A stretch of DNA of 64,000 nucleotides, taken from positions 62,001-126,000 of the IMG/VR virus record IMGVR_UViG_3300046092_000062. The stretch is one strand, 5' to 3'. Below are positions 1 to 64,000 of this stretch, piece by piece. Numbering within the stretch: position 1 is the stretch's first letter; every line of letters begins with the position of its first letter. The position numbers and the translations under genes were made by a program. The notes under the pieces are model-generated. The model did no database searches. It worked only from the letters and a program-made list of their open reading frames with translations, and was not told where the DNA came from.

Positions 1-3
1 TGT

Positions 4-77
4 TGGGGATTAGTTAAACGGTATAACTACGGATTTTGATTCCGTCATTAGTGGTTCGATTCCACTATCCTCTGCCA
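4..77 (+). tRNA. tRNA-Gln(TTG)
   Basis: Cloverleaf; anticodon arm ACGGA-ttTTGat-TCCGT; GTTCGATTC T-loop; encoded CCA at 75-77; T1.T72 mismatch. Confidence 0.9.
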
Positions 78-249
78 AAATTTCATATCCTGTACGAACG
101 GCAGCTCTTGCTTTTCAGGATAATCTCGTGTAAAATGTTTAACACAAGAGAAGCTCTTAGCATCGGAATAAGTTCCGTTGCCGAGTTTAAGTAATTCATC
201 GAATCCAGGATTGGGTTTGCTCATACTGTATTTAACACAAGGAAACAAA

Positions 250-753
250 ATGCCCTGGATCCAAAACGTAGCACGTAGCGATGTCACTAAAGGGTTTCAC
301 ATCAACCCCGGTGATAACGCTATGTTGATTCAAATCGTTGACTGCGGCAGCGAATTTCCTACTCCCCTTTACAAGTTTAAAGAAGCTCATCAATTTGAGT
401 TTTTAGATGTAGAGGAAAAGGACTACGTTCTTGAAGAAGAAATGAAGTGCAGTCACGAACAAGCCGCAGAGCTAGTTCGTTTGTTGCAACATGCACTAGA
501 GAATCGCATGAACGTTATTGTTCATTGCCATGCTGGTGTTTGCCGCAGCGGTGCAGTATGTGAAGTTGGAGTCATGCTTGGCTTTGATGACACTGAAGCA
601 TTTCGTGCTCCTAACTTGCTAGTCAAGCATCGCATGATGAAGCAGCTGGGTTGGACGTATGATGAGAACGAAGAGCCAACGATCAATGGTCAACCATATC
701 AATACAGCGCAGGCGGGATCATTTTACCCCCAAGTCACGAAGGTGATATTTAA
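250..753 (+). CDS. Cys-dependent protein tyrosine/dual-specificity phosphatase
   Basis: HC-x5-R active-site loop VHCHAGVCRSG; start moved to ATG 250 after AAGGA RBS. Confidence 0.8.
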   Translation: MPWIQNVARSDVTKGFHINPGDNAMLIQIVDCGSEFPTPLYKFKEAHQFEFLDVEEKDYVLEEEMKCSHEQAAELVRLLQHALENRMNVIVHCHAGVCRSGAVCEVGVMLGFDDTEAFRAPNLLVKHRMMKQLGWTYDENEEPTINGQPYQYSAGGIILPPSHEGDI

Positions 754-1094
754 TGCACAAAATCTACGTTGATGTTCCGTACGAGTACAACTATGTGTAC
801 CGAGTTGATCATGATGAGTCCACTGGTCCAGAAGTGCTAGCAAGGGACTTTGGGGTAAAGTTTGCGTTTATTTGCAACGCTGCTCAGAGATTCAGCAACC
901 CCGAAGGACTTGGAGCAGTGGGCAATACAGGTGATGCTCACGTGGTATGGCTTGAGTCGGAGAAAGACGAATTGTTCTTTCTAATCAAGTCCGGATTTAC
1001 CAAGTTAAATAAAGATGTAGTTGAACTATTCTTGAAAGCAAGATTGGAAGCTATGCGATTAAAAGAGAGGAATGATTATGAAACGTGTAATTGA
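753..1094 (+). CDS. hypothetical protein
   Basis: 113-aa ORF, TAATG-coupled to upstream gene. Confidence 0.6.
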   Translation: MHKIYVDVPYEYNYVYRVDHDESTGPEVLARDFGVKFAFICNAAQRFSNPEGLGAVGNTGDAHVVWLESEKDELFFLIKSGFTKLNKDVVELFLKARLEAMRLKERNDYETCN

Positions 1095-1749
1095 GGTCCG
1101 TGCCGCAGAAGGTGGCGAAGACAGTAAACTATTTGTAAAAGACTTGGCACAAGCCTACATTAAATTTGCACACAGCAAAGGCTGAACTAGCCGCCTGATA
1201 AATGAGTATCTTGGCGAAGTTCATATCTTAGTCGAGGGTGCTGATTTATCTGGCTTATACAACGAGCCAGGTGGACACCGAATACAGCGTGTACCACCAA
1301 CAGAGCGAAAAGGACGAGTACATACCAGTACTGTTACTGTCGCTGTTGTTGATCCAAGTGTGCCGACCACTACCATAAAAGAATCTGATTTGCGGATTGA
1401 ATGGTACAGCGGAACAGGCGCAGGAGGACAACACCGTAACAAGCACCAAAACAGTGCCCGCGTTACGCACATACCTAGTGGCACAGTAGTAACAGCACAG
1501 TGTCGCAGTAGGGAAAATAGTTTGGCAGAAGCTATGCAAACTATTCGAGAAAGAGTTGACAAGATAACAAAAGACTGTTATAATAACAACTTAGCAAGCA
1601 ACAGAAAGCAACAAGTTGGTTCAGGGATGCGAGGAGACAAAATTCGCACATACCGCTTTCAGGACGATACAGTTAAAGATCACGTAAGTGACAAGACTGC
1701 AAGCGTTAAGAAAGTGTTAGCCGGCAACTTTGACTTACTTTGGAATTAA
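1078..1749 (+). CDS. prfA: RF1-type peptide chain release factor lacking domain 1, with in-frame TGA at 1183-1185 (probable readthrough)
   Basis: Frame from ATG 1078 (GAGAGG RBS): MKRVIEVRAAEGGEDSKLFVKDLAQAYIKFAHSKG*TSRLINE...RIQRVPPTERKGRVHTSTVTVAV...GTGAGGQHRNK; PxT specificity motif and GGQ. The ORF track shows only the 1360-1749 part. Confidence 0.88.
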
Positions 1750-1763
1750 AAAGGAAAATTGAC

Positions 1764-1787
1764 ATGAAACGTTCAGGTAAACGATAG
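1764..1787 (+). promoter_or_regulatory. putative 7-codon leader peptide MKRSGKR-TAG followed by two hairpins
   Basis: AAGGAA RBS at 1751-1756, ATG 1764, TAG 1785-1787; stem 1787-1795/1815-1823 and stem 1823-1828/1838-1843. Confidence 0.45.
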
Positions 1788-1849
1788 TGTCATCCTAGAC
1801 CCCCGTATGGTCCTGGATGGCACGTAAAAGAAAAATATTTACGATCCAT

Positions 1850-1924
1850 CCACAGCAAACTTTGCTGGCGAAGTACCCGGCTCTTACCCGGACTAACAGA
1901 GTTCGATTCTCTGGCTGTGGACCA
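1850..1924 (+). tRNA. atypical tRNA-Lys(CTT)
   Basis: Acceptor CCACAGC/GCTGTGG + A + CCA; anticodon arm CCGG-ctCTTac-CCGG; canonical T-arm; A8-A9 instead of T8-A9 and odd D-loop. Confidence 0.7.
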
Positions 1925-1927
1925 TAT

Positions 1928-2002
1928 GGGGGTATAACTTAGCGGCTAAAGTATCTGGCTTTTAACCAGAGAACCAGAGTTCGATTCTCTGTGCCCCTAC
2001 CA
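1928..2002 (+). tRNA. tRNA-Lys(TTT)
   Basis: TCTGG-ctTTTaa-CCAGA anticodon arm, T-arm, CCA. Confidence 0.92.
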
Positions 2003-2127
2003 TATCAAAGTACGCTAGTGCATTATAGTGAATCAGGTCGCTCCTGTGGAAGCTAAAACTGCATCAATTGCCCTGGAGGGAAAGGTCGACGGCTGCGGTT
2101 CGATTCCGTAGCGTACTTTGATATGGT
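1999..2127 (+). ncRNA. long-stem tRNA-like element A
   Basis: Perfect 19-bp inverted repeat 1999-2017/2109-2127 with T-arm GCGG-TTCGATT-CCGT abutting the 3' strand. Confidence 0.55.
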
Positions 2128-2134
2128 AAGGCAT

Positions 2135-2212
2135 GGAAGTATAGCTCAGTTGGTTTAGAGCATCGGACTTTTAATCCGAGGGTCCTGGGTTCGAGCCCCA
2201 GTGCTTCTACCA
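2135..2212 (+). tRNA. tRNA-Lys(TTT), second copy
   Basis: TCGGA-ctTTTaa-TCCGA anticodon arm, T-arm, CCA. Confidence 0.92.
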
Positions 2213-2282
2213 TATGCAAACACATTTTTCTGAACGCCAGTCATTTGCCGTGCAGAGTAGGTCAAGTGTGTTTACATATGGT
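2209..2282 (+). ncRNA. long-stem element B
   Basis: 19-position stem 2209-2227/2264-2282 with one C.A mismatch. Confidence 0.5.
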
Positions 2283-2412
2283 ACTAGAAGGAGTAATTAA
2301 CCTTCGCCATAATCGGGAGTCATGACCCGATGAACTCGTAGTCTTCTAATTGGTTAGGAAAGGCCCGTTATGGGGCTTAATGTTGGTTCGAGCCCAACCT
2401 ACAATGAGTTCG

Positions 2413-2509
2413 CATATATAAACATACTAGTCGGCGACTAAGCGTATTGCACGGTCTCTACGGAGTGAAAGGGTCAGTGGTTCGATTCCACATAGTGTGT
2501 TTTTATATG
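2413..2509 (+). ncRNA. long-stem tRNA-like element C
   Basis: CATATA-T-AAACATACTA / TAGTGTGTTT-T-TATATG stem with T-arm GTGG-TTCGATT-CCAC. Confidence 0.5.
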
Positions 2510-2642
2510 GTGCAAAAGTAATAAAGGGACTTGGGTGCCCAGAGTTTTGAAAACTCACACACTATAGTCGGCATGTGTGTCCACCGTGCATTAACCGACG
2601 TTTAAATAAAGCTAGGGCAAGCGCCAGTTAACGGTGGAGCCT

Positions 2643-2756
2643 ATATAGAAGTATTCTTGGCATAAGTCAAAGCGGGAGAAGAAGCCTAGTATCTGCAGAT
2701 GCGAAAGTTTCAGAGCTTGACTCCTCCTATGCTTGCATTTGAGAGTGCTTCTATAT
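2643..2756 (+). ncRNA. long-stem element D
   Basis: 16-bp stem 2643-2658/2741-2756 (3 G-U) followed by GGTA like elements A and B. Confidence 0.4.
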
Positions 2757-2857
2757 GGTATAGTGTAATGCGAATGCACGGGATCGCCACATAAGCCTTT
2801 GACGAGCGGTGGAACAAGGTTCAGGTGTGGTAGGAACCCACAATGCCATTTAAATTT

Positions 2858-2933
2858 GCCTTTATAGCTCAGTTGGTAGAGCAGAGGATTGAAAATCCTT
2901 GTGTCACTGGTTCGAATCCGGTTAGAGGCACCA
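2858..2933 (+). tRNA. tRNA-Phe(GAA)
   Basis: Canonical cloverleaf, ttGAAaa loop, CCA. Confidence 0.95.
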
Positions 2934-2948
2934 AATTATAGGAGTAGT

Positions 2949-4172
2949 ATGGCAAAGTTTTCGGAGAAGTTCTTCTGTCCTGCACCGTGGACAATGTTAT
3001 ACTATCATGCCAACTCTCCTAGTCCGTGCCACATGATTAAAAATTTAGAGATGGAAGCGACCCCATCTGAATATTTTAATAGCGAATGGCTTAAGAATAT
3101 AAAACAAGAAATGCAGCAAGGGATTGTTCCTGCTGCATGTTCTGGTTGTAAAGAGCGTGAGAGTCATGGACTAAAAAGCACACGCGGCGCTATTTGGAAT
3201 TACTATAATGTAGGACCTGAGCCCGAGTACGAAGATCAATGGTTCGCAAACAAGTTTACCGCAGACAGCCCAACCGTTCCAAAAAGAATTGAGCTTAGGT
3301 TTAGTAATCTATGTAATATGAAATGCAGGATGTGCGACGAAACATCTAGTTCCAGCTTTGCAGCAGAAAAAATTGAACATAAGATTAAACCAGACAAAAA
3401 CGGAAGTCATCTTGAGCATAGCGTGATACCCATCACAAAGATAGAAAACAATTCAATTGATGGCCTCATGGATACTGCCTTTCTAGCGTCAGTTCGAAAG
3501 GTATGTTTAACCGGTGGCGAACCATTTTTAATAAAAGAATATTACAGCTATCTAGATTACTTAATAGACAACGGTTTTAACAAAACACTAGACGTAGAAT
3601 TGTTTACAAATTGCAGTGTATATAATCCATTGTTTATTGATCGACTTAGTAAATTTAAAACAGTTCAAATGGTGATGAGCATCGATGCTGTGGGCAAAGC
3701 GGCTGAATATATTCGTAGTGGAACCGATTGGCCTAAAGTGGAAGCCAATGTGCTTCGACTAAATCAACTAGCAGCTCCATTTAAAATGGAAGTTACAACT
3801 GCCATATCTGCATACAGCCTAATGGACTTTGCAGAGACTGCACGATTTCTAATGAGGTTGTACACCGAAAACAACACCATTGGCGTAAAATGTTACAACG
3901 TAACTTCGCCTCCGGGTATGCACTTTAATAATCTGCCTAAGCCGTTGAGAATACAAGCAATAGATCAAATCGACAAGGCAGTAGAGATTCTAACAGCACC
4001 AAACTATTTGGTACTAGTTACAGAGTTGTTAAACGTGAAACACGCATTGACTACTTCGTCCCCGGATACACCACTGGCATTCTTTGACTATACTAAGAAG
4101 TACGACACCATTAGGGGAGAGTCGTTTGCGGAAGTGTTTTTAACATCTCCTGACAGCACAGATTACTTGTAA
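2949..4172 (+). CDS. radical SAM protein with Cys-rich (twitch/SPASM-like) N-terminus
   Basis: CNMKCRMC (CxxxCxxC), LTGGEPF motif; start moved to ATG 2949 after GGAG. Confidence 0.88.
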   Translation: MAKFSEKFFCPAPWTMLYYHANSPSPCHMIKNLEMEATPSEYFNSEWLKNIKQEMQQGIVPAACSGCKERESHGLKSTRGAIWNYYNVGPEPEYEDQWFANKFTADSPTVPKRIELRFSNLCNMKCRMCDETSSSSFAAEKIEHKIKPDKNGSHLEHSVIPITKIENNSIDGLMDTAFLASVRKVCLTGGEPFLIKEYYSYLDYLIDNGFNKTLDVELFTNCSVYNPLFIDRLSKFKTVQMVMSIDAVGKAAEYIRSGTDWPKVEANVLRLNQLAAPFKMEVTTAISAYSLMDFAETARFLMRLYTENNTIGVKCYNVTSPPGMHFNNLPKPLRIQAIDQIDKAVEILTAPNYLVLVTELLNVKHALTTSSPDTPLAFFDYTKKYDTIRGESFAEVFLTSPDSTDYL

Positions 4173-5161
4173 AGGTTGGCCACATACACAATATGGTCAA
4201 TGGGGTGGTCTTTCCAATTATACACTGCTGGTAGATGATGTTTAATCTCCATAATTACAAACGCTTGCAGCAATGAATGGCTTCGTAGAAAATCTGTTAA
4301 CTTATAGGTTTTTCTAAATTGTTCAATTTCGCTAAACCATTGTAAGTTTTGCTGGGCATCAATGTATGTTTGGTGGAATGACTTTGTGTAACTAGTATCA
4401 AATGTGCCAGCCCCGATAGAGTTAACAAAATTGTCGAACCAAGTGGGAAATCGATCGCTAACAATATCAGTTAACGAGATCTGGTACAGGTGATCTATTC
4501 GGTCTTTGGGTAGTACATAGGTTTGTTCGTTAACTTCATGCCCGTTGTGTTGATTCCGTACACGATACCATTCAGAATACCATTCCAGCCCGCCGGATAA
4601 CTTATCATAGTCGATGCCTCTAAGGAATGGGAAAATTTCGTAATACGATTCAACAAACAAATTCCGCGCCTCAATAGAGTCTTGACAATTAAAACTATCA
4701 AACCCAAACCGACGTTCGACTATTTGATTCGCCTTAAAGAAAACAGGCCATTTGGTGATAGTATTTAATGATCCGTATTTGCGATCGTCGAGTACATCGT
4801 TATCATTGATAATAACAATAACTGGATCGGGATCACTTAATAGTATCGATCGGATAGCCATGTCCGGTCTTGACACATCAAAAGATGTTGGTATGTCATG
4901 ACAGTTGAGTAGAAAAACTTTTTTCTCTTTTGGTTGATTGTATGTCATCCAAATTAGATGTTGATGAATACTTTGATGAGTTGGTATTCTTGCGTGTAAG
5001 TGCGCAGTACCTATTCCTCCAAACATCTCACTAACTTCTTTGTTTACTGGATCATCAACGGTTTGACTAGCTGAGTCAATTTCACTTTTGTTGATGCACC
5101 AATGTATATAACTACCCGACGACCCCGGCGGGTATAATAGATAAATGTTCTTTGACAGCAT
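4163..5161 (-). CDS. hypothetical, sulfotransferase-like P-loop N-terminus
   Basis: MLSKNIYLLYPPGSSGSYI; start moved to 5161, TAAATA on minus strand at 5166-5171. Confidence 0.6.
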   Translation of the reverse strand: MLSKNIYLLYPPGSSGSYIHWCINKSEIDSASQTVDDPVNKEVSEMFGGIGTAHLHARIPTHQSIHQHLIWMTYNQPKEKKVFLLNCHDIPTSFDVSRPDMAIRSILLSDPDPVIVIINDNDVLDDRKYGSLNTITKWPVFFKANQIVERRFGFDSFNCQDSIEARNLFVESYYEIFPFLRGIDYDKLSGGLEWYSEWYRVRNQHNGHEVNEQTYVLPKDRIDHLYQISLTDIVSDRFPTWFDNFVNSIGAGTFDTSYTKSFHQTYIDAQQNLQWFSEIEQFRKTYKLTDFLRSHSLLQAFVIMEIKHHLPAVYNWKDHPIDHIVYVANLYK

Positions 5162-5182
5162 GGAATATTTATTGAAATAAAT

Positions 5183-5256
5183 GCTCTTATAGGTAAATGG
5201 TATATCGGCGCTGTGGTATAGCGCAGTCCTAAGTTCGATTCTTAGTAGGAGCACCA
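5183..5256 (+). tRNA. tRNA-Thr(GGT)
   Basis: Acceptor GCTCTTA/TAGGAGC, anticodon arm GCGCT-gtGGTat-AGCGC (unusual G32), CCA. Confidence 0.82.
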
Positions 5257-5271
5257 CGTGATAAGTATCTA

Positions 5272-6183
5272 ATGCAACATAATTTTTTACCATGTAAATA
5301 TCCAATTATTTGTGCCCCGATGAATAGAGTGTCGGACGTTAAGCTAGCACTTGCAGTTCATAGAGCTGGGTGCTTGCCGAGCCTTGTGGTCCACAATCAT
5401 GATGAATCTGAATTAGCTAACGATGTGGCTAAGATTGTGAACGAAATGAAAGAGTTCACAGAGCTGTCGGGATCAAGCGATTTTATACTTGCACTTAGAT
5501 CAGATTTTTTATTAAAAGATACCAAGCTGCTCCCTGCGATGTTAAAGTACAGGCCTGCGTATGTTGAATTCTTTGACAATATTGATTGGTCTGACATAAA
5601 GGTGGTCAACCTTATTAAGCTGCTTAGAACATACAGAATTAAAATAATCTATAAAATACTTGCACCTAGAATATTGGGCAAGTTAGTGGAATTTGTTGAC
5701 GCTATTGACGTTAAGGGCCCTGATGCCGCTGCCCGTGTGAATACCACAACTACTACTAGTTTAGTAGATCGGATTAAGCAACTGAAATCCGCTAATCCAC
5801 ATTTGCACATTATTGCATCTGGTGGTATGTCATCGCAACAGGATGTGCAGGCATGTATTGACGCTGGCGCAAGTGCAGTGGCATTGGGCACAGTATTTGC
5901 CATGTCAGAAGAGTCGTCGATTTCAGTTGAGACAAAAATGAAAATGATTGAATCAACATTCTCACAAGTTGTGAACATTGGCGAAGCCCAACAAAATGCG
6001 TTAGTGTTTACAAACGAAAAAGATGTTGACGGCAACCACACTGTGGGACTAGAACTTGGTATAAAAAGCCCAGTCGCTGGTCATGTGTTTGTGGGGAAAG
6101 CAATTGATTCAATTGACTCAATTAAAACAGTGGAAACAATCGTGTCGGAGCTAACTGGGGTAACTGATGCAAAAACCCGATGA
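5272..6183 (+). CDS. nitronate monooxygenase / FabK-like FMN TIM-barrel oxidoreductase
   Basis: YPIICAPM N-terminus, IIASGGM and AVALGTVF FMN-binding motifs. Confidence 0.75.
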   Translation: MQHNFLPCKYPIICAPMNRVSDVKLALAVHRAGCLPSLVVHNHDESELANDVAKIVNEMKEFTELSGSSDFILALRSDFLLKDTKLLPAMLKYRPAYVEFFDNIDWSDIKVVNLIKLLRTYRIKIIYKILAPRILGKLVEFVDAIDVKGPDAAARVNTTTTTSLVDRIKQLKSANPHLHIIASGGMSSQQDVQACIDAGASAVALGTVFAMSEESSISVETKMKMIESTFSQVVNIGEAQQNALVFTNEKDVDGNHTVGLELGIKSPVAGHVFVGKAIDSIDSIKTVETIVSELTGVTDAKTR

Positions 6184-7006
6184 TGTAACTATTTGTTACT
6201 TCGGGGGCAGCGGCGGCTTCTTTTGCTTGTACCTTCTTTTGCTTAGTAACCAATACCAATGCTGCTTCGAAAATGGGTCAGCTGACGCACACGTAACAAA
6301 AGTTACGCAATGGGATATACAGAATGTTTCCAATTGGAAAGATAATGAGATATGGCCTAACAACAGCAACACCAAAGCAGAGAGTTTCGATGTTAGCAAA
6401 GTCTTTTTTCTTTGTAACCCATTGCAATTAACGCAAAAGCCCGGAGTGCAAGATGACGTGCTATCTAAATGTCCAGGAAAGAAAATTCTATTGTACACAG
6501 ATTTAGAAACACAATGGCATCTAACAAAAACTAAACGTGCCTACTGGTTTCAAAAAGGACAGCAGCTAAACGGACAAGGACCAAGTTGGCAGACAGCCGA
6601 ATATCGTGAAGAACAAGTGCTAATATGGTATAATAACATCAGACAGGATAGCTGGCCTCAAATCTCCAAGGCAGATGATTTTTACAATCTTCCGCAGGAA
6701 ATACAGGATATTTGTATAACTGACTATAGCATGTGGGAAGTCCTTGACATTGGCAAATTTGACAATGATGACTACCGACCCCGTGGAGTAGAGTTTAGGG
6801 GAGACATAGTGTACAAGAAAGTAGTGGACATTATGCCTAAGATGGACATAGTGGTTAAGCTACAAGATTTGATTAAAACACAAGGCCGTGTGTTGTTCGA
6901 CCAGCTTGGTATTGAGACAAACAAAGACACGCAAAAGTTCATAATCCAGTACCTGTCGTTGCACACAGTCGAGCAGCGGAAATTCCTATTAGGCAAGCAC
7001 ATATAA
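6167..7006 (+). CDS. hypothetical, sulfotransferase-like P-loop N-terminus
   Basis: ICYFGGSGGFF; 279 aa. Confidence 0.55.
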   Translation: MQKPDDVTICYFGGSGGFFCLYLLLLSNQYQCCFENGSADAHVTKVTQWDIQNVSNWKDNEIWPNNSNTKAESFDVSKVFFLCNPLQLTQKPGVQDDVLSKCPGKKILLYTDLETQWHLTKTKRAYWFQKGQQLNGQGPSWQTAEYREEQVLIWYNNIRQDSWPQISKADDFYNLPQEIQDICITDYSMWEVLDIGKFDNDDYRPRGVEFRGDIVYKKVVDIMPKMDIVVKLQDLIKTQGRVLFDQLGIETNKDTQKFIIQYLSLHTVEQRKFLLGKHI

Positions 7007-7031
7007 TCAATTTGGCAACCAACTCATAATT

Positions 7032-8240
7032 ATGATTAATTTAAAACTAGGATATTACTCATGCAACGGAGTCACGTTCGATTCTAAGATTGCTGCATGT
7101 GTGTATTCTGTGCAGCACAATAACGCATTAGTTACGTGGACATTCAACGACCGAGAGTTTAATCAGCACAACTGGACACAAGAACCTGACCTAACACTGG
7201 ATCAATTGTATGATATTAGATCAAAGCAGCTAAGAGATCAGTACGACTATGTTATATTGAGCTACAGCGGCGGCGCCGACAGTCACAATATCCTAATGAG
7301 CTTTATTCGTCAAGGCCTCCATATAGACGAGATTGTGGTAAACACAACTGAGAAAGCTAGTGCAAGATTCACAGAGTTAGATAAAAACAATCTTGACCCC
7401 CGCAATGCAGGAGCAGAGCATGTGTTTCAGACGTTGCCTAGACTACGTGAAATTCAGGGATTGATCCCTAAAACAAAGATTAGTGTGTTGGATTTGTCGG
7501 ATCATCTATTTGAGAGTTTTTCAAAAGCCGATGATGCTAGCTGGGTATTAGAAAAGCGCGAAAGCCTAAACCCAGCTGGAGTAACACGGTTTAATTATCT
7601 GCACTTTGATCAATTGCGCAAACAGTTTGATAAAGATAAAAAAATTGCATTAGTGCTAGGAATCGAAAAGCCCAGGGTGTTTATTAGACACGGACAGTTG
7701 GTACTACGGTTTACAGACCGTGCGGCCAACATTGTTACTGTAGCAGAACACGTTAAAGAATACACAAATAGCACAGTAGAATTCTTCTACTGGAGTCCAG
7801 ATGCAGTGCCAGTGGTTATCAAACAAGCGCACACTATCAAGCGATGGCTTGAGGCTAATCCAGACAAACAGCATCTCTGGGACGTTGACACACTAACACC
7901 GGAGATGGTGAGACTAGTGCATGAGCGAGTGTACAGACCACTGCTATACACTACGTGGGACAACAGTTGGTGGCAATCAAACAAAGCAGTTAACGATTGG
8001 ACAAGCGAGTTTGACCAGTGGTTTAAGGATGGGTACAGTGATACTCGTGCTTACCAAGTGTGGGCAGAGGGTATTGAGTATGTTCGTGAAATTTTGCATC
8101 CTTACATAAACACTACTCATCTTGTTAATGGTCAAGCAGACGGCCTTGACATATTTGTTAAAGAGTACTTAATTGGACCAGTGAAAAATCTTTGTCCAGA
8201 ATTAAAGAATAAACTGTATAGGCATTTGCAAAATAAATAA
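7032..8240 (+). CDS. PP-loop (adenine nucleotide alpha hydrolase) family ATPase
   Basis: ILSYSGGADS PP-loop motif. Confidence 0.78.
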   Translation: MINLKLGYYSCNGVTFDSKIAACVYSVQHNNALVTWTFNDREFNQHNWTQEPDLTLDQLYDIRSKQLRDQYDYVILSYSGGADSHNILMSFIRQGLHIDEIVVNTTEKASARFTELDKNNLDPRNAGAEHVFQTLPRLREIQGLIPKTKISVLDLSDHLFESFSKADDASWVLEKRESLNPAGVTRFNYLHFDQLRKQFDKDKKIALVLGIEKPRVFIRHGQLVLRFTDRAANIVTVAEHVKEYTNSTVEFFYWSPDAVPVVIKQAHTIKRWLEANPDKQHLWDVDTLTPEMVRLVHERVYRPLLYTTWDNSWWQSNKAVNDWTSEFDQWFKDGYSDTRAYQVWAEGIEYVREILHPYINTTHLVNGQADGLDIFVKEYLIGPVKNLCPELKNKLYRHLQNK

Positions 8241-8273
8241 CTAGCGTGTATAATACACAGAAGGGACGATGCA

Positions 8274-8417
8274 ATGAAGTCAAGAGAGACAATCGAAAAG
8301 GCATACGGCAACGTCCCAAAAGAAATTGGGGTCACAGTTGATGTATTTAACTGGGTCCCGGAGTTTAGAGGTGTTAAGTATTACTGGATTCGTGCAGTAA
8401 GATTTTTCACCAGGTAA
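8274..8417 (+). CDS. small hypothetical protein (47 aa, below ORF-track cutoff)
   Basis: MKSRETIEKAYGNVPKEIG...; AAGGGA upstream; fills the gap before tRNA-Ser. Confidence 0.5.
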   Translation: MKSRETIEKAYGNVPKEIGVTVDVFNWVPEFRGVKYYWIRAVRFFTR

Positions 8418-8423
8418 GAATAC

Positions 8424-8514
8424 GGAGTGTGGGCAGGCCGGTAATGCAGCACCCTGCTAAGGTGTAGACTTGTGATGAGCAGGTCATAGGGTTCGATTCC
8501 CTAACACTCCGCCA
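8424..8514 (+). tRNA. tRNA-Ser(GCT)
   Basis: Long variable arm, ctGCTaa loop, G73-CCA. Confidence 0.93.
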
Positions 8515-8532
8515 GTGATAAGTAAGTATAAT

Positions 8533-8608
8533 GCGGATGTAGCTCAGCTGGTAGAGCACAACGTTGCCAACGTCGAGGTCGTCGGTTCGAACCCGATCAT
8601 CCGCTCCA
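8533..8608 (+). tRNA. tRNA-Gly(GCC)
   Basis: GCGGATG acceptor, ttGCCaa loop, T73-CCA. Confidence 0.95.
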
Positions 8609-8613
8609 TAAAT

Positions 8614-8690
8614 GGCTCTCTAGTTCCAATTGGCAGAACATCGGATTCCAAATCCGAGTGTTGGGGGTTCGAATCCCTCGGGGGTCGCCA
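8614..8690 (+). tRNA. tRNA-Trp(CCA)
   Basis: TCGGA-ttCCAaa-TCCGA arm, G73-CCA; D-stem GTTC/GAAC. Confidence 0.93.
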
Positions 8691-8695
8691 ATATA

Positions 8696-9145
8696 ATGAA
8701 ATCAAAATTCTCCGATTCCCAATTACGCACAATCACGAAAGTGGTTACATACCGCGTGATTATCACATGTAGTCACATCATCAATGGGTTTATTGTTAGT
8801 GGTAGTCTTGCTCTTGGATTGCAAATTGCAGGCCTAGCAGCAGTAATTAACAGTTTGTTATTTTGGCTACACGAGCGCATGTGGAATAGGCTACAATGGA
8901 AACGTCTCCATTTAAACAGTTCTACGTTCGTAGAAACCAATCCTAGAAGCATCAGTAAGATATTAACTTGGCGCATTTTCTCAATGTCTAGTAATTTTCT
9001 CATCCCTTACTTGATAACTGGATCATGGGGATCAGCAGCGGCATTCCTTGGGATAGCAGTAATAGTTAACATGGCTCTATACTATCTACATGAACGAGTG
9101 TGGAACATAGTTAAGTGGGGTAAACAGGTCAACGGCCTTTGGTGA
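8696..9145 (+). CDS. membrane protein with two tandem DUF2061-like repeats
   Basis: RTITKVVTYR...LHERMWNRLQW and RSISKILTWR...LHERVWNIVKW; start moved to ATG 8696. Confidence 0.72.
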   Translation: MKSKFSDSQLRTITKVVTYRVIITCSHIINGFIVSGSLALGLQIAGLAAVINSLLFWLHERMWNRLQWKRLHLNSSTFVETNPRSISKILTWRIFSMSSNFLIPYLITGSWGSAAAFLGIAVIVNMALYYLHERVWNIVKWGKQVNGLW

Positions 9146-9207
9146 AATGGATATCATATCTGTCTTCGAAACAGATGGTGGGAGTTCGATCCTCTCAAGG
9201 CCGACCA
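9133..9207 (+). tRNA. tRNA-Arg(TCG)
   Basis: CGGCCTT/AAGGCCG acceptor, TCTGT-ctTCGaa-ACAGA arm, CCA; overlaps last 13 nt of upstream CDS. Confidence 0.88.
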
Positions 9208-9213
9208 AAATAG

Positions 9214-9242
9214 TTGACTTAGTCAACGGCAGTGTGTATAAT
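9214..9242 (+). promoter_or_regulatory. sigma70 promoter
   Basis: TTGACT-17 nt-TATAAT. Confidence 0.75.
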
Positions 9243-9266
9243 ACAAACTGTTCATAAAAGAGTTAG

Positions 9267-9454
9267 CCATGAGCAAGGCAGCTTTCTGTTACCAGTGGTA
9301 GGCGTAGTATCAATAATCTTGCAATTAGTGGCCTGTGTTTAAGTATCGGGAACCCCCGAGGCAACAAAACGATTTTAAAATTGAGAACCGTTTCGAGCCC
9401 ACAACGTGTGGTCTAGGTAGGCATTCGCAAGATGCTGCTTGATCTAGATCATGG
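9267..9454 (+). ncRNA. unidentified structured ncRNA (about 190 nt)
   Basis: Nested stems 9267-9272/9449-9454, 9274-9282/9434-9441, 9316-9322/9427-9433, 9331-9335/9418-9422 plus internal hairpins; no ORF; own promoter. Confidence 0.5.
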
Positions 9455-9469
9455 TTGCCCATCTGATCA

Positions 9470-10105
9470 ATGGGGACCAAGTGGTCCGCGGTTGAAAAAC
9501 AGAATTACATGGCTAACCCTTTTATGAATACATTAACGTTTCAGACCCCGGTACGTATAGTTAATAACTGGGATAAAACCACACAAGTAGCAAAGCACTG
9601 CATCGATCTAGTAAAGAGTCAATCGGCCAGTATCACTAGGGAATACAAGTACAGCGATTACGGATATCACTATGAACTAGGATCAACTGGCACAGTTAGT
9701 CACATCACTAACGGTAGTGCAGAATGGTATTCAGTGACTGGTAAGCTAATAGAATCTACCATGCGCTTTTTGCCGCTAATGCTAGATGACCTAGCAGACC
9801 TTGACCCTACGTTTGCTAGCATTAACTACATGGTGGGCAATGGCGCAGAGCATAGGGATCACGAAAGTCAGCAAACTGGGTTCAATTATTTTTTTGCTGA
9901 TTGTGACAGCACTACCTACGCAAGAAACGCAGACATCTGCGAATCCTATCCTAGCGTAAAAGACACAGGGTGGATCCTTGATATCCAACAACTACACAGC
10001 ATCTCAAATACAAACGAACGCATTTGGTTTAACCTTAGATTTGGTAAACCCTTTGCATATTGCAGAGATTGGTTTGCAGATCATTTGGTATTAACTTATG
10101 AATAA
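9470..10105 (+). CDS. hypothetical, possible 2OG-Fe(II)/cupin oxygenase
   Basis: HRD...LHS facial-triad-like spacing. Confidence 0.5.
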   Translation: MGTKWSAVEKQNYMANPFMNTLTFQTPVRIVNNWDKTTQVAKHCIDLVKSQSASITREYKYSDYGYHYELGSTGTVSHITNGSAEWYSVTGKLIESTMRFLPLMLDDLADLDPTFASINYMVGNGAEHRDHESQQTGFNYFFADCDSTTYARNADICESYPSVKDTGWILDIQQLHSISNTNERIWFNLRFGKPFAYCRDWFADHLVLTYE

Positions 10106-11273
10106 AATTATCTCAATTGAGCCTGCAATCGATCCAGTCAATCGTCCTACATTTTTGTTGGACTGGGAACTAACAATGAAGTGCAATTTGGATTGCGACT
10201 ACTGCTCGACTGGCATTGAGTACGGTGGTCACGACAACAGCACAGCACATCCTCCTAAAGACGAATGCTTAAAAACCATTGACTTCATGTTTGCTTATGC
10301 AGACAAGTACATGCAGCTAAAGCCCAAATGGCAGCGCATGGTGGTTCTCAATGTATACGGCGGCGAAAGTATATTTCATCCAGACATTGTTGAGATCCTA
10401 GAGCAGGTGCGAGCAAGACACACATACGATTGGCCATTGACTGTTACCTGCACAAGTAACGCAGTGGCTGGTAAGAATCTTTGGGAAAAGGTTGCAAACT
10501 TAATTGATGAGTTTACCGTTAGTTTTCACAGCAGTGCATTGCCTAAACAGAGACAGCAAGTACTAGACAACATACTTTATAATAAGGCTATCGGCAGGCG
10601 CCAAAAGGTGGTGTTTGTGATGCACAACGATCCTGTTTTGTGGGATATTAGCCAACAAGCTATTGAGTTTTGTAAAACACACGATGTTAGGTATGTAGTT
10701 AAAGCAAACGACACCCCTACACCTCAGTGGCAGTATAACAAAGAACAGTTTATTTACTTTCAAGATTACTACAAGTCACGCACACCAGCTAAGAGTAGGG
10801 ATGCTCTAACAAAGGCGCTGGATGCAGTGGAAACTGACACAGTTGGCATGGGTAAGGTCGGTCGAGGTTGTTGTGGTGGCCGAAAGCTATGCACTAACCA
10901 AGACCTACAACACCCAACAGCCTTTGTACCACATGCAGATTTCATGGGTTGGAGTTGCAGTGTTAACTGGTACTTCTTGTACATTAAACAGATCAATGGC
11001 GATGTGTACACAAACAAGGATTGCCGTATGCGCTTTGATGGTACAGTTGGTCCAATTGGTAATTTGTCAAATGGTAATCTTATACTAGAACAAGTGCAGA
11101 AAAACATTGACAACAAAGCCATGCCTGTTATACAATGTGCTAGAACAAGATGTATATGCGGTTACTGTGCTCCAAAAGCGCAAGACCCAAAAGATTTTGA
11201 AGCTATTATGGATAAACACATAGTTGACAAGCAAGTCAAATTTGTTTATAATAACAGCTTAGATGATAAGTAA
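10098..11273 (+). CDS. radical SAM protein with Cys-rich C-terminus
   Basis: CNLDCDYC, YGGES; C-terminal CCGG..C, CSV, CARTRCICGYC. Confidence 0.88.
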   Translation: MNKIISIEPAIDPVNRPTFLLDWELTMKCNLDCDYCSTGIEYGGHDNSTAHPPKDECLKTIDFMFAYADKYMQLKPKWQRMVVLNVYGGESIFHPDIVEILEQVRARHTYDWPLTVTCTSNAVAGKNLWEKVANLIDEFTVSFHSSALPKQRQQVLDNILYNKAIGRRQKVVFVMHNDPVLWDISQQAIEFCKTHDVRYVVKANDTPTPQWQYNKEQFIYFQDYYKSRTPAKSRDALTKALDAVETDTVGMGKVGRGCCGGRKLCTNQDLQHPTAFVPHADFMGWSCSVNWYFLYIKQINGDVYTNKDCRMRFDGTVGPIGNLSNGNLILEQVQKNIDNKAMPVIQCARTRCICGYCAPKAQDPKDFEAIMDKHIVDKQVKFVYNNSLDDK

Positions 11274-11284
11274 TTTATCACAAT

Positions 11285-11368
11285 GCGTAAGTGGTGGAAT
11301 GGTATACACTCTGGTCTTAGAAGCCAGCGCCGCGAGGATTGAGAGTTCGAGTCTCTCCTTACGCACCA
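11285..11368 (+). tRNA. tRNA-Leu(TAG)
   Basis: Variable arm, ctTAGaa loop, A73-CCA. Confidence 0.93.
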
Positions 11369-11398
11369 TTTATTATTTTAAGTTTTTCTAAAAAGTGC

Positions 11399-11464
11399 TT
11401 GACACTTAATGAAACTCTTGTTATAATAGATACATGTTAAGAAATTAACAAACGTTCTTTAAAA
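11399..11464 (+). promoter_or_regulatory. consensus sigma70 promoter plus boxA-like antitermination site
   Basis: TTGACA(11399)-17-TATAAT(11422); CGTTCTTTAAAA at 11453-11464 resembles rrn boxA TGCTCTTTAACA. Confidence 0.8.
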
Positions 11465-11465
11465 A

Positions 11466-11750
11466 TTTGTTTTGATGTAAAGTAAGCAGGCGTACCACGC
11501 TAATAGGTTGCGTGACTCTTGTCGAAAATTTGGTCCAGATAGAAAGCTGGGAACTCTTGAGTAGTCTGTAAGCGGCTACTGTGGCGTCTAACACCTATGA
11601 GTTAGAAACGATCTGTTCCACGTAGCAATACGCAGGAAGAATGATTGCAATAGAGTAGAGTAACGCTCTACCGGTTGCATGAGGGTCAACTGAAAGACGC
11701 AAGTCTTACCCGTTACCTTGTAACCAGGTAAAAAGAGGCATCAAAATAAA
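11466..11750 (+). ncRNA. unidentified multi-hairpin ncRNA (285 nt)
   Basis: 12-bp closing stem 11466-11477/11739-11750; at least 6 internal hairpins, several with GNRA loops; no ORF. Confidence 0.6.
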
Positions 11751-11764
11751 TTTCTAAATAACTG

Positions 11765-11838
11765 TTGACAGCAAATGAAAAGTTTGCTACAATAGCAGCT
11801 TAGTTAGACATTGTGCTAACTAACAAAGTTCTTTAAAA
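11765..11838 (+). promoter_or_regulatory. sigma70 promoter plus boxA-like site
   Basis: TTGACA(11765)-17-TACAAT(11788); AGTTCTTTAAAA at 11827-11838. Confidence 0.8.
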
Positions 11839-11855
11839 TAGATACGTATAAGAAG

Positions 11856-11970
11856 TTCTTATACACATGCACATAAATGCGTAGGCCACGCAGATATGGT
11901 TGGATTCATAGCTTGGGCTATTGCCCAGGTTGGCAGGTTCGAAACCTGTGAGTGTGCAGTTGTATAAGAA
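11856..11970 (+). ncRNA. long-stem tRNA-like element E
   Basis: TTCTTATACA/TGTATAAGAA and TGCACAT/GTGTGCA stems, T-arm GCAGG-TTCGAAA-CCTGT, D-like and variable-like hairpins, no CCA. Confidence 0.5.
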
Positions 11971-11974
11971 TTTA

Positions 11975-12875
11975 GGGCAGTTTAATGTCCTGCAAAGAGT
12001 ATGGTTCGCCCAGCTTGATGCGAAGAATAACTGTGGTGACACAGCCAAAGGAGGTATGCCTACATAACTCCGCTAGCAATAGTTCATTTAGACAAGCCTG
12101 CTCACTCCTGTGAGGGAGCGTTCACTCAGCGACGGGTGGATGTAACAGTGACGCAAAGTGCATAGGGAAGAACGTTTGCTTACAAGCCTGAGATTGCATC
12201 AAGGGGAACTTGAGTAGATGGAAAGTAACAGGTGGTGCTGACTTCTATGCGAAACCAACTTTGTTAATTGGTATGAGAAAGGGTAGTGTATTGGTTCGAA
12301 GGGTTGCACCTAAGAGCTCGTATGCAGTTTTAGTGGTTGGTGGACGTAGTAATACGAACATTGGTCGCAAAAGACGACTGAGTAGCTCGCAAGGCAAAAG
12401 GTACGTGGTGTGTTGTATTGTGTATTCCAAAAGATTATGCAGCAACTGAGTCAGCACATCGCAGTAGGTTGATATAGTTCATTGGTAGAACATCTGTCTC
12501 TTAAACAGAATGCGGTGGGTTCAATTCCCACTATCATTACAAAACGCAAAGACTGACTCGGTCGTATGTGAAAAGCATCTAATACTTGAGCCGCAAGGTA
12601 ATCAAGTCAGACGTAACTCGCAAGGTGAAATCTGTTTATGCAGGAAGTTTCGTAGCTACTTAGCGGTGGTGAATGGCTCTAAAGGTCAACGGGATAGAAA
12701 GCGTAGAATAGCATACGGCGACAAGACTACTGCCTGTCTTTAAAAACGGCGATGCTGACAGCAGACTAGACTACTATGCAAATAGGGTTTAGTGGAAGTC
12801 GGAAGAAAGTAGACTCGCAAGGTTTACAATAATGTCCGAGGTGTTGTTAGGTTAGGATGTATTCTCAGTCCGCCA
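11975..12875 (+). ncRNA. probable GOLLD large ncRNA (about 900 nt)
   Basis: ORF-free, GNRA (GCAA/GAAA) hairpin-rich, inside a phage tRNA cluster; segments such as GAAAGTAACAGGTGGTGCTGAC and 3' TATTCTCAG match my recollection of GOLLD; ends approximate. Confidence 0.65.
12468..12539 (+). tRNA. tRNA-Lys(CTT)-like module embedded in the large ncRNA, no CCA
   Basis: D-arm GTTC-attggta-GAAC, anticodon arm TCTGT-ctCTTaa-ACAGA, T-arm GTGGG-TTCAATT-CCCAC; weak acceptor, ends ACAA. Confidence 0.7.
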
Positions 12876-12969
12876 ACTTATATGCAAACACATTAGTAAA
12901 AGTCTGTAAAAGGACGAAGCAACTGACTCTGTAATAGGAGCTGTTTGCTCAGTGTGTTTACATATAAGT
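12876..12969 (+). ncRNA. long-stem element F
   Basis: ACTTATATG-C-AAACACATT / AGTGTGTTT-A-CATATAAGT, nearly the same stem as element B. Confidence 0.55.
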
Positions 12970-13056
12970 ATGCTTTGATGGTTAAAGTTGGATAGGTAGT
13001 GGGTAGCTTGTGAAATCATAGTAGCAAGTCCACAGCAACCCAAACGGTAGAAGCAG

Positions 13057-13129
13057 CTTATTTGAAAGCACATTTGTTCCTGAAAGATTTTACGGTTTGG
13101 ATGGTTCAGCAAATGTGTTTCCAAATAAG
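13057..13129 (+). ncRNA. long-stem element G
   Basis: CTTATTTG-A-AAGCACATTTG / CAAATGTGTTT-C-CAAATAAG. Confidence 0.5.
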
Positions 13130-13224
13130 AATTTGGTGATTGTGTGGAGCTAAGGCGATTCGCTGGACTATGAAGCACGACGAGAGCGTTGAACTTGAAA
13201 TAGGTTCAACCACCAGACTAATAT

Positions 13225-13300
13225 GGACGGTTGGCAGAGCGTTTATGCGCCGGATTGCAAACTCGGTATAAGGTAGGTTAGACTCCTACACCGTCCTCCA
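13225..13300 (+). tRNA. tRNA-Cys(GCA)
   Basis: ttGCAaa loop, T73-CCA; non-canonical T-loop TTAGACT. Confidence 0.85.
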
Positions 13301-13595
13301 TTTTTGCTAGTTTTTTAAAACTAGTTGTGACGTATGGAGATGAGAGATTGCACCTCTAGTTAGCACTTGACACGCTTACTGGAATATTAATCGTGATCCA
13401 GTGACCCGAGTCCCCTGGCTTAATTGCCTTGTTTGTTGACTCTCGGAAATATTGGTATCCTCTGCTTGTTGTATTTTGCTTTAGAAAACAGTTGCCTTGA
13501 AAATCAATTATATCTAATGTACATTGCACATTGTCCCGCAATTGACTTGCCATACGTTGCACCCCTATTAAAATCAAACAGAAAGGAACTCGATT

Positions 13596-14162
13596 ATGAA
13601 ATTTACACTTCGCAAAGCAAACGCCCTACAAAACACAATCCAGGAACACATCAAGACGATCGACATCGCATTGACGGTTTCCCTTAACGAGTTCCAAAGT
13701 TCAACTTCGGTGCTTGGTACCGCACGTGAGACATTGGTCCGCAACGATGCCAAGCGCACACAGTTGACCAAGGCCTTGTACGCAGTCCGTGCAAAGGTTG
13801 GTCGCGCCAACACAGAAGCCGGTGTTGCAGATCTGTTGACAGACGCTGCATTCATTGACAAGCGTTTGGGCTTCTTAAAAGGCCTAACTGAAAGCAAGGT
13901 TGTCGAAGAAATCGCAGTCATTGAAGGCAAGCTAGAAAAGCTTCGCGCACAAGACAACAAGAACCGTGTTTACGGTTACAACGACACAGTTGACACTGGT
14001 GTGCTTGAAGCGGACCAGATTGAAGGTTACAAGGCAGAAATGCGTGACCTGAAGAAACAAAAGCAAAGCATTAATGACAAGGTCCTGGAACTTAACGTTC
14101 GCACCGAGATTGAGTTGGATGCAGATACCGTTTCTTTGCTACAGGCAGAGCAACTGGTATAA
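13596..14162 (+). CDS. hypothetical coiled-coil protein
   Basis: 188-aa ORF, AAAGGA RBS, strong codon bias. Confidence 0.75.
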   Translation: MKFTLRKANALQNTIQEHIKTIDIALTVSLNEFQSSTSVLGTARETLVRNDAKRTQLTKALYAVRAKVGRANTEAGVADLLTDAAFIDKRLGFLKGLTESKVVEEIAVIEGKLEKLRAQDNKNRVYGYNDTVDTGVLEADQIEGYKAEMRDLKKQKQSINDKVLELNVRTEIELDADTVSLLQAEQLV

Positions 14163-14169
14163 ATATTGA

Positions 14170-14244
14170 AGCAGAGTAGAGAAATGGTATCTCACCAGGC
14201 TCATAACCTGGAGACAGTTGGTTCGATTCCAGCCTTTGCATCCA
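14170..14244 (+). tRNA. tRNA-Met(CAT), initiator-like
   Basis: CCAGG-ctCATaa-CCTGG arm; 1:72 mismatch (A.A); CCA. Confidence 0.85.
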
Positions 14245-14250
14245 ATACAT

Positions 14251-14325
14251 GCCTTGATAGCTCAGGGGTAGAGCGTCTCCTTTACACGGAGAGGGTCCGC
14301 GGTTCGAAACCGTGTCAAGGTACCA
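14251..14325 (+). tRNA. tRNA-Val(TAC)
   Basis: TCTCC-ttTACac-GGAGA arm, CCA. Confidence 0.93.
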
Positions 14326-14333
14326 AAGGAAAT

Positions 14334-14407
14334 GCGGGATTAGTTTAATGGTAAAACGAGATCCTTCCAAGTTCAAGTCAGCGGTTCGATTCCGCTATCC
14401 CGCTCCA
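14334..14407 (+). tRNA. tRNA-Gly(TCC)
   Basis: GCGGGAT/ATCCCGC acceptor, T73-CCA, ctTCCaa loop (weak anticodon stem). Confidence 0.88.
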
Positions 14408-14442
14408 TAACATTACCCCGCCTGGTGCGGGGTTTGCCATTT

Positions 14443-14898
14443 ATGAAAACAAAATATCAACAACTATACATGGACTGGGCGCATCGTGCAGCAGAACTAA
14501 GTCATGCACGTAGGCTCAAGGTAGGAGCAGTTATTGTCAAGGACGATGTGGTCATTTACGGCTACAATGGCATGCCAGCAGGGTGGGATAACAACTGCGA
14601 AGAACACCCTAAGATTGTTAACAAACAAACCTATGCCATTGAAGAAGATACAACTAGATTAGTAACACGACCTGAGGTATTACATGCTGAATCAAATGCT
14701 ATTGCAAAACTGGCGAAGTCTCCTAACGTTGGTAACGGGGCTGACTTATTTGTTACTCACAGTCCTTGTATCCACTGTGCCAAGCTCATTTTTCAGTCAG
14801 GTATTCGTCGTGTATTTTATGGTGCAAACTATCGCGATGATGCAGGAGTCCAATTCCTCAGGAGTTCGGGCATAACAGTTACACAAATTGAAGAATAA
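14443..14898 (+). CDS. dCMP deaminase
   Basis: HAE and PCxxC zinc motifs (LHAESNA, HSPCIHC). Confidence 0.92.
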   Translation: MKTKYQQLYMDWAHRAAELSHARRLKVGAVIVKDDVVIYGYNGMPAGWDNNCEEHPKIVNKQTYAIEEDTTRLVTRPEVLHAESNAIAKLAKSPNVGNGADLFVTHSPCIHCAKLIFQSGIRRVFYGANYRDDAGVQFLRSSGITVTQIEE

Positions 14899-14900
14899 CT

Positions 14901-14925
14901 AGCCCACTTCGGTGGGCTTTTTCTT
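14901..14925 (+). terminator. rho-independent terminator
   Basis: GCCCAC-TTCG-GTGGGC-TTTT. Confidence 0.85.
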
Positions 14926-14983
14926 GACTATACTTTCATGCTCTGCTATAATAGTAGTTCAACTAACCCAATGGAATACTTTA

Positions 14984-15145
14984 ATGTTTGAATCAATTGA
15001 AATCCGCAAAGCAGCAAACGGCTTTATCCTTATCGTGCATACCGAAGACGAAACAAAAGAATTTGTGTACGATACTGAACGCAAGCTGATGCGATCACTT
15101 AAATCGCAGCTGGGTCAAAAGATCACAGCTGACGACCAAGATTAA
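14984..15145 (+). CDS. small hypothetical protein (53 aa)
   Basis: Preceded by TTGACT(14924)-17-TATAAT(14947). Confidence 0.6.
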
Positions 15146-15897
15146 TCTCTACGCTCGATATCTTCTTCAGTGCAGTGTTTGCCGTATTGTATCTCTACAA
15201 TGCGACAAGGTGCAGTAAACGGATTGTGTAATCGATGCCATCCGTCTTTGGGTATATGGATACTCATGTGTTCGCTTAATTGTTGAGCTGGCATATGGTA
15301 TCCATTTTCCATTTGTTGCTCAGCAACACATTGTCCTTCGCTAACGTGCCAGTATTCTGCACGGTGCTGATGCCTTTGTAGACTGAGACTTTGTCCTGGA
15401 TTGATAGTCAACTCCTTGACCTTAGTACCTGGCACATCGTGTAGGACACGATAGTAACCCCATGGGCGTTCTGTCTTAGGTGCTTTCCATTCTTGTAGAA
15501 TCCAGCTTGAACTGTTGGCCTTGTTTTCACCACCAACACCAAACACAAACTCTACTCCAGTAACTGACATTTCGGGGATGTTGTCTCGTGTTCTATCGCC
15601 ACCATTGGCAAAGATGATTTCATCGTTGGGATATTGTGCTTTAAGCTCTTCCAGTAACTTAATGGCACTACCATCGCTGTCGTCCCAGTAAGTGGTTTGG
15701 GTAACATACTTGATCTTGCTTACAACAGCATATCGTTCGTCCCATGGCATAAATGCTGCACCCTTTTTGCGTTGTAGCCAAGCGTCACTGTTTAGGCCGA
15801 CGACCAAGATATCGCCAAGTTGGCTTGCTGCTTTGAGATAGGCAATGTGCCCACTATGGATAGGATCAAACCCACCGGTTACGATTACAATTTTCAT
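15142..15897 (-). CDS. cytidylyltransferase-like (HxGH) domain fused to mannose-6-phosphate isomerase-type cupin
   Basis: [11 protein letters not shown]; C-terminal ERPWG...[12 protein letters not shown]. Confidence 0.85.
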
Positions 15898-15994
15898 ACA
15901 AATATTTATTCGGTGGTCTTGCTCTTGCTTTTAAAACTTGATCCTTGTAAAATAGCTAAAATAAATACCTTATCAACTATTATTGGAGAATTAC

Positions 15995-17026
15995 TTGTCA
16001 AAGACTGTACTTATTACCGGCGGAGCCGGTTTCATTGCTCACCACGTTATTGAGCGCATCCTAAAAACTACAGATTGGAATATTGTTAGCTTAGATCGCT
16101 TAGACTATTCGGGCAATCTAAACCGTCTACATGACATGATGGAAGAGATTGCGCCAGAACAGCGCAAACGCCTACGCATTGTATGGCACGATCTCAAAGC
16201 AGAGATCAATCCACTGACTACCAGCATGATTGGTGATGTGAACATTGTGCTGCACTTGGCTGCTGGTTCGCACGTGGATCGTTCTATCGAATTCCCAATG
16301 GAGTTTGTAATGGATAACGTTGTAGGCACAACCAATCTCTTGCAGTATGCTCGTACTCTTCCGAACCTTGACCGCTTTGTTTACTTCTCGACAGACGAAG
16401 TGTTTGGTCCAGCACCCAATGGTGTTAGCTACAAAGAATACGATCGCTACAATAGCACGAACCCTTATTCAGCAAGTAAGGCAGCAGCAGAAGAAATTTG
16501 CGTTGCATTTGAAAACACTTACAAACTTCCTATCGTAGTTACACACACTATGAACGTGTTTGGTGAACGTCAGCACCCTGAGAAGTTTATCCCAATGGTA
16601 ATCCAGAAAGCCCGTGATGGCGAAGTGGTAACAGTTCATAGCGATCCAAGCAAGACCATTGCAGGTTCACGTCACTATATCCATGCTAAGGATGTAGCAG
16701 ATGGATTGATGTTTATCCTTGAAAATCTCAAAGACTATAAGCACACAGGTGATTACGGTGGTGCCAAGTGCCCTAAGTTTAACCTTGTTGGTCCAGAAGA
16801 AATTGACAACCTTACACTTGCTAAAATGATTGCAGCAGCAGTTGGCAAAGAGTTGGTATACGAAATGACAGACTTCCACAGCAGCCGTCCTGGTCACGAT
16901 CTACGTTATGCGCTCGATGGTGGCTTGCTAGCTGAACTAGGATGGACTCCTAAAATCAAACTTAGCGAACGTGTTAAGGAAGTGGTTGAATGGACACTAG
17001 CTAATAACCGTTGGTTGCGTAAATGA
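15995..17026 (+). CDS. rfbB: dTDP-glucose 4,6-dehydratase-like NAD-dependent epimerase/dehydratase
   Basis: TGGAGFI, STDEVFG, YSASK; probable TTG start at 15995. Confidence 0.88.
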   Translation: MSKTVLITGGAGFIAHHVIERILKTTDWNIVSLDRLDYSGNLNRLHDMMEEIAPEQRKRLRIVWHDLKAEINPLTTSMIGDVNIVLHLAAGSHVDRSIEFPMEFVMDNVVGTTNLLQYARTLPNLDRFVYFSTDEVFGPAPNGVSYKEYDRYNSTNPYSASKAAAEEICVAFENTYKLPIVVTHTMNVFGERQHPEKFIPMVIQKARDGEVVTVHSDPSKTIAGSRHYIHAKDVADGLMFILENLKDYKHTGDYGGAKCPKFNLVGPEEIDNLTLAKMIAAAVGKELVYEMTDFHSSRPGHDLRYALDGGLLAELGWTPKIKLSERVKEVVEWTLANNRWLRK

Positions 17027-17733
17027 AACATTGCTTTATTGTAACTAGTGCAGTTAATAGCCGCTTTGGGGTATATTCCCCAATTGAGCGGCTAGAGCAA
17101 ACAGTGACTACCGTTGCTAGTATTCGCAAGCATGTGCCGGATGCTAAGATTGTTATTATGGAAGTGACAGGGGTTCCTGTCACAGCAGAACAGACTGCAA
17201 TCTTGTCTAGTGTATGCGATGTGTTCTTGGACTTTACAGACGAAGCAGAAGTGCAAAAACTTTATCACAGTACAGACAACTGGGATGTGGTAAAGAATGG
17301 CACTGAGATCATGTGCTTTGGCCAAGCACTGAAATTGCTTAAAGAAGACGGCGAGTTTGTGGGCATCGATCGTATTCACAAGATGTCAGGTCGTTACGTA
17401 ATTAATGACTTGTTTGATCCTGAGCTATACGAAACTGAAGCAGACAAAATCATTATCGGGCGTAAGCATAAGAGTCAATTCCCTGTTGAGGTAACGCAGC
17501 AGTCTTGGCAATACATGGCACGACTATGGTCATGGCCTATTGCACTACTAGACGAAGTCATTGAGGTATACGACAACAGTTTCGCACACTTCAACGAACG
17601 AGTTACAAATGGAGGCTACACGGACATTGAGCATGTGCTTGCTAAATTCCTTAACCCTGCTCATGTAGTTGAAGTAGATCAAGTTGGCGTAGAAGGGGCC
17701 ATTGCACCTAACGGTTCATATATTAAAAACTAA
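17023..17733 (+). CDS. hypothetical, glycosyltransferase-like
   Basis: Operon context, ATGA coupling, HKMSGRY segment. Confidence 0.5.
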   Translation: MKHCFIVTSAVNSRFGVYSPIERLEQTVTTVASIRKHVPDAKIVIMEVTGVPVTAEQTAILSSVCDVFLDFTDEAEVQKLYHSTDNWDVVKNGTEIMCFGQALKLLKEDGEFVGIDRIHKMSGRYVINDLFDPELYETEADKIIIGRKHKSQFPVEVTQQSWQYMARLWSWPIALLDEVIEVYDNSFAHFNERVTNGGYTDIEHVLAKFLNPAHVVEVDQVGVEGAIAPNGSYIKN

Positions 17734-18512
17734 TGATAAACAACCACAACTGGAATCAAATCCAGCAAGACTTTTTACAAGCCAAGCCATTTAATTATGT
17801 AGTAATTGACAATTTCTTCACAGACGCGGTCGCTGCACAGCTAGTTGCAGATTTCCCGTCGTACGACAACACAGTTTGGAATGCACACTATCACAATGCA
17901 CTAGAAGATAAGAAAGCATGTAATCGCTGGGATAACTTTCCTGCAACCACATACAAGGCATTTTCTTATTTGACAGGAGCAACATTTACATCACACATGC
18001 AACACCTATTAGGTGATGCCGATCTTGCAGCCGATGTTGGACTGCATGGTGGTGGATGGCACGCTCACACTAAAGGCGGGAAGAACAACATCCACTTGGA
18101 TTACAGTATTCATCCCAAATTGGAATTGCAACGCAAGCTCAACATTATCATTTACATCAGTCCTGAATGGGATACTGCATGGGGCGGCGGCCTAGAGATT
18201 TGGGATCACAACGAAGAAACAGGCGGCCCCGGGCAATGTGTGACTACTGTTGAAAATCGTTTTAACAGAGCAGTAATTTTTGATACTACACAAAATTCAT
18301 GGCACGGCCTGCCTAAGGAACTCAACTGCCCAGACGGCAGTGTTCGTCGTAGCCTAGCAGTGTATTATGTCACTGATCCAGCAACAAACGCAGATCCACG
18401 CGGTAAAGCATTATTTGCACCATACGGCGACCAAGCAAACGATCCAGACGTGATCGAACTAATTAAAAAACGTAGCAACGTTACAAACGCACCCGGAGTT
18501 TACAAAGCATGA
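17733..18512 (+). CDS. 2OG-Fe(II) oxygenase
   Basis: IHLD...SWHG...R facial triad; FNRAVIF. Confidence 0.82.
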   Translation: MINNHNWNQIQQDFLQAKPFNYVVIDNFFTDAVAAQLVADFPSYDNTVWNAHYHNALEDKKACNRWDNFPATTYKAFSYLTGATFTSHMQHLLGDADLAADVGLHGGGWHAHTKGGKNNIHLDYSIHPKLELQRKLNIIIYISPEWDTAWGGGLEIWDHNEETGGPGQCVTTVENRFNRAVIFDTTQNSWHGLPKELNCPDGSVRRSLAVYYVTDPATNADPRGKALFAPYGDQANDPDVIELIKKRSNVTNAPGVYKA

Positions 18513-19231
18513 TTAAATTTTATTTACACGTACCAGAGTTAACTGGTTGGCAATCAGTTCTAGTTGAGATGCTAGAGAAAATGGACAACAGCGGCCTAAT
18601 CAATCGCGCAGACGAAATCATCTTCTGCTTAAATGGTGTTAAGAGCAATATGGAAATGTTCCTGTTGCCCATCCTTAAATCTAATCCTAAATTTACAGCA
18701 GTGCAAGTCCATGGCGATGCTACTAAGTGGGAATGGCCTACTATTAACAAAATCAAGCAGGATGCTGATTCTAGCGAAGATGAGTACACAATTGGTTACG
18801 CACACCTTAAAGGGCTCAGCAGAGAAAATGTTGCAGACCAAAAGGCCGCAGATTGGCGCAACTATCTAACATACTGGACAATCGAGCAATGGGAAAAATC
18901 TCTCGAAGAATTGTCTAAAGGGGTTGAAGTAGTTGGAGTCAACTGGTTGGATCATCCGTTCCCTCATTTCTCAGGAAACTTTTGGTGGACAAATAATAAC
19001 TACATCCGACGCTTGCGTAAACTGTCAGACCCTGCTACAATTGAGTGGGGCAAGGAAAGTTTATACTTGCCGGGAGTTAAACTAGATCCGGGTAACTTTA
19101 GATTTGAGCATGAGGCATGGATCGGCAGCGGAAAACCTCTGCAAACAAACATGCACTCAAGTCATGTTAAAGGAGACCCTAGCTTCCACTACAACAACGA
19201 ATATCCTTCTTCTAACTACAGAACTGAATAA
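18509..19231 (+). CDS. hypothetical, glycosyltransferase-like
   Basis: YAHLKG and HFSGNFWW motifs; operon context. Confidence 0.5.
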   Translation: MIKFYLHVPELTGWQSVLVEMLEKMDNSGLINRADEIIFCLNGVKSNMEMFLLPILKSNPKFTAVQVHGDATKWEWPTINKIKQDADSSEDEYTIGYAHLKGLSRENVADQKAADWRNYLTYWTIEQWEKSLEELSKGVEVVGVNWLDHPFPHFSGNFWWTNNNYIRRLRKLSDPATIEWGKESLYLPGVKLDPGNFRFEHEAWIGSGKPLQTNMHSSHVKGDPSFHYNNEYPSSNYRTE

Positions 19232-20457
19232 TGACATCTTGCAAATCAATTGACGCCTGCCTTGCTTGTGGTAGCAGCCACTTAACTCTTGAACTAGACT
19301 TAGGCAACCAAGCCCTTGCCAATGCTTGTATTTCGGACTTACAAGGTGACGAACTAAAGTTCCCGTTGGCCGTTAACAGATGCGAGCACTGCAATCATTT
19401 GCAATTGACTCACGCAGTTGACCCTGCACTGATTTACACTCACTACCTCTACGTAAGTGGTACAAGTAAAACAGGGCGTGATCACTTTGAGTGGTTCTCT
19501 AAGTTTGCAGTTGAGTACATGGGCAACTATCCAATGACAGTATTGGACATTGGTTGCAACGACGGTACACAATTAGATTACTTCAAACAGTTGGGATTGA
19601 GAACCACTGGTGTTGACCCTGCTGAAAACCTGTACCCGGTTAGCAGCAAGAATCACAATATCTACTGTGACTTCTTTAGCTCAACGTTAACTGAACAACT
19701 AGCCAAGGACGAAATATTCTTTGACATCATTACAGCGCAGAACAGCTTTGCTCACAATCCGGATCCACTGACTTACATGAAGAACATCAAGAGATTGATG
19801 CGTAATGGTAGCAAGTTCTTTATTCAAACAAGCCAAGCTGACATGGTCGTAAACAACGAGTTTGATACTATCTATCACGAGCATGTAAACTTCTACAACA
19901 TCAACAGCATGAATGAGTTGTGCAAACGTGCTGGATTGTATCTAGAGGATGTGGTCAAGTGCCCTATCCATGGCACAAGCTATATCTTTATTGTTAGCAA
20001 AGACAAACAACGTCCCGAACACATCAAGAACTTGATTGCAAGCGAAGCTAGTAAAGGACTGCTAACAGCAGACACTTACGACCGTTGGGCATTTAATGCC
20101 AAAGAGTTAGTAGAGGAATTGGTTGGTAGTGTTGAAGTATACGTAGAAAAGTACGGCTATAGAGCCATTGGTTATGGCGCGGCAGCTAAAGGCAATACTC
20201 TGCTACAGTTTAGTGGACTCAAGCTGGAAGCCATTATTGATGACAATCCTCTGAAGCAAGGTCTGTACAGCCCTGGTGCAAATATTCCTATTGTGCCAAT
20301 TGACTATTTGGATCAGTTCGGCGAGGATGATACAATTATCTTCATTCCACTGGCATGGAATTTCTACGAAGAGATTCGTACCCGTATTCAACAGAAGCGT
20401 AACTATCGCGGTGATCGTTATGTTAAGTATTTCCCTAAAGTAGAGATAGAACAATGA
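19231..20457 (+). CDS. NDP-sugar C-methyltransferase-type class I SAM methyltransferase
   Basis: N-terminal CxxC...CxxC, LDIGCNDG, IYHEH, GYGAAAKG. Confidence 0.85.
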   Translation: MTSCKSIDACLACGSSHLTLELDLGNQALANACISDLQGDELKFPLAVNRCEHCNHLQLTHAVDPALIYTHYLYVSGTSKTGRDHFEWFSKFAVEYMGNYPMTVLDIGCNDGTQLDYFKQLGLRTTGVDPAENLYPVSSKNHNIYCDFFSSTLTEQLAKDEIFFDIITAQNSFAHNPDPLTYMKNIKRLMRNGSKFFIQTSQADMVVNNEFDTIYHEHVNFYNINSMNELCKRAGLYLEDVVKCPIHGTSYIFIVSKDKQRPEHIKNLIASEASKGLLTADTYDRWAFNAKELVEELVGSVEVYVEKYGYRAIGYGAAAKGNTLLQFSGLKLEAIIDDNPLKQGLYSPGANIPIVPIDYLDQFGEDDTIIFIPLAWNFYEEIRTRIQQKRNYRGDRYVKYFPKVEIEQ

Positions 20458-21341
20458 AACTAGAAGTACCAATTGGAATCCTACTTCGACGCCGTGCTGC
20501 ACTTGGTGATGTGATTATTACCACAGGCGTTGTGCGTGAACTAAAAAACATGTACGGTGACAACTGTGTAATCGATGTGCATACTGAGTATCCGCAAGTG
20601 TTTAAACATAATCCTCATGTGCGTAATGTGATTCACACAGACACCGAAGTTGATGCAGCGGCATACGATGTGTTCTATAACTTAGATGACACATACGAGT
20701 ATAACCCAGATGGGCACTTTGTTGACAATTACTTCTATCGGGTTTTTGGTAACACAAATATGGACAAGAGCATGGAATTGTTTATTGGTAATGCGCAAGT
20801 CGCAGAAGTTGATAAACTAGTTGCATCAATCAACAGTCCGTTTGTGGTAATTCATATGCGCCGCTGGCACTGGGAATTGAAAAATATTGCAGTAGAAGTT
20901 TGGATAGACGTTATTAACAAAATCCTTGCAGCAGATCCTTCTGTTAAGATTGTGTGTACAGGCGGCCCAACGGATTATGCACCCGAAGGTAATCCTAGAG
21001 TAATTGACGCTAGAGGCCTTGACGCAGGATCAACTTGCTACTTAATGGATAGTGCTAAGTGCTTTGTGGGCATTGACTCGGCGCCATTTCACATTGCTGG
21101 AGCAAGTGAAACTCACATTGTGGCATTACTGAGCCACATGTATCCAGACCGTGTGTTGCCATTCCGTAATGGAGTGATGGGCGATAACTGCACAGTCATT
21201 CAAGCCAGTGTGCCCTGCGTTGGATGCCATGCTAGACAGCAACGCCCAGTTCGACAAATTGTATGCGAACGCAGCGACTACGCTTGTAATAAGTCATGGG
21301 ATATTGCTGCAATTGTAGACGCAGTAGTTAAACAATTATGA
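20454..21341 (+). CDS. glycosyltransferase family 9 (heptosyltransferase-like)
   Basis: RAALGDVI, FVGIDSAPFHIAGA. Confidence 0.82.
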   Translation: MKLEVPIGILLRRRAALGDVIITTGVVRELKNMYGDNCVIDVHTEYPQVFKHNPHVRNVIHTDTEVDAAAYDVFYNLDDTYEYNPDGHFVDNYFYRVFGNTNMDKSMELFIGNAQVAEVDKLVASINSPFVVIHMRRWHWELKNIAVEVWIDVINKILAADPSVKIVCTGGPTDYAPEGNPRVIDARGLDAGSTCYLMDSAKCFVGIDSAPFHIAGASETHIVALLSHMYPDRVLPFRNGVMGDNCTVIQASVPCVGCHARQQRPVRQIVCERSDYACNKSWDIAAIVDAVVKQL

Positions 21342-21712
21342 TCGTGTCTATTCCAGTAAGCATTGGGGAATTGTTTGATAAGATAACAATTCTCCAGATC
21401 AAAAGTGAGCGTATCAAGGATGCAACTAAGTTGGAAAATGTTAAGACCGAACTGTATCATCTCTATGTATCGCTAAATGAATTATCACTGCCCGACGTAG
21501 ATAGTTATGTGGCTGAACTAAAAGCCATTAATAGCGAACTGTGGGACATTGAAGACTTTAAACGTGCATGTGAAAAGAAGCAATCGTTTGACGCCGAGTT
21601 TATTGAAGCAGCAAGACAAGTATATCTTAAAAACGATAAACGGGCAGCTATTAAGAAAGCAATCAACGACATCTGCGGCAGCACTATTACTGAAGAAAAG
21701 AGTTATGAGTAA
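21338..21712 (+). CDS. DUF6165-like protein
   Basis: PVSIGELFDKITILQIK...LWDIED...VYLKNDKRA. Confidence 0.7.
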   Translation: MIVSIPVSIGELFDKITILQIKSERIKDATKLENVKTELYHLYVSLNELSLPDVDSYVAELKAINSELWDIEDFKRACEKKQSFDAEFIEAARQVYLKNDKRAAIKKAINDICGSTITEEKSYE

Positions 21713-22532
21713 AAGCATTACGTTAGTCACTGTAGAAACCATGTACCACAACTTAGCTCGTCGTGCATTAGAAGAAACACTCAAACACATTGACGTTAAA
21801 GAAGTTGTGGTATTCAGTGACAAAGAGATCCTACCTGGTAGCACAACAGTGCTTACCAAGCCCATCAAGAGCTTTAGGGACTACAACGAGATTATGCTTA
21901 AAAACATGTGGCCGTTTATTGACACTGACCATATCTTGTTTGCACAGTGGGATGCAATGGCATACGATGGTACCAAGTGGACTGATCAGTTTCTCGAGTA
22001 TGATTACATTGGTGCAGTTTGGCCATGGGCACCCGAAGGCCAAAACATGGGCAACGGTGGGTTCTCTCTACGTTCACGTAAGCTGTTATTGGCTTGTAAA
22101 GATCCTGCAATTCAGTTGCATGAAAAACGTAAGTTCATTGAGGAAGACGCAGTCCAGTGCGTTGACCATAGGCAGCTCTTAGAGAGCAAGTACGGTATTA
22201 AATTTGCGCCAACTGCCTTAGCACAACAGTTTAGTCACGAGATACAAGAAGGCTCATATGAATACAAACCAGGATTTGGATTTCACGGACAATGGAATGT
22301 GGTTAAGTTAGCTGACTTGGACGTAGTTGATTACTTTATTCCTAGGATGGACTACAAAGGTTGGAACATACATAAATGGCATCATTTCTTGTACGAGCTA
22401 GGCGAACGAGCAGAAGCGCACTACCATATGCCGTTTGTGATGCAGCAGATTACACAACACAGTCCTGAGCTGGTGCTCCCGGTAATGGAATGGCTTGCGA
22501 GACACAGCGAATTCTGGGCCGCAGCAACGTAA
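21705..22532 (+). CDS. DUF5672-like glycosyltransferase
   Basis: QWD...YDYIGAVW...GNGGFSLRS; start moved to ATG 21705. Confidence 0.72.
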   Translation: MSKSITLVTVETMYHNLARRALEETLKHIDVKEVVVFSDKEILPGSTTVLTKPIKSFRDYNEIMLKNMWPFIDTDHILFAQWDAMAYDGTKWTDQFLEYDYIGAVWPWAPEGQNMGNGGFSLRSRKLLLACKDPAIQLHEKRKFIEEDAVQCVDHRQLLESKYGIKFAPTALAQQFSHEIQEGSYEYKPGFGFHGQWNVVKLADLDVVDYFIPRMDYKGWNIHKWHHFLYELGERAEAHYHMPFVMQQITQHSPELVLPVMEWLARHSEFWAAAT

Positions 22533-22538
22533 TTTTGG

Positions 22539-22567
22539 TTGCCCAATAAAGGCCCTTTTGCTATAAT
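22539..22567 (+). promoter_or_regulatory. sigma70-type early promoter
   Basis: TTGCCC-17-TATAAT. Confidence 0.7.
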
Positions 22568-22597
22568 ACACGTATTGCAGCAAACAGGGCTTTTTCA

Positions 22598-22747
22598 ATG
22601 AAGTACACGCTAATCACTAGCAAGGGCAAAGTTTACACTTTCTTCTTGAAATCTGTTGCAGACACGTACCAGCAAGCGTATGGCGGTGTTGTTTTTACAC
22701 AACAAGTATTAGACTCAATTTGCCCAAAAATGGCAGAAGCAGTATAA
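22598..22747 (+). CDS. small hypothetical protein (49 aa)
   Basis: MKYTLITSKGKVYTFF...; directly downstream of promoter. Confidence 0.5.
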   Translation: MKYTLITSKGKVYTFFLKSVADTYQQAYGGVVFTQQVLDSICPKMAEAV

Positions 22748-22748
22748 T
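22720..22748 (+). promoter_or_regulatory. sigma70-type early promoter
   Basis: TTGCCC-aaAAATG..-TATAAT, 17-nt spacer. Confidence 0.7.
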
Positions 22749-22778
22749 AGATACATAGCAAGCAAAAAGGAACATACC

Positions 22779-23060
22779 ATGAAGCAAGATTACACTGTGC
22801 GCATCTTTAAACTTGATGGTCGTTGTGCCCGTGGCGAACGCCTTGTGTCAACTACAGTATGGGCAGACCGTACTGAAACTGGTATTAAGCGCGAGTGCCG
22901 AGAGCTCGAAGCTATGTGGCCAAAGAGCAAAGGCTATCGTGTAATTTACTATGCTACCATGAAAACCGTGAAAAACCTTATGACTGGTAAGGATATTCAA
23001 ATTAACGCAGACACCCCATGGTGCTGCAACCCTGCTAGCGAAACTTATTGGAGCATGTAA
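22779..23060 (+). CDS. hypothetical protein
   Basis: 93 aa, AAGGA RBS. Confidence 0.7.
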   Translation: MKQDYTVRIFKLDGRCARGERLVSTTVWADRTETGIKRECRELEAMWPKSKGYRVIYYATMKTVKNLMTGKDIQINADTPWCCNPASETYWSM

Positions 23061-23066
23061 TTTCGG

Positions 23067-23095
23067 TTGACCCGAAATGAAATCCATCGTATAAT
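23067..23095 (+). promoter_or_regulatory. sigma70-type early promoter
   Basis: TTGACC-cgAAATG..-TATAAT, 17-nt spacer. Confidence 0.78.
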
Positions 23096-23124
23096 ACATA
23101 CTTAAACAGCAAAAAGGAAAAAGC

Positions 23125-24153
23125 ATGTCAAACAGTTTTGTTCGTATCCGCAGCGGCGCCTATCGTACTACTGATGTCTCGGGTCAAACATTCGAGCTTG
23201 TAGAACAGTTTAAGACCAGCGCCAAAGGTGGTTATGTGACTGTTAAAAATGGTGGTGCTTTTCCTGGCTTTCCGGAAGATATCCGTGTTAAGGTTACTGG
23301 CCCGTTTGATTACGAGTTTGTGACTGAAGGTGATGCAGGCGTTGCCGCAGTGCAAGCCCATGCAGAGGTCGTTGTAGAGTCTGATGAGGAAGCAATTGCA
23401 CGTATCCGTGAGCGCTTTGAAATCTTGCATGAGATGACTAAGGCTGCAACCAACGGCGACATTCGTGCTATGATTGTTAGCGGCCCTCCTGGTGTGGGTA
23501 AGAGCTACGGTGTTGAGCAAGAAATTGAAAAGGCAACACTGCTGGATCAAATTGCAGGCAATCGTCTCCGTGCAGAAGTTGTTAAGGGTAGTGCTACCCC
23601 AATTGGCTTGTACCAAACCCTGTACAAGTACAGTGACGCAAATTGTGTGCTGGTGTTTGATGACTGTGACGGCATCTTGCTTGATGACGTGTCGCTTAAC
23701 TTGCTGAAGGGTGCGTTGGACTCAGGCAAGAAGCGTAAGATTTCTTGGTTGAGCGAGTCAAGTGCTCTGCGCCGCGAAGGCATCCCAGACAGCTTTAACT
23801 TTAACGGTAGTGTGATCTTTATCACTAACTTGAAGTTTGACACTATGAAGAGCCAGAAGCTCCGTGATCACCTTGATGCACTGCAATCACGCTGTCACTA
23901 CCTGGACTTGACCTTGGACACTATGCGTGACAAGATGCTCCGTATCCGTCAAATCGCAGCAGACGGCGAGTTGTTTGCAGACTACGAGTTTGATCAGATT
24001 GCCCAAGATGAGATCATTGATTTCATGGACGCTAACAAGAACAAGTTGCGTGAAATGAGTTTGCGTATGGCTCTTAAGATTGCAGACTTGCGCAAGAGCT
24101 TTCCAAATAACTGGACTGCAATGGCTCGTACTACTTGCATGAAGCCTAACTAA
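23125..24153 (+). CDS. AAA+-type P-loop ATPase
   Basis: Walker A GPPGVGKS, Walker B VLVFDD, ITN, SRC. Confidence 0.85.
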   Translation: MSNSFVRIRSGAYRTTDVSGQTFELVEQFKTSAKGGYVTVKNGGAFPGFPEDIRVKVTGPFDYEFVTEGDAGVAAVQAHAEVVVESDEEAIARIRERFEILHEMTKAATNGDIRAMIVSGPPGVGKSYGVEQEIEKATLLDQIAGNRLRAEVVKGSATPIGLYQTLYKYSDANCVLVFDDCDGILLDDVSLNLLKGALDSGKKRKISWLSESSALRREGIPDSFNFNGSVIFITNLKFDTMKSQKLRDHLDALQSRCHYLDLTLDTMRDKMLRIRQIAADGELFADYEFDQIAQDEIIDFMDANKNKLREMSLRMALKIADLRKSFPNNWTAMARTTCMKPN

Positions 24154-24162
24154 GGAGTTATA

Positions 24163-24694
24163 ATGAGTAAAGACCTCGGGTGGATTGCAGTCATAGTGTT
24201 AGCTATTTGCGGACACCCGGGCTTTGCAGTGTTTTTGGCTTTTCTTTTATTGTTGTCTTAAGGATTTTTATGTATCAAATTTGGGATGGTGATTTGTTTT
24301 TGTTTAACGTGGAAACAGCAGACGAGGCTCTTGAGCAAAGCGAAGCTGGCTTCACAGTCGAACTAGAGGCATACTACGGTGCGTAATCTTGTTATTGCAC
24401 GTTTACACGAGTGTGCCCACAAAGGCATTATTTTTAACAGTGACGGTGAAGAGTTTCCTGTTGCAAAATTAGAGCAAATGTCTAATGCAGACTTGCTGGC
24501 ATTGTTTGAAGACCTAATCGGATTTAACGGATAACAACATGGATAAATTTGAACAAATTGGAAAGCTGGCTGAAGCGGCAATTCTTATTCAGGAAGTGAT
24601 TGCCCATGCACATCCTGATTTCCGTGCAGAACTGCAAACCATAGCCGACGATGTTGCTAACATTGCCGACGATATTGAATTGGAAGAAGAGTAA
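24163..24694 (+). CDS. run of four very small ORFs (24163-24261, 24270-24386, 24379-24534, 24539-24694)
   Basis: Tightly packed 32-51 aa ORFs translated by hand; RBS before the first. Confidence 0.45.
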
Positions 24695-24749
24695 CCCCGC
24701 AGTGTGCGTAGGGGCAATGTCAATAAGACCCCTCCGATAAGGAATTAAA

Positions 24750-24974
24750 ATGATTTTGTGGGACGCAGAAACAAGGTTGTATCTCTTTACAGAAAAAGAG
24801 TTTGAACAACTGCCCGACGGCATTGAGTTAGAGACAATCGGCGGTAAATTTAAAGTCAAAGGACAAGACACAATCGATCTCGACACACGTATGGGCTATT
24901 TGGCTTTTGGTGTGCGAAATCCATTTGAACACGAACACAAGGACCTGTTCCTCTTGTTCACATTAGCGGAGTAA
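24750..24974 (+). CDS. hypothetical protein
   Basis: 74 aa, AAGGA RBS. Confidence 0.65.
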   Translation: MILWDAETRLYLFTEKEFEQLPDGIELETIGGKFKVKGQDTIDLDTRMGYLAFGVRNPFEHEHKDLFLLFTLAE

Positions 24975-24977
24975 ACG

Positions 24978-25424
24978 ATGAAATCATGGGACGTTGATAA
25001 AGATGATGCTGAGTGGGGAGGGTTTGAACGTACCCCGCGTCAAACAAAGTTTGAAAAGTTTGCTGTTGAGGCAATGGAAGAACTTGAAGCAAATGGCATG
25101 GCCGATCTCTTGTTGCTCAAGAACGATAAATTGCGTGAGTGGTGGAAGGTGCACAAAGAAGAGGAAGCCAGGAAACTTGCAGCTCGTCTGGAAAAAGAAC
25201 GTGTTGCCCGAGTAAGGGAAGAAGCACTGGCCAAACTGTCCACAGAAGAGCGCAAGGTCTTGGGCATCTCCACTGGCACTCGCAGAACGCGGAACACAAA
25301 GTCGCCCTCTGAGATGTGGCAAGGAGTAATGCACAGCGATGGCAGATTAACTGTAGTCTCTGTAGACGATCTTGAGCAACGTTGGAGTGACTATTCTGAA
25401 AACGAGGATGATGAATTATCATGA
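24978..25424 (+). CDS. hypothetical protein
   Basis: 148 aa, GGAG RBS. Confidence 0.65.
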   Translation: MKSWDVDKDDAEWGGFERTPRQTKFEKFAVEAMEELEANGMADLLLLKNDKLREWWKVHKEEEARKLAARLEKERVARVREEALAKLSTEERKVLGISTGTRRTRNTKSPSEMWQGVMHSDGRLTVVSVDDLEQRWSDYSENEDDELS

Positions 25425-25657
25425 GTGAACGAGCAAGAGAATACTTCAAGACATACCCATGTCCAAATGAGCCTAAATACTTTACAGTATTTGGTTACTT
25501 GGTGTCTGTGAATTGGGCCAATGATTGCTGGACGCATATCACAGATCGTGAAAATGAAAAGACTGACTACTTGCACTTTGGTAAAGTGCGTAACATGAAG
25601 GGCCAGACCATGTATGAAATCGTCATCTGGCGCTTCTTAATGCTGTGGGGCAAATAA
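25421..25657 (+). CDS. hypothetical protein
   Basis: ATGA-coupled 78 aa. Confidence 0.6.
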   Translation: MSERAREYFKTYPCPNEPKYFTVFGYLVSVNWANDCWTHITDRENEKTDYLHFGKVRNMKGQTMYEIVIWRFLMLWGK

Positions 25658-25666
25658 GGAAACACT

Positions 25667-26191
25667 ATGAAAACAACTAAACAATGGCTCGAACAAATCA
25701 AAGCAGATCCAGTAAAACTCAAGCAGTGGCTTGAACGTCAATACATCGGCGAGTACTTAGCAGCAGAGCGCATTGCTGATCTTGCGCATGAACAACGTGC
25801 TACACGATTTGGTCGAGTGCTGGAAAACATTGCAATTGATGAACTTACACATTCCAAGTGGGTTGGCAAGTTGCTTACTGATCGCGGCATGACTTTGCCC
25901 GAGCCTACAATAAAGGACACACGTTATTGGGAACCAATCCTGAATAACTTGCACACCTTTGAAGAAATTGCGGGTGCAGGACACCACGCCGAAACCATGC
26001 GATTGCGTCGCATCCGTGCATTGGCAGCAGATGAAGAAATTGCACAAGACATTCGCGATGTGTTTGCAAAGATTCTGCCCGATGAAGAATTCCATGCCAA
26101 AGCGTTTGCAGCAATGAGCACAACAGATGCAATTGAAAGCACCCGTGAGCTGCACAACATGGGCCTGGAAATGCTGGGACTGGAAGTTTAA
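25667..26191 (+). CDS. ferritin-like di-iron protein
   Basis: E..(GEYLA)...DELTH...E...DEEFH paired ExxH motifs. Confidence 0.78.
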   Translation: MKTTKQWLEQIKADPVKLKQWLERQYIGEYLAAERIADLAHEQRATRFGRVLENIAIDELTHSKWVGKLLTDRGMTLPEPTIKDTRYWEPILNNLHTFEEIAGAGHHAETMRLRRIRALAADEEIAQDIRDVFAKILPDEEFHAKAFAAMSTTDAIESTRELHNMGLEMLGLEV

Positions 26192-26221
26192 AAAGTAGTA
26201 CTAGAGTATTACATATTTTGG

Positions 26222-26250
26222 TTGCTCAGAAATGGTCCTTTTGCTATAAT
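26222..26250 (+). promoter_or_regulatory. sigma70-type early promoter
   Basis: TTGCTC-agAAATG..-TATAAT, 17-nt spacer. Confidence 0.72.
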
Positions 26251-26275
26251 ATACACATAGCAAGAAGGGCCAGCA

Positions 26276-26563
26276 ATGCGTGTAGAAACCAAAGTTAAAA
26301 TCATTATTTGGACTGTAACATTAGTTACTACTTTTGTTGTAGGCTTCTTAATGCTGCTAATGATTAACGAAGCATTTGGCACAGAAACCCCAGTGGGCGA
26401 GCCCTATGTAGCTAGTTATAGTTACTGCGCCGTTACTACACACGGTGTTAAGGGTCAAAGCTGGTGTAGCCAGTACAAAACAGGTCACGAAATGCGCCAA
26501 AAAACCCACATAAAAGGCCTGTTTTTTGACGGTACAGGCGATCATTTGGTTGTCCAGAAATGA
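26276..26563 (+). CDS. hypothetical membrane protein
   Basis: N-terminal hydrophobic helix. Confidence 0.6.
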   Translation: MRVETKVKIIIWTVTLVTTFVVGFLMLLMINEAFGTETPVGEPYVASYSYCAVTTHGVKGQSWCSQYKTGHEMRQKTHIKGLFFDGTGDHLVVQK

Positions 26564-26578
26564 TTTTGGTTGTATAAT
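26550..26578 (+). promoter_or_regulatory. sigma70-type early promoter
   Basis: TTGTCC-agAAATG..-TATAAT, 17-nt spacer. Confidence 0.72.
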
Positions 26579-26611
26579 AACTACATAGCAAGCAAACAAC
26601 AGGAGCAGAAA

Positions 26612-27037
26612 ATGACAGCAACTACACAACGTGATCCAAAGTGGGACGAGCGCATGGAAGTTCAAGCACAGCACATTCGCTGGCGCGAACAGTTTTACGG
26701 TGTGAAGTTTAACCTGCTCCAAAAGGCTTACGCTCACTTCCGTATGTTCTTTGTCAATAAACACACAATCATTGGTGCTAACTGCACATTGGCTGACTAC
26801 TGCGACAAGTACAAGACAGTTGATGGTCTGCGTGAAGCCATTGGTGACACTCCTAACACTGACAAGCGCAAAGCATACTTCCATGTTTTGACAGACGCTG
26901 GCAAGTTTGCTGCTTGGGCTATCCGTGTACCGTTTTTGTTGGTTGCACTGGCATTTGTCATTGTGCGCGAAGTGGCTGACTTGTGCGTAACAGGCGTACA
27001 AAAAGTGACCCAAATGTTGCCTGGTTCAATCGACTAA
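26612..27037 (+). CDS. hypothetical protein with C-terminal hydrophobic helix
   Basis: Start moved to ATG 26612 after AGGAG. Confidence 0.65.
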   Translation: MTATTQRDPKWDERMEVQAQHIRWREQFYGVKFNLLQKAYAHFRMFFVNKHTIIGANCTLADYCDKYKTVDGLREAIGDTPNTDKRKAYFHVLTDAGKFAAWAIRVPFLLVALAFVIVREVADLCVTGVQKVTQMLPGSID

Positions 27038-27058
27038 TACAGTAAGTAAAGGAACACT

Positions 27059-27360
27059 ATGCAAGCCTGTGTAAACGCCCTGATTATATTGAGCCCAATC
27101 CTGTTGATGGGATTGGCAATCATTGCTTATAACATCTTTGTTCCAGGTCAAAGCCGTGAAGATCGAATTGAAGAACAGTGTTCGAGAATTGAAGCCAAGT
27201 GGGCTCGTATGGCCAAGGAAGGTAAACTGTAATGTATATCGAAATGACAGCCTTTGCTATTCCAACTTTCATTATCACAATTTTCAAAGTGTGTGCAATG
27301 ATTGTGGGTGTTTGGTTAGCCCTTGCACTGATTGTTGGCATGTTCTATCCTAGCAACTAA
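27059..27360 (+). CDS. two small membrane ORFs (27059-27232, 27244-27360)
   Basis: 57 and 38 aa hydrophobic ORFs, RBS before the first. Confidence 0.45.
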
Positions 27361-27369
27361 GGAGTTGAC

Positions 27370-27639
27370 GTGTTCAAACTTAAAGTTGGTGATGTTTGTA
27401 AATTGAATGAAACCATCCCTGGCATTCACAAATGTGATGATTGGAAGACAGGCTTGTATCGTGTGACAAACATTTGGGCACTAGGCTGTGTTGGCAAAGA
27501 TCGAGAAGACCCACGCCGCCAAAGTTATAAGTTTGAGAAAATCAAAAAAGACGGCACAGTTTACAAAAGTTTCAACAACGGATATCGTTGCCAAGCGTGG
27601 GATAAAATGATCGACGAAGGTCGAGTGGAGATTGTATGA
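27370..27639 (+). CDS. hypothetical protein
   Basis: GTG start after AAGGAG. Confidence 0.65.
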   Translation: MFKLKVGDVCKLNETIPGIHKCDDWKTGLYRVTNIWALGCVGKDREDPRRQSYKFEKIKKDGTVYKSFNNGYRCQAWDKMIDEGRVEIV

Positions 27640-27965
27640 TTACTGCAAAAGAAGCCAAAGAACTGTATGACCAAAGTGGGCAAGAGGTTGAAGACTTCTT
27701 GAAACACAACGTTGAGCAAGCAGTGGTCAAAGCCGCAGAAGGTGGCAAGCGTCAAGTGTTTATCCATATGGGTAGTGTGAAACAGTTTGAGTACCTGGAT
27801 CGTACTATTACACCTTTACAACAGGCAGTAGCAGACAAACTCAAAACATTGGGTTATCGTGCTGATATTAAGTTAGACGGTGACAAGTATGTTCCACGAG
27901 GTCTAGCAGACGACAACGGCAATGGTCCTACAATTCAAAACTACGGTATTCAGATTAGCTGGTAA
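27636..27965 (+). CDS. hypothetical protein
   Basis: ATGA-coupled 109 aa. Confidence 0.65.
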   Translation: MITAKEAKELYDQSGQEVEDFLKHNVEQAVVKAAEGGKRQVFIHMGSVKQFEYLDRTITPLQQAVADKLKTLGYRADIKLDGDKYVPRGLADDNGNGPTIQNYGIQISW

Positions 27966-27974
27966 GGACGCAAA

Positions 27975-28262
27975 ATGGCATTGGACAAAAACATTGCACC
28001 GGGCACAGTAATTAAGGTCAAGAGCCTTAAAGGTAAAACTGCGGGCATTTGGGTGGGCGGTTCAAATATGAATTCGATCACTCTTTGGGACCCTAATGCT
28101 TTAGGTCAGGCTAAATTGGCAACGTCTCAAGTTGGGGACACATTGATTGTAATTAAAAAACCCCGTAAAGTGTACGGGATCAATGTGTGTCGGGTTGAAA
28201 CTGCTAATGGCATTCAGGGCGAAGTGTATTGGACAGAACTCCGTTCCAACTGTGAGGTATGA
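27975..28262 (+). CDS. hypothetical protein
   Basis: 95 aa, AAGGA RBS. Confidence 0.6.
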   Translation: MALDKNIAPGTVIKVKSLKGKTAGIWVGGSNMNSITLWDPNALGQAKLATSQVGDTLIVIKKPRKVYGINVCRVETANGIQGEVYWTELRSNCEV

Positions 28263-28263
28263 A

Positions 28264-28947
28264 ATGAACGAACTTACGCAAATCCGCAGCATGGCGGAAA
28301 TGATTATCGAAAAGGTTGACGCATTGGAAGGTGCAACGCCAAAGTCAAAGTTCCAAGTTGGTGATCGTGTACGTTCGATTAGCGGACCGTCCTATGGCGC
28401 TATTGGAACAGTGGTCACAGTTAGCGGCAATCTTTATTATTGCAAGTTCGACCACGGTGTGTATCATCATGGATACAACCACGAAGACGGCCTTATATTG
28501 ACCAAGTGTGATGCAGAGCCAAAATTCAAAGTCGGTGATTGCGTCCGCCACACTGGCGTGACGGGTAACAACACGGGCAAAGTCACTGGAATTCATAAGC
28601 TCGACGGACATTATCGCTATCGCTATCTTGTTCTGCTTGACAACGGTGAACACACCCATATCATTGAGCCTCAGCTTGCATTAGTTGAAGCCGATCGTAA
28701 ATGGCACAGTGGTCCGCCGCCCCATGTTGGATGGTGGAACGCAAGTTATTATGATGGACACAACCGAAACATGAGTTGGCGTTGGTGGAATGGTGAATAC
28801 TGGTCACATCTTGTATTTCCCTTTGATTCAATTGTGATGGTTGGTATCAGTTCAGGCGAGTTTGATGATTATCAAGATAAAATTCAATGGACCGACTACT
28901 GGCCAGAGAACGCTCGTGTGCCACGCATTAACCCAACAAAAGCATGA
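28264..28947 (+). CDS. hypothetical with two SH3/KOW-like repeats
   Basis: KFQVGDRVR and KFKVGDCVR repeats; start moved to 28264. Confidence 0.6.
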   Translation: MNELTQIRSMAEMIIEKVDALEGATPKSKFQVGDRVRSISGPSYGAIGTVVTVSGNLYYCKFDHGVYHHGYNHEDGLILTKCDAEPKFKVGDCVRHTGVTGNNTGKVTGIHKLDGHYRYRYLVLLDNGEHTHIIEPQLALVEADRKWHSGPPPHVGWWNASYYDGHNRNMSWRWWNGEYWSHLVFPFDSIVMVGISSGEFDDYQDKIQWTDYWPENARVPRINPTKA

Positions 28948-29100
28948 GAGGCCAAACAGCACAATATCGTTGTCGCTCTTGTGGTGGGCTTTTCGTTGCA
29001 CGAGTTGCTGATAGAAATCGCGGATGGGCAAAGTTCTGTGGTAAGGCTTGCAAACAAATAATGCAAGAAGAAGCAAAGAAAATTTGGAAGGTACTGAAAA

Positions 29101-29463
29101 ATGGCGGGTTACGAGTTAATTCTTAAAGTTAAACGTCTCGAAGATACTCTGCACAAGATGGGTATGCGTTGGGGCTACGACAAACACAATGGCCAGTGGG
29201 GCGGCAGCGAGTTTGGCGATCGTGTAGCAGTGTACCCACGTGATGAAGAACTGCCGGTTTATGCCCGTGATGCTATGTTGTTTAGCGGAACCATTGATCA
29301 GCTTCAAGTGTGGATTACTGGCATTGAATGGGCCCGCGGCTACGACATGATCAACAAAGTTAGTGACGAAAAGAAACGTGCCCGCAAGGAACAAGATCGT
29401 CGCAACGAAAACATGATGCGCCGCCTTAAAAACGAAGAAGTCATTGGGAAAGGTCACGCTTGA
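29101..29463 (+). CDS. hypothetical protein
   Basis: 120 aa ORF. Confidence 0.65.
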   Translation: MAGYELILKVKRLEDTLHKMGMRWGYDKHNGQWGGSEFGDRVAVYPRDEELPVYARDAMLFSGTIDQLQVWITGIEWARGYDMINKVSDEKKRARKEQDRRNENMMRRLKNEEVIGKGHA

Positions 29464-29488
29464 CCCGAAATGATTTTGGTGTTATAAT
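29460..29488 (+). promoter_or_regulatory. sigma70-type early promoter
   Basis: TTGACC-cgAAATG..-TATAAT, 17-nt spacer. Confidence 0.78.
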
Positions 29489-29515
29489 AACTACATAGCA
29501 GCAAAAAGGTACCCG

Positions 29516-29782
29516 ATGATTAACGAAGCAATGTTCCGCAATCGCAGTCAGTTTAACGAGTTTACTATGAGCCTGCGCCGTATGTGCGAAGTTACTGGTC
29601 CAACTCGTGTGCAGTTGCGTAATGGGTGCATTACTACTTTAGTATACAAGCCCTCTGATGAAAAACGGGACGAAGAAGCTATGTTTCACACCACAAGTTG
29701 GTCGTTGGTTTGGTACCCAGATGGGTCCAGCTGCAAAAACGCAGATCTCGACATTGTGCGCATGGGCATTGACATTCAATGA
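29516..29782 (+). CDS. hypothetical protein
   Basis: 88 aa downstream of promoter. Confidence 0.6.
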   Translation: MINEAMFRNRSQFNEFTMSLRRMCEVTGPTRVQLRNGCITTLVYKPSDEKRDEEAMFHTTSWSLVWYPDGSSCKNADLDIVRMGIDIQ

Positions 29783-29797
29783 AAACGGTGTTATAAT
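29769..29797 (+). promoter_or_regulatory. consensus sigma70 promoter
   Basis: TTGACA-17-TATAAT. Confidence 0.82.
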
Positions 29798-29826
29798 ATA
29801 CACATAGACAGCAACAAAGGACATAT

Positions 29827-30957
29827 ATGAAAAAGTTTCTAGCAGCACTCGCGTTTGGTTTGATGGCAATTGCCGCTCAAGCTGAGGCAACATTTGATCA
29901 GATCCAGGGACTGATCCAACAGCAACAATATGCCGCAGCAGCGCAAGGACTGGAAGTGATTATCCAAAATCACCCCAAGTCAGCTAAAGCATTTTATGCA
30001 ATGGCACAAGCACAAGCAGGCTTGGGCAATCAAGAAAAAGCACAAAAGGCGCTTAACATTGCAACAGGCTTGAACCCTGCACTGGACTTTGCTCCGGCTA
30101 GTAGCGTGGCAAGTTTGAAGGAAGCAATTACTCCGCAAACTAAGAAGATTGAGTCAATCGAGGAAACGCATTTTTGGCGTAATACAATCATGGCGCTTAT
30201 CTTGGCTGGCGCAGGTATTTGGGTGTTCATGATGTATATGCGTAAAGAGCAAGAAGCCGAAGCAAAGGCAGAAGCAGAACGTCAAGCAGAACTGGACCGT
30301 ATCCGTGAAGAACGTGATGCAAAGCGTAAGCAAGAACACATGGAAATGCTTGCCAAACAAGATGCAGAACGCAAAGCTGAACTGGCCGCAGAAGCAGCAT
30401 TGAAAGCACACAAGAATTATGGTCACGAACGTTTCGACCCAGCTAATCCCGACAAGTTGAAAACAGTCAAGCAGTTCAAAGAAGAAAAACTTGCAGAAGA
30501 AATGGTAGCTAAGGCCCGTGCAGAAGCAGCAGAAGCTCGAGCTCGTGCAGATGCCGCAGAAGCAAGAGGTCGCGGATACTACACTCCAGCTCAAGCTGTT
30601 CAGCCAACTCAGACAGTGGTGCATACTAGCTCGGGTAGCAACGACATGCTGACTGGTGTGTTGATTGGTAACATGTTGAGCAACAGTGGTCACCACCATG
30701 ACACTGAGCGCACTGTGATCCGCGAAACTGTGCGTGAAGTTCCTGCTCCTAGCAAGTCTAGCACATGGGATGACACTACTATCCGCGAAGAAAAGTCTAG
30801 CACATGGGACACACCTGCACCATCACGCAGCTCTAGCTGGGATGACAGTTCAAGCAAGAGTAGCTCAAGCTGGTCTAGTTCAAGCAGCGACTCTAGCTCA
30901 AGCTGGAGCAGCAGCGATAGTTCTAGCAGCAGCGACAGTTCATCAAGCTGGGATTAA
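29827..30957 (+). CDS. membrane-anchored TPR protein with coiled coil and Ser-rich tail
   Basis: Signal peptide, TPR-like helices (AKAFYAMAQAQAGLG), TM helix, SSTWD repeats. Confidence 0.72.
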   Translation: MKKFLAALAFGLMAIAAQAEATFDQIQGLIQQQQYAAAAQGLEVIIQNHPKSAKAFYAMAQAQAGLGNQEKAQKALNIATGLNPALDFAPASSVASLKEAITPQTKKIESIEETHFWRNTIMALILAGAGIWVFMMYMRKEQEAEAKAEAERQAELDRIREERDAKRKQEHMEMLAKQDAERKAELAAEAALKAHKNYGHERFDPANPDKLKTVKQFKEEKLAEEMVAKARAEAAEARARADAAEARGRGYYTPAQAVQPTQTVVHTSSGSNDMLTGVLIGNMLSNSGHHHDTERTVIRETVREVPAPSKSSTWDDTTIREEKSSTWDTPAPSRSSSWDDSSSKSSSSWSSSSSDSSSSWSSSDSSSSSDSSSSWD

Positions 30958-31096
30958 TTATGTTTTTTGCTGACCTTTTTATGATTACAATGACGTTTGT
31001 AATGTTGATTGGACTGTTCTTCATGTTTGATGAAGTTATCCTTAAAGGTTATTTTGCAACAAAACTTCGTAAACGGTTTAACGTAGAGGACTTGAA

Positions 31097-31330
31097 ATGA
31101 CACAAACAATTTACGGACTAACATGCGACTATGGTGATGGCAGTGCTGGTATGCGTTGGTATCGCAACAAAGCAACAGTTGACGCCAAACTAGATGAAGA
31201 CAGTCCGGACTGGGATGAGATGATGTATGGCAACGAAGGTACACCTAGCATGGTGCTAACTTTCCCGGCAGACTTAGATCTCGAGAAGTGTGGATTTAGG
31301 TTTGATGATAACGAGGACGATGATTTATGA
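31097..31330 (+). CDS. hypothetical acidic protein
   Basis: 77 aa, GAGGA RBS. Confidence 0.6.
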   Translation: MTQTIYGLTCDYGDGSAGMRWYRNKATVDAKLDEDSPDWDEMMYGNEGTPSMVLTFPADLDLEKCGFRFDDNEDDDL

Positions 31331-31448
31331 TTTTAATCGTAGAGTTTTTAATGGCATGTGGCTTAGTAGCGATTGTGGGTAGTTTGATCTACGCTGGCTA
31401 CAAAGCAGGTAAAGCAAGTTCAACAACGGATAAAAAGGAATAATCCAA

Positions 31449-32300
31449 ATGTTTTCAATCGTATTTTTTGCACTCTTGGCATTGGTTGCTGCTGGTGCTA
31501 TCAGCGTCTTTCTTAATCAGAAAGCACTTGGCACACTAGTAGGTATTGTCATCTTTATCGGTGGCATGGCGTTTAGTTCATTCACTGTTATCAGTGCTGG
31601 ACACACAGGCGTTATTGTTACCCTAGGTGAAGTTAACCCGGTAACACTTACTGAAGGTTGGCACCTTGTTAATCCGGTGAGCCAAGTTAAAGACGTTAAC
31701 GTTCAACTTCAGCGCACTCAGCTAGCAGGTGCTAACGCAAGTACCAAAGACTTGCAGGTTGTACACACTGACATCGTTGTTCAGTATCGACTACACGCAG
31801 ACAAAGTGCCGCACATCTACAAAGAGTACGGCTTGAATGTGGATGACAAGGTTCTTGGTCCAGCTATTAACGAAGCGTTCAAATCAATCACTGCCAAATA
31901 CACAAGTGAGGAATTGGTTACTAAGCGACAGATTGTTAGTGACGAAATCCAAACTATGTTGAAGGGTAAAGTTGCTCCGTTTGACATCGACGTAAGTGGT
32001 ATTAGTTTGGTTAACTTTGGATTCTCAGCAGAGTACCAAAAGGCCATTGAGCAGAAGGTTATTGCTACTCAACAAACAGCCAAAGCTGAACAAGACTTGG
32101 CTCGTATTAAAGTTGAAGCCGCAAGCCGTATCGCTCAAGCTGAAGGTGAAGCCAAAGCTATTGCTATTCAAGCAAGTGCTATCCAAAGCAATGGTGGACA
32201 GAACTATGTGCAGTTGCAATGGATTGAGAAATGGAATGGCAAATTGCCAGACACTGTGCTCAATGGCAACTCTAGTATGATGTTGAACATGGGCAAATAA
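31449..32300 (+). CDS. prohibitin / SPFH (band 7) membrane protein
   Basis: N-terminal TM, AGHTGVIVTLG, STKDLQ, AIEQK...AEGEAKAI. Confidence 0.9.
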   Translation: MFSIVFFALLALVAAGAISVFLNQKALGTLVGIVIFIGGMAFSSFTVISAGHTGVIVTLGEVNPVTLTEGWHLVNPVSQVKDVNVQLQRTQLAGANASTKDLQVVHTDIVVQYRLHADKVPHIYKEYGLNVDDKVLGPAINEAFKSITAKYTSEELVTKRQIVSDEIQTMLKGKVAPFDIDVSGISLVNFGFSAEYQKAIEQKVIATQQTAKAEQDLARIKVEAASRIAQAEGEAKAIAIQASAIQSNGGQNYVQLQWIEKWNGKLPDTVLNGNSSMMLNMGK

Positions 32301-32302
32301 TA

Positions 32303-32322
32303 AAAGGGCTTCGGCCCTTTTT
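32303..32322 (+). terminator. rho-independent terminator
   Basis: AAAGGGC-TTCG-GCCCTTT-TT. Confidence 0.85.
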
Positions 32323-32333
32323 AGGAGTTTAAA

Positions 32334-32702
32334 ATGAAACGTGTAATTGGAATTTTAGCAGCAGTATTGTTAGTGGGTTGTGGTGGACGTACAGACGAGG
32401 AAGCCAAAGTCTTACTGTCTGCTCCTGCCGTTAACTTTGTTGGAGTGTACGAAGGCTGTGAAGTCAAGTACGTGGATCGTGGATACCAAAATAAGAGCTT
32501 CTATATTGCCAAGTGTGGCAGTACCACTACAGCTACTCGCAACTACAGCGAGCAGTCGGGCAAGACCACAGTGTTTCGCAGCAGCACAGTAATCACACAA
32601 GAGCTTGATAAGCTGCAAGCTGAGAAAGCCGCAGCAGAAACAAAAGAACGAGCTCTTGAAAAGTTAACACCAACTGAACGTGCAGCGTTGGGGATCAAAT
32701 GA
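32334..32702 (+). CDS. putative lipoprotein
   Basis: Lipobox LLVGC after signal peptide. Confidence 0.7.
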   Translation: MKRVIGILAAVLLVGCGGRTDEEAKVLLSAPAVNFVGVYEGCEVKYVDRGYQNKSFYIAKCGSTTTATRNYSEQSGKTTVFRSSTVITQELDKLQAEKAAAETKERALEKLTPTERAALGIK

Positions 32703-32953
32703 ACGAACGAATTCGAGAACTTACTAAACAGGCTGGTATTAGTATTCTGTATGAATATGATGGATATGATGGTCACGCCGCAGTAGCCAACTTGAAGGAC
32801 ATTGAAAAGTTTGCCGAGTTGATTGTTCGGGAATGTTTAGATATTGCTAAAAATTGGGAAGACGAACTAGAAAATGCCAACATGCTCAGCGAATCAAATG
32901 CAGCTGGCATCGTGGCATATCGAATCGCCCGACAATTTGGAGTTGAAGAATGA
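32699..32953 (+). CDS. hypothetical phage protein (MNERIREL family)
   Basis: MNERIREL...EKFAELIVREC...QFGVE pattern. Confidence 0.7.
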   Translation: MNERIRELTKQAGISILYEYDGYDGHAAVANLKDIEKFAELIVRECLDIAKNWEDELENANMLSESNAAGIVAYRIARQFGVEE

Positions 32954-33258
32954 TCTACAAAGAATTTTTTCAAGACGCAAAAGTTGCTGTCAAGAACATC
33001 TCAGGTTACGCATGGATCGGCATTAAGAGTATTTCCAAGATCATTGGATATGCAATACTGTTTACTGTAGTATGTTTCGTTGTTGGCGCTATTGCATTTC
33101 AGTTTCCGTGGGTCACTGCTACTGTAGTTGCTATGCTAGCAGCCTGCGCATTATTCTGGATAGAACTAGAAACTGTTAGGTTCGTTCGTGAAAAGGAACA
33201 GCTTGAACAAGCCTGGCGAGATGAAAAGAACAAGCCAGCGCACGGAGATGTAAAATGA
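32950..33258 (+). CDS. hypothetical membrane protein
   Basis: Two hydrophobic helices. Confidence 0.6.
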   Translation: MIYKEFFQDAKVAVKNISGYAWIGIKSISKIIGYAILFTVVCFVVGAIAFQFPWVTATVVAMLAACALFWIELETVRFVREKEQLEQAWRDEKNKPAHGDVK

Positions 33259-33782
33259 AGTGGTTTGGTCGCACTGGCGGATACTACATTTTCTGGACAG
33301 GCTTTGTTTACCTTTGGGTGGGCCTGTTAAACATCTATTACAAGTTCTGTCCGGCAGAACTAATTCAAGTGCTATGGATTGTATCATTGATACTGCCACT
33401 AACAGTTAAACCTGTTGCACGGTATTTTAATATGAAACTATTTTGGGAGGAATGATATGGACGATGATATGAAGTGGTTTATGATCGCTATGATTTTTGT
33501 TATGGGATTGCCAATGGCAGGACTTGCATACTCCGACTATCAAAAGAGTCAGTGTAAGCTAGCCGGCATTGCTGCACACATGCCAACAGACGATATTGCA
33601 AAGGTGTGTAAATGAATAAGTTTCAACTTTGGTACACACAGTACAGTAGCGAAATCACATGGTTCATCATTGGCGTATGTTTGATGTCGTGCATTGCCAA
33701 TCTCTCGTTGCGTAACTACGGCAACGCAGCACTGGATGCGTTCTTTGTAGTGGTGAACTACATGTTCTGGAGTCGCCGCTAA
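33255..33782 (+). CDS. three small membrane ORFs (33255-33455, 33457-33615, 33612-33782)
   Basis: Translationally coupled 52-66 aa hydrophobic ORFs. Confidence 0.55.
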
Positions 33783-33783
33783 T

Positions 33784-34080
33784 ATGAGTAACGAAACAGC
33801 AAAGTTCTTAAACTCGCGCCGCCGCCACAAGACGGATGTTACCATTGCTAGGCAGTTGCGTATTGCCAAGCAGAGTTCTACTTATAATCCAAAGTTGGAT
33901 AAGCAGCCGCACCGTCTGGCTAAACATCGTGCTATGGATTGTGGTAAGCCTGGGTGCTTGATGTGTGGCAACCCACGCCGCAACGAGTGGCTCAAGAAAG
34001 ACCGCAGAACTGCACAAGAACGCAGACTAATGCAAGACCTAGACTCTGGTACGCACAGCAGCGATACTGAGCAAGAGTAA
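33784..34080 (+). CDS. basic protein with CxxxxCxxC motif
   Basis: MDCGKPGCLMCGNPRR. Confidence 0.65.
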   Translation: MSNETAKFLNSRRRHKTDVTIARQLRIAKQSSTYNPKLDKQPHRLAKHRAMDCGKPGCLMCGNPRRNEWLKKDRRTAQERRLMQDLDSGTHSSDTEQE

Positions 34081-34101
34081 AAGCCCCGCAAGGGGCTTTT
34101 T
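34081..34101 (+). terminator. rho-independent terminator
   Basis: AAGCCCC-GCAA-GGGGCTT-TTT. Confidence 0.85.
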
Positions 34102-34151
34102 AATGGTTAAACGTACCTCGTAAAAATTATTTGTTCCTGTTACAATGCACT

Positions 34152-35342
34152 ATGAAAAAATACGATACAGTTGAAGATTACATTGAAGTTATTTCTGGCT
34201 ACCGTGACGTTGTTACCGGTAAGCCCAAGAGTTCGTGGATGTTTAGCTTTGATCCGATTATCAATCTAGCTAGATATGATGTTAGTGTGCTGACCAGTAT
34301 GTGCGAAGCTACATACTCAGCCAAGCCTCTAACTGAACGACAAGGCGAACTGGCTTGCAAGATCCTTCTTAAGTACCAACGGCAACTTGCAGCAAAGGGC
34401 GTTGATGTAAGTCCCATTGAGCAGCCGGTGTGGAGAAATAAATTACGTAAGATGGATTACACCAAGTCCCTTACTATTAGGGATGACACCATTGTTCTGC
34501 AATTTCCTTACTCGACAGACTTGATTGAGCGTTTACGGGCTTTCAGGAAAGATAGTCAGGGACGATGCGTATTTGACAAAGAAAAGAAGCAATGGCACAT
34601 TGCCCTGACAGAATATAATCTAAACTACTGCTATGCGTGGGCTGCATCCAATGGCTTTACTGTTGGCGAAGAAGTCATTGAGTTGAATAACAAGATTGCT
34701 CAGGTTGAACAACAGCCATATGCGATTGAGTTGTTTTGCAACGGTACATCTCTAGACATTAGAAACTGCCCAGACAGCCTGCGTGAATACATTGAAACTA
34801 AACTAGGTGGATTTGCATTTGATAATCTGCTACGTCTAGTAGATGCCTCTAGTGATTTAGGGTACACTATTGATGAAGATCTAAGCCAAGCTGTGATCCA
34901 AGAGTGGGGCACAAGATTCCTACGCATTGCAAGCCATCGCGAAGTTAAGATTAACAGTGATGTTGGCATCGATGAAGATCATTTGTCTAGCGTGTTGGAC
35001 TATGCAGTAAAGGTTGGACGTTTGCCCGTGGTAATTTATGAGCCCGACTTGAGTATTCGATTGTTCCAGCGATTAAAGGAATTGTACCCAGACGAACAAA
35101 TCATTGACGTTGGCAACAGCAAAAGCGTACAAGAACGTATAACACCAGAGACAAAGTTCATATATACAGTTAAGCCCATTAAAGACCTTGAACACATCCC
35201 CATGCTTATTAGCACATCGGGAATGATCTTTGGCGGCGACAAACAAACCATGTTACAAAGATCCAGTAAGGTAGTATATACCGCAGCAGATGTGTATACT
35301 AAAGGCAATACTGGAAAGAAAGTTATTAAAATTGCAGGCTAA
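34152..35342 (+). CDS. hypothetical protein with possible HARP-like domain
   Basis: LQFPYSTDLIERLR...FDKEKKQWHI; coupled to helicase; start moved to 34152. Confidence 0.6.
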   Translation: MKKYDTVEDYIEVISGYRDVVTGKPKSSWMFSFDPIINLARYDVSVLTSMCEATYSAKPLTERQGELACKILLKYQRQLAAKGVDVSPIEQPVWRNKLRKMDYTKSLTIRDDTIVLQFPYSTDLIERLRAFRKDSQGRCVFDKEKKQWHIALTEYNLNYCYAWAASNGFTVGEEVIELNNKIAQVEQQPYAIELFCNGTSLDIRNCPDSLREYIETKLGGFAFDNLLRLVDASSDLGYTIDEDLSQAVIQEWGTRFLRIASHREVKINSDVGIDEDHLSSVLDYAVKVGRLPVVIYEPDLSIRLFQRLKELYPDEQIIDVGNSKSVQERITPETKFIYTVKPIKDLEHIPMLISTSGMIFGGDKQTMLQRSSKVVYTAADVYTKGNTGKKVIKIAG

Positions 35343-36858
35343 ATTAATTATCAAAGACGAAGTTAACGTAAAGATTGAAGGCGTTGACGTAGGGGTTAGG
35401 AAGAAACTTGTAGACAAGTTCAAATACGAAATCCCCGGAGCACGGTATCAGCCTAGCGTTCGCTTGGGACGATGGGACGGCAAAGTTAGTTACTTTCAAT
35501 TAGGTGGCAGCAGCTACATTAACCTGTTGCCTGAAATCTTGCCCGTACTAGATGCAGCAGGTTACGACATCGAAATTGACGATCGTCGCACATACTCTAA
35601 TACCATTGTGTTTGACGAGTTTAAAGAAGACACGTTTGCTCACAAGACATGGCCTGTTGGGCATCCGGCAGCAGGACAGCCTGTTATGTTCCGCGACTAT
35701 CAAGTTGGTATTATCAACAACTTCTTACAGAACCCGCAGGCATTGCAAGAGATTGCCACAGGCGCAGGCAAGACAATTATGACTGCGGCGTTGTCGTTGA
35801 GTGCCGAGAAGTACGGTAAGAGTGTGGTTATTGTTCCTAACAAGGACTTGGTGCGTCAAACAGAGCTAGACTACATTAACTTGGGATTAGACGTTGGTGT
35901 GTACTTTGGTGATCGCAAGGAAGTTGGACGCACTCATACTATTTGCACATGGCAGAGCTTGAACATTCTAATGAAGAACAGTGAAGGCCGCAATGGTGAA
36001 GATGAACCGGCTAGCCATCGTTTGTTAAAGGATCCAACAGACTATATCATTGACGATCTCGTTGATGGAGTGGCATTAGTTATGGTAGACGAAGTACACA
36101 TGGCCAAAGCAGATGCGTTAAAGACTTTGTTGACAAGTGTGTTTGCCCATGTGCCTATCCGTTGGGGACTAACAGGAACAGTGCCTAAAGAAGAATATGC
36201 AGCAGTGTCAATCTTCTGTAGCCTTGGTCCGGTAGTTGGTAAGCTAAGTGCAAGTGAATTGCAAGAAGCCGGACATTTGGCCATGTGCCACGTTAACGTT
36301 GTGCAGCTAATTGATCACGTAGAGTATAAAGACTACCAAAGTGAACTAAAGTACTTGACTACTACAGCGGCACGTATTGCATACATTGCCAAGCTAGTGG
36401 ACAAGATTAAAGAGGGCGGTAATACCCTTGTTCTAGTTGACCGCATTGAAACTGGCAAGATGTTGCAAGTGGAACTGAGTGGATTGTTTAGTTTACTAAG
36501 CGACAAGCCAGACGTGATGTTTGTTAACGGATCTACTAAAGCAAAGGATCGGAAAGATGAATATGACGATGTTGCAACAGCAACTAACAAGATTATTGTG
36601 GCGACTTATGGTGTGGCCGCTGTGGGTATTAATATTCCTAGGATTTTTAATCTGGTTCTTATGGAGCCCGGAAAGAGCTTTGTGCGGGTTATACAAAGTA
36701 TTGGGCGAGGCATTAGAAAAGCGGAAGACAAAGACCATGTAGAGATTTGGGATGTGACCAGTACCTGCAAGTTTTCTAAACGTCACCTAACAGCACGTAA
36801 GAAATTCTACAAAGATGCTAACTACCCATTTACAGTAGAGAAGATTGATTGGCAATGA
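35332..36858 (+). CDS. uvsW: UvsW-like superfamily 2 DNA helicase
   Basis: FRDYQ Q-motif, ATGAGKT, DEVH, GLTGT, QSIGRGIR; probable TTG start. Confidence 0.9.
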   Translation: MQAKLIIKDEVNVKIEGVDVGVRKKLVDKFKYEIPGARYQPSVRLGRWDGKVSYFQLGGSSYINLLPEILPVLDAAGYDIEIDDRRTYSNTIVFDEFKEDTFAHKTWPVGHPAAGQPVMFRDYQVGIINNFLQNPQALQEIATGAGKTIMTAALSLSAEKYGKSVVIVPNKDLVRQTELDYINLGLDVGVYFGDRKEVGRTHTICTWQSLNILMKNSEGRNGEDEPASHRLLKDPTDYIIDDLVDGVALVMVDEVHMAKADALKTLLTSVFAHVPIRWGLTGTVPKEEYAAVSIFCSLGPVVGKLSASELQEAGHLAMCHVNVVQLIDHVEYKDYQSELKYLTTTAARIAYIAKLVDKIKEGGNTLVLVDRIETGKMLQVELSGLFSLLSDKPDVMFVNGSTKAKDRKDEYDDVATATNKIIVATYGVAAVGINIPRIFNLVLMEPGKSFVRVIQSIGRGIRKAEDKDHVEIWDVTSTCKFSKRHLTARKKFYKDANYPFTVEKIDWQ

Positions 36859-37631
36859 AGGGAGTGATCCTTTACTTTCCGTGGGGTGCTGCTGGTAATC
36901 TTGTTCGTAACATAATTACCATTGACCCGCGCTTTGACTTCTTTGATGACAAGGAGTTTAGAGATTCTTACCCTACAGCTACAGACAGGTACAACTGGTT
37001 ATTGGAATATTATCAACGACTAATGGCTCCTGCTTTGTGGCTACAGCGTGAGTGGAGTATTCGGCAAAAGCTGCACACCTGCTATTACACTAACAATCGA
37101 ATACAGTTCTGGAACCCTGACGCATTAGTTGCATACGACTGTCATGGCCAAGAGCATGAAATCGACGAGATCCTGTCTAACCAACAACTGCGGTGTTATG
37201 ACCGACATCGTATTGCTACCGGCGAACGAGATGAACAACTTAGTACATGGCACTTGCAAGACTGCAACCATGTTTTTCTCTTGCCCAGCAACACTAAGCT
37301 GATAGCTGAAATATATAACAGCAAAAATCCATCGCTAAACCAACTAAACGGTAGCCTGCAGGAGAAACAAACAGCGGCATTGGTTGCCATAAACGCCATG
37401 TCTAATCGTCTCAGTAGTCTAGTAGATCCACTAATCACTAACGGCAGCAAGGTAAACATTTACACAGCAGACACGCTATACACTGCAAACGGATACGATA
37501 TTATCAATGACATAGTGACAAATTTACATTTAGAAGTCACGTTACACCAGATTAAGACATTGCACTCAATATGGTTGCAAAGTACTAAAGAAGTGTACTA
37601 TAATTATTTTAACAGAGAGCTTACCACATGA
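36855..37631 (+). CDS. hypothetical, sulfotransferase-like P-loop N-terminus
   Basis: ILYFPWGAAGNLV. Confidence 0.55.
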   Translation: MKGVILYFPWGAAGNLVRNIITIDPRFDFFDDKEFRDSYPTATDRYNWLLEYYQRLMAPALWLQREWSIRQKLHTCYYTNNRIQFWNPDALVAYDCHGQEHEIDEILSNQQLRCYDRHRIATGERDEQLSTWHLQDCNHVFLLPSNTKLIAEIYNSKNPSLNQLNGSLQEKQTAALVAINAMSNRLSSLVDPLITNGSKVNIYTADTLYTANGYDIINDIVTNLHLEVTLHQIKTLHSIWLQSTKEVYYNYFNRELTT

Positions 37632-38131
37632 GAATATTAACGCTGGATAATACAGCATACGACCTTAACGAAATTCCCGATGAAGTTGAGGACTTGCGAT
37701 TCGCAGTACTTGATAACAGCGATAACAAGAACCCCGATTACTTTTACATTCCCTTAATCTTTTTGGAATCATTTAATAGTCCTGCATTAGTGCTAAAAAT
37801 TGGAGACAGCGTTATTAAGATGCCAGTTGATTGGCAACTGCTAATCGGAGAACCAGATCTAGGCGATCTTGAAGTAGTTCCATTAACAAGCATTAACGAC
37901 AGAGGCTTCAGTGTATTCTGCTTTAATCCACTAAGCAGCTTCAAGCCAGAATTTAAACCAGTTGAGATTGTAGACATTTATCAAGATGTTAAATGGTACT
38001 TTCCTAAACTCAAACCTGGGCAGATGCTAGCAGTGCCGCTTGAGTCGGGAACAGAGAAACCCCTATGCGCCTACTTTGTAAAAGACATTAGTCGTCAAAG
38101 TGAGGTCGTTGATTACAGTAAGTGTTGGTAA
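37628..38131 (+). CDS. conserved-looking all-beta protein, possible degenerate Hint fold
   Basis: LKIGDSVIKMPVDWQLL...VEIVDI...WYFPKL pattern; no N-terminal Cys. Confidence 0.6.
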   Translation: MRILTLDNTAYDLNEIPDEVEDLRFAVLDNSDNKNPDYFYIPLIFLESFNSPALVLKIGDSVIKMPVDWQLLIGEPDLGDLEVVPLTSINDRGFSVFCFNPLSSFKPEFKPVEIVDIYQDVKWYFPKLKPGQMLAVPLESGTEKPLCAYFVKDISRQSEVVDYSKCW

Positions 38132-38132
38132 T

Positions 38133-38282
38133 ATGGGCAATTACACAGAACCACAAATTTTTGAAACCATTAATAGACTCGCTAGAATCTATTTGGAGAG
38201 CTACCCAGACGACAAGGAAGGACTGGAACGTTTCTTGCGCTGGGCACATCTACAATACGGATACAAGTATGGGACAGCTTAA
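38133..38282 (+). CDS. small hypothetical protein (49 aa)
   Basis: MGNYTEPQIFETINRLARIY... Confidence 0.55.
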   Translation: MGNYTEPQIFETINRLARIYLESYPDDKEGLERFLRWAHLQYGYKYGTA

Positions 38283-38544
38283 ACCTGGTGCCACTTACAT
38301 TTACGAAAGCCCGGATGGTGGCCAAACAACCTATGCTAGAGAAGTTGGTACCAATGAGCGTGTGATGATTGGGCAAAGTTACTCAGCCAGTAGCAAATGG
38401 GATCAAATCCAAGAGGATAAACTATGGGGTAATATTCGTCGCAAGGCAAAGAGTCATCCCGGTTTACAAGAAGAGCTAGATCGTGTTATAATGTTCTATA
38501 AACTACTTGAAGACAACGACGAAGTTATGTGGCATCCTGTATGA
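38269..38544 (+). CDS. hypothetical protein
   Basis: MGQLKPGATYIYESPDGGQTTYARE; start moved to 38269. Confidence 0.65.
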   Translation: MGQLKPGATYIYESPDGGQTTYAREVGTNERVMIGQSYSASSKWDQIQEDKLWGNIRRKAKSHPGLQEELDRVIMFYKLLEDNDEVMWHPV

Positions 38545-38738
38545 TAAAATATCAATACCATTATATATCCAGCCTTATTAGAGATTCAGATTCCATTGGT
38601 TCATGGATAAACACCACCGCTGAGTTAAATGAGCTTGGTGCAGAGGGGTGGGATGTTGTTACTATAACACCTGATTCCTCTAATGTGGTTGGATCGTTTT
38701 TAAACATAGTACTCCGGAGACCCTATATAGATGAGTGA
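38541..38738 (+). CDS. DUF4177-like small protein
   Basis: YQYHYI...LNELGAEGWDVV...LRRP. Confidence 0.55.
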   Translation: MIKYQYHYISSLIRDSDSIGSWINTTAELNELGAEGWDVVTITPDSSNVVGSFLNIVLRRPYIDE

Positions 38739-39198
38739 TAAACTAAACATCGCAAATGAGATGGCACAGTTTGATAACAAGAACCGTGACTTCTACGATA
38801 GCCTAAGCGAAGAAGAAAAGAAAAAGTTTAGCCCATTCCTAATGATTCGTTGGGGTGCTACAGTAGAAGGCAGCGCAGACATGCAGGCCTATTACTTAAT
38901 GAGCCTAAACGAAAAGTTAAATAAACAGTTCTTCGACGTAAGCACAAGTGAGCACAAAAAGCTACAGTGGTTGTTGGCCACTACAGTTAGTCCAGGATTG
39001 GGCAAACAGTATCACAAGTGGTTGGCAGGTAAGAAGAAAGAAAGTAACAACAAAGCAGTTAAGTTTCTTAGAGGAATTTACCCGCACTTGAAAGAAGATG
39101 AAATTGAGCTACTCGGACGACTTAACAGTAAAGACGATCTTAAACGACTGGCTAAAGAGCACGGATGGGATGACAAGCGAATCAAAGCAGACCTATAA
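38731..39198 (+). CDS. possible clamp-loader small subunit (T4 gp62-like)
   Basis: FSPFLMIRW...LNEKLN...LQW pattern; replication context. Confidence 0.5.
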   Translation: MSDKLNIANEMAQFDNKNRDFYDSLSEEEKKKFSPFLMIRWGATVEGSADMQAYYLMSLNEKLNKQFFDVSTSEHKKLQWLLATTVSPGLGKQYHKWLAGKKKESNNKAVKFLRGIYPHLKEDEIELLGRLNSKDDLKRLAKEHGWDDKRIKADL

Positions 39199-39871
39199 GT
39201 GTCAGTATTGTAGCAAATCATTTGCTAAGGAATCTACTCTAGCAAGTCATGCCTGCGAACAAAAGCGCAGAGCACAGCAACAAAACGAAACTGGCGTACA
39301 GTTGGGCTTTAAAGCATACCTGCGATTTTATCAAACAACACAAGGTGCAGGCAAGATCAAAACATACGAAGACTTTGCTGGTAGTCCATACTACACAGCA
39401 TTTGTTAAGTTTGGCAGACACCTTGTGGGCATACGTGCAGTTAACCCACTGGTATTCATCGACTGGTTACTTAAAAACAATAAGAAGTTAGACTACTGGA
39501 CCAAGGATGCGTTTTACGCAGAGTGGTTAGCAGAGTACATGAAAAAAGAAAACCCGCAAGACGCATTAGAGCGGGCACTAAAGGAAATGACAAGTTATGC
39601 AGAGGATCATCCAGAACTTAAAAACGGGTATAGAGACTATTTCAGATACGCTAATGGTAATAGGATCTGTCATCATATTAGCACCGGTCGTATTAGTCCT
39701 TGGGTTGTCTTTAATTGTGAGAGCGGGGTTGCCTTTCTTGATACGTTATCTAATGAACAAGTGGAAATAATTTTGCCTGCTATTGATCCTGATTACTGGC
39801 AGAAGAAGTTTAGAGATTATCCAGAAGACGTAACGTGGGTTAAATCAATTATGGAAGCAGCGGGACTATGA
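39170..39871 (+). CDS. C2H2-type zinc-finger protein
   Basis: YKCQYCSKSFAKESTLASHAC; start moved to 39170. Confidence 0.7.
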   Translation: MTSESKQTYKCQYCSKSFAKESTLASHACEQKRRAQQQNETGVQLGFKAYLRFYQTTQGAGKIKTYEDFAGSPYYTAFVKFGRHLVGIRAVNPLVFIDWLLKNNKKLDYWTKDAFYAEWLAEYMKKENPQDALERALKEMTSYAEDHPELKNGYRDYFRYANGNRICHHISTGRISPWVVFNCESGVAFLDTLSNEQVEIILPAIDPDYWQKKFRDYPEDVTWVKSIMEAAGL

Positions 39872-40458
39872 TTTTCAAAAGTGACGTAGACATTGACTTT
39901 GGCGATCGTAATAGAGCGCTGGCATTGCTAAAGCACACGCCAGCAGCCATTATTCGTGACGGTAAGTTGATCAAGCACAATACGGGCATCTATGTAACTG
40001 ATGTACCTGAGGATCCATTCATGTGCGTTGCAGGCATTGATCACAAAGCGGCAGAGGATCGCGGCTATGCCAAGCTGGACTTTCTGAATGTTTCTTTATA
40101 TACGCAGATAAAGAATGAGCAGCATTTGCAAGAACTGCTAGCCATTGAGCCAGACTGGGCAGCGTTATATGATCCAGAGTTTTGTGCTAAGTTGATTCAC
40201 ATTGGCGCACATTACGATACACTGATTAAGATGCCAGAAGCGGTGAATACTATTCCACGTATGGCTATGTTTCTAGCATTGATTCGCCCTGCTAAAAGGC
40301 ATTTGATTGGGAAAACTTGGAAGGAAGTTGCTGCTACAGTTTGGGACAAACCTGAAGACGACAGCTACTTCTTTAAGAAAAGCCACGCAGTTGCTTACGC
40401 ACATCTTGTGGTTGTAAACATGAACCTTCTATCCCAAGCGTCTAACGAGGGTAATTGA
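39868..40458 (+). CDS. dnaE: miniature DNA polymerase III alpha (family C) catalytic core
   Basis: SDVDIDF, KHNTG, GYAKLDFL, FKKSHAVAYA in DnaE order within 196 aa. Confidence 0.8.
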   Translation: MIFKSDVDIDFGDRNRALALLKHTPAAIIRDGKLIKHNTGIYVTDVPEDPFMCVAGIDHKAAEDRGYAKLDFLNVSLYTQIKNEQHLQELLAIEPDWAALYDPEFCAKLIHIGAHYDTLIKMPEAVNTIPRMAMFLALIRPAKRHLIGKTWKEVAATVWDKPEDDSYFFKKSHAVAYAHLVVVNMNLLSQASNEGN

Positions 40459-40800
40459 TCGGCGCTTTGAGCGTTTGCTAGCCATCTCTTTAAGGCTAGT
40501 TTGTGGACCTACTTTGATTTCCACGTCTTTACTGTTCATAGTCTTAACGCATGGCTTGAACACAACCCAATCAGCTTTAAGAAACACGTTGATTGGGATT
40601 AATCTATTGCTTTCCCACCACCATTGCTCGCCTAGTTCTAGAAACTTGGCCTTTTGTTCCGGCGTCTTCAAGCTACCAAAGTCGTAGATCGTAGTGATCT
40701 GCTCGTCTGCGTTTTGGACAATCCCGATATAATCATTCCCACCGTACACTAGATACGTTATAAAGGGATATTGTTCTAATAGCTGTTGTATTTGTTCCAC
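40429..40800 (-). CDS. hypothetical protein
   Basis: 123 aa, convergent with mini-DnaE, TAG stop. Confidence 0.7.
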   Translation of the reverse strand: MEQIQQLLEQYPFITYLVYGGNDYIGIVQNADEQITTIYDFGSLKTPEQKAKFLELGEQWWWESNRLIPINVFLKADWVVFKPCVKTMNSKDVEIKVGPQTSLKEMASKRSKRRSITLVRRLG

Positions 40801-40835
40801 CGTGTTTCGCTAAATATGTTAAAGATAATCTGAAA

Positions 40836-41330
40836 ATGCAGACTACCAAAATATATTTATATGATAACACGGTGACGGTTCAAATAATGGACCCCACCAT
40901 CTTCACCACAAGGAACAGACCTGTGTACAGTCGCCCTATTAAAGTCTATCAAGGTATAGACAACCCAATCCAAGTTTTAGTAAAGAACCAGGACCAGAAA
41001 GCTGCAAACATTGCAGGCTATGCAGTCCAAGCTGATATCCAAGACCCAACTAACCAAGTGACGGTTAGCAGCTATGCTGTCACATTCTCTAATGTGTCGT
41101 TGGGACAAGGTACATTTACTATTGACAAAAATACTGTTAGCAGCTTAGAGCAACGTTTCTACAAGTTAACCTTTAAAACAATTAAAACAAGTGACAATTC
41201 AGAGACACCTGCGTATGTAGATGACAACTACGGCGCACCACTAGACCTGCAAGTGCTACCTGCATATTATTCAGTAACTGAGCCTAGCCCAACTGTTGAT
41301 AATAGTGTAATTGATGGCGGAGATATTTAA
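40836..41330 (+). CDS. putative virion structural protein (beta-rich)
   Basis: TAAATA at 40811; heads tail-fibre operon. Confidence 0.6.
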   Translation: MQTTKIYLYDNTVTVQIMDPTIFTTRNRPVYSRPIKVYQGIDNPIQVLVKNQDQKAANIAGYAVQADIQDPTNQVTVSSYAVTFSNVSLGQGTFTIDKNTVSSLEQRFYKLTFKTIKTSDNSETPAYVDDNYGAPLDLQVLPAYYSVTEPSPTVDNSVIDGGDI

Positions 41331-42817
41331 TGACTATAGCAAATGTAAATGTAAGACAAATCTTACTTAAAAAGGGCAACACTGCTCGAAGCCAAAACTA
41401 CACCGGTGCAATTGGTGAAATTACCCTAGATACAGATTTAAACAGTATCAGAGTACACAATGGCGTTACAGCAGGCGGCGTTAATATACTTGCGACTCAA
41501 GCGCAAATCAACGCTCTAACATCTAGTATTAGTACTATCACTGGATTAGATGCCAACTTAGTTGCGAACATTAGCTCGTTGCTAGCCAATGCAGCAAGTC
41601 AACAGACCACGATCAATTCTTTACTTGCCAACGCAGCAAGCCAACAAACACAGATTGCTAATATTACCACCGGTACTGCAACCTTTGGAAACTTGTTACC
41701 AAGTGCTAACGTAACATACAGTTTAGGTAGCCCGACACAGCAGTGGAAAGACTTGTACGTTAGCAGCAACACTATCTACATTGCTGGTATCCCGTTGCGA
41801 GTAGACACCAATGGAAATTTAACCATTAACGGCAACAGTGTAAGCGGTGGTCCGAGTGGAACGGTATTGCCGCCGGACGCAAATGGCGTGCTAACTAACC
41901 TCAATGGGGGACTGGCGTGGGGCGATCCTAATAGACTTGGCTATAACGACACCTTAATCTATATGTCGGGGTATGATTCTAATCTTATTTTCCAGCGTGG
42001 ACAAACACGCTACGGTGAAATTAAAGCAGGTCCGGAATTCTTTGGACTAGAAAACAGCGGCGAAATTACCATTAACACCGGCGCCACATGGTCCTTTGCA
42101 CAGGATGGTACATTAACATTCCCTGACAATCTCACAGTTGTTGACAGCGTTATTGGTCGTCGACTAGAAGAAGTTAACGGCGAAGCAGTGGATGCAGTAG
42201 GATCAAAGTTGACATTTACTGATACTGATGTACAAATGGAGGCATACGCCGATCCAGACGGACTTAACAACATAGCTCATGCTCGCTTGTTTGCTAATGC
42301 TACCTCAGCAATTATGGAAGCATCGATTGAAGACGTCGCTGGCGTAACTTTTGGACGAATAACAGTAGCTGGTGGTGGCATAGACATGTCACTAAGTGAT
42401 GGTGTACTCGACAATTCGTGGGACTTTGCTTTAGATGGGACTACATTATTACCCAATGGTGGTCGAGTAGTTTTTGGTGCGCAAAACGGCGATTCGTACA
42501 TCCAAGCAGGGCAAGGCTTCCACATCAGTAGCCGCGAAGGCATTAGTCTTGAAGCAGTGGATGCAACAGATCCAGAGAATCCAGTTACACAAGGATGGTA
42601 CTTTAGTCCAGATAGCAGAATAACATTCCCTGATGGTACAAAGCAAGGTACTGCATACGTCCACAATAATGTCAACTTAGATGGCGGAGGAGCTAGCACA
42701 GTGTACGAAGTAGAAACAGCATACGCAGATGGCGGCTTTGCTAGCATTAGAAGTTTTAGTGAAACGTTTGATGGCAACGAAGGCAACAATTACATATTAG
42801 ATGGTGGTAGAGCATAA
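41330..42817 (+). CDS. tail fibre protein with Mtd-N/hyaluronidase-like N-terminal domain
   Basis: QILLKKG...GEITLDTD...HNGVTAGG; duplicated LLANAASQQT; DGTLTFPD repeats. Confidence 0.75.
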   Translation: MTIANVNVRQILLKKGNTARSQNYTGAIGEITLDTDLNSIRVHNGVTAGGVNILATQAQINALTSSISTITGLDANLVANISSLLANAASQQTTINSLLANAASQQTQIANITTGTATFGNLLPSANVTYSLGSPTQQWKDLYVSSNTIYIAGIPLRVDTNGNLTINGNSVSGGPSGTVLPPDANGVLTNLNGGLAWGDPNRLGYNDTLIYMSGYDSNLIFQRGQTRYGEIKAGPEFFGLENSGEITINTGATWSFAQDGTLTFPDNLTVVDSVIGRRLEEVNGEAVDAVGSKLTFTDTDVQMEAYADPDGLNNIAHARLFANATSAIMEASIEDVAGVTFGRITVAGGGIDMSLSDGVLDNSWDFALDGTTLLPNGGRVVFGAQNGDSYIQAGQGFHISSREGISLEAVDATDPENPVTQGWYFSPDSRITFPDGTKQGTAYVHNNVNLDGGGASTVYEVETAYADGGFASIRSFSETFDGNEGNNYILDGGRA

Positions 42818-43815
42818 TGGCAAATAGAATACAACTACGCAGAGATACAGCAGCTAACTGGGCTAGCGTTAACCCTGTATTAGCAGATGGCGAGCCCGGC
42901 TTAGAGTGGGACACAAACAAGATCAAATACGGCGATGGCATTACTAGCTGGGACGGATTGAGCTATGCTGGCAACGAGGTCACTTACGGTAACGTGCAAG
43001 TTGCAGAATACCTTACTCAATTTGATGGTACCATTAACTTTACATCTAGTCCAGCTGGTATCAGTGGAGCTGGTATTATCAGCACAGAAAGCCTGATTGC
43101 GTCGACTGCAACACTAACTTCGATTGAAAATGAAGTATCACAGGTGGGCACACAAATCACCGGAATTGAAGCATGGGCCGGCGCTGGCGCAGATAACGGC
43201 TTTGTATGGATTGGATCTAATCCCAATTTTGATTCGTTGTTTAACATCGGCGATAGCATTGTTGGTTGGAGTTTTTACCCAGAGGGATCTCCGGAGGCAG
43301 CAGTAACTATTACAGAATACAACCCACCACTTGGTGCTCCTGCCTTGCGCTTTTCTGGAAGTCCTGGTTCGGCACCGTATGTAGCACAAAGTCCAGATTA
43401 TTCGTCTGTACAAAATCCAGTGACAGTAACCGTTGACACTAATAACTGGGTGTTTAATGCAGATGGATCACTAACATTGCCAGCAACGTCTGCTAACGTG
43501 AGCATTGATGCTACTACTAACATTGTGTCCTTGGGCACTAACGATACTATCACATTCAGTGGGTTTAGTGGAGAAATCCTAGTTAACGACTTGTATGATG
43601 GTTACATGTACAAATATCTAGTGGGTAGCGGCAGCGTTTGGTTAATGGGCAGTACAAACACCAATTGGACTCCGGCAAATACTGCGCCAGGAAACAGCGT
43701 AACAGTTGCTGGTTATACGTCAATTGCATTTACTACCGGCGCATACATATTCACTAACTTGGCAGAAGAACGATCATACAGCTTTTATGCCGTTAAGACC
43801 AGAAACGGTGCTTAA
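42817..43815 (+). CDS. tail fibre protein with major tropism determinant N-terminal domain
   Basis: RIQLRRDTAANW...NPVLADGEPGLEWDTNKIKYGDG. Confidence 0.8.
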   Translation: MANRIQLRRDTAANWASVNPVLADGEPGLEWDTNKIKYGDGITSWDGLSYAGNEVTYGNVQVAEYLTQFDGTINFTSSPAGISGAGIISTESLIASTATLTSIENEVSQVGTQITGIEAWAGAGADNGFVWIGSNPNFDSLFNIGDSIVGWSFYPEGSPEAAVTITEYNPPLGAPALRFSGSPGSAPYVAQSPDYSSVQNPVTVTVDTNNWVFNADGSLTLPATSANVSIDATTNIVSLGTNDTITFSGFSGEILVNDLYDGYMYKYLVGSGSVWLMGSTNTNWTPANTAPGNSVTVAGYTSIAFTTGAYIFTNLAEERSYSFYAVKTRNGA

Positions 43816-43847
43816 CAATAAATATAACATAACAAGGATTTTAGAAA

Positions 43848-45290
43848 ATGGCCTCAAAGATACAAATTAGACGAGACACAGCGGATAACTGGACTAACAC
43901 AAACCCAGTTTTAGCTCAAGGTGAGCCGGGATTAGAAACAGACACACGTAAGATCAAGTACGGCGACGGCAACTCCTATTGGGTTGACTTATCGTATTCG
44001 GCTGCTGGTGTTGACATCGGCAACGATGGACAAATCACTATCGGCGAAGGTGCAGGTGCCGATGGTACAGGAACAAATGCAATCGCAATCGGTACAGACG
44101 CTGGTGTAAACCAACAGTATGTAGCTATTGCTATCGGTCATGCTGCGGGTAACAATAACCAAGGCGGCCAAGCTATTGCTATCGGTCGTAGTGCAGGTAA
44201 CAATAACCAAGACATGAACGCGATTGCTATCGGTCGATATGCTGGTAATCAAGACCAACAAGAAGAAACTATTGCTATCGGTCGTTATGCTGGTAGAACA
44301 AACCAACGTTTCCACGCTATTGCCATTGGCGCACAAGCTGGCGAATCTGACCAGTACTGGGACGCTATTGCCATTGGTCGCAGTGCAGGTAACAACGGAC
44401 AAGATCATCAAACTATTGCTATCGGACAACGTGCTGGACAAGACTACCAAGCGAGTCAAGCCATTGCTATTGGTGCATACGCAGGCAATGACACCCAAGG
44501 ACAGAACTCTATTGCGATTGGTGCTTATGCAGGGCAGAACAGCCAATACAATAACAGCATTGTGATTAACGCCACTGGCAGCTTACTAGACAGCGACGAT
44601 ACTGGTACGTTTATTGTTAAGCCAGTTCGTAGCACGGCCGATATGACTGGCTTTACCCCAATGGGATACAATGCAGATACTGGCGAAATTGCTGCCAGTG
44701 CCCAGGGTACTATTTTAGCGACTAACACAGTTAGTGGCGGCGAAGGTACTATAATTGGCCGCGCAACTGCAATTAGCTGGAACCCAACTAGCGGGTCCAA
44801 CCTAACTCCTGGTACGTATGATTTTACATTGGAATTCAATGGCGGCCTGTTTTTACGTGCAGACATATCGGAGTCTGGAGACATTGCGCTTAGTATTCTT
44901 GACGGCGGATACGGGCATACTGTTACAAATAACACTGTAATTAATGGTACAACAATCGGTGGATCTAGTCCAGCAAATGATGTAACCGTTACTATCGACG
45001 CAGTAACTGATATTTCAGATTACACTGCATTAGATTTAACCAAATCTATTAACAAGTTGAACGACGGCTACTATACACTAGCAGACGGCACAGAAGGTCA
45101 AATTATGTATTTGGCATCACTTAGCAGCATTACTAACCCATCTAGTGTACGAGTAACGGTGGCCAATGGTCGCGGTAACGGCAGTTCATGGCAAGACGGT
45201 TGGCTATTTCCGTTTAACGGCAGCGGAGTATGCACACTGCTATTTACAGATGGTTCATGGCAGATCGTTAGCGGCGGAATCTGGGATTAA
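43848..45290 (+). CDS. tail fibre with Mtd-N domain and YadA-head-like 14-aa repeats
   Basis: KIQIRRDT...KIKYGDG; about 12 AIAIGxxAGxxxQ repeats. Confidence 0.8.
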   Translation: MASKIQIRRDTADNWTNTNPVLAQGEPGLETDTRKIKYGDGNSYWVDLSYSAAGVDIGNDGQITIGEGAGADGTGTNAIAIGTDAGVNQQYVAIAIGHAAGNNNQGGQAIAIGRSAGNNNQDMNAIAIGRYAGNQDQQEETIAIGRYAGRTNQRFHAIAIGAQAGESDQYWDAIAIGRSAGNNGQDHQTIAIGQRAGQDYQASQAIAIGAYAGNDTQGQNSIAIGAYAGQNSQYNNSIVINATGSLLDSDDTGTFIVKPVRSTADMTGFTPMGYNADTGEIAASAQGTILATNTVSGGEGTIIGRATAISWNPTSGSNLTPGTYDFTLEFNGGLFLRADISESGDIALSILDGGYGHTVTNNTVINGTTIGGSSPANDVTVTIDAVTDISDYTALDLTKSINKLNDGYYTLADGTEGQIMYLASLSSITNPSSVRVTVANGRGNGSSWQDGWLFPFNGSGVCTLLFTDGSWQIVSGGIWD

Positions 45291-45302
45291 AGGATAAACA
45301 AA

Positions 45303-45500
45303 ATGACACAATACAACATCACAGCAACTTCTGCTAAAAAAGAAATCACAGTTAGTAACACTGACTCTAAGTTTGCAAGTCCAGCAGAATTTGAAACACA
45401 AGAGCTTGCACAAGCTCAAGCAGACAAATACGCAAACCACCTAAACCATGACGACTATGAGGGTGCATGGGATTGGACCGGACAAGCCACAGCGGTTTAA
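45303..45500 (+). CDS. small hypothetical protein
   Basis: 65 aa, AAGGA RBS. Confidence 0.65.
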   Translation: MTQYNITATSAKKEITVSNTDSKFASPAEFETQELAQAQADKYANHLNHDDYEGAWDWTGQATAV

Positions 45501-45546
45501 CTACCAAATAATTTGAGTTTGCTTTGCATATAGTATAAAATACTAT

Positions 45547-46509
45547 ATGATTAAAGTTTTTGACTCAGCGATCGACGATACAACAGCCATTGAATTATGG
45601 AACAAGTATCGTCGATTTCGTTTTAGCTACTACTGGGCAGGTAATGTCAAGTCTTCCTTGAACCACTGGCATCACGGCATTGCCGACGGTGGCCTCAATG
45701 GAGTGGATGATGTTTCACATAAGTTTTATAATAAGCCAGGGTATGAATTGGAGTCCCGTGTATGGGACGTTATCAAGCGTGACATTATTACTGAGCCCTG
45801 CAAGCTACTACGTTGTTATGTAAATGCCTACACCTTTGGTACAGAGGGTGCAATGCACACTGACAGCAATAGAGAAGGTGAATTCACTGTCATGCTCTAT
45901 CTCAACCGAGAATGGCAAATGAACTGGGCAGGAGAAACAGTTATCCTTGACGCAGAAGGTAAAGATATCCAGCAGTCAGTGATACCGAGATTTAGGCGCA
46001 TTGTGAAATTTCCCTGCAACCAATTACATGCAGCCAGACCCGTTAGTAAGACTTGCAATGAGCTGAGGGAAGTGTTAGTATACAAGATACGTTTAGATTC
46101 TGCACCAGATATCATTGAAGCAAAATACACAGCCTTGCTTAATCAAATTGGTGCAGACAAAACGCAGCACTCTAAAGGCACACTAAAAAGCCATTTAATG
46201 GGCACGTATCAAATACTGCAAAACAAAAAGCAAAACATTGATGTATGCCTAGCAGGATTGTTCCACAGTGTATATGGCACCAGTATCTTTACATACTCGA
46301 GTACATCCGATAGAGATGCAGTAAGAGCAGTGATTGGGGAAACTGCTGAACGTCTTGTGTGGTTGTTTTGTAACCTAGATCGGCCTACATGCTGGTCAGT
46401 GCAGGGTAATGTCTTGCCCACAAAAGACGGCAGCACTATTACGGTTAGTGATGTAGAGCGAGAGCAGTTGGCGCAAATTGAAGCAGCTAACTTAGAAGAT
46501 CAACGATAA
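45547..46509 (+). CDS. 2OG-Fe(II) oxygenase fused to DUF6817/HD-like domain
   Basis: MHTD...LHAAR; C-terminal HSKGTLKSHL...AGLFHSVYGT. Confidence 0.75.
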   Translation: MIKVFDSAIDDTTAIELWNKYRRFRFSYYWAGNVKSSLNHWHHGIADGGLNGVDDVSHKFYNKPGYELESRVWDVIKRDIITEPCKLLRCYVNAYTFGTEGAMHTDSNREGEFTVMLYLNREWQMNWAGETVILDAEGKDIQQSVIPRFRRIVKFPCNQLHAARPVSKTCNELREVLVYKIRLDSAPDIIEAKYTALLNQIGADKTQHSKGTLKSHLMGTYQILQNKKQNIDVCLAGLFHSVYGTSIFTYSSTSDRDAVRAVIGETAERLVWLFCNLDRPTCWSVQGNVLPTKDGSTITVSDVEREQLAQIEAANLEDQR

Positions 46510-47567
46510 TGTTTAATACAATCCAAGACGCAGTGCGTCAAATACTTCCTGCTAAAAAGAAAACCAGTTCTAACGGGTGGATCAGTTTCAATGGCGTGTG
46601 TTGTACGCATAATGGCGAAAGCGCAGACACACGGGGCAGGGGCGGTCTTGTGATGAACGCAGATGGTGGTACAAGCTATCACTGCTTTAACTGTGGATTC
46701 AAAGCCAACTACACACCGGGTCGTCACTTAAACTATAAATTCCGTAAGCTATTAAGCTGGCTTGGTGCAAGCGAGAACGAAGTAAAGCGTTTGGTCATTG
46801 ACGCACTTCGAGTTAAAGATCTAGTCGCACCCGAGACTATTAAAGAAGAGCGAGAAGAAGTTTCGTTTAAGGCGCGAGCACTACCAGAGGATGCAGTGAG
46901 TTTTAAGGAGTGGGAGACATTCCTGCGCTTACAAGACGACGACGAGCCCGTGCATCCACAATTTGCCAGCGCATTTAACTACATTTACAATCGTAAGATT
47001 GATTACAGTAGGTACGATTTTTACACCACAGAGAACGAAGCATACAATTTGCACAAACGTGTGATTGTTCCCTTTAAGTGGAAAGGACAGATAATTGGAT
47101 ACACAGCAAGAACATGGGACAACAACGTCAAGCCCAAATACCACAACCACCATGAGCCTAATTTCGTCTTTAATATGGATGAGCAGCTGGATACTAGCAA
47201 GTTTGTTCTTGTCATGGAAGGTCCGTTTGATGCGATGTCTGTTGACGGTGTTGCTATTCTGGGCTCCGAATGTAATGAGACTCAAGCAGACATTATCGAA
47301 TCTCTTGGTCGTGAAGTTATTGTAGTTCCAGACTTTGACATTAAAGAAGTTAAGGGCAAGATGGTATGGGCTGGAGAAAAGTTAGTAGACCAGGCAATTG
47401 AATATGGCTGGTCTGTTAGTTTCCCAGTCTGGCGAGAACTGGTTAAAGACACTGCAAATGCAGTTGAATCATACGGTAAGCTATTTACTATGAAGAGTAT
47501 CTTAGAGGGCAAGCAAACGAGCAGATTAAAGATTGAGCTTATGAAGCGCCGCATATATAATAGCTAA
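46509..47567 (+). CDS. DNA primase (Zn finger + TOPRIM)
   Basis: CCTH...CFNC, RVIVPF, MEGPFDA, VPDFD. Confidence 0.88.
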   Translation: MFNTIQDAVRQILPAKKKTSSNGWISFNGVCCTHNGESADTRGRGGLVMNADGGTSYHCFNCGFKANYTPGRHLNYKFRKLLSWLGASENEVKRLVIDALRVKDLVAPETIKEEREEVSFKARALPEDAVSFKEWETFLRLQDDDEPVHPQFASAFNYIYNRKIDYSRYDFYTTENEAYNLHKRVIVPFKWKGQIIGYTARTWDNNVKPKYHNHHEPNFVFNMDEQLDTSKFVLVMEGPFDAMSVDGVAILGSECNETQADIIESLGREVIVVPDFDIKEVKGKMVWAGEKLVDQAIEYGWSVSFPVWRELVKDTANAVESYGKLFTMKSILEGKQTSRLKIELMKRRIYNS

Positions 47568-47579
47568 CAGGAAAATTAC

Positions 47580-49019
47580 ATGGCAACAAAAGAATACAGT
47601 ACCGACTTACAAAAGCTATTTTTAGAGATGATGTTACAGGATGCACAAAGTTATGTGCGTGTGGCTAACATTTACAATCCCGAAAACTTTGATCGCAGCA
47701 TTAGATCCGCAGCGGAATTTATTAAGACACACAGTAATGACTTTAAAACATTACCAGGCTACGATCAAATCAAAGCAGTTACAGGCGTAGAGCTAAAAGC
47801 AATTCCCGATGTAGGTGAAGGGCATACTGAATGGTTCTTAACTGAGTTTGAAAACTTTACCAAGCGACAAGAGCTAGAACGTGCGATCCTTAAGGCAGCG
47901 GACATGTTAGAAGCTGGCGACTTTGATCCGGTAGAGAAGCTGATCAAGGATGCAGTGCAGATCAGTTTGCAAAAAGACATGGGTACAGATTACTTTGCTG
48001 ACCCAGCAGGTCGTATTAACAAATATTACAACAGCGGCGGACAAGTAAGTACTGGATGGCCGCAACTGGATCGACTGCTATACGGCGGGTTCTCGCGTGG
48101 TGAACTAAACATCTTTGCAGGTGGATCTGGTTCTGGTAAGTCATTGGTTATGATGAACATTGCACTCAGCTGGTTGCAAGCAGGACTAAGTGGTGTGTAT
48201 GTTACGCTGGAATTGAGCGAAGAACTTACATCATTGCGTACTGATGCTATGCTAACTGGCATGGGCACAAAAGACATCCGCAAGGACATTGATACCACAA
48301 CGCTTAAAGTTAAGCTGGTTAGCAAAAAGTCTGGGCAGTATCGCATCAAGGCATTGCCAGCGCAGAGCAACGTTAACGACATTCGTGCTTACCTAAAGGA
48401 AGTGCAATTACAAACAGGCATCAAAGTTGACTTTGTGATGGTTGACTACCTTGACTTGGTTATGCCTGTGTCAGTTAAAGTTAACCCTAACGACCAGTTT
48501 ATTAAAGACAAGTATGTAGCAGAAGAGTTGCGTAACTTGGCAAAGGAACTAGGTATCTTGTTAGTTACAGCAAGTCAGTTGAACCGCAGTGCCGTTGAAG
48601 AAGTTGAATTTGATCACAGTCACATTGCTGGCGGTATCTCTAAGATTAACACTGCTGACAACGTGTTTGGTATTTTTACTAGTCGTGCTATGAAGGAACG
48701 CGGCAAGTATCAAATCCAGTGTATGAAGTCGCGTAGTTCTACTGGTGTGGGACAAAAGATTGATCTCGAATACAACATCGAAACCATGCGTATTACAGAT
48801 CCGGGCATCGATGAAAGCAGTGGCAATGGTGGTCCACCTAGACTTGCTGGCATTATGAATCAGATCAAGAACAAGCCAGCGGCGTCCGATGATGAAGGGC
48901 CGTCGTCATTTGAACGTGCAACTGGAACGCCTGCGTGGGAACAAGGTCCTAAAGTCACAGGCGAAGTGCAAAGCAATAAGCTAAAGCAGATGCTAGCCGG
49001 GCTTAAGAAGGGTGAATAA
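47580..49019 (+). CDS. dnaB: replicative DnaB/gp41-like helicase
   Basis: GGSGSGKS, LELSE, VDYLDL, ASQLNR, KSR. Confidence 0.9.
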   Translation: MATKEYSTDLQKLFLEMMLQDAQSYVRVANIYNPENFDRSIRSAAEFIKTHSNDFKTLPGYDQIKAVTGVELKAIPDVGEGHTEWFLTEFENFTKRQELERAILKAADMLEAGDFDPVEKLIKDAVQISLQKDMGTDYFADPAGRINKYYNSGGQVSTGWPQLDRLLYGGFSRGELNIFAGGSGSGKSLVMMNIALSWLQAGLSGVYVTLELSEELTSLRTDAMLTGMGTKDIRKDIDTTTLKVKLVSKKSGQYRIKALPAQSNVNDIRAYLKEVQLQTGIKVDFVMVDYLDLVMPVSVKVNPNDQFIKDKYVAEELRNLAKELGILLVTASQLNRSAVEEVEFDHSHIAGGISKINTADNVFGIFTSRAMKERGKYQIQCMKSRSSTGVGQKIDLEYNIETMRITDPGIDESSGNGGPPRLAGIMNQIKNKPAASDDEGPSSFERATGTPAWEQGPKVTGEVQSNKLKQMLAGLKKGE

Positions 49020-50021
49020 GTCGGGCAAGTAATCTGCAATGGAGATATTCTTTAGCAGATCTTGTGTTAAAATTTCGTCAGAAAATCGCCGGAAATCGAG
49101 ATCGTCTTGATCTCGATGTTCTCTAAATAATTTATTGGGATTAGATTTTTTAACATGCTCTGGTAAACAATTTAAATTAAAATATGTAGGAGATGAAACA
49201 AGATTGTGATTGTAGGACAAACCGGCATCGCGAAACCAGCCAACTGTAGCTGAGTGTTGTAGTATGTTAAGATTGCTTATAGTGTAGCTAACAGTTAATT
49301 GGATTCCGAGGTCGCGGTATTGTTGTAAATTTAACAGTAACCGATCCCACGTTAATGGATACCGTATGTACTCAAATGTCGGTCCAATTCCATCTATGCT
49401 CACACAAAAATTCAGTCTACTAAACTTGGATAATATTGCAAGTTGTTCTCTATTCAAATGAATTGACCCATTGGTTACTAGCGATACAAAGCATGAGGTA
49501 TTACCGGAATCGATTAATCTTTGTAACACATCAAAATTCTTTTTCTCATATAGAGGCTCGCCTCCTACAAAAGACAACATTTTTAGATTTTTAAAATCAA
49601 TGTTATTAATTTGACTATCATTGATTTTAATCATTTTTTCTCCGGTATTTTTGAGACTTGCCCACTTTGAACTTGAATGTTCGTTACAGGTAACGCAGGT
49701 TGAGTTGCAGAGATTAGATGTGTATAATTTAACTATCTGTTCAGAGAACACACCATTGGCACAATCATCTTTAACAAACCTTATATCTTTATTGGCATAA
49801 AAATCATATGATGTGTTTTTTATCTGCCTGTCGCTTTGGATTTGTTGATCTTCTAACACCCAACATTTACTACATTCAACAGGTCGTTGGTTCTTTAACA
49901 TTTCCTGTTGTATGGTCTTTATACTTCTATTAGACCTTGCCATTAAACAACATGGGGTATCAAATTTGTTTTTACTGTATTCTGCACCGTAAAACGGCAT
50001 TACGCAAAAGGTATCATTCAT
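48993..50021 (-). CDS. radical SAM protein with twitch/SPASM-like N-terminus
   Basis: CNSTCVTC, FVGGEPL; TAAATA on minus strand at 50026-50031. Confidence 0.85.
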   Translation of the reverse strand: MNDTFCVMPFYGAEYSKNKFDTPCCLMARSNRSIKTIQQEMLKNQRPVECSKCWVLEDQQIQSDRQIKNTSYDFYANKDIRFVKDDCANGVFSEQIVKLYTSNLCNSTCVTCNEHSSSKWASLKNTGEKMIKINDSQINNIDFKNLKMLSFVGGEPLYEKKNFDVLQRLIDSGNTSCFVSLVTNGSIHLNREQLAILSKFSRLNFCVSIDGIGPTFEYIRYPLTWDRLLLNLQQYRDLGIQLTVSYTISNLNILQHSATVGWFRDAGLSYNHNLVSSPTYFNLNCLPEHVKKSNPNKLFREHRDQDDLDFRRFSDEILTQDLLKNISIADYLPDLFTLLKPG

Positions 50022-50079
50022 ACAATATTTAACGGGAAGTAACCTAATCTAAAAATATGTTAACACTAAATATACTAAA

Positions 50080-50343
50080 TTGGAGCAAATCTTGCAAAAA
50101 CGTACTCGTAGTATCCTAGACGAACTTGCTAGTATCGGCGCACAAAAGGACAAGGAAAGCCTTATTGAAAGCCGTGCTAATAATGTGATCGCTAGTGCTA
50201 TCAATTTAGTAAACTATATCAAGGAAAATTATGATGCCGAGACATCTGCTGAACTTGAGCGTAGGCTTCTAAACAGTATCCGTTCGCAGGATCCACAAAA
50301 ATTCACACGTGGTGTACGGAGACTAAGAAACAATGAGAATTAA
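50080..50343 (+). CDS. hypothetical protein
   Basis: 87 aa, TAAATA at 50067. Confidence 0.65.
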   Translation: MEQILQKRTRSILDELASIGAQKDKESLIESRANNVIASAINLVNYIKENYDAETSAELERRLLNSIRSQDPQKFTRGVRRLRNNEN

Positions 50344-52735
50344 CAGCATCCTATCGGAAAATGTAAAAGCGAAGCAAAGATTAATTGAAGATCCAGACTA
50401 CAAGAAATTGTATAATCTTGGTCGTTTGCTTAAAGAAGCAGACCTAACACAAGATCAAGTTAAACAAGCATTTCAGCGTGTAGCTGATGGCGCAGCAGCA
50501 GGTGCAAACACAGAATTCTCTACAGACGACCAAGCAAGCAACCGTACCCTATTAGGTAAAGGCGTTGACGTTGCTGGTAAAGTATCTTCTGCATTTAAAG
50601 ACGTTGGTAACTGGATTGGTAATTCTGGACCAGTTGCCGGCCTAGATGCAATGATTGACCAAGCGCAAAAAGAAATTATGTCAGCAGCAGGCGGTGATGC
50701 AGGCAAAGTACAACAGGCGCTTGATTGGTATCGTGAATTAAGTAAAGTACCGGGCATGGCTCTTGCCATTAAAGCAATCATTGTTGGTCTTGCAGGTCTA
50801 GCAGGATCGGGTCTTGGTCCAGTTGGTATTGCAGCAGGCTTGACATTTGCTAACAAAATGTTGCAAGGTAACAAATTCTCTAGCGCAGTTGGCAGCGCAT
50901 TAGCAACGGGCGGGACTGTTGCAGCTATGCACGTGGCAAAAGACTTATTAGCTGATGCACCAGATGCAGCAACTACAGAGCCGGATGCAGCAGCCGAGCC
51001 AGAAGCAAGCCAAGATTTACAATTACCTGACGCTGATGCAGAAATGAACGCACAAGCAGACGTAGATGCAGCACAGCAATGGCTTGATGCAGATGAAGCA
51101 GGTAAAACCGCAATCGAGCAAGCTACCGGAATGCCAGCAGCACAGTTACAAGATATTGCAGTTGGCAATAGCCTACAACCAACTGGTGCCGGCAGTGTAG
51201 ACATGGGCGGAGTTGATGCAGGCGAAGTAATTCAACACACTGTAACAAAAGGTGAGACACTGAGTCAGATTGCCAAAGCCAATGGTGTATCAGTAGAAGA
51301 ATTACAAGCTGCTAACCCAGAGATCACCGATGTACACAAGATTGCAGTGGGACAAAATATCAATATCCCAGCAGAGACTGGTAGTAATGTTTATGCCAAC
51401 GGGGTTGGCGCAGGTGGACCAACTGCATCTAGCACAATGCCGCAAGCACAAGCAGACGAATTAAGTGGACGAGCATCCAACATAAGCGCAGCACAGCAAG
51501 CCGCAGAGCCAGCAGCCGCGCCAGTTGCAGAACCGTCTACAGATTTTGCACAGCAAGCCCGCAACCAAGTTGAATTAAACAAAATGGTGCAGGACAAAGT
51601 AGATACAGATTACGCAAATCAACAAGGTGCTCAAGGAAACTACGTACCAACTGGTAATGCCTATATTGACCGTTTAAACAGAGCCGCAGCAAACGGTATC
51701 CGTTTGCGTGAAAGCTATATTGATCGTGACATGACTATCCGTATGTGGGTCTTGCGCGAAGGTATGGGCAAACCACGCGGCGGAGTACAGATTACAGAAT
51801 CTGGTCGTAAAGCTATTTTCCGTGCAATCGCTAAAGCAAGTTTAAACGAAGGTGCATTGGATAAGCTAAAGTCGTTTAACCAACAAGCTGGTGCAGCAAT
51901 TGGTAAAGCAACAGCACCACTAAAGCGTATTGCCGCAGCAGGTGCAGACGCAGCAACTAACAATATCACTTACGATAAGCTAGACATGAACTGGCGCCGT
52001 GGTGCAAAGCTAGCAGGTGCCCCAACAGTAAACAGTGAAGACCTAGTTAAGTTCCTAAGAGACCAAGGGGTCAAGGATAACTTAATTAACAGCGTATTTG
52101 CTGACATGAATATCCCGCTTGACAAATCGTCACAGGCTGCAAACGCCACAAAGGGCGGATTCTTATCTAGTTTGCTAAAAGGTGCAGGCGCACAGCAAGC
52201 AGGTCAAGCAGTTGACTCTTACAATGCAGCAAGCACTGGCGGAGCAAAAGCACCACCTGCAGATGCATCTAAGACAGCAGGCGCAGCGATGAACAATCTA
52301 CGTTCGCAATATGCCGCAGCACAACAGCCAGCAGCCACACCTGCTCCGGCAGCAACAGCGCAAGCTACACCTGCTCCTACTGCAACGGCATCAAAGCCAA
52401 CACCAGTTACTGGATCAACTGGATTTGATTATGCGTCAGCAGCTAAGATGGCCGGAATTAAGCCAGCAGCTCCTAAAGCAGCACCAAACTTTGGTCAGCA
52501 AATGGGCGGATATGGTAAGACTACAACTACTGTAAACACAACTCCTACAGTAGCTAAGCCAGTAGCAGCAGCACAGCCAAAGCAACCTAAGGTTGTATCA
52601 GGTGGTGCAACTCCTGCCGAAGTAGACGCTTACAACAAGAAAGTGCAAGCCGCAGCAGCAGCACAACCAGCAATGGCTGAAAGCAAAATTGACATCGCCG
52701 AAACACTATGGCGTAAAATGAAGAGAATCAAATGA
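50333..52735 (+). CDS. large Ala-rich LysM-domain protein, probable internal head/ejection protein
   Basis: HTVTKGETLSQIAKANGVSVEELQAANPEI..IAVGQNINIP LysM; multiple LxE sites. Confidence 0.75.
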   Translation: MRINSILSENVKAKQRLIEDPDYKKLYNLGRLLKEADLTQDQVKQAFQRVADGAAAGANTEFSTDDQASNRTLLGKGVDVAGKVSSAFKDVGNWIGNSGPVAGLDAMIDQAQKEIMSAAGGDAGKVQQALDWYRELSKVPGMALAIKAIIVGLAGLAGSGLGPVGIAAGLTFANKMLQGNKFSSAVGSALATGGTVAAMHVAKDLLADAPDAATTEPDAAAEPEASQDLQLPDADAEMNAQADVDAAQQWLDADEAGKTAIEQATGMPAAQLQDIAVGNSLQPTGAGSVDMGGVDAGEVIQHTVTKGETLSQIAKANGVSVEELQAANPEITDVHKIAVGQNINIPAETGSNVYANGVGAGGPTASSTMPQAQADELSGRASNISAAQQAAEPAAAPVAEPSTDFAQQARNQVELNKMVQDKVDTDYANQQGAQGNYVPTGNAYIDRLNRAAANGIRLRESYIDRDMTIRMWVLREGMGKPRGGVQITESGRKAIFRAIAKASLNEGALDKLKSFNQQAGAAIGKATAPLKRIAAAGADAATNNITYDKLDMNWRRGAKLAGAPTVNSEDLVKFLRDQGVKDNLINSVFADMNIPLDKSSQAANATKGGFLSSLLKGAGAQQAGQAVDSYNAASTGGAKAPPADASKTAGAAMNNLRSQYAAAQQPAATPAPAATAQATPAPTATASKPTPVTGSTGFDYASAAKMAGIKPAAPKAAPNFGQQMGGYGKTTTTVNTTPTVAKPVAAAQPKQPKVVSGGATPAEVDAYNKKVQAAAAAQPAMAESKIDIAETLWRKMKRIK

Positions 52736-53490
52736 TGTATTTGTACGAAGGTGGAAACATTTTTGGGGATGGCGACATTCCTAAGGAAGCAGTGCAGGGC
52801 ATTATTGCCCACGTACAAGCAGACTTACCAACTGGGCTAAAGGCCATTGCCGACATTGGATCGGCAGGTTTTAAAGTATCAGCAGGTGACATGGACTTGT
52901 TTTTAGATGCAGAGACTGTAATGAAGAAGTTTGGTGCAGCGGATGAGAAGGCAGCTAAAGTAGCTCTAGCAGAGTTTATGATGGCCAAAGGTTACAAGGC
53001 CAAAATCTCAGGTCGCAACGTGCATATTGAAGTTCCTTACAAAACTGAAGCCGGCAACCGTGCAGCACAAGTTGACTTAATGGTTATACCAGATGCTACC
53101 CGTGTAGCAGATTGGCACCAGCATGGCCCACGCGGCAGTTACGAAGACCCTAAGTTCAAAGCAGCACAAATCTTTATTTTGTTGAACAGCATTGGTAAGC
53201 ATCTTGGGTTTAAAGTAGATGCGTTTGCTGGCAACGTATTGCGCAGAGACAATAACGAAGTGGTAGCAAACAATAGAGATGCTGCCGCAAAAGTTTTGCT
53301 TAACCCTAAGGCAAAAGCAGCAGATTTAAACAGTGTGGGCACTATTATGGCTGCACTAAAGAACGACCCAGACCGCGAAGGTAAACTAGCACAAGCTAGA
53401 CAGGACCAAGCCAAGGGATTATTAACATTACCCGAAGACGTTGCTCCTGGTACAGCAACGTGGTTTAGAAACATATCAAGCCAATTATGA
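52732..53490 (+). CDS. pol-beta superfamily nucleotidyltransferase-like protein
   Basis: IGSAG...GDMDL and distal QVDLM. Confidence 0.68.
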   Translation: MMYLYEGGNIFGDGDIPKEAVQGIIAHVQADLPTGLKAIADIGSAGFKVSAGDMDLFLDAETVMKKFGAADEKAAKVALAEFMMAKGYKAKISGRNVHIEVPYKTEAGNRAAQVDLMVIPDATRVADWHQHGPRGSYEDPKFKAAQIFILLNSIGKHLGFKVDAFAGNVLRRDNNEVVANNRDAAAKVLLNPKAKAADLNSVGTIMAALKNDPDREGKLAQARQDQAKGLLTLPEDVAPGTATWFRNISSQL

Positions 53491-54503
53491 AAATTTTTGA
53501 AATTCTAAGAGAAGGTGGTTGGGACACTACCTTAACACAAAACACAGTTCTACATCCTAGAATCGTCGCTCCTGCATTGGCAGTAGTTGACAAGTTTGTT
53601 ATGGACTTTAACCGCTGGCTAGAGCCTAAGGGATTGGGTCCTGTACGCAGAGGCCGCCCTACAGGTAGTAGCGCACATCACGAAGCAGACGCAGCAGAAC
53701 AACCAGACAAAGTCTACGGAGACATTGACTTGCAAATGATTGGCCCTGAGTTTGAAGGTGCAACATTTGCACAGTTTACAGGCAACTGGAACAAGCTAGC
53801 AGATCAGTTTGTTAAAGAAGGTCATGCTCCTTATGTGGACACAAGCGAAAGCAAACCTGGTCACCCTATTTTCCAAATTGGCGCAAACGATTACGTACAG
53901 ATTGACTTTATGTGGCATCCTGAGCGTTTAGAGCAATGGGGTGCAGCCCGTGTTACTCCTGAGCGCGGCGTTAAGGGTTTGCTAACTGGCAACATGTTTA
54001 GTGTGCTAGGCGAGCTATTGGACATCAGTATCCAACATGCAGGTGTGCAGCTAAAGGTTATTGACAATCAGCACGTTCCGTTTAGTAAACAAAAAGGCAC
54101 ACAAGTTGTTACTATTACAACTAACCCCAGCACCTACATCCTGGATCTCTTTAACTACGAAGCCCAGCAACAAGGCGTGCAACCACGCATTGACCCTTTG
54201 CTAAAACAATTTCCAGGCAACGACTTAAACGATGTTAAAATCTCTAAACTAGTTAACGGCGTTAAAGGCTTTGCCCGTAGCGCAGAAGCCAGTGGCATGA
54301 TGGGGCAAGGCGATTTTGCTAACTTTTCTAGCGCACAGGATTTTATACAGCAGTTCTGGCAACGTTACGAAGAAAAGGCCATGATCGATATCGCAGGCAA
54401 AAAGCGTGACAAGGCACAAACACCTGATGCTATTGCTAGGGCAGAACAAGACAGACAAAAGATCCAACAGGGTCTTGACATGGTTAGAGGACTATTCGCA
54501 TAA
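53487..54503 (+). CDS. pol-beta superfamily nucleotidyltransferase-like protein
   Basis: TGSS...YGDIDL and distal QIDFM. Confidence 0.65.
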   Translation: MKIFEILREGGWDTTLTQNTVLHPRIVAPALAVVDKFVMDFNRWLEPKGLGPVRRGRPTGSSAHHEADAAEQPDKVYGDIDLQMIGPEFEGATFAQFTGNWNKLADQFVKEGHAPYVDTSESKPGHPIFQIGANDYVQIDFMWHPERLEQWGAARVTPERGVKGLLTGNMFSVLGELLDISIQHAGVQLKVIDNQHVPFSKQKGTQVVTITTNPSTYILDLFNYEAQQQGVQPRIDPLLKQFPGNDLNDVKISKLVNGVKGFARSAEASGMMGQGDFANFSSAQDFIQQFWQRYEEKAMIDIAGKKRDKAQTPDAIARAEQDRQKIQQGLDMVRGLFA

Positions 54504-55621
54504 TGAAATTCAGCTTTATTAACATGCTGACTGAAGCAGCAGATCCACGTATTCCCCACCCAGAGGATGCTATCTTTGGACCCAATGGTAGTGCAGATGC
54601 TGCACAAGCTCTTGCGGGACTTAGAGGTGCTATTGCCCAAGCTGGTAATATGAGTATTAAATGGGACGGTGGTATTGCATTGTGGTTTGGCCGTAACGAA
54701 CAAGGACAGTTGGTAGTGACTGACAAGTACATGCCAGACAAAGGTGTGCTAGCAACTAGCCCCGAGCAATGGCGTGAATACGATTTACAAAAGAAGTCGG
54801 GAACAACTCGTGATGACTTGTATGCAAAGCTAGCACAAATGTGGCCTGCATTAGATAAAGCAGTTGTTGGTCCAGGATGGTTCTTCGGCGACCTAATGTA
54901 CAGCGAACCATTGACTCCTATCCATGGACGCTTTGTGTTTAAGGGCCCAACAGTTGAGTACCGTGTTCCTATTGAAAGCGAACTAGGACATTTAATTAAC
55001 AGATCTATTGCGGGCATTGTTGTACACGTACAGTCGGATTCCCCCGGCGGTACAAAAACACCTTGGAACGGCAACGGTTTGCGTAATATTCCAGGCGGTG
55101 TGGCTATTATTAACCCTACTTTAGGCATTAAATTTAGCCTCAAGGAGCCTGTGCAGCTTTCTAAAGCAGCAGATGCGGCAATTAAAAAGTGGGGCCCAAC
55201 TGTAGACCAATTCCTTGCTACACAGTCTGGAACAGCAAAAGCTCTGCTACAGCAATTCTTTAACAAGCGTATTACTAACCAGCCCGAAGGCAGGGATCTT
55301 GTTGAGTTCTTGAAAGCAAAAGCTAGCGGAAAGCAGTTTCAAATCCTAGTAGGCGATCAGGAAACTCCTGGTGCGTTGTATGCACAAAATGCAGAAGGTG
55401 GCCTAGATGAAAGTCCGGGATACACAGGGCTTAAAGCAATATGGAACGCAATCTATGCGTTTAAAGTTAACCTAAGTCAACAGCTTGAAACTCAAGTTAA
55501 GGGACTAGAACAGTTTAGTGGTGGCCAACCCGGCGGCGAAGGATTTGTATTTCCGAGCCCAAATGGCCTGGTTAAAATTGTAAATCGTGGGCAGTTCGGC
55601 GCAGCGCATTTTAACAAGTAA
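54503..55621 (+). CDS. ATP-grasp covalent nucleotidyltransferase (RNA/DNA ligase-like, DUF6267-like)
   Basis: Motif I SIKWDG, motif III-like FFGDLMY, motif IV GEGFV, motif V LVKIV; no OB domain. Confidence 0.68.
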   Translation: MKFSFINMLTEAADPRIPHPEDAIFGPNGSADAAQALAGLRGAIAQAGNMSIKWDGGIALWFGRNEQGQLVVTDKYMPDKGVLATSPEQWREYDLQKKSGTTRDDLYAKLAQMWPALDKAVVGPGWFFGDLMYSEPLTPIHGRFVFKGPTVEYRVPIESELGHLINRSIAGIVVHVQSDSPGGTKTPWNGNGLRNIPGGVAIINPTLGIKFSLKEPVQLSKAADAAIKKWGPTVDQFLATQSGTAKALLQQFFNKRITNQPEGRDLVEFLKAKASGKQFQILVGDQETPGALYAQNAEGGLDESPGYTGLKAIWNAIYAFKVNLSQQLETQVKGLEQFSGGQPGGEGFVFPSPNGLVKIVNRGQFGAAHFNK

Positions 55622-55695
55622 ATAGCCAGTCTTTTTCTCAAAGAGATAAATATTTACATGAGGCGTATAGCCCATTCATTAAAAGGAAATTTAAA

Positions 55696-56094
55696 ATGGC
55701 ATTAGGACAAGTAAAAGTAAACGGCAAAGCAGCCGCAGGTGCATTCCAAGGTTACCAACCATTGGTTATTAAAATCGCTGACAGCCAATCTGGCTTCACA
55801 GCTACAACAGGTGGTACAAGTCAATCTGCACCATTGGTTGAAGGTGGTTACGACCAAGGTATCCGTGCAGTAGAAACATTGGGTTCTATCGTATGGGCTG
55901 GCGCTCAAACTAACGCATCTTTGTGCGTTATCGTTGACGGTGCTACATTCAACGCAGGCGCAGGTGCAACAACATCTGGTGCTTACGGTGCTTTGAAGGA
56001 TGCAGTTGCATCTGCAACAGGCATGGGTGCTGGTAACTTGACAGTTACTACATCTAGCGTGTTGAACGGCGCTGGTACATTCACATTCGCTTAA
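55696..56094 (+). CDS. small Ala/Gly-rich putative virion protein
   Basis: TAAATA at 55647, strong codon bias, followed by terminator. Confidence 0.65.
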   Translation: MALGQVKVNGKAAAGAFQGYQPLVIKIADSQSGFTATTGGTSQSAPLVEGGYDQGIRAVETLGSIVWAGAQTNASLCVIVDGATFNAGAGATTSGAYGALKDAVASATGMGAGNLTVTTSSVLNGAGTFTFA

Positions 56095-56113
56095 TATTTT
56101 AAGCAGTGAAAAC

Positions 56114-56138
56114 AAAAAGGCTCTTAGGAGCCTTTTTT
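56114..56138 (+). terminator. rho-independent terminator
   Basis: AAAAAGGCTC-TTAG-GAGCCTTTTTT. Confidence 0.85.
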
Positions 56139-56174
56139 AATGGCTAACTAAATATAGTATATTGGAGATATAAC

Positions 56175-56618
56175 ATGGCCTCAGGCGCATTAAAAGTAAA
56201 CGGCGATGCAACCGCAGTAGTTGCAACAGATATTGATGGTAACACAGACGGCTCGGCCCGCACTGCCACTGGCATCATTGCACCAGGTATGAGTGGCCGC
56301 ATCACTGCATATAAGATCACAGGTGTTGGCGGATATGCTGCAAGCAACTTAACTCTTGAAAGCGGCATTAACCGCACAACAGGTAACGTTGGGTTAGTAT
56401 CACAGATGCTTGGGGTTATTCAGCAACGTAACACAGTTGTAGCATACCAAGTCGAAAGCGGCAGTAATCAACTAAGTGCATTAGTAGAACACAGTGCATG
56501 GACTGACGCAGAATTGCAAGCATACATTCGTGCAAACATTACACAACTTGGTGTATACGGTAACAGCACAGTGTCTAGCGTATCAGTTGCTAGCACAGGC
56601 GGCTTGAAGTTAGCATAA
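56175..56618 (+). CDS. small putative virion protein, similar start to 55696 ORF
   Basis: MASGALKVNG vs MALGQVKVNG; TAAATA at 56149. Confidence 0.65.
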   Translation: MASGALKVNGDATAVVATDIDGNTDGSARTATGIIAPGMSGRITAYKITGVGGYAASNLTLESGINRTTGNVGLVSQMLGVIQQRNTVVAYQVESGSNQLSALVEHSAWTDAELQAYIRANITQLGVYGNSTVSSVSVASTGGLKLA

Positions 56619-56638
56619 GAGTTAACACTTAACAACAG

Positions 56639-56662
56639 AGGCAGTTTTATACTGCCTTTTTT
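56639..56662 (+). terminator. rho-independent terminator
   Basis: AGGCAG-TTTTATA-CTGCCT-TTTTT. Confidence 0.75.
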
Positions 56663-56681
56663 GTTGGACATAAATATCTAC

Positions 56682-57128
56682 ATGAACCGAGAACTACAGT
56701 TTTATACAGGATACACACTAGTGGACATTACTGCCACTGGTGTAACCCGATATAGACCTGAGCAAGAGTTTGAAAGAAATCAGCAACGTAACTGGGAAAC
56801 GGTATTGCAGACAATGGGTCTTAGAACCCAGCCTCTCATGATCAACGGACCGATATGCACAGAAAGTAACCTAGCAGATGGATGGAACTTTGGAGAATAT
56901 TACCGAGGACGCCATAAGATCTGGGTTTGGACCTTTGCAATCGAGCACCAAGACGTTTTCCTAGTGGGAGATAATCCACAAGGTGGCTTAGAAACTGACT
57001 TTGAACAAATTCCTGTCGTAACCGGATTGGCAGAAACAGCTCGTTTTATGTTGCCTATCTTTTATCCGCATGGCGCGATAAAAAATGTGTACTTTAAAAA
57101 CCTGGCAATAGACTTAAATAATATTTAA
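56682..57128 (+). CDS. hypothetical protein
   Basis: TAAATA at 56671; start moved to 56682. Confidence 0.7.
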   Translation: MNRELQFYTGYTLVDITATGVTRYRPEQEFERNQQRNWETVLQTMGLRTQPLMINGPICTESNLADGWNFGEYYRGRHKIWVWTFAIEHQDVFLVGDNPQGGLETDFEQIPVVTGLAETARFMLPIFYPHGAIKNVYFKNLAIDLNNI

Positions 57129-57218
57129 TGCTACGGCACACACAGGCACTCTTTTATGGCACACATTTTGGCACACTCAACAGCATTGTTATCTGAATAA
57201 CAAATAAGGAATATCGCA

Positions 57219-57476
57219 ATGGCGACGGAAATTGAAAAAGAGAATCTTGAAGCGCACGTAGAATTATGTGCTGAAAGGTATAAGAATTTGGACACTAAGC
57301 TAAACAGTCTTGATGAAAGAATGAGTCGCGTTGAGGATTTAATCGTGAGTATTAAAGAATCGCTTGCCGCTGCTCCCGATGCATCAAACAAAACAATTAT
57401 CACTATTGGTACAGCAATCATCGGCGTGTTGATCTCCGGTTTTGTTGTTGTGCTAGTTAACTTTGTCAACAAATGA
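57219..57476 (+). CDS. coiled-coil protein with C-terminal TM helix
   Basis: Heptad region then IITIGTAIIGVLISGFVVVLV. Confidence 0.65.
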   Translation: MATEIEKENLEAHVELCAERYKNLDTKLNSLDERMSRVEDLIVSIKESLAAAPDASNKTIITIGTAIIGVLISGFVVVLVNFVNK

Positions 57477-57685
57477 AAATTGTTGAACTATTAAACCACA
57501 TTAGATTGTCCATCACAAACGAAGAAGCGGATGTGTTGGGCAAATTTAATGAACACGAAATAATTAAACGGGCCGACCTGAACGAGCGCGAAATTCACAT
57601 TGCAAATCAATTAGTCAACAAAGATGTATTGTTGAGAAAGAATCAAGATGGCCAAATCACGTACAAGAAAAAATCCCATAACTAA
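57473..57685 (+). CDS. hypothetical protein
   Basis: ATGA-coupled 70 aa. Confidence 0.6.
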   Translation: MKIVELLNHIRLSITNEEADVLGKFNEHEIIKRADLNEREIHIANQLVNKDVLLRKNQDGQITYKKKSHN

Positions 57686-58175
57686 TGGGCAAGTAGTCGA
57701 GGCAATGGTAGCAGTAGATTTAGCTGCACAATATGTCAAAACCTGGACTAAAAATGAAACTCAAAAACTAATAAAAAGCGAACCCTTGATCATCCCCACT
57801 AAGGATGGATGGCAAGTTGGTAAGCACTCTATAAAACAGTCAGCAGGTGTTTGGCAACTATTCAACGACTTCACTGAGTTGATGGCCACATTCACTTGCA
57901 AACAATCTGCTGTGACGTACTCGTTGCTATATCAAACTGGCCGCTTGAAGCAAGCACAGAATTTATACCGAAACGATACGACACTAAGTAAGTTAACACA
58001 GGATAAAATCTATTACGTACACAACAGAAATCGAGCAATTAAGCGCGATGATATGTTTACAGTTGACGTATTAGATGCTAGAATAACAGATAATAGTATC
58101 ATGTTAGATCTAGCTAAAATAGATCTTGAAAAAACTTTAAATCAGGCTAAATATCTAAAAGGTATCTGGGAATAA
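57648..58175 (+). CDS. hypothetical protein
   Basis: 175 aa ORF, true start uncertain. Confidence 0.6.
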   Translation: MAKSRTRKNPITNGQVVEAMVAVDLAAQYVKTWTKNETQKLIKSEPLIIPTKDGWQVGKHSIKQSAGVWQLFNDFTELMATFTCKQSAVTYSLLYQTGRLKQAQNLYRNDTTLSKLTQDKIYYVHNRNRAIKRDDMFTVDVLDARITDNSIMLDLAKIDLEKTLNQAKYLKGIWE

Positions 58176-58180
58176 CCACT

Positions 58181-58864
58181 ATGAGATTAAACGAAATGGG
58201 CGCTAAGCCAACCGCAAAACAAATGAACAAAGTCATGGAAAGCCGCTTTGGTTTCCAAGTTGACTATGCAAACTTAACCTTCAAGAAGGCTTACACGATG
58301 GCAACTGCTATCAGCGAAAGCCTAAACAAGATTAAGAGTACACACGGCGTTCACACTGCTGAAAAGAATCCATCTTACATGGAAATGCTTATGGTACGTG
58401 AAAGCCTACACAGCTGGATGCGTGACAACAAACAACAGTTGATCAACGAAAGCGAAATGGCCAAGTCTGAAGCTATCTTAGCTGCAAAAGACATGGTTGA
58501 TAGCATCCAAGACATGTTGGAAAAAATCAGCAAAATGCAGAACGAACAGTTACCTGCATTGTTAGACACAATCCGTGACCAAATTGGCATTGAAAAAGCC
58601 GACGGCTTTAAGAGCGCAGTTAGCCCATTGCTAGGCAATTTGGCACAAACACTACAACAAGGTCGCGAAACTGCTGATTCAGCAGCACGTGGCTTAGCCG
58701 GCGAAGACATGGGCCAAGATATGGGCATGGGCGGAGCAGACTTAGGTCCAAGCATGGGCGGTGGTCTTGACGGCGAAATGAGTGATATGGACCAAGGCGC
58801 TGACTTTGGTGCCAGCGATGCAGCAACAGGCGGTACAGCCGACTTAGGCAGAGAAGTACGCTAA
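58181..58864 (+). CDS. putative prohead core/internal head protein
   Basis: MRLNE start, INESE site, acidic Gly/Met-rich tail; TAAATA at 58148. Confidence 0.55.
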   Translation: MRLNEMGAKPTAKQMNKVMESRFGFQVDYANLTFKKAYTMATAISESLNKIKSTHGVHTAEKNPSYMEMLMVRESLHSWMRDNKQQLINESEMAKSEAILAAKDMVDSIQDMLEKISKMQNEQLPALLDTIRDQIGIEKADGFKSAVSPLLGNLAQTLQQGRETADSAARGLAGEDMGQDMGMGGADLGPSMGGGLDGEMSDMDQGADFGASDAATGGTADLGREVR

Positions 58865-59286
58865 TGCGATTCGCAGAAATTATTGTTGAAGACAGCGGCA
58901 TAGGCGCAATGATCGAAGACGAGGCAGAAACTCGTGGAGATAGCGTCTTAGCCACAGCTCTTGAAGAATTACGCAATCGTGCTCATGGGCATTCAGTCCC
59001 TAAGGTACGTGTTGACAGCTTAGTTAATCTAGTTAAGCGTTTACCAGGCGGTGAATCGTTTAACGCAGATGCACTAGAATCTGCACGTAAGAGCAACGAC
59101 ACAATCAAAAACTTAATCACAGATATTAAAGACGACGAAAACGGCGTTAAGTACGTTTACTTGGCTACATTTAGTGATGACGGTTTCGGTGATGAATCGA
59201 CTCCTGGTGCAGAAGACGGAGCACAAACTGCTCCTGAGAAAACTGTTAGCAGTATGGCTAACAGGGCACTAGGAAACCGTGGCTAA
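58864..59286 (+). CDS. acidic hypothetical protein, probably head-associated
   Basis: MRFAEIIVE start. Confidence 0.6.
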   Translation: MRFAEIIVEDSGIGAMIEDEAETRGDSVLATALEELRNRAHGHSVPKVRVDSLVNLVKRLPGGESFNADALESARKSNDTIKNLITDIKDDENGVKYVYLATFSDDGFGDESTPGAEDGAQTAPEKTVSSMANRALGNRG

Positions 59287-59316
59287 ATCTGTTATAGTTG
59301 TCCATAAAGGACTTAT

Positions 59317-59709
59317 ATGGCATATTCAGACAAGGTAATTGATCACTATGAGAACCCACGTAATGTGGGTTCTTTTGCGAGTGAGGACAGCGATGTTGGC
59401 ACTGGTATGGTTGGCGCACCCGCTTGTGGTGACGTAATGAAATTACAAATAAAGGTAGACTCGAATGGAATTATCACCGATGCACGTTTTAAGACTTATG
59501 GTTGCGGGAGTGCTATTGCAAGCAGCTCATTGGTTACTGAGTGGGTTAAAGGAAAAAGTCTGTCCGAAGCAGCAAGCATCACAAACAGTGAGATCGCAGG
59601 CGAGCTAGCTCTACCACCAGTTAAAATCCATTGTAGCATCTTAGCTGAGGATGCAATCAAAGCAGCAATTGAAAATTATCGAGCAAAGAATGATTCTAGT
59701 TTACAGTGA
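59317..59709 (+). CDS. iscU: Fe-S cluster assembly scaffold IscU
   Basis: YSDKVIDHYENPRNVG, PACGD, FKTYGCGSAIASSS, LPPVKIHC. Confidence 0.95.
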   Translation: MAYSDKVIDHYENPRNVGSFASEDSDVGTGMVGAPACGDVMKLQIKVDSNGIITDARFKTYGCGSAIASSSLVTEWVKGKSLSEAASITNSEIAGELALPPVKIHCSILAEDAIKAAIENYRAKNDSSLQ

Positions 59710-60775
59710 TAGTCAGATTATTGACTTAGAGTGGCTTCCAAAAATACAGTTCAACCGCCCATACACAATTTGTCACAGCATCGACGAATACGAAGCAGCA
59801 CAAGTTGACACCAAGATAGCATTTACTACACACCGACTACACTGTGACTTTGATACAGCCTACGTTGGATTTGAAGATAAGATAAACCGTTTAAGTTACA
59901 TTAGTGATTTAGTTTTCACCTTTGAAAGCGAATTGCACAACTTCCATTGGCAAATTTGGGACCAATGCCATCACGACAATGTCTACTGGATGTTGCCAGG
60001 CGCAGTAAACGACAGAGATGACATTAACAGTCACATTCTATGCTGGGGCGACTGGTTTAAAACAACAGCAAATATCTATAAAGCATTGCCAGACAAAGTA
60101 ATGCACATCAACTACTCTGCTACCAAGCCCAAGTACTTTGATGCCTTACTAGGCAGTCCTAAGCCACACAGAGACTTTGTGTTTAAAGCAGTTAACGATA
60201 ACAAGTTAAATGACAAAGTTGTAATGACGTATGGCGGTGACTGGAAAGAAGGCGAGTTCTATGCTAAGGATTACTTTATTTGGGAAGAAGGAACTACACC
60301 AATTGGTCAAACCATTGGCACTGCTGACTGGGCAGACTATTGCGGGCAACGTGTACACCTAAGTCAGATCATTCCTATCAAGACATTCAACGAAACAGCA
60401 TACAGTATCATTGCAGAAACTGACTTTGATAATACACTAAGCTGCTTCACTGAGAAAACGGCCAAGCCAATGATTGGTCGTAGACTGTTTATTGCGTTCA
60501 CCGGTTACAAGTTTATGCACAATCTACGTGCATTGGGCTTCAAAACATTTGATGGAGTAATTGACGAGTCTTATGACTTGATTAAAGACGATAACGAGCG
60601 TTATACTGCCGCATTTGAGCAGGTTAAGTGGCTTTGTGAGCAGGATCAAGATGTTATCTATGCCAAGATCAAGCCTATTGTTGAACATAACTTTCAACTG
60701 CTAATGACACGGGATTGGACAGCATGGCCAGCATCCCGTATCACTGAGGTAATTAACTCAACAATCGTTGGTTAA
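59690..60775 (+). CDS. glycosyltransferase-like protein (GT-B/exostosin-like C-terminus)
   Basis: IIAET...FTEKTAKP...LGFKTF..IDESYD; start moved to 59690. Confidence 0.55.
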   Translation: MILVYSDSQIIDLEWLPKIQFNRPYTICHSIDEYEAAQVDTKIAFTTHRLHCDFDTAYVGFEDKINRLSYISDLVFTFESELHNFHWQIWDQCHHDNVYWMLPGAVNDRDDINSHILCWGDWFKTTANIYKALPDKVMHINYSATKPKYFDALLGSPKPHRDFVFKAVNDNKLNDKVVMTYGGDWKEGEFYAKDYFIWEEGTTPIGQTIGTADWADYCGQRVHLSQIIPIKTFNETAYSIIAETDFDNTLSCFTEKTAKPMIGRRLFIAFTGYKFMHNLRALGFKTFDGVIDESYDLIKDDNERYTAAFEQVKWLCEQDQDVIYAKIKPIVEHNFQLLMTRDWTAWPASRITEVINSTIVG

Positions 60776-61505
60776 CAATTCCGGCCCAGGCAGCATGTGC
60801 AGCAGGGCCTGGATGAAACTTGTCATCCATAAAACTTCCCATACTCTTAGCTAATTCGTAGACCCCGTCTTTGGCGTCGTTTGTAAAGATCCAGTTATCA
60901 AACTTGATTTCACGCAACAGGTGCTGAACTTCAGGGAACCCTGTAACACCAAAGTCACCATTGGGGCTGATATTCTTACCATCAGTCCAGTAGTTTACGT
61001 AACTCATAAACTTGTATTTGATGCCCTTGCTCTCTAAGAAGCTTTGTAGCTTGACCATCTCCATCAAGTTGATCATTGCTAAACTCAATTCACTGGATAC
61101 CTTGTACTGCTCATAGAACATCTTGTGCGCAACAGGATTCTTGTACCATGTGCCCATCTGCCCACCGCTAAAGATGTACCCTAGCTTCTGGTTATCCATC
61201 CTGCGATAAAACCCATAGCTGTCGTATAAGGCATTCCAGTCTGGATCAGTAACGTCGGTTAGGAAATCTAGTCTGCTTACACCACTCCACATAACCAAGA
61301 CTTGGTCATACGCACCGGGATTCTCTAAGACCTTGTGTATAACGCTGTCTGCGATGTATTGGTTACCAGCCGCTGCTTCTGCAATGGTAGTAATCTCTAG
61401 TTCTGGATTGATTTCGTTTAGGTAACGGGGCCAACACGTATTGAGTCCGCCCGGTGTCTCGGGCCATTGGGTAAAGCTACACCCACTTATAAGTAATTTC
61501 ATCAA
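60753..61505 (-). CDS. SGNH/GDSL-like hydrolase
   Basis: SGCSFT, AGNQ, distal FHPG. Confidence 0.62.
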   Translation of the reverse strand: MMKLLISGCSFTQWPETPGGLNTCWPRYLNEINPELEITTIAEAAAGNQYIADSVIHKVLENPGAYDQVLVMWSGVSRLDFLTDVTDPDWNALYDSYGFYRRMDNQKLGYIFSGGQMGTWYKNPVAHKMFYEQYKVSSELSLAMINLMEMVKLQSFLESKGIKYKFMSYVNYWTDGKNISPNGDFGVTGFPEVQHLLREIKFDNWIFTNDAKDGVYELAKSMGSFMDDKFHPGPAAHAAWAGIVNQRLLS

Positions 61506-61513
61506 AATATTTA

Positions 61514-61542
61514 TTGACTATGAGGGCACCAGTTGCTATAAT
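61514..61542 (+). promoter_or_regulatory. sigma70 promoter
   Basis: TTGACT-17-TATAAT. Confidence 0.72.
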
Positions 61543-61548
61543 TACAAT

Positions 61549-62259
61549 ATGTTAACATCACCATATGAATATTCACCATTAAGCAGAGAAACACTAGAAG
61601 GCAAACGTCACTATTGTTTACCCGACGGCAGCAAAGTACCCTCTGTTACCACTATCCTAGACCGTACCAAGAGCGAGGAAAAGAAAGCAGTCCTTGCTAA
61701 CTGGAAAAAGCGGGTAGGCGAGCAGCAAGCACAAAAGATTGTGACAGAAGCTGCTAACCGCGGCACACGTATGCACAGTTACCTAGAGCAGTACATCTTA
61801 ACAGGTGACATGAAGGAACTGCCCTCTAATCCCTTTGCACAACCCAGCTGGTTTATGGCAGCAGAAGTTATCCTACAAGGACTACAACACGTAGACGAGT
61901 TTTGGGGCACAGAAGTTCCACTTTATTATAGTGGGTTATATGCAGGTACCACTGACTGCATTGGCGTATGGAAGGGCAAGCCTGCTATCCTTGACTTTAA
62001 GCAAACTAACAAGCCCAAGAAACGTGAGTGGATTGATGATTACTTTATTCAGCTAGCAGCATACGCCGCAGCACACAATCACACTCACGGCACAGAAATC
62101 AACACTGGCGTTATTTTAATGGCTCAACAGCCAACTACATTGCCCAATGGCGAACTAGACAAGCCGGTTTATACCGAATATGTAATCGAAGGCGATGAGT
62201 TTGCACATTGGGACAAAGAGTGGATGAAACGTGTAGAGATGTATTACCTGTCTAGCTAA
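61549..62259 (+). CDS. PD-(D/E)xK exonuclease (Cas4/lambda-exo-like)
   Basis: PSVTTIL, RGTRMH, EVPL, GTTD, ILDFKQT, QLAAYA; start moved to 61549. Confidence 0.85.
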   Translation: MLTSPYEYSPLSRETLEGKRHYCLPDGSKVPSVTTILDRTKSEEKKAVLANWKKRVGEQQAQKIVTEAANRGTRMHSYLEQYILTGDMKELPSNPFAQPSWFMAAEVILQGLQHVDEFWGTEVPLYYSGLYAGTTDCIGVWKGKPAILDFKQTNKPKKREWIDDYFIQLAAYAAAHNHTHGTEINTGVILMAQQPTTLPNGELDKPVYTEYVIEGDEFAHWDKEWMKRVEMYYLSS

Positions 62260-62286
62260 ATACACAATAGTTAGAGGATTAGCACA

Positions 62287-63858
62287 ATGGCTGTCGTACA
62301 GATTTCACGCATTCAGGCACGTAGAGGCCTACAACAAGATTTACCAGCACTAGCAAGCGCAGAGTTTGCATGGAGTGTTGATACACGTAAGTTATACATC
62401 GGTAACGGCACGTTAGCCGAAGGCGCCCCTACTGAAGGGGCAACGGAGATTTTAACTCAGTATACCGACTTTGCAGCAGTATTAAAGAATTACACGTTTA
62501 AAGGCAATGCTGGCGGATATACTGCACAGACTACTACAAGCCCGCTAAATCCTATCGTACGAACAATTCAAGACAAACTTGACGATATTGTTAGTATCAA
62601 AGACTTTGGCGCAGTAGGCGATGGCGTAGCAGACGACACCGCAGCAATTAATCGTGCAATCCAACAAATTTACTTGACTACACGATTGACAAATTATCCT
62701 CAAGTGCGTAGAACAATCTTCTTCCCTGCAGGTACCTACAACGTAACTGGAGAAACTATTTTAATTCCGCCATATGCTCGTTTAATCGGGGACGGAATCG
62801 AAAGTACAATCATTAAACAAACAGACGGTACACAAACTTCCTTATTCCAGTTTACTGATAGCATGTACCAGACTGGCGCATCGCTAGGACAAAACAGTGC
62901 AACCCTGCCTGGTTACATCACAATCGAAAACATGACATTAGCAACAACTAGTGATCGTGATGTTGTTGCCATTGACAGCGCAGAACATGTGACATTCTTT
63001 GGCGTTGAGTTCTTGGGTAGCCTAAGCAGTCCGACTACTGCTGGTAGTCAAGCATACGCAGGCGTAAAAATCAATTCCTTTGCAGCGACTACTAAGAATA
63101 TCAATTTTTGGTCGTGCAAATTTAAGAACACACGTTACGCAGCATTAAGCGATGACGCTAGCAGCGACGTGAGAATGAACGGGTGTTTATTTGTTGGCTT
63201 GTACAAAGGTCTAAAGCTAGGCCAGAACAGTGCAAGCGTTGCAACCACTCCAAGCAACTACAAAATTCTAAACAGCATTTTTGCCAGTGTTGCAAACAAT
63301 GCAATTGACTGCTATGCAAACGTCACTGGCGTACTAAGCAGCGGCAATCACTTCCTTGACGTCGGTAACAACTTTGCAGGTTCCGGATCTCCTGTGGCAT
63401 CAATTATTTCGTTTGTGGCAAACGGTAACACCAGTGCCAACGATATGTTTGATCGCCCCGATGCTGACAACGTAACAGTTCCTCGATTGAGTTTTAACAA
63501 TGCTAAAAACATTGCAATTCAGGCCAACGTTGGTCTAACAGTTGGTACATATACTATCGGCACTAGCGGATATGCAGTACTAGCAGACAATACACCAGCC
63601 TTTACACAATCAAACATTAACTTAGTCAACGGGTGTACACTAACATACTCAATGACTAGAGGTACAGGTAAGCGTTTTGGTACGTTATTCTTTTCAAACG
63701 ATGGCACCACTGGAGCAAACTTCATTGAGACTGCAACACAAACTGGTTCAAACATTGGAGTTACTATCAGTGCAAGTAACGCTAACGTAATCACATATAC
63801 AACAACTTCTACTGGCTCACCTGCCATCGTTAAATACAACATCAACTACTTCAGTTAA
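62287..63858 (+). CDS. baseplate/tailspike protein with pectate-lyase-3-type beta-helix
   Basis: VVQISRIQARRG, SIKDFGAVGDGVADDTAAINRAI, IFFPAGTY; TAAATA at 62257. Confidence 0.78.
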   Translation: MAVVQISRIQARRGLQQDLPALASAEFAWSVDTRKLYIGNGTLAEGAPTEGATEILTQYTDFAAVLKNYTFKGNAGGYTAQTTTSPLNPIVRTIQDKLDDIVSIKDFGAVGDGVADDTAAINRAIQQIYLTTRLTNYPQVRRTIFFPAGTYNVTGETILIPPYARLIGDGIESTIIKQTDGTQTSLFQFTDSMYQTGASLGQNSATLPGYITIENMTLATTSDRDVVAIDSAEHVTFFGVEFLGSLSSPTTAGSQAYAGVKINSFAATTKNINFWSCKFKNTRYAALSDDASSDVRMNGCLFVGLYKGLKLGQNSASVATTPSNYKILNSIFASVANNAIDCYANVTGVLSSGNHFLDVGNNFAGSGSPVASIISFVANGNTSANDMFDRPDADNVTVPRLSFNNAKNIAIQANVGLTVGTYTIGTSGYAVLADNTPAFTQSNINLVNGCTLTYSMTRGTGKRFGTLFFSNDGTTGANFIETATQTGSNIGVTISASNANVITYTTTSTGSPAIVKYNINYFS

Positions 63859-63861
63859 TTT

Positions 63862-64000
63862 ATGTTCAAACTACAAGCTAGCGAGAGATTAACTCGCTGG
63901 CGTGAATTTCGAAAATCTCTGGATCACCTACCACTAGACAAAGCATTAGCCGAGGTTAATGACTTCTGGTCAGCATGTCCTTTCTCTCCTTACTACCTAG
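63862..64000 (+). CDS. hypothetical protein, truncated by window end
   Basis: MFKLQASERLTRWREFRKSLD... open to the edge. Confidence 0.55.
   Translation, partial: MFKLQASERLTRWREFRKSLDHLPLDKALAEVNDFWSACPFSPYYL

What the first reader, a model, noticed from the sequence alone, without database searches (positions are those of the whole stretch)
38731..40458. 196-aa miniature family C polymerase with possible partner subunits
Seen: DnaE motifs in order, D-x-D (SDVDIDF), H-x-x-G (KHNTG), K-x-D-F-L and F-x-K-S-H-A-x-A-Y, in an intact ORF with coupled start and clean stop. Only about 28 aa separate the first two motifs. Known: E. coli DnaE is about 1160 aa with catalytic D401/D403/D555 and PHP, thumb, clamp-binding and OB domains, all absent here. 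It is co-transcribed with a C2H2 zinc-finger protein and a gp62-like protein. Inference: a minimal palm-plus-fingers enzyme, either one subunit of a split replicase or a repurposed nucleotidyltransferase (priming, end-processing or signalling).
Basis: partly seen in the sequence, partly recalled or inferred. Interest (0 to 1): 0.75.

Follow-up and report, generated by a model that had tools for sequence, protein, structure and literature searches.

The report
C-terminal half of split mini-PolIII
The 196-aa gene is real and conserved, but it is only the C-terminal half of a two-gene, stripped-down relative of the bacterial replicative polymerase (Pol III alpha) that typifies one group of jumbo phages and was described computationally in 2021; its biochemical role is still untested.

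Summary
The ORF at 39868-40458 (+) exists as described, and all the motifs are present. It is a full-length member of phrog_11778. At least 7,900 90%-identity clusters of about 185-215 aa were found. D6, D8 and D71 are invariant and correspond to E. coli DnaE D401, D403 and D555. Median dN/dS is 0.10. Its AF2 model (pLDDT 96.7) aligns only to Pol III alpha/PolC palm-plus-fingers (Z 9.3-6.2; next unrelated hit 3.8).

It is not a stand-alone enzyme. The NTP-binding GRGS half of the palm is a separate 171-aa gene 120 kb away (G000:C1:222401-222916, PF07733), which ends exactly where this ORF begins in DnaE order. The same split occurs in five cultured relatives, with the pieces 15-224 kb apart. 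Rare natural fusions of 375-376 aa exist. The predicted N+C complex scores ipSAE 0.91, against 0.00 for the best control. The genome also encodes an 896-aa PolB. No PHP, HhH or DnaQ domain was found.

Iyer et al. 2021 already described this "minimal split Pol III alpha" of group 2.2 jumbo phages. The neighbours are syntenic: a fold-level gp62-like protein, a C2HC zinc-finger protein and a convergent 123-aa gene. Whether they are subunits is untested. This is a new member of a known, biochemically uncharacterised kind.

The parts
39868..40458 (+). C-terminal piece of the split minimal Pol III alpha-like protein (196 aa): the Mg-binding half of the palm plus a reduced fingers domain
   Evidence: phrog_11778 E 1.3e-60. 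Profile hits only Pol III alpha in the PDB. AF2 pLDDT 96.7. VIA-align Z 9.3-6.2 to DnaE/PolC over 187-190 residues. dN/dS 0.10.
39880..39900 (+). SDVDIDF: D6 and D8 correspond to E. coli D401 and D403 (catalytic); D10 corresponds to D405 (Asp in DnaE groups, Asn in PolC)
   Evidence: D6 and D8 invariant, D10 in >=90% of 82 diverse homologs. HMM alignment to E. coli 399-406. Residue roles from PMC3919608.
39973..39987 (+). KHNTG: conserved H37 and G40 in the palm beta-hairpin. Only 27 residues follow the DxD strand, so the thumb is absent.
   Evidence: H37 and G40 >=90% conserved. Strands E24-30 and E33-42 in the model.
40072..40086 (+). KLDFL: K69 and D71 correspond to E. coli K553 and D555 (D555 is the third catalytic Asp)
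   Evidence: K69 and D71 invariant. Aligned to E. coli VKFDFLGL within 538-641.
40282..40296 (+). IRPAK: fingers motif corresponding to E. coli FRPG (639-641)
   Evidence: P141 invariant, R140 and K143 >=90% conserved. Alignment.
40369..40401 (+). FFKKSHAVAYA: fingers motif corresponding to E. coli FNKSHSAAYA (about 756-766)
   Evidence: K170, H173 and A178 >=90% conserved. Aligned to E. coli 739-769. Also the stretch that weakly hits full-length phage DnaE families phrog_405, phrog_11165 and phrog_12219.
39170..39871 (+). 233-aa protein with an N-terminal C2HC zinc finger and a roughly 200-aa domain of unknown fold. Its stop overlaps the start of the C-piece.
   Evidence: phrog_11058 E 2.8e-60. 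C11, C14, H27 and C29 invariant. Profile hits C2H2 fingers only at positions 5-29. Present in 72 of 80 related loci and in 5 cultured relatives. Still abuts the C-piece in a distant lineage. dN/dS 0.11.
38731..39198 (+). 155-aa helical protein, candidate clamp-loader small subunit (T4 gp62-like) with an RFC-type collar domain
   Evidence: phrog_11758. Atlas neighbours include PF16790 clusters (score 0.92, TM 0.73). AF2 pLDDT 88. T4 gp62 is the top hit in Foldseek, VIA and the Foldseek-independent wide search, followed mostly by clamp-loader collar domains. No sequence-level support.
40429..40800 (-). Convergent 123-aa gene of unknown function, overlapping the 3' end of the C-piece by 30 nt. 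Invariant WWWES motif and a conserved basic tail KRSKRRSITLV.
   Evidence: phrog_11637 E 1.4e-33. Present next to the C-piece in 79 of 80 loci and in 5 cultured relatives. Also next to the fused form. dN/dS 0.06. No Pfam, PDB or Atlas match.
37628..38131 (+). Conserved 167-aa protein of unknown function in the same co-oriented block
   Evidence: phrog_11279 E 3.8e-48. 62-89% identity across the loci, dN/dS 0.04.
35290..36858 (+). UvsW-like SF2 DNA helicase that heads the co-oriented block of overlapping genes
   Evidence: PF21241 UvsW_N, ResIII and Helicase_C. Syntenic in relatives.

Best explanation
The ORF encodes the C-terminal piece of a two-gene, minimal DNA polymerase III alpha-like (family C) nucleotidyltransferase. 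This enzyme is characteristic of 'group 2.2' (Rak2 / PA5oct / Atu_ph07-like) jumbo phages.

Shown:
- The 196-aa piece carries the three metal-binding aspartates (D6, D8, D71 = E. coli D401, D403, D555), K69 (= K553) and a cut-down fingers domain.
- The other half of the Pol-beta-like palm, with the triphosphate-binding GxGRGS motif, is a 171-aa protein encoded 120 kb away.
- That protein ends at ...EFLR, exactly where this ORF starts in DnaE order.
- Both pieces are single-copy, length-conserved and under purifying selection.
- They are predicted to form one tight heterodimer, and they occur fused in a few natural 375-376-aa proteins.

Inferred:
- The heterodimer rebuilds one active site and is a Mg-dependent, probably template-directed, DNA polymerase.
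- Because it lacks thumb, PHP/proofreading, clamp-binding, HhH and OB parts, it would be distributive on its own.
- It probably acts as an auxiliary polymerase beside the phage's T4-type PolB replisome (primer extension, gap filling or repair), possibly helped by conserved neighbours.

My probabilities: identity as half of a split Pol III alpha-like heterodimer, about 0.9. Active nucleotidyltransferase, about 0.75. Templated DNA polymerase in replication or repair, about 0.5.
For: Family and conservation:
- phrog_11778 matches at full length.
- At least 7,902 90%-identity clusters and 414 50%-identity representatives, intact ones about 185-215 aa.
- D6, D8, K69, D71 and P141 are invariant.
- Median dN/dS is 0.10.

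Homology to Pol III alpha:
- The profile hits only Pol III alpha in the PDB, colinearly.
- The AF2 model has pLDDT 96.7. It aligns over 187-190 of 196 residues to Taq, Mtb and E. coli DnaE and to PolC at Z 9.3-6.2; the next unrelated hit scores 3.8.

The N-piece:
- PF07733 scores 34 bits, above its cut-off, and phrog_11127 matches at full length.
- At least 7,979 clusters of 169-174 aa.
- GxGRGS is invariant.
- All five cultured relatives tested have an N-piece ending at ..EF[LF]x (one with one further residue), 15-224 kb from the C-piece.

Assembly of the two pieces:
- Predicted N+C complex: ipSAE 0.91, best of 3 controls 0.00. In the tool's calibration the mark was reached by 58 of 80 solved complexes and 2 of 110 mismatched pairs. 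The interface includes C-piece residues 1-12 and N-piece residues 132-145 and 168-171.
- Natural fusions P0174, P0391 and P0392.

Genome context:
- An 896-aa PolB, a gp44-like clamp loader and a UvsW-like helicase are present.
- Prior description of the family: Iyer et al. 2021, PMC7824862.
Against: No biochemical or genetic data exist for any member; none was found in the library.

The high complex score may partly reflect the model's memory of intramolecular DnaE contacts. It therefore shows likeness, not binding.

About 97 residues of the E. coli fingers (642-738) and the whole thumb are missing. Primer-template grip and part of the dNTP pocket may therefore be lost or supplied in trans.

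No proofreading domain was found (PHP or DnaQ).

No Pfam model recognises the C-piece. Foldseek E-values alone are weak, 4e-3.
Confidence: 0.8

Rival explanations
1. The N+C core is only part of a larger dedicated machine. The translationally coupled C2HC zinc-finger protein would supply DNA binding in place of thumb/HhH/OB. The convergent 123-aa protein and/or the clamp-loader subunits would be true subunits or direct partners. This extends the best explanation rather than contradicting it.
For: The ZnF stop overlaps the C-piece start. ZnF is present in 72 of 80 related loci and in 5 cultured relatives, and it still overlaps the C-piece start in a distant lineage. The 123-aa gene is adjacent in 79 of 80 loci and next to the fused form. 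The N-piece always lies 0.7-2.6 kb upstream of the gp44-like clamp loader, while the C-piece lies just downstream of the gp62-like candidate. All are under purifying selection.
Against: Gene order in these phages is broadly conserved, so synteny alone is weak evidence. In some loci up to about 4.5 kb is inserted between ZnF and the C-piece, and a few loci show no ZnF within 6 kb. The 123-aa gene is on the opposite strand. No interaction was tested here, because the single complex job went to the N+C pair.
Confidence: 0.3
2. A repurposed nucleotidyltransferase rather than a templated DNA polymerase. Examples: template-independent tailing, primer synthesis, end processing or nucleotide-signal synthesis, as in other Pol-beta-fold enzymes.
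For: Thumb, clamp-binding, OB and HhH parts and half the fingers are lost. A complete PolB is present for replication. There is no proofreading partner.
Against: The retained non-palm part is specifically the DnaE fingers core, with its RPG and KSHAxAY motifs conserved. That is hard to explain without a DNA or nucleotide-pairing role. The genomic context is replication genes.
Confidence: 0.2
3. One reading: the 196-aa protein alone is a stand-alone miniature polymerase.
For: It carries all three catalytic Asp residues and folds confidently on its own in silico.
Against: It lacks the GS/GRGS strand-helix of the Pol-beta fold that binds the triphosphate. That element sits on the N-piece, which is present in every complete genome tested and is fused to the C-piece in some. 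Residues 1-12, which carry the DxD strand, are buried in the predicted interface.
Confidence: 0.04
4. Artefact or decay: a pseudogene fragment, an assembly break, or exons joined by an intron or a split intein.
For: Only that the gene looks like a piece of a larger protein.
Against: The same boundaries occur in thousands of clusters and in six genomes, with the pieces 15-224 kb apart. dN/dS is 0.10. Independent DNA samples carry the same junction. Each piece has its own start and stop. The 171 + 196 residues are fully accounted for by DnaE-homologous sequence, leaving no room for a roughly 100-aa N-intein or a roughly 35-aa C-intein.
Confidence: 0.01

Closest known systems
Minimal split DNA polymerase III alpha of group 2.2 jumbo phages (Iyer, Anantharaman, Krishnan, Burroughs & Aravind 2021, Viruses 13:63; PHROG families phrog_11778 for the C-piece and phrog_11127 for the N-piece)
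   Same: The architecture is the same: an N-terminal NTP-binding piece and a C-terminal Mg/DNA-template-binding piece on distant genes. PolB is present, and no other Pol III domains are. Homologs occur in Phosso, Atu_ph07, PA5oct/Paride, 121Q/Rak2-like phages, XacN1 and SCTP-2 at 37-48% identity.
   Different: Nothing essential differs. This copy is from an uncultured freshwater jumbo phage of about 321 kb. Details added here: the conserved split point, rare natural fusions, the conserved neighbours, and the linkage of each piece to a clamp-loader gene.
Bacterial DnaE / Pol III alpha (E. coli 1160 aa; Taq; M. tuberculosis DnaE1) and PolC
   Same: Pol-beta-like palm with the D401/D403/D555 triad, K553, the GRGS motif (in trans), and the fingers core with RPG and KSHAxAY. 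The fold aligns at Z 9.3-6.2. D10 matches the DnaE-type D405, not the PolC Asn.
   Different: There is no PHP domain, thumb (E. coli about 418-510), fingers segment about 642-738, nor anything after about residue 781 (beta-binding, HhH, OB, tau-binding). The catalytic domain is split into two polypeptides. The total is 367 aa against about 1160.
Cyanobacterial split DnaE joined by a split intein
   Same: A family-C polymerase encoded by two distant genes.
   Different: In cyanobacteria the halves carry intein parts and are ligated into one full-length DnaE. Here there is no intein sequence, the split lies inside the palm just before the DxD strand, and the pieces presumably associate non-covalently. 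The cyanobacterial case is from general knowledge and was not tested here.
T4 gp62 / RFC-type clamp-loader collar (for the 155-aa neighbour at 38731-39198)
   Same: T4 gp62 is the best structural match in three searches, and most of the next hits are clamp-loader collar domains. Atlas neighbours carry PF16790.
   Different: There is no sequence-level match. Z is only 5.7-7.2. The gene is not adjacent to the gp44-like gene, which lies 120 kb away next to the N-piece.

Membership tests
Family C DNA polymerase catalytic core (Pol III alpha / DnaE) | Three metal-binding aspartates (E. coli D401, D403, D555) | tested here: met
   D6, D8 and D71 are invariant in 82 diverse homologs and align to these positions.
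Family C DNA polymerase catalytic core (Pol III alpha / DnaE) | Triphosphate-binding GS (GRGS) element of the Pol-beta-like palm on the same polypeptide | tested here: not met
   Absent from the 196-aa ORF. Present and invariant on the separate 171-aa N-piece at G000:C1:222401-222916. The feature is met only in trans.
Family C DNA polymerase catalytic core (Pol III alpha / DnaE) | Palm-plus-fingers fold of Pol III alpha | tested here: met
   VIA-align Z 9.3-6.2 over 187-190 of 196 residues to nine DnaE/PolC entries; the next hit scores 3.8. The top 11 Foldseek hits are all Pol III alpha or PolC.
Family C DNA polymerase catalytic core (Pol III alpha / DnaE) | PHP domain | tested here: not met
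   PF02811 finds nothing in the whole genome at E<=10.
Family C DNA polymerase catalytic core (Pol III alpha / DnaE) | Thumb domain between the DxD strand and the HxxG strand | tested here: not met
   27 residues here, against more than 100 in E. coli. Profile positions 21-53 have no DnaE counterpart.
Family C DNA polymerase catalytic core (Pol III alpha / DnaE) | Clamp-binding / HhH / OB / tau-binding C-terminal region | tested here: not met
   The protein ends at the equivalent of E. coli residue about 781. PF14579 and PF17657 find nothing in the genome.
Family C DNA polymerase catalytic core (Pol III alpha / DnaE) | Template-directed DNA polymerase activity | not testable with these tools
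   No biochemical report was found for any member.
Minimal split Pol III alpha of group 2.2 jumbo phages (Iyer et al. 2021; phrog_11778 / phrog_11127) | Full-length match to the C-piece family, with conserved length | tested here: met
   phrog_11778 E 1.3e-60, protein residues 4-190 on profile positions 6-193 of 197. Intact homologs are about 185-215 aa.
Minimal split Pol III alpha of group 2.2 jumbo phages (Iyer et al. 2021; phrog_11778 / phrog_11127) | Separate N-terminal NTP-binding piece encoded by a distant gene in the same genome | tested here: met
   171-aa ORF 120 kb away; PF07733 above cut-off; phrog_11127 E 1.6e-45. One copy of each piece.
Minimal split Pol III alpha of group 2.2 jumbo phages (Iyer et al. 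2021; phrog_11778 / phrog_11127) | Accompanied by a family B polymerase and T4-type replication genes, with no other Pol III domains | tested here: met
   896-aa PolB, gp44-like clamp loader phrog_168 E 8e-78, UvsW-like helicase. No PHP, HhH or DnaQ.
Minimal split Pol III alpha of group 2.2 jumbo phages (Iyer et al. 2021; phrog_11778 / phrog_11127) | The two pieces assemble into one catalytic unit | tested here: inconclusive
   In silico only: ipSAE 0.91 against 0.00 for the best control, and natural fusions exist. No physical evidence.
T4 gp62-type clamp-loader small subunit (for ORF 38731-39198) | Match to PF16790 Phage_clamp_A or to T4 gp62 by sequence | tested here: not met
   No Pfam hit. 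hhalign probability 0.5%. The profile does not hit gp62 in the PDB. PF16790 does not hit the relatives. The only weak genome hit lies elsewhere, at window 391-531.
T4 gp62-type clamp-loader small subunit (for ORF 38731-39198) | gp62 / RFC collar-like fold | tested here: inconclusive
   gp62 is the top hit in three searches, but with low scores (Foldseek E 0.5; Z 7.2 and 5.7). About three-quarters of the top 20 in the wide search are clamp-loader or related AAA+ C-terminal collar domains.
T4 gp62-type clamp-loader small subunit (for ORF 38731-39198) | Encoded next to the gp44-type large subunit | tested here: not met
   The gp44-like gene is at G000:C1:224596-225513, about 124 kb away. The 133-aa ORF that follows it is not conserved in relatives.
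C2H2 zinc finger (for ORF 39170-39871) | C-x2-4-C-x12-H-x3-5-H ligand set | tested here: not met
   The invariant ligands are C11, C14, H27 and C29, i.e. C-x2-C-x12-H-x-C (C2HC). The profile nonetheless matches classical C2H2 fingers in the PDB at E 4.4e-6 over positions 5-29. Pfam zf-C2H2 scores 18.4 bits, below its 25.2 cut-off.
Split-intein-joined DnaE | Intein N and C parts flanking the split | tested here: not met
   The N-piece ends at EFLR and the C-piece begins MIFKSDVDIDF. Both are colinear with DnaE, with no extra sequence.

The most novel reading that the evidence does not exclude
The split mini-Pol III is the core of a second, dedicated polymerase module that is physically coupled to the T4-type replisome. 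Each half is genetically tied to one clamp-loader subunit: the N-piece lies just upstream of the gp44-like gene, and the C-piece just downstream of the gp62-like candidate. The translationally coupled C2HC zinc-finger protein and the ever-present convergent 123-aa protein would replace the lost thumb, HhH, OB and tau-binding parts. That would give a two-polymerase (family B plus family C) replisome, analogous to alpha-tau coupling or to the PolC/DnaE division of labour. It would also be the smallest known working family-C polymerase.
Probability: 0.15. Interest if true: 0.75.

Novelty: new member of a known kind. Interest (0 to 1): 0.4.

Why it matters
The family is abundant: thousands of sequence clusters in freshwater, wastewater and cultured jumbo phages. 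It is strongly conserved, yet no member has been studied at the bench.

If the 367-aa heterodimer is an active polymerase, it would define the minimal functional core of family C polymerases. It would also show that a Pol-beta-type active site can be assembled from two polypeptides. Finally, it would raise the question of why phages with a complete PolB replisome keep a second polymerase.

For this scan, the practical value is a correct annotation. The ORF is half of an enzyme. Its partner lies outside the window, and the idea itself is already in the literature (PMC7824862).

Tried and rejected
- Nucleotide search of phage records with 38000-41000 found nothing.
- Pfam does not recognise the C-piece, and PF17657 (fingers) finds nothing in the genome.
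- Other DnaE parts were sought and not found: PHP, HHH_6 and DnaQ/RNase_T. Own-profile hmmsearch of the six-frame genome found one copy of each piece.
It was rebuilt without them.
- gp62 claim at sequence level: no support from hhalign against T4 gp62, a profile search of the PDB, or PF16790 on five relatives. The weak PF16790 hit at window 391-531 sits among unrelated genes and is judged spurious. The 133-aa ORF after the gp44-like gene was considered as an alternative gp62 and rejected, because it is not conserved.
- The 123-aa convergent protein has no match in Pfam, the PDB or the Atlas.
- The zinc-finger protein was considered as a hidden third DnaE piece (thumb or fingers remainder) and rejected. 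Neither its profile nor its Atlas structural neighbours show any DnaE match.
- Intein, intron, assembly-artefact and pseudogene readings were rejected (see rival explanations).
- The consensus promoter/terminator scan is at chance level: 23 promoter-like sites against 18.8 expected, and 8 terminator-like sites against 7.8. The best promoter-like site is at 38463-38492.
- Metatranscriptome contigs cover the region, but they cannot prove transcription or define operon ends.
- The PA5oct omics paper gives no gene-level statement on these genes in its main text.
Full report
**What is in the sequence**

The window is bases 62001-126000 of a single 320,767-bp virus contig. CheckV estimates it about 92% complete. 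It is found mainly in freshwater metagenomes.

The ORF at 39868-40458 (+) is intact, 196 aa, with an ATG start and a TGA stop. Its ATG overlaps the TGA of the upstream ORF in an ATGA overlap.
- SDVDIDF, residues 5-11
- KHNTG, residues 36-40
- KLDFL, residues 69-73
- FFKKSHAVAYA, residues 168-178
- a further motif, IRPAK, residues 139-143

The eight ORFs from 35290 to 40458 lie on the + strand, and successive ORFs overlap.

**Family and selection**

Pfam does not recognise the protein. PHROGs places it at full length in phrog_11778, annotated 'DNA polymerase' (E 1.3e-60). Its last 40 residues also weakly hit full-length phage DnaE families.

tblastn finds 96 jumbo-phage records at 37-48% identity and near-full coverage. 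They include Phosso, Atu_ph07, PA5oct/Paride, 121Q/Rak2-like phages, XacN1 and SCTP-2. Several are already annotated 'DnaE-like DNA polymerase III alpha'.

The metagenomic family is very large. At least 7,902 clusters at 90% identity were found. The exhaustive search gave 414 representatives at 50% identity, with intact members about 185-215 aa.

In 82 diverse representatives, D6, D8, K69, D71 and P141 are invariant. D10, H37, G40, R140, K143, K170 and H173 are at least 90% conserved.

Pairwise Nei-Gojobori dN/dS was computed on 81 sequences, using pairs with dS of 0.1-1.5. The median is 0.10.

It is not met.

**Homology to Pol III alpha**

A profile of the 82 sequences hits only Pol III alpha chains in the PDB (E 1.8e-5). 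The match is colinear in three stretches: E. coli 399-417, 538-641 and 739-769. This places D6, D8 and D10 on D401, D403 and D405, and K69 and D71 on K553 and D555.

D401, D403 and D555 are the catalytic residues conserved in the whole C family. D405 is Asp in the DnaE groups but Asn in PolC (PMC3919608).

The AF2 model is very confident (pLDDT 96.7). The top 11 Foldseek hits are all Pol III alpha or PolC, but with weak E-values. VIA-align aligns 187-190 of the 196 residues to Taq (459-838), M. tuberculosis DnaE1 (417-808), E. coli (397-781) and PolC. Z runs from 9.3 to 6.2, and the next unrelated hit scores 3.8.

Relative to E. coli alpha, the protein lacks:
- the thumb (about 418-510)
- about 97 residues of the fingers (642-738)
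- everything after about residue 781

**It is only half of the catalytic domain**

PF07733 finds one more DnaE-like piece in the genome, at G000:C1:222401-222916. That is 120 kb from this ORF and outside the window. It is a 171-aa ORF ending ...GLGRGSSVASYVLYLLGVHKVNSIYYDLDISEFLR. It scores above the Pfam cut-off and matches phrog_11127 at full length.

In DnaE order it stops exactly where the 196-aa ORF begins. The split therefore falls inside the Pol-beta-like fold, between the GS-motif helix and the DxD strand.

This N-piece family is equally large and length-conserved: at least 7,979 clusters of 169-174 aa. GxGRGS is invariant.

All five cultured relatives tested have an N-piece ending at the same ..EF[LF]x point (one carries one further residue). 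The distances to the C-piece are 43 kb (Paride), 182 kb (Atu_ph07), 224 kb (Phosso), 35 kb (fHe-Yen9-04) and 15 kb (XacN1). Each piece is single-copy in this genome.

**Do the halves work together?**

Two lines of evidence say yes.

First, natural single-ORF fusions exist. P0174, P0391 and P0392 are 375-376 aa, come from different samples, and are colinear with N + linker + C. They sit at the C-piece locus, with the homolog of the convergent 123-aa gene downstream.

Second, the predicted complex of this genome's own two pieces scores ipSAE 0.91. The best of three controls scores 0.00. In the tool's calibration the mark was reached by 58 of 80 solved complexes and 2 of 110 mismatched pairs; those counts hold only roughly here because my own alignments were used. 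The interface includes C-piece residues 1-12 (the DxD strand) and N-piece residues 132-145 (GRGSS) and 168-171 (the C-terminus).

One caveat applies. The model may be recalling intramolecular DnaE contacts, so this shows likeness rather than binding.

**Rest of the genome**

The genome encodes an 896-aa family B polymerase. It also encodes a gp44-like clamp loader (phrog_168, E 8e-78) and a UvsW-like helicase at 35290-36858. No PHP, HHH_6, Pol III finger or DnaQ/RNase_T domain was found. PolB is therefore the likely main replicase.

Gene order is conserved in five cultured relatives and in 80 IMG/VR loci. The order is: helicase ... o167 - (o140) - o155 - ZnF - [variable insert] - C-piece - convergent 123-aa gene.

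Counts across the 80 loci, many of which are truncated:

| Gene | Loci with it |
|---|---|
| 123-aa gene | 79 |
| ZnF | 72 |
| o155 | 68 |

In some loci up to about 4.5 kb is inserted between ZnF and the C-piece.

All these genes are under purifying selection:

| Gene | dN/dS |
|---|---|
| ZnF | 0.11 |
| o155 | 0.19 |
| 123-aa gene | 0.06 |
| o167 | 0.04 |

*The zinc-finger protein.* It has invariant C11, C14, H27 and C29, so it is C2HC. Its profile matches classical C2H2 fingers only at positions 5-29. The remaining roughly 200 residues match nothing. In a distant lineage, the nearest split relative of the fused forms, the ZnF homolog still overlaps the C-piece start.

*The 155-aa protein.* It has no sequence match to gp62. 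Its AF2 model (pLDDT 88) nevertheless has T4 gp62 as the top hit in three searches:
- Foldseek: E 0.5
- VIA second look: Z 7.2
- the Foldseek-independent search of 48,161 chains: Z 5.7, where about three-quarters of the top 20 are clamp-loader or related AAA+ collar domains

Its Atlas neighbours carry PF16790. 'gp62-like' is therefore plausible at fold level only.

*The N-piece locus.* The order there is also conserved: MazG ... N-piece - o129 - gp31/Cpn10-like - gp44-like clamp loader, with the clamp loader 0.7-2.6 kb downstream in all five relatives. Each half of the mini-polymerase is thus linked to one clamp-loader gene. I did not find this noted in Iyer et al.. Its meaning is unknown.

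**Expression**

The consensus promoter and terminator scans are at chance level. No terminator-like site lies on the + strand between 38731 and 40458. The best sigma-70-like site is at 38463-38492.

Contigs from three metatranscriptomic libraries cover parts of the region. One library, at 99% identity or more, covers ZnF, the C-piece 3' end and the 123-aa gene. A related strain in another library covers 38185-40288, including a contig bridging the ZnF/C-piece junction. Depth over the 123-aa gene is roughly 2-6 times that over the neighbouring genes.

This is compatible with expression and co-transcription but does not prove either, because DNA can be present in RNA libraries. An independent DNA sample carries the same junction.

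**Mechanism**

Shown: two conserved polypeptides together contain every element of the DnaE palm active site plus the fingers core. They are predicted to dock into one unit.

Inferred: the heterodimer rebuilds a two-metal nucleotidyl-transfer site. The N-piece GRGS motif and the C-piece K69 would hold the triphosphate. D6, D8 and D71 would hold the metal ions.

Without thumb, clamp-binding, HhH/OB and proofreading parts, it should be distributive and non-proofreading on its own. My best guess, at about 0.5, is an auxiliary templated DNA polymerase working beside the PolB replisome in primer extension, gap filling or repair. Iyer et al. also suggest this. Accessory proteins are possible.

A non-templated or otherwise repurposed transferase remains open, at about 0.2.

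**Known or new**

Iyer et al. 2021 (Viruses 13:63, PMC7824862) already describe this in group 2.2 jumbo phages. [quoted passage not shown] PHROGs and several GenBank records carry the annotation. I found no experimental study.

The finding is a correct rediscovery and a new member of a known, uncharacterised kind.
- the exact conserved split point
- the natural fusions
- the controlled complex prediction
- the selection estimates
- the conserved neighbour set, including the clamp-loader linkage

Noticed in passing
window 40429-40800 (-): A 123-aa gene converges on the C-piece and overlaps its 3' end by 30 nt. It is adjacent in 79 of 80 related loci and next to the fused form. It has an invariant WWWES motif, a conserved basic tail KRSKRRSITLV and dN/dS 0.06. 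It matches nothing in Pfam, the PDB or the Atlas, and it has the highest depth of the region in RNA-library contigs.
   Followed up: partly
G000:C1:221736-225513 (outside the window; loci L001, L102, L110): The N-piece locus has a conserved gene order in five distant relatives: MazG pyrophosphatase, N-piece, o129, gp31/Cpn10-like co-chaperonin, then the gp44-like clamp loader. The N-piece therefore sits beside the clamp-loader large subunit, while the C-piece sits beside the gp62-like candidate.
   Followed up: partly
L104:1066-2193 and L112:519-1649 (P0174, P0391, P0392): Natural single-ORF fusions of the N- and C-pieces (375-376 aa) occur in a small metagenomic lineage. They sit at the C-piece locus. 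Whether the fusion is ancestral or secondary was not resolved.
   Followed up: partly
window 37628-38131 (+): A 167-aa protein (phrog_11279) is the most conserved gene of the block: 62-89% identity across the loci and dN/dS 0.04. Its function is unknown.
   Followed up: no
window 36849-37631 (+): A 260-aa ORF between the helicase and o167 is found in only 3 of 80 related loci and has no PHROG. It looks like a lineage-specific insert. Variable inserts also occur between ZnF and the C-piece in relatives.
   Followed up: no
window 38529-38738 (+): A 69-aa ORF has a weak DUF4177 match (E 2e-4, below the Pfam cut-off). It is wedged between o140 and the gp62-like gene.
   Followed up: no
window 1360-1749 and 2889-4172 (+): An RF-1-domain (peptide-chain-release-factor-like) protein and a 427-aa radical SAM protein lie at the start of the window. 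A weak PF16790 hit at 391-531 in this non-replication context is probably spurious.
   Followed up: no
window 41330-43815 (+): Two tail-fibre-like proteins (495 and 332 aa) follow the block. In cultured relatives the same position holds a virion protein, a primase and a DnaB-like helicase.
   Followed up: no
L008:7865-8458 (Xanthomonas phage XacN1): XacN1 carries an annotated 'DNA polymerase III epsilon subunit' about 2.3 kb downstream of its C-piece. The window's genome has no DnaQ/RNase_T match at all.
   Followed up: partly

Follow-up and report, generated by a model that had tools for sequence, protein, structure and literature searches.

Two pol-beta-fold nucleotidyltransferases and an OB-less, ligase-like DUF6267 protein: a candidate phage module for extending and re-joining nucleic acid ends

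Results

Three overlapping phage genes, here called A, B, and C, encode two nucleotidyltransferases of the pol-beta fold and a ligase-like protein of the DUF6267 family. They are functionally coupled and probably act jointly to extend and re-join broken nucleic acid ends. Because their homologues are often fused in related phages, the three proteins probably work together. The window (the whole stretch of DNA analyzed, 64,000 nucleotides) comes from a giant freshwater phage, and the operon is laid out as follows.

50066..50074, + strand: promoter-like motif CTAAATATA 5' of the operon, of the class [ACT]TAAATAT
50080..50343, + strand: 87-aa protein, first gene of the operon, homologue of PA5oct gp259
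50333..52735, + strand: 800-aa protein of low complexity, one LysM domain, N-terminus MRINSILSE
52732..53490, + strand: gene A, 252 aa, minimal pol-beta-fold (Pol X-like) nucleotidyltransferase
53487..54503, + strand: gene B, 338 aa, larger pol-beta-fold nucleotidyltransferase, distant paralogue of A
54503..55621, + strand: gene C, 372 aa, DUF6267, OB-less and ligase-like (covalent nucleotidyltransferase-like)
56114..56137, no strand assigned: bidirectional hairpin terminator, 10-bp stem, then a T run

An earlier note on this DNA, made from sequence alone, had described three coupled genes at 52732–55621 preceded by a LysM-type protein. This description is accurate: all three are plus-strand ORFs, the junctions overlap as ATGA (LysM/A and A/B) and TAATG (B/C), and the upstream 800-aa protein has its LysM domain at residues 302–346 (Pfam, E 1e-12). 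The N-termini quoted for A, B, and C were also correct. Counterparts of the LysM protein in relatives are 205–333 aa long, lack LysM, and begin with an MKINEIVVE-type sequence. The 87-aa protein is 46% identical to PA5oct gp259 (E 2e-21), a virion structural protein in the RefSeq annotation; its counterparts in relatives measure 82 aa (loci L003–L005) or 69–83 aa (L006–L007). The window holds eight plus-strand sites of the [ACT]TAAATAT class, every one intergenic or at a gene edge; seven lie directly 5' of genes, including structural and tail-fibre genes, and one precedes a tRNA. No terminator-like hairpin was seen on the plus strand from 52500 to 55621, and the hairpin at 56114–56137, which follows the next gene (55696–56094), is the operon's first strong downstream terminator.

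Metatranscriptome (RNA-library) contigs span the A-B-C operon, and one from a related strain starts at 50092. Contig depth in the RNA library is 15–40 times higher at the gene after the operon, a step that argues for RNA and not contaminating DNA. Metagenomic homologues of A, B, and C number 461, 656, and 414 and are conserved in length; with this and the metatranscriptome cover, the three genes are not chance ORFs.

Of 51 related IMG/VR loci, 44 have A and C together: as neighbors in 25, as a fusion in 14, and in A-B-C order in five. B is restricted to a subclade, and most relatives carry only A and C. The conserved unit is A-C. The three-gene module of the earlier note thus stands as a functional unit, supported by co-occurrence and fusion, but the full triad is not conserved and B is mostly absent. 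Among the best 150 family representatives there are 32 A-C fusions, two C-A, two C-B, one C-B-A, and one C-C-A (a split C, then A). Of the 120 homologues nearest to C, 21 have the length of an A-C fusion, 597–650 aa. B in turn is found fused to a GNAT domain (P0139) or to a small PF01909 nucleotidyltransferase.

The assignment of A and B to the pol-beta nucleotidyltransferases, proposed from a GS motif, a DxD, and a third Asp, holds with both triads intact: A carries G43-S44, D53-M-D55, and Q113-V-D115, and B carries G60-S61, D79-I-D81, and Q138-I-D140. The motif residues of A, B, and C do not vary among the 59, 49, and 51 homologues aligned (in B, G60-S61, D79, D81, and D140), and the core ones remain invariant in far more diverse alignments (A5 and A6), among them G43, D53, D55, Q113, and D115 of A. 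Catalytic residues, whose conservation bore directly on the earlier proposal, are conserved in all three families. An AF2 model of B (pLDDT 87.5) matches the palm-thumb portions of Pol lambda, Pol beta, and TdT in Foldseek (prob 1.0, E from 8e-4), with TM-scores against Pol X enzymes of only 0.3–0.5. A itself has no model; models of its relatives resemble a Pol X palm-thumb at TM 0.55–0.58. By profile comparison, A and B are distant paralogues (hhalign, A5 against A3, E 1e-4 over 142 columns), with the EGG, GS, DxD, and QxDFM motifs in register. In a Pfam scan neither A nor B scored above any threshold; A-family members give weak matches to DNA_pol_B_palm and thumb. The 8-kDa and fingers domains found in canonical Pol X enzymes are missing from both proteins.

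C belongs to Pfam PF19782 (DUF6267; E 6.6e-18), a sizeable phage family (1,718 clusters). The ligase-like motifs and missing OB domain proposed for C are confirmed: K53-W-D55-G56, G129-D130-L-M-Y, E346-G-F-V, and K358 follow in ligase order, and K53, D55, G56, D130, Y153, E346, G347, and K358 are invariant over more than 40 very diverse sequences, cyanophage members included. A terminal Lys had also been listed. A motif V-type Lys does exist, but the likely residue is K358 and not K372, the last residue of the protein, which lies 14 residues past the K358 strand. The AF2 model (pLDDT 89) leaves no room for an OB domain and places motif I on a strand-loop, followed by a helical insert and a C-terminal EG...K hairpin. 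Outside DUF6267, its closest fold neighbors appear to be RNA ligases, with DNA ligases next. Matches in BFVD are to RNA ligases at prob 0.89–0.92, and the neighbors include Rnl3, Trl1-LIG, the Atu_ph07 RNA ligase, and RnlA-like proteins. None of these matches is statistically firm: those in the PDB are weak, with none at E<=1e-3 in Foldseek; hmmsearch against the PDB returned nothing for C; DUF6267 is the sole Pfam match, with no ligase family; and hhalign to an RnlA profile covers only the motif IV–V region (prob 1.6%, E 0.032). In C the motif V Lys follows the motif IV Glu at a distance of 12, against 13 in the RnlA of T4 and 44RR and about 22 in 44RR gp30.

Discussion

We tentatively favor, at a little under an even chance, a coupled module in which A, B, and C extend and then seal polynucleotide ends. 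A, together with its clade-specific paralogue B, would add nucleotides to a 3'-OH in the manner of a minimal Pol X, using two-metal catalysis by the three invariant Asp residues. C would be an OB-less ligase-type enzyme that has diverged strongly; its K53 would be charged with NMP from ATP or NAD+, and the NMP passed to a 5'-phosphate before the break is sealed. A and C, a single polypeptide in many relatives, may act as a complex. Our best guess for the substrate is gapped or nicked phage nucleic acid, with DNA somewhat short of evenly likely and RNA or tRNA clearly less so. Co-regulation of the operon with virion genes suggests that the module would work either at a late stage of infection or immediately upon entry.

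Several observations count for this proposal: the invariant catalytic residues, the palm-thumb match of B, the A-C fusions, and the analogy with Pol X-ligase pairs considered below. A replicative helicase gene lies directly 5' of C-type genes in the window's clade, in PA5oct, and in T4-like cyanophages. DUF6267 (T4-GC 71) is present in 16 of 16 T4-like cyanophages surveyed, and gp30 and RnlA are both absent from these 16. End-healing-type domains (2H/Acb1-like, HAD/NT5C, and NMNAT-like) are found in other DUF6267 fusions. Counting against the proposal, C has no significant sequence link to any ligase family, and we know of no DNA ligase that lacks an OB domain. A and B stay below Pfam thresholds and are short of the 8-kDa and fingers domains, and the operon contains no kinase or end-healing enzyme. 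In addition, the partners in polyvalent-type DUF6267 fusions (ART-PolyVal, ParB_N, Acb1-like 2H, NMNAT-like, and sigma-70 region 4) may act independently.

It is possible, but less likely, that the module repairs RNA, with C as an RnlA-like RNA ligase and A and B rebuilding 3' ends by CCA addition or tailing. It would act on tRNAs or mRNAs that host anticodon nucleases or other RNase-based defences have cleaved, and repair would protect the phage's large tRNA set; the window has 16 tRNA genes, four of them for tRNA-Lys. RNA ligases are the nearest structural neighbors of C, which like them has no OB domain, and its EG[FY]V motif IV and the spacing to motif V are RnlA-like. DUF6267 is fused to 2H (Acb1-like) and HAD (NT5C) phosphoesterases that resemble end-healing domains, some A-family members show weak Pfam MTPAP-like matches, and the cyanomyoviruses surveyed all have DUF6267 where RnlA is absent. 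However, B is closer to family X DNA polymerases than to CCA-adding or poly(A) enzymes, the operon has no polynucleotide kinase or CPDase, and the tRNA island is 36 kb away. According to Iyer et al. (PMC5512222), moreover, the polyvalent 2H domains show no association with RNA ligases. A link to tRNA repair, or to nucleotide-signal immunity, is speculative.

A less likely but compatible idea concerns delivery and can therefore coexist with extension and sealing: short N-terminal targeting sequences or propeptides would direct A, B, and C, with the LysM protein, into the capsid, a T4 gp21-type prohead protease would cut these sequences after [LI]xE, and the enzymes would be injected with the DNA, serving from the first moments of infection in counter-defence or repair. 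The location "among head proteins" given in the earlier note is supported, as a virion-type neighborhood, by PA5oct structural homologues on both sides of the operon. The 148-aa (56682–57128) and 227-aa (58181–58864) proteins are homologues of PA5oct gp250 and gp247; gp259, gp250, and gp247 are annotated as structural, and two of them were detected by MS in virions. Of the other PA5oct counterpart genes in the block, 11 of 13 encode ESI-MS/MS virion proteins. The promoter-like motif is common to the operon, tail-fibre, and structural genes. N-termini matching M[KR][IL]x[DE][IVM][ILV]xE are conserved, recur in neighboring genes here and in relatives, are predicted to be disordered in B and C, and are retained in the GNAT-B fusion P0139, which begins MKIREVIVE. 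PA5oct encodes a gp21-like prohead protease. Flanking or fusion-partner proteins of DUF6267 have been detected in virion proteomes, among them T4-GC 190, a cytidylyltransferase fused to DUF6267 in S-PM2 and seen with 25 peptide counts in S-SM1 virions. Hallmark polyvalent domains are fused to DUF6267 (ART-PolyVal, ParB_N, and 2H) and GNAT to B, and polyvalent proteins are predicted to be capsid-packaged by Iyer et al. (2017, PMC5512222).

Packaging is nevertheless weakened by the distant homologues of C. Its PA5oct counterpart, EST35_0228, and the neighboring EST35_0229 are the block genes not flagged as detected in virion MS, and T4-GC 71 was not detected in the virion proteomes of S-SM1, S-PM2, or Syn9. 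Short LxE-type N-termini do exist, as the earlier note had claimed, but they are only partly leader-like, being in part domain or linker sequence: the EGG after LxE ('EGGN' and 'EGGW') lies within the A and B domains themselves and is retained by internal copies of them, and the N-terminal peptide of C equals the linker of A-C fusions. The motif [LIVM]xE occurs within the first ~14–16 residues of 14 of 82 crude ORFs, and is thus a weak signal. No protease gene was seen within the window.

It is improbable that A and B act like CD-NTases, producing or altering signalling nucleotides, or AMPylate host proteins, with C acting on a non-nucleic acid NMP target. cGAS is a second-tier Foldseek match for B (prob 0.72–0.82), Acb1, an anti-CBASS phosphodiesterase, is fused to four DUF6267 proteins, and others carry ART or NMNAT-like domains; the pol-beta nucleotidyltransferases of polyvalent proteins are classed as protein modifiers by Iyer et al. 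(PMC5512222). Yet the Pol X matches of B clearly outrank cGAS, a PADLOC scan gave no match to A, B, or C, the KxDG/EG/K order of C is typical of polynucleotide ligases, and the recurrent fusion of A with C suits enzymes that act one after the other on a single substrate. Slimmer still is the chance that C is morphogenetic like T4 gp63 (RnlA), for example in fibre attachment, with its ligase chemistry secondary or lost: T4 rnlA is annotated 'RNA ligase and tail fiber protein attachment catalyst' and C sits among virion genes with their promoter-like motif, but its catalytic-type residues are invariant across the diverse family and its obligate pairing with a catalytically intact nucleotidyltransferase points to enzymology.

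Comparison with known systems

As the earlier note had supposed, no characterised system with such a makeup came to light; a full-text literature search did not find DUF6267. Text searches of PMC5512222 with ligase and nucleotidyltransferase terms gave no ligase-like domain or Pol X-like nucleotidyltransferase among polyvalent domains, and the pol-beta nucleotidyltransferases described there are minimal, firmicute, and ArdC-linked, unlike A and B. Relatives of C occur in multidomain proteins of the polyvalent kind, whereas A, B, and C of the window stand alone; solo versions encoded beside virion genes are also described in the same paper (Iyer et al. 2017).

T4 internal proteins and Alt share with A, B, and C a short N-terminal peptide ending in [LI]xE. 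The MKIFEILRE of B may resemble the T4 IPIII leader. In A and B this motif is partly enzyme domain, cleavage and packaging are putative, and unlike T4 internal proteins, distant homologues of C are not found in PA5oct or cyanophage virions.

T4 RnlA/gp63, Rnl3, and the Trl1 ligase domain are, like C, about 370 aa long without an OB domain, and these OB-less RNA ligases likewise have KxDG, then EG[FY]V, with a K-x-[KV] strand 12–13 residues later. T4 gp63 is morphogenetic (tail-fibre attachment), and C is similarly placed among virion-type genes. In contrast to RnlA, with which it has no significant sequence or profile similarity, C has a ~115-aa helical domain inserted between motifs IIIa and IV and not appended C-terminally, a motif V with a single Lys and then Arg, and a Pol X-like nucleotidyltransferase as its paired or fused partner.

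Pol X-ligase fusions of giant viruses are among the Atlas structural matches. The ligases of these viruses are canonical ATP- or NAD-dependent enzymes with an OB domain, and their Pol X domains pass Pfam models; the Pol X-like and ligase-like partners described here both fall, by profile search, outside all curated families. ASFV likewise pairs a Pol X with its own ligase. Like A-C, the Nucleocytoviricota fusions combine a minimal palm-thumb Pol X with a ligase, sometimes in one polypeptide.

Organization and expression of the operon

Genes A, B and C lie exactly where an earlier note on this DNA had placed them, as three open reading frames with overlapping junctions:

52732–53490, + strand, A, 252 aa
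53487–54503, + strand, B, 338 aa
54503–55621, + strand, C, 372 aa

The overlaps read ATGA between the LysM protein gene and A, ATGA between A and B, and TAATG between B and C. No terminator-like hairpin was found on the + strand from 52500 to 55621, and the first strong hairpins downstream of the operon are at 56114–56137 and 56637–56659. The LysM protein that the same note described upstream of A is also there, a LysM domain being found in the 800-aa product, and the motifs that it quoted in A, B and C are present and invariant among homologues. Metagenomic homologues number 461 for A, 656 for B and 414 for C, on contigs of up to ~366 kb; the window itself is part of a 320,767-bp IMG/VR contig. 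A, B and C are real genes.

Counterparts of the LysM protein (50333–52735) in relatives have 205–333 aa, lack LysM and keep an MKINEIVVE-type N terminus (5163–5906 in locus L003, 5604–6221 in L005 and 6348–7349 in L007), so the middle of the 800-aa protein is highly variable.

The operon is covered by contigs in three freshwater metatranscriptomes, and one RNA-library contig starts at 50092. In two of the three (X17 and X19), the next gene, 55696–56094, stands at 15–40 times the depth of the operon, a step that speaks for RNA as the source of the signal rather than DNA contamination. The product of this gene is probably an abundant virion protein. Together with 56175–56618 it forms a pair of small Ala/Gly/Thr-rich paralogues (starting MALGQVKVNG and MASGALKVNG, respectively), each with its own promoter-like motif and hairpin terminator.

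That motif, [ACT]TAAATAT, which we take to resemble the T4 late promoter TATAAATA, has only 8 + strand sites in 64 kb. The sites are always intergenic or at gene edges, and ~0.75 would be expected near gene starts by chance:

50066, + strand, ahead of the operon
55646, 56148 and 56670, + strand, ahead of the three genes following the operon
43818, + strand, ahead of a tail-fibre-like gene
58147, + strand, ahead of a gene with a virion-protein homologue in PA5oct
40810, + strand, ahead of one further gene
14159, + strand, ahead of a tRNA in the tRNA cluster

Because the motif is held in common with virion genes, the operon looks co-regulated with them, and the motif may be a late-regulon marker of this phage group. 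The tail-fibre-like gene at 43848–45290 is the second of a tandem with 42817–43815; the two have near-equal N termini (MASKIQIRRDTADNW and MANRIQLRRDTAANW, respectively) and different C-terminal parts and may be exchangeable receptor-binding proteins. The tRNA cluster is an island of 16 tRNA genes (1–14407), four of them for tRNA-Lys (two CTT, two TTT), a redundancy that could bear on evasion of tRNA-Lys-cleaving host defences.

A and B resemble minimal family X polymerases

The motif set of the pol-beta superfamily (hG[GS], [DE]h[DE]h and, farther along the chain, a third strand-borne carboxylate) is found in both A (G43-S44, D53xD55, Q113xD115) and B (G60-S61, D79xD81, Q138xD140), and these residues are invariant in the homologue alignments. 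The AF2 model of B (pLDDT 87.5; residues 1–12 disordered) has the alpha-beta-alpha-beta-alpha-beta core typical of that superfamily, and it matches the palm-thumb portions of Pol lambda, Pol beta and TdT (Foldseek prob 1.0, E from 8e-4, target TM <=0.51), with cGAS as a second-tier match. The case for the same core fold in A is indirect, resting on a relative's Atlas model and on paralogy to B; Atlas models of A relatives resemble giant-virus Pol X (TM 0.55–0.58) and PF01909 domains. When a diverse A profile was aligned to B with hhalign, 142 columns matched at E 1e-4 with the EGG, GS, DxD, QxDFM and KG motifs all in register; a narrow A profile was negative, and the match became positive only once the profile was made diverse. 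These alignments make A a paralogue of B, and the catalytic triad is complete in each.

Pfam, including the palm (PF14792) and thumb (PF14791) families, returned nothing for A or B at E<=1. Among 40 members of the A family, one gave a weak palm match (E 0.0019), one a thumb match (E 0.15) and a few weak MTPAP matches. The 8-kDa lyase and helix-hairpin-helix fingers domains of family X polymerases are absent from both proteins: the GS motif begins at residue 43 of A, and a single long helix precedes the first core strand of B. A and B are at most a palm-thumb minimal form of family X. No match to A or B emerged from megablast and tblastn searches of 50,697 phage records, PHROGs held nothing for either, searches of PDB sequences with phmmer and hmmsearch (A, B and C profiles) gave chance matches only, and NCBIfam and PADLOC returned nothing for A, B or C. 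A CD-NTase/CBASS-type function was rejected as the primary reading, given that cGAS ranks below Pol X and that PADLOC returned nothing.

In locus L007, a 224-aa protein (7346–8020) is encoded directly ahead of an A-C fusion gene. Its start, MKINEIHLNEGIWDSS, resembles the EGGWDTT of B; it has no Pfam match and may be a remnant or very divergent B.

C is a putative OB-less ligase

C matches Pfam DUF6267 (PF19782) over residues 18–371, scoring 65.7 bits where the gathering threshold is 27, and falls in a PHROGs family of unknown function; our literature search found no published work on DUF6267. In its AF2 model (pLDDT 89; residues 1–15 disordered), K53, D130 and Y153 lie on an N-terminal alpha/beta half, which is followed by an all-helical insert of ~115 residues (217–330) and by a C-terminal hairpin (strands 347–352 and 355–359) that carries E346-G and K358. 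The chain ends 14 residues past K358 in a single helix, and the C-terminal OB domain of DNA ligases and mRNA capping enzymes is absent from the model, in agreement with the earlier description of C as OB-less.

Across 44 sequences of only 21–52% identity, cyanophage members among them, motif I (K53-W-D55-G56) does not vary, and neither do D130, Y153, E346, G347 and K358. D130 and Y153, with the nearly invariant F146, are on predicted strands and, by their order, are tentatively placed in motifs III and IIIa. C carries the KxDG of motif I, the EGxx of motif IV and the motif V Lys hairpin that characterize covalent nucleotidyltransferases. Outside its own family, its nearest BFVD neighbours are RNA ligases, which reach E 1e-3 and prob 0.89–0.92; among them are that of Atu_ph07 (E 1e-3, prob 0.89) and, at prob 0.92, an RNA ligase domain of phiQ1. 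Its nearest PDB neighbours include Rnl3 and Trl1-LIG and then DNA ligases (best ligase matches E 0.1–0.3, prob <=0.38), none of them significant. An hhalign comparison of DUF6267 with T4 RnlA alone and with a six-member RnlA profile aligned motifs IV–V only and was not significant (E 0.032, prob 1.6% in the motif IV–V region for the RnlA profile), and no ligase family turned up at E<=10 when the 51 close homologues of C were all scanned with Pfam. We consider it reasonably likely that C is ligase-like; its membership of the ligase superfamily is putative.

Coupling and fusion of A, B and C

Linkage of A and C was surveyed in the 51 IMG/VR loci whose upstream sequence was long enough. Of these, 25 have A next to C, 14 have a fusion of the two, 5 have the order A-B-C and 7 lack A. 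The DUF6267 family comprises 1,718 clusters at 50% identity (981 at E<=1e-10), and the best 150 of the 1,718 representatives include 32 A-C, 2 C-A and 2 C-B fusions, 1 C-B-A and 1 C-C-A (a split C, then A). Fusions in several orders point to independent events and, in turn, to a shared pathway or complex. The proposal that the three genes belong together therefore holds for A and C, and for B in some lineages only. In the closest fusion, P0259, which is collinear with A and C of the window, the junction reads ...PET-KFSFVKSLNED..., which identifies the conserved N-terminal peptide of C (MKFSFINMLTE) as the former fusion linker. B is fused elsewhere to an N-terminal GNAT domain or a small PF01909 nucleotidyltransferase.

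Pfam domains in 59 long DUF6267 proteins include CTP_transf_like (7), Acb1, a 2H phosphoesterase (4), and, once each, ART-PolyVal, Sigma70_r4, ParB_N, NT5C (HAD), DUF5661 and DUF2608, in architectures such as CTP_transf–DUF6267–ART-PolyVal–Sigma70_r4 and DUF6267–ParB_N–CTP_transf–Acb1. Long proteins with several domains of this kind are polyvalent-protein architectures: the related proteins P0387 and P0507 carry several unrelated effector domains per polypeptide, whereas A, B and C of the window are single-domain. Among the partners, 2H and HAD are similar to domains that heal RNA and DNA ends. It is a matter of speculation that the NMNAT-like partner regenerates NAD+, which would fit an NAD+-using ligase-like enzyme. 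One further DUF6267 protein, P0333, is encoded by a contig of 358,784 bp that bears the label of a Methanosarcina sp. MAG but probably belongs to a jumbo phage and was binned with the archaeon.

Genomic setting in jumbo phages and T4-like cyanophages

Gene order is kept in relatives: primase, DnaB helicase, a variable insert, a small protein, a variable protein, A, (B), C and small genes. By helicase similarity (45% identity), the nearest cultured phages are the PA5oct-like jumbo phages, and a syntenic block of PA5oct is anchored to the window by four pairs of homologues:

50080–50343, gp259 homologue, 46% identity, E 2e-21
56682–57128, gp250 homologue, 32% identity, E 3e-8
58181–58864, gp247 homologue, 27% identity, E 6e-12
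61441–62259, exonuclease gp244 homologue, 42% identity, E 3e-60

At the position of C, the PA5oct block encodes a 446-aa protein with KIDG ... EGYV ... KIV; Foldseek (E 1e-4) and a weak HMM match link it to C. Eleven of the 13 other genes of the block encode virion proteins detected by ESI-MS/MS; the ligase-like 446-aa product and its neighbour are not among them. The setting among head proteins proposed earlier is better described as a virion-type block, by PA5oct homology; "head" is too specific, no capsid gene having been identified in the window. Pfam searches of PA5oct gp255–258 and the cyanophage neighbours found only a cytidylyltransferase domain.

The helicase gene and the virion-type block are separated by a radical SAM gene in the opposite orientation (48993–50021, − strand); relatives have other inserts here, including hexapeptide transferase and + strand radical SAM genes. 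Within the block is a NifU-like Fe-S scaffold gene (59317–59709), which in L003–L007 is accompanied by Fe-S biosynthesis and radical SAM genes.

In T4-like cyanophages and Melnitz, the DUF6267 gene comes after gp41 and mazG, and an NMNAT-like cytidylyltransferase follows it or is fused to it. In the T4-like gene clusters of Sullivan et al. 2010 (supplement, PMC3037559), DUF6267 is T4-GC 71, present in 16/16 cyanomyoviruses and not detected in virions of S-SM1, S-PM2 or Syn9, and the neighbouring or fused cytidylyltransferase is T4-GC 190, detected in S-SM1 virions with 25 counts. According to the same supplement (PMC3037559), gp30 and RnlA are present in 10/10 non-cyanophage T4-likes and 0/16 cyanophages. 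S-PM2d138 (L001 5989–7764) is a single 591-aa ORF with both DUF6267 and NMNAT-like cytidylyltransferase domains, and the older annotation in Sullivan et al. (PMC3037559) splits this region into T4-GC 71 and T4-GC 190; given this split, the virion-flagged cluster may hold part of DUF6267 in some phages. The cyanophage neighbours S-PM2d140 and PHM1_160 were rejected as A/B homologues after hhalign with the A and B profiles was negative.

Proposed leaders and possible virion delivery

The earlier note had further proposed that the proteins carry cleavable leaders and are packaged in the virion. The N termini are conserved in all three, each with a short peptide that ends in [LI]xE (M[KR]LDF[IL]xxLxE-A in C, M[KR]IxDIIxE-GGWD in B and M(M)YLYE-GGN in A), those of B and C are predicted to be disordered, and M[KR][IL]x[DE][IVM][ILV]xE-like starts recur in neighbouring genes and their orthologues. 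PA5oct encodes a gp21-type prohead protease, and these features together would fit T4-type processing. Against cleavage, E-G-G-[NW] is a domain motif common to A and B that is retained where the domain is internal, the peptide of C is a linker, and [LIVM]xE occurs near the N terminus of 14/82 crude ORFs.

Delivery of the enzymes through the virion is plausible. It is favoured by the virion-type genomic context and by the polyvalent-type fusions, a class of proteins predicted to be packaged and injected (Iyer et al. 2017, PMC5512222). That distant C homologues went undetected in virions of PA5oct, S-SM1, S-PM2 and Syn9 counts mildly against it; the exact A, B and C proteins are carried by no cultured phage.

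Proposed function and comparison with known systems

The evidence best supports a coupled module for broken nucleic acid, one of 3'-end extension and sealing, in which A, and B in some lineages, would extend 3' ends and C would then seal the break. Pol X-likeness, synteny with the replication module and the missing gp30 favour DNA as the substrate; the RNA-ligase-like fold of C and the healing-type fusion partners favour RNA. A more far-reaching version of the extension and sealing reading, which we think unlikely, is that DUF6267 makes up a new clade of polynucleotide ligases that have no OB domain and provides the ligase "missing" from T4-like cyanophages and many jumbo phages, obligately paired with a minimal polymerase of Pol X type and serving at least in some lineages as a virion-delivered first-aid kit that mends the incoming genome or cleaved RNAs before phage gene expression.

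DUF6267 is a large phage-specific family; should it prove to be a ligase, it would close an end-joining gap long noted in the ecologically dominant marine T4-like cyanophages. A compact two-enzyme module emerges from the recurrent pairing or fusion with a minimal Pol X-like enzyme and may serve as a small polymerase-ligase tool, and the ART, ParB, Acb1-like and NMNAT-like fusions tie DUF6267 to an early phage-host conflict toolkit.

Consistent with the earlier note, we found no characterized system of this composition described. The kinds of system involved are already known: A and B with C would belong with the repair pairs of Pol X and ligase, and C with the OB-less ligases, and the composition is not a new category.
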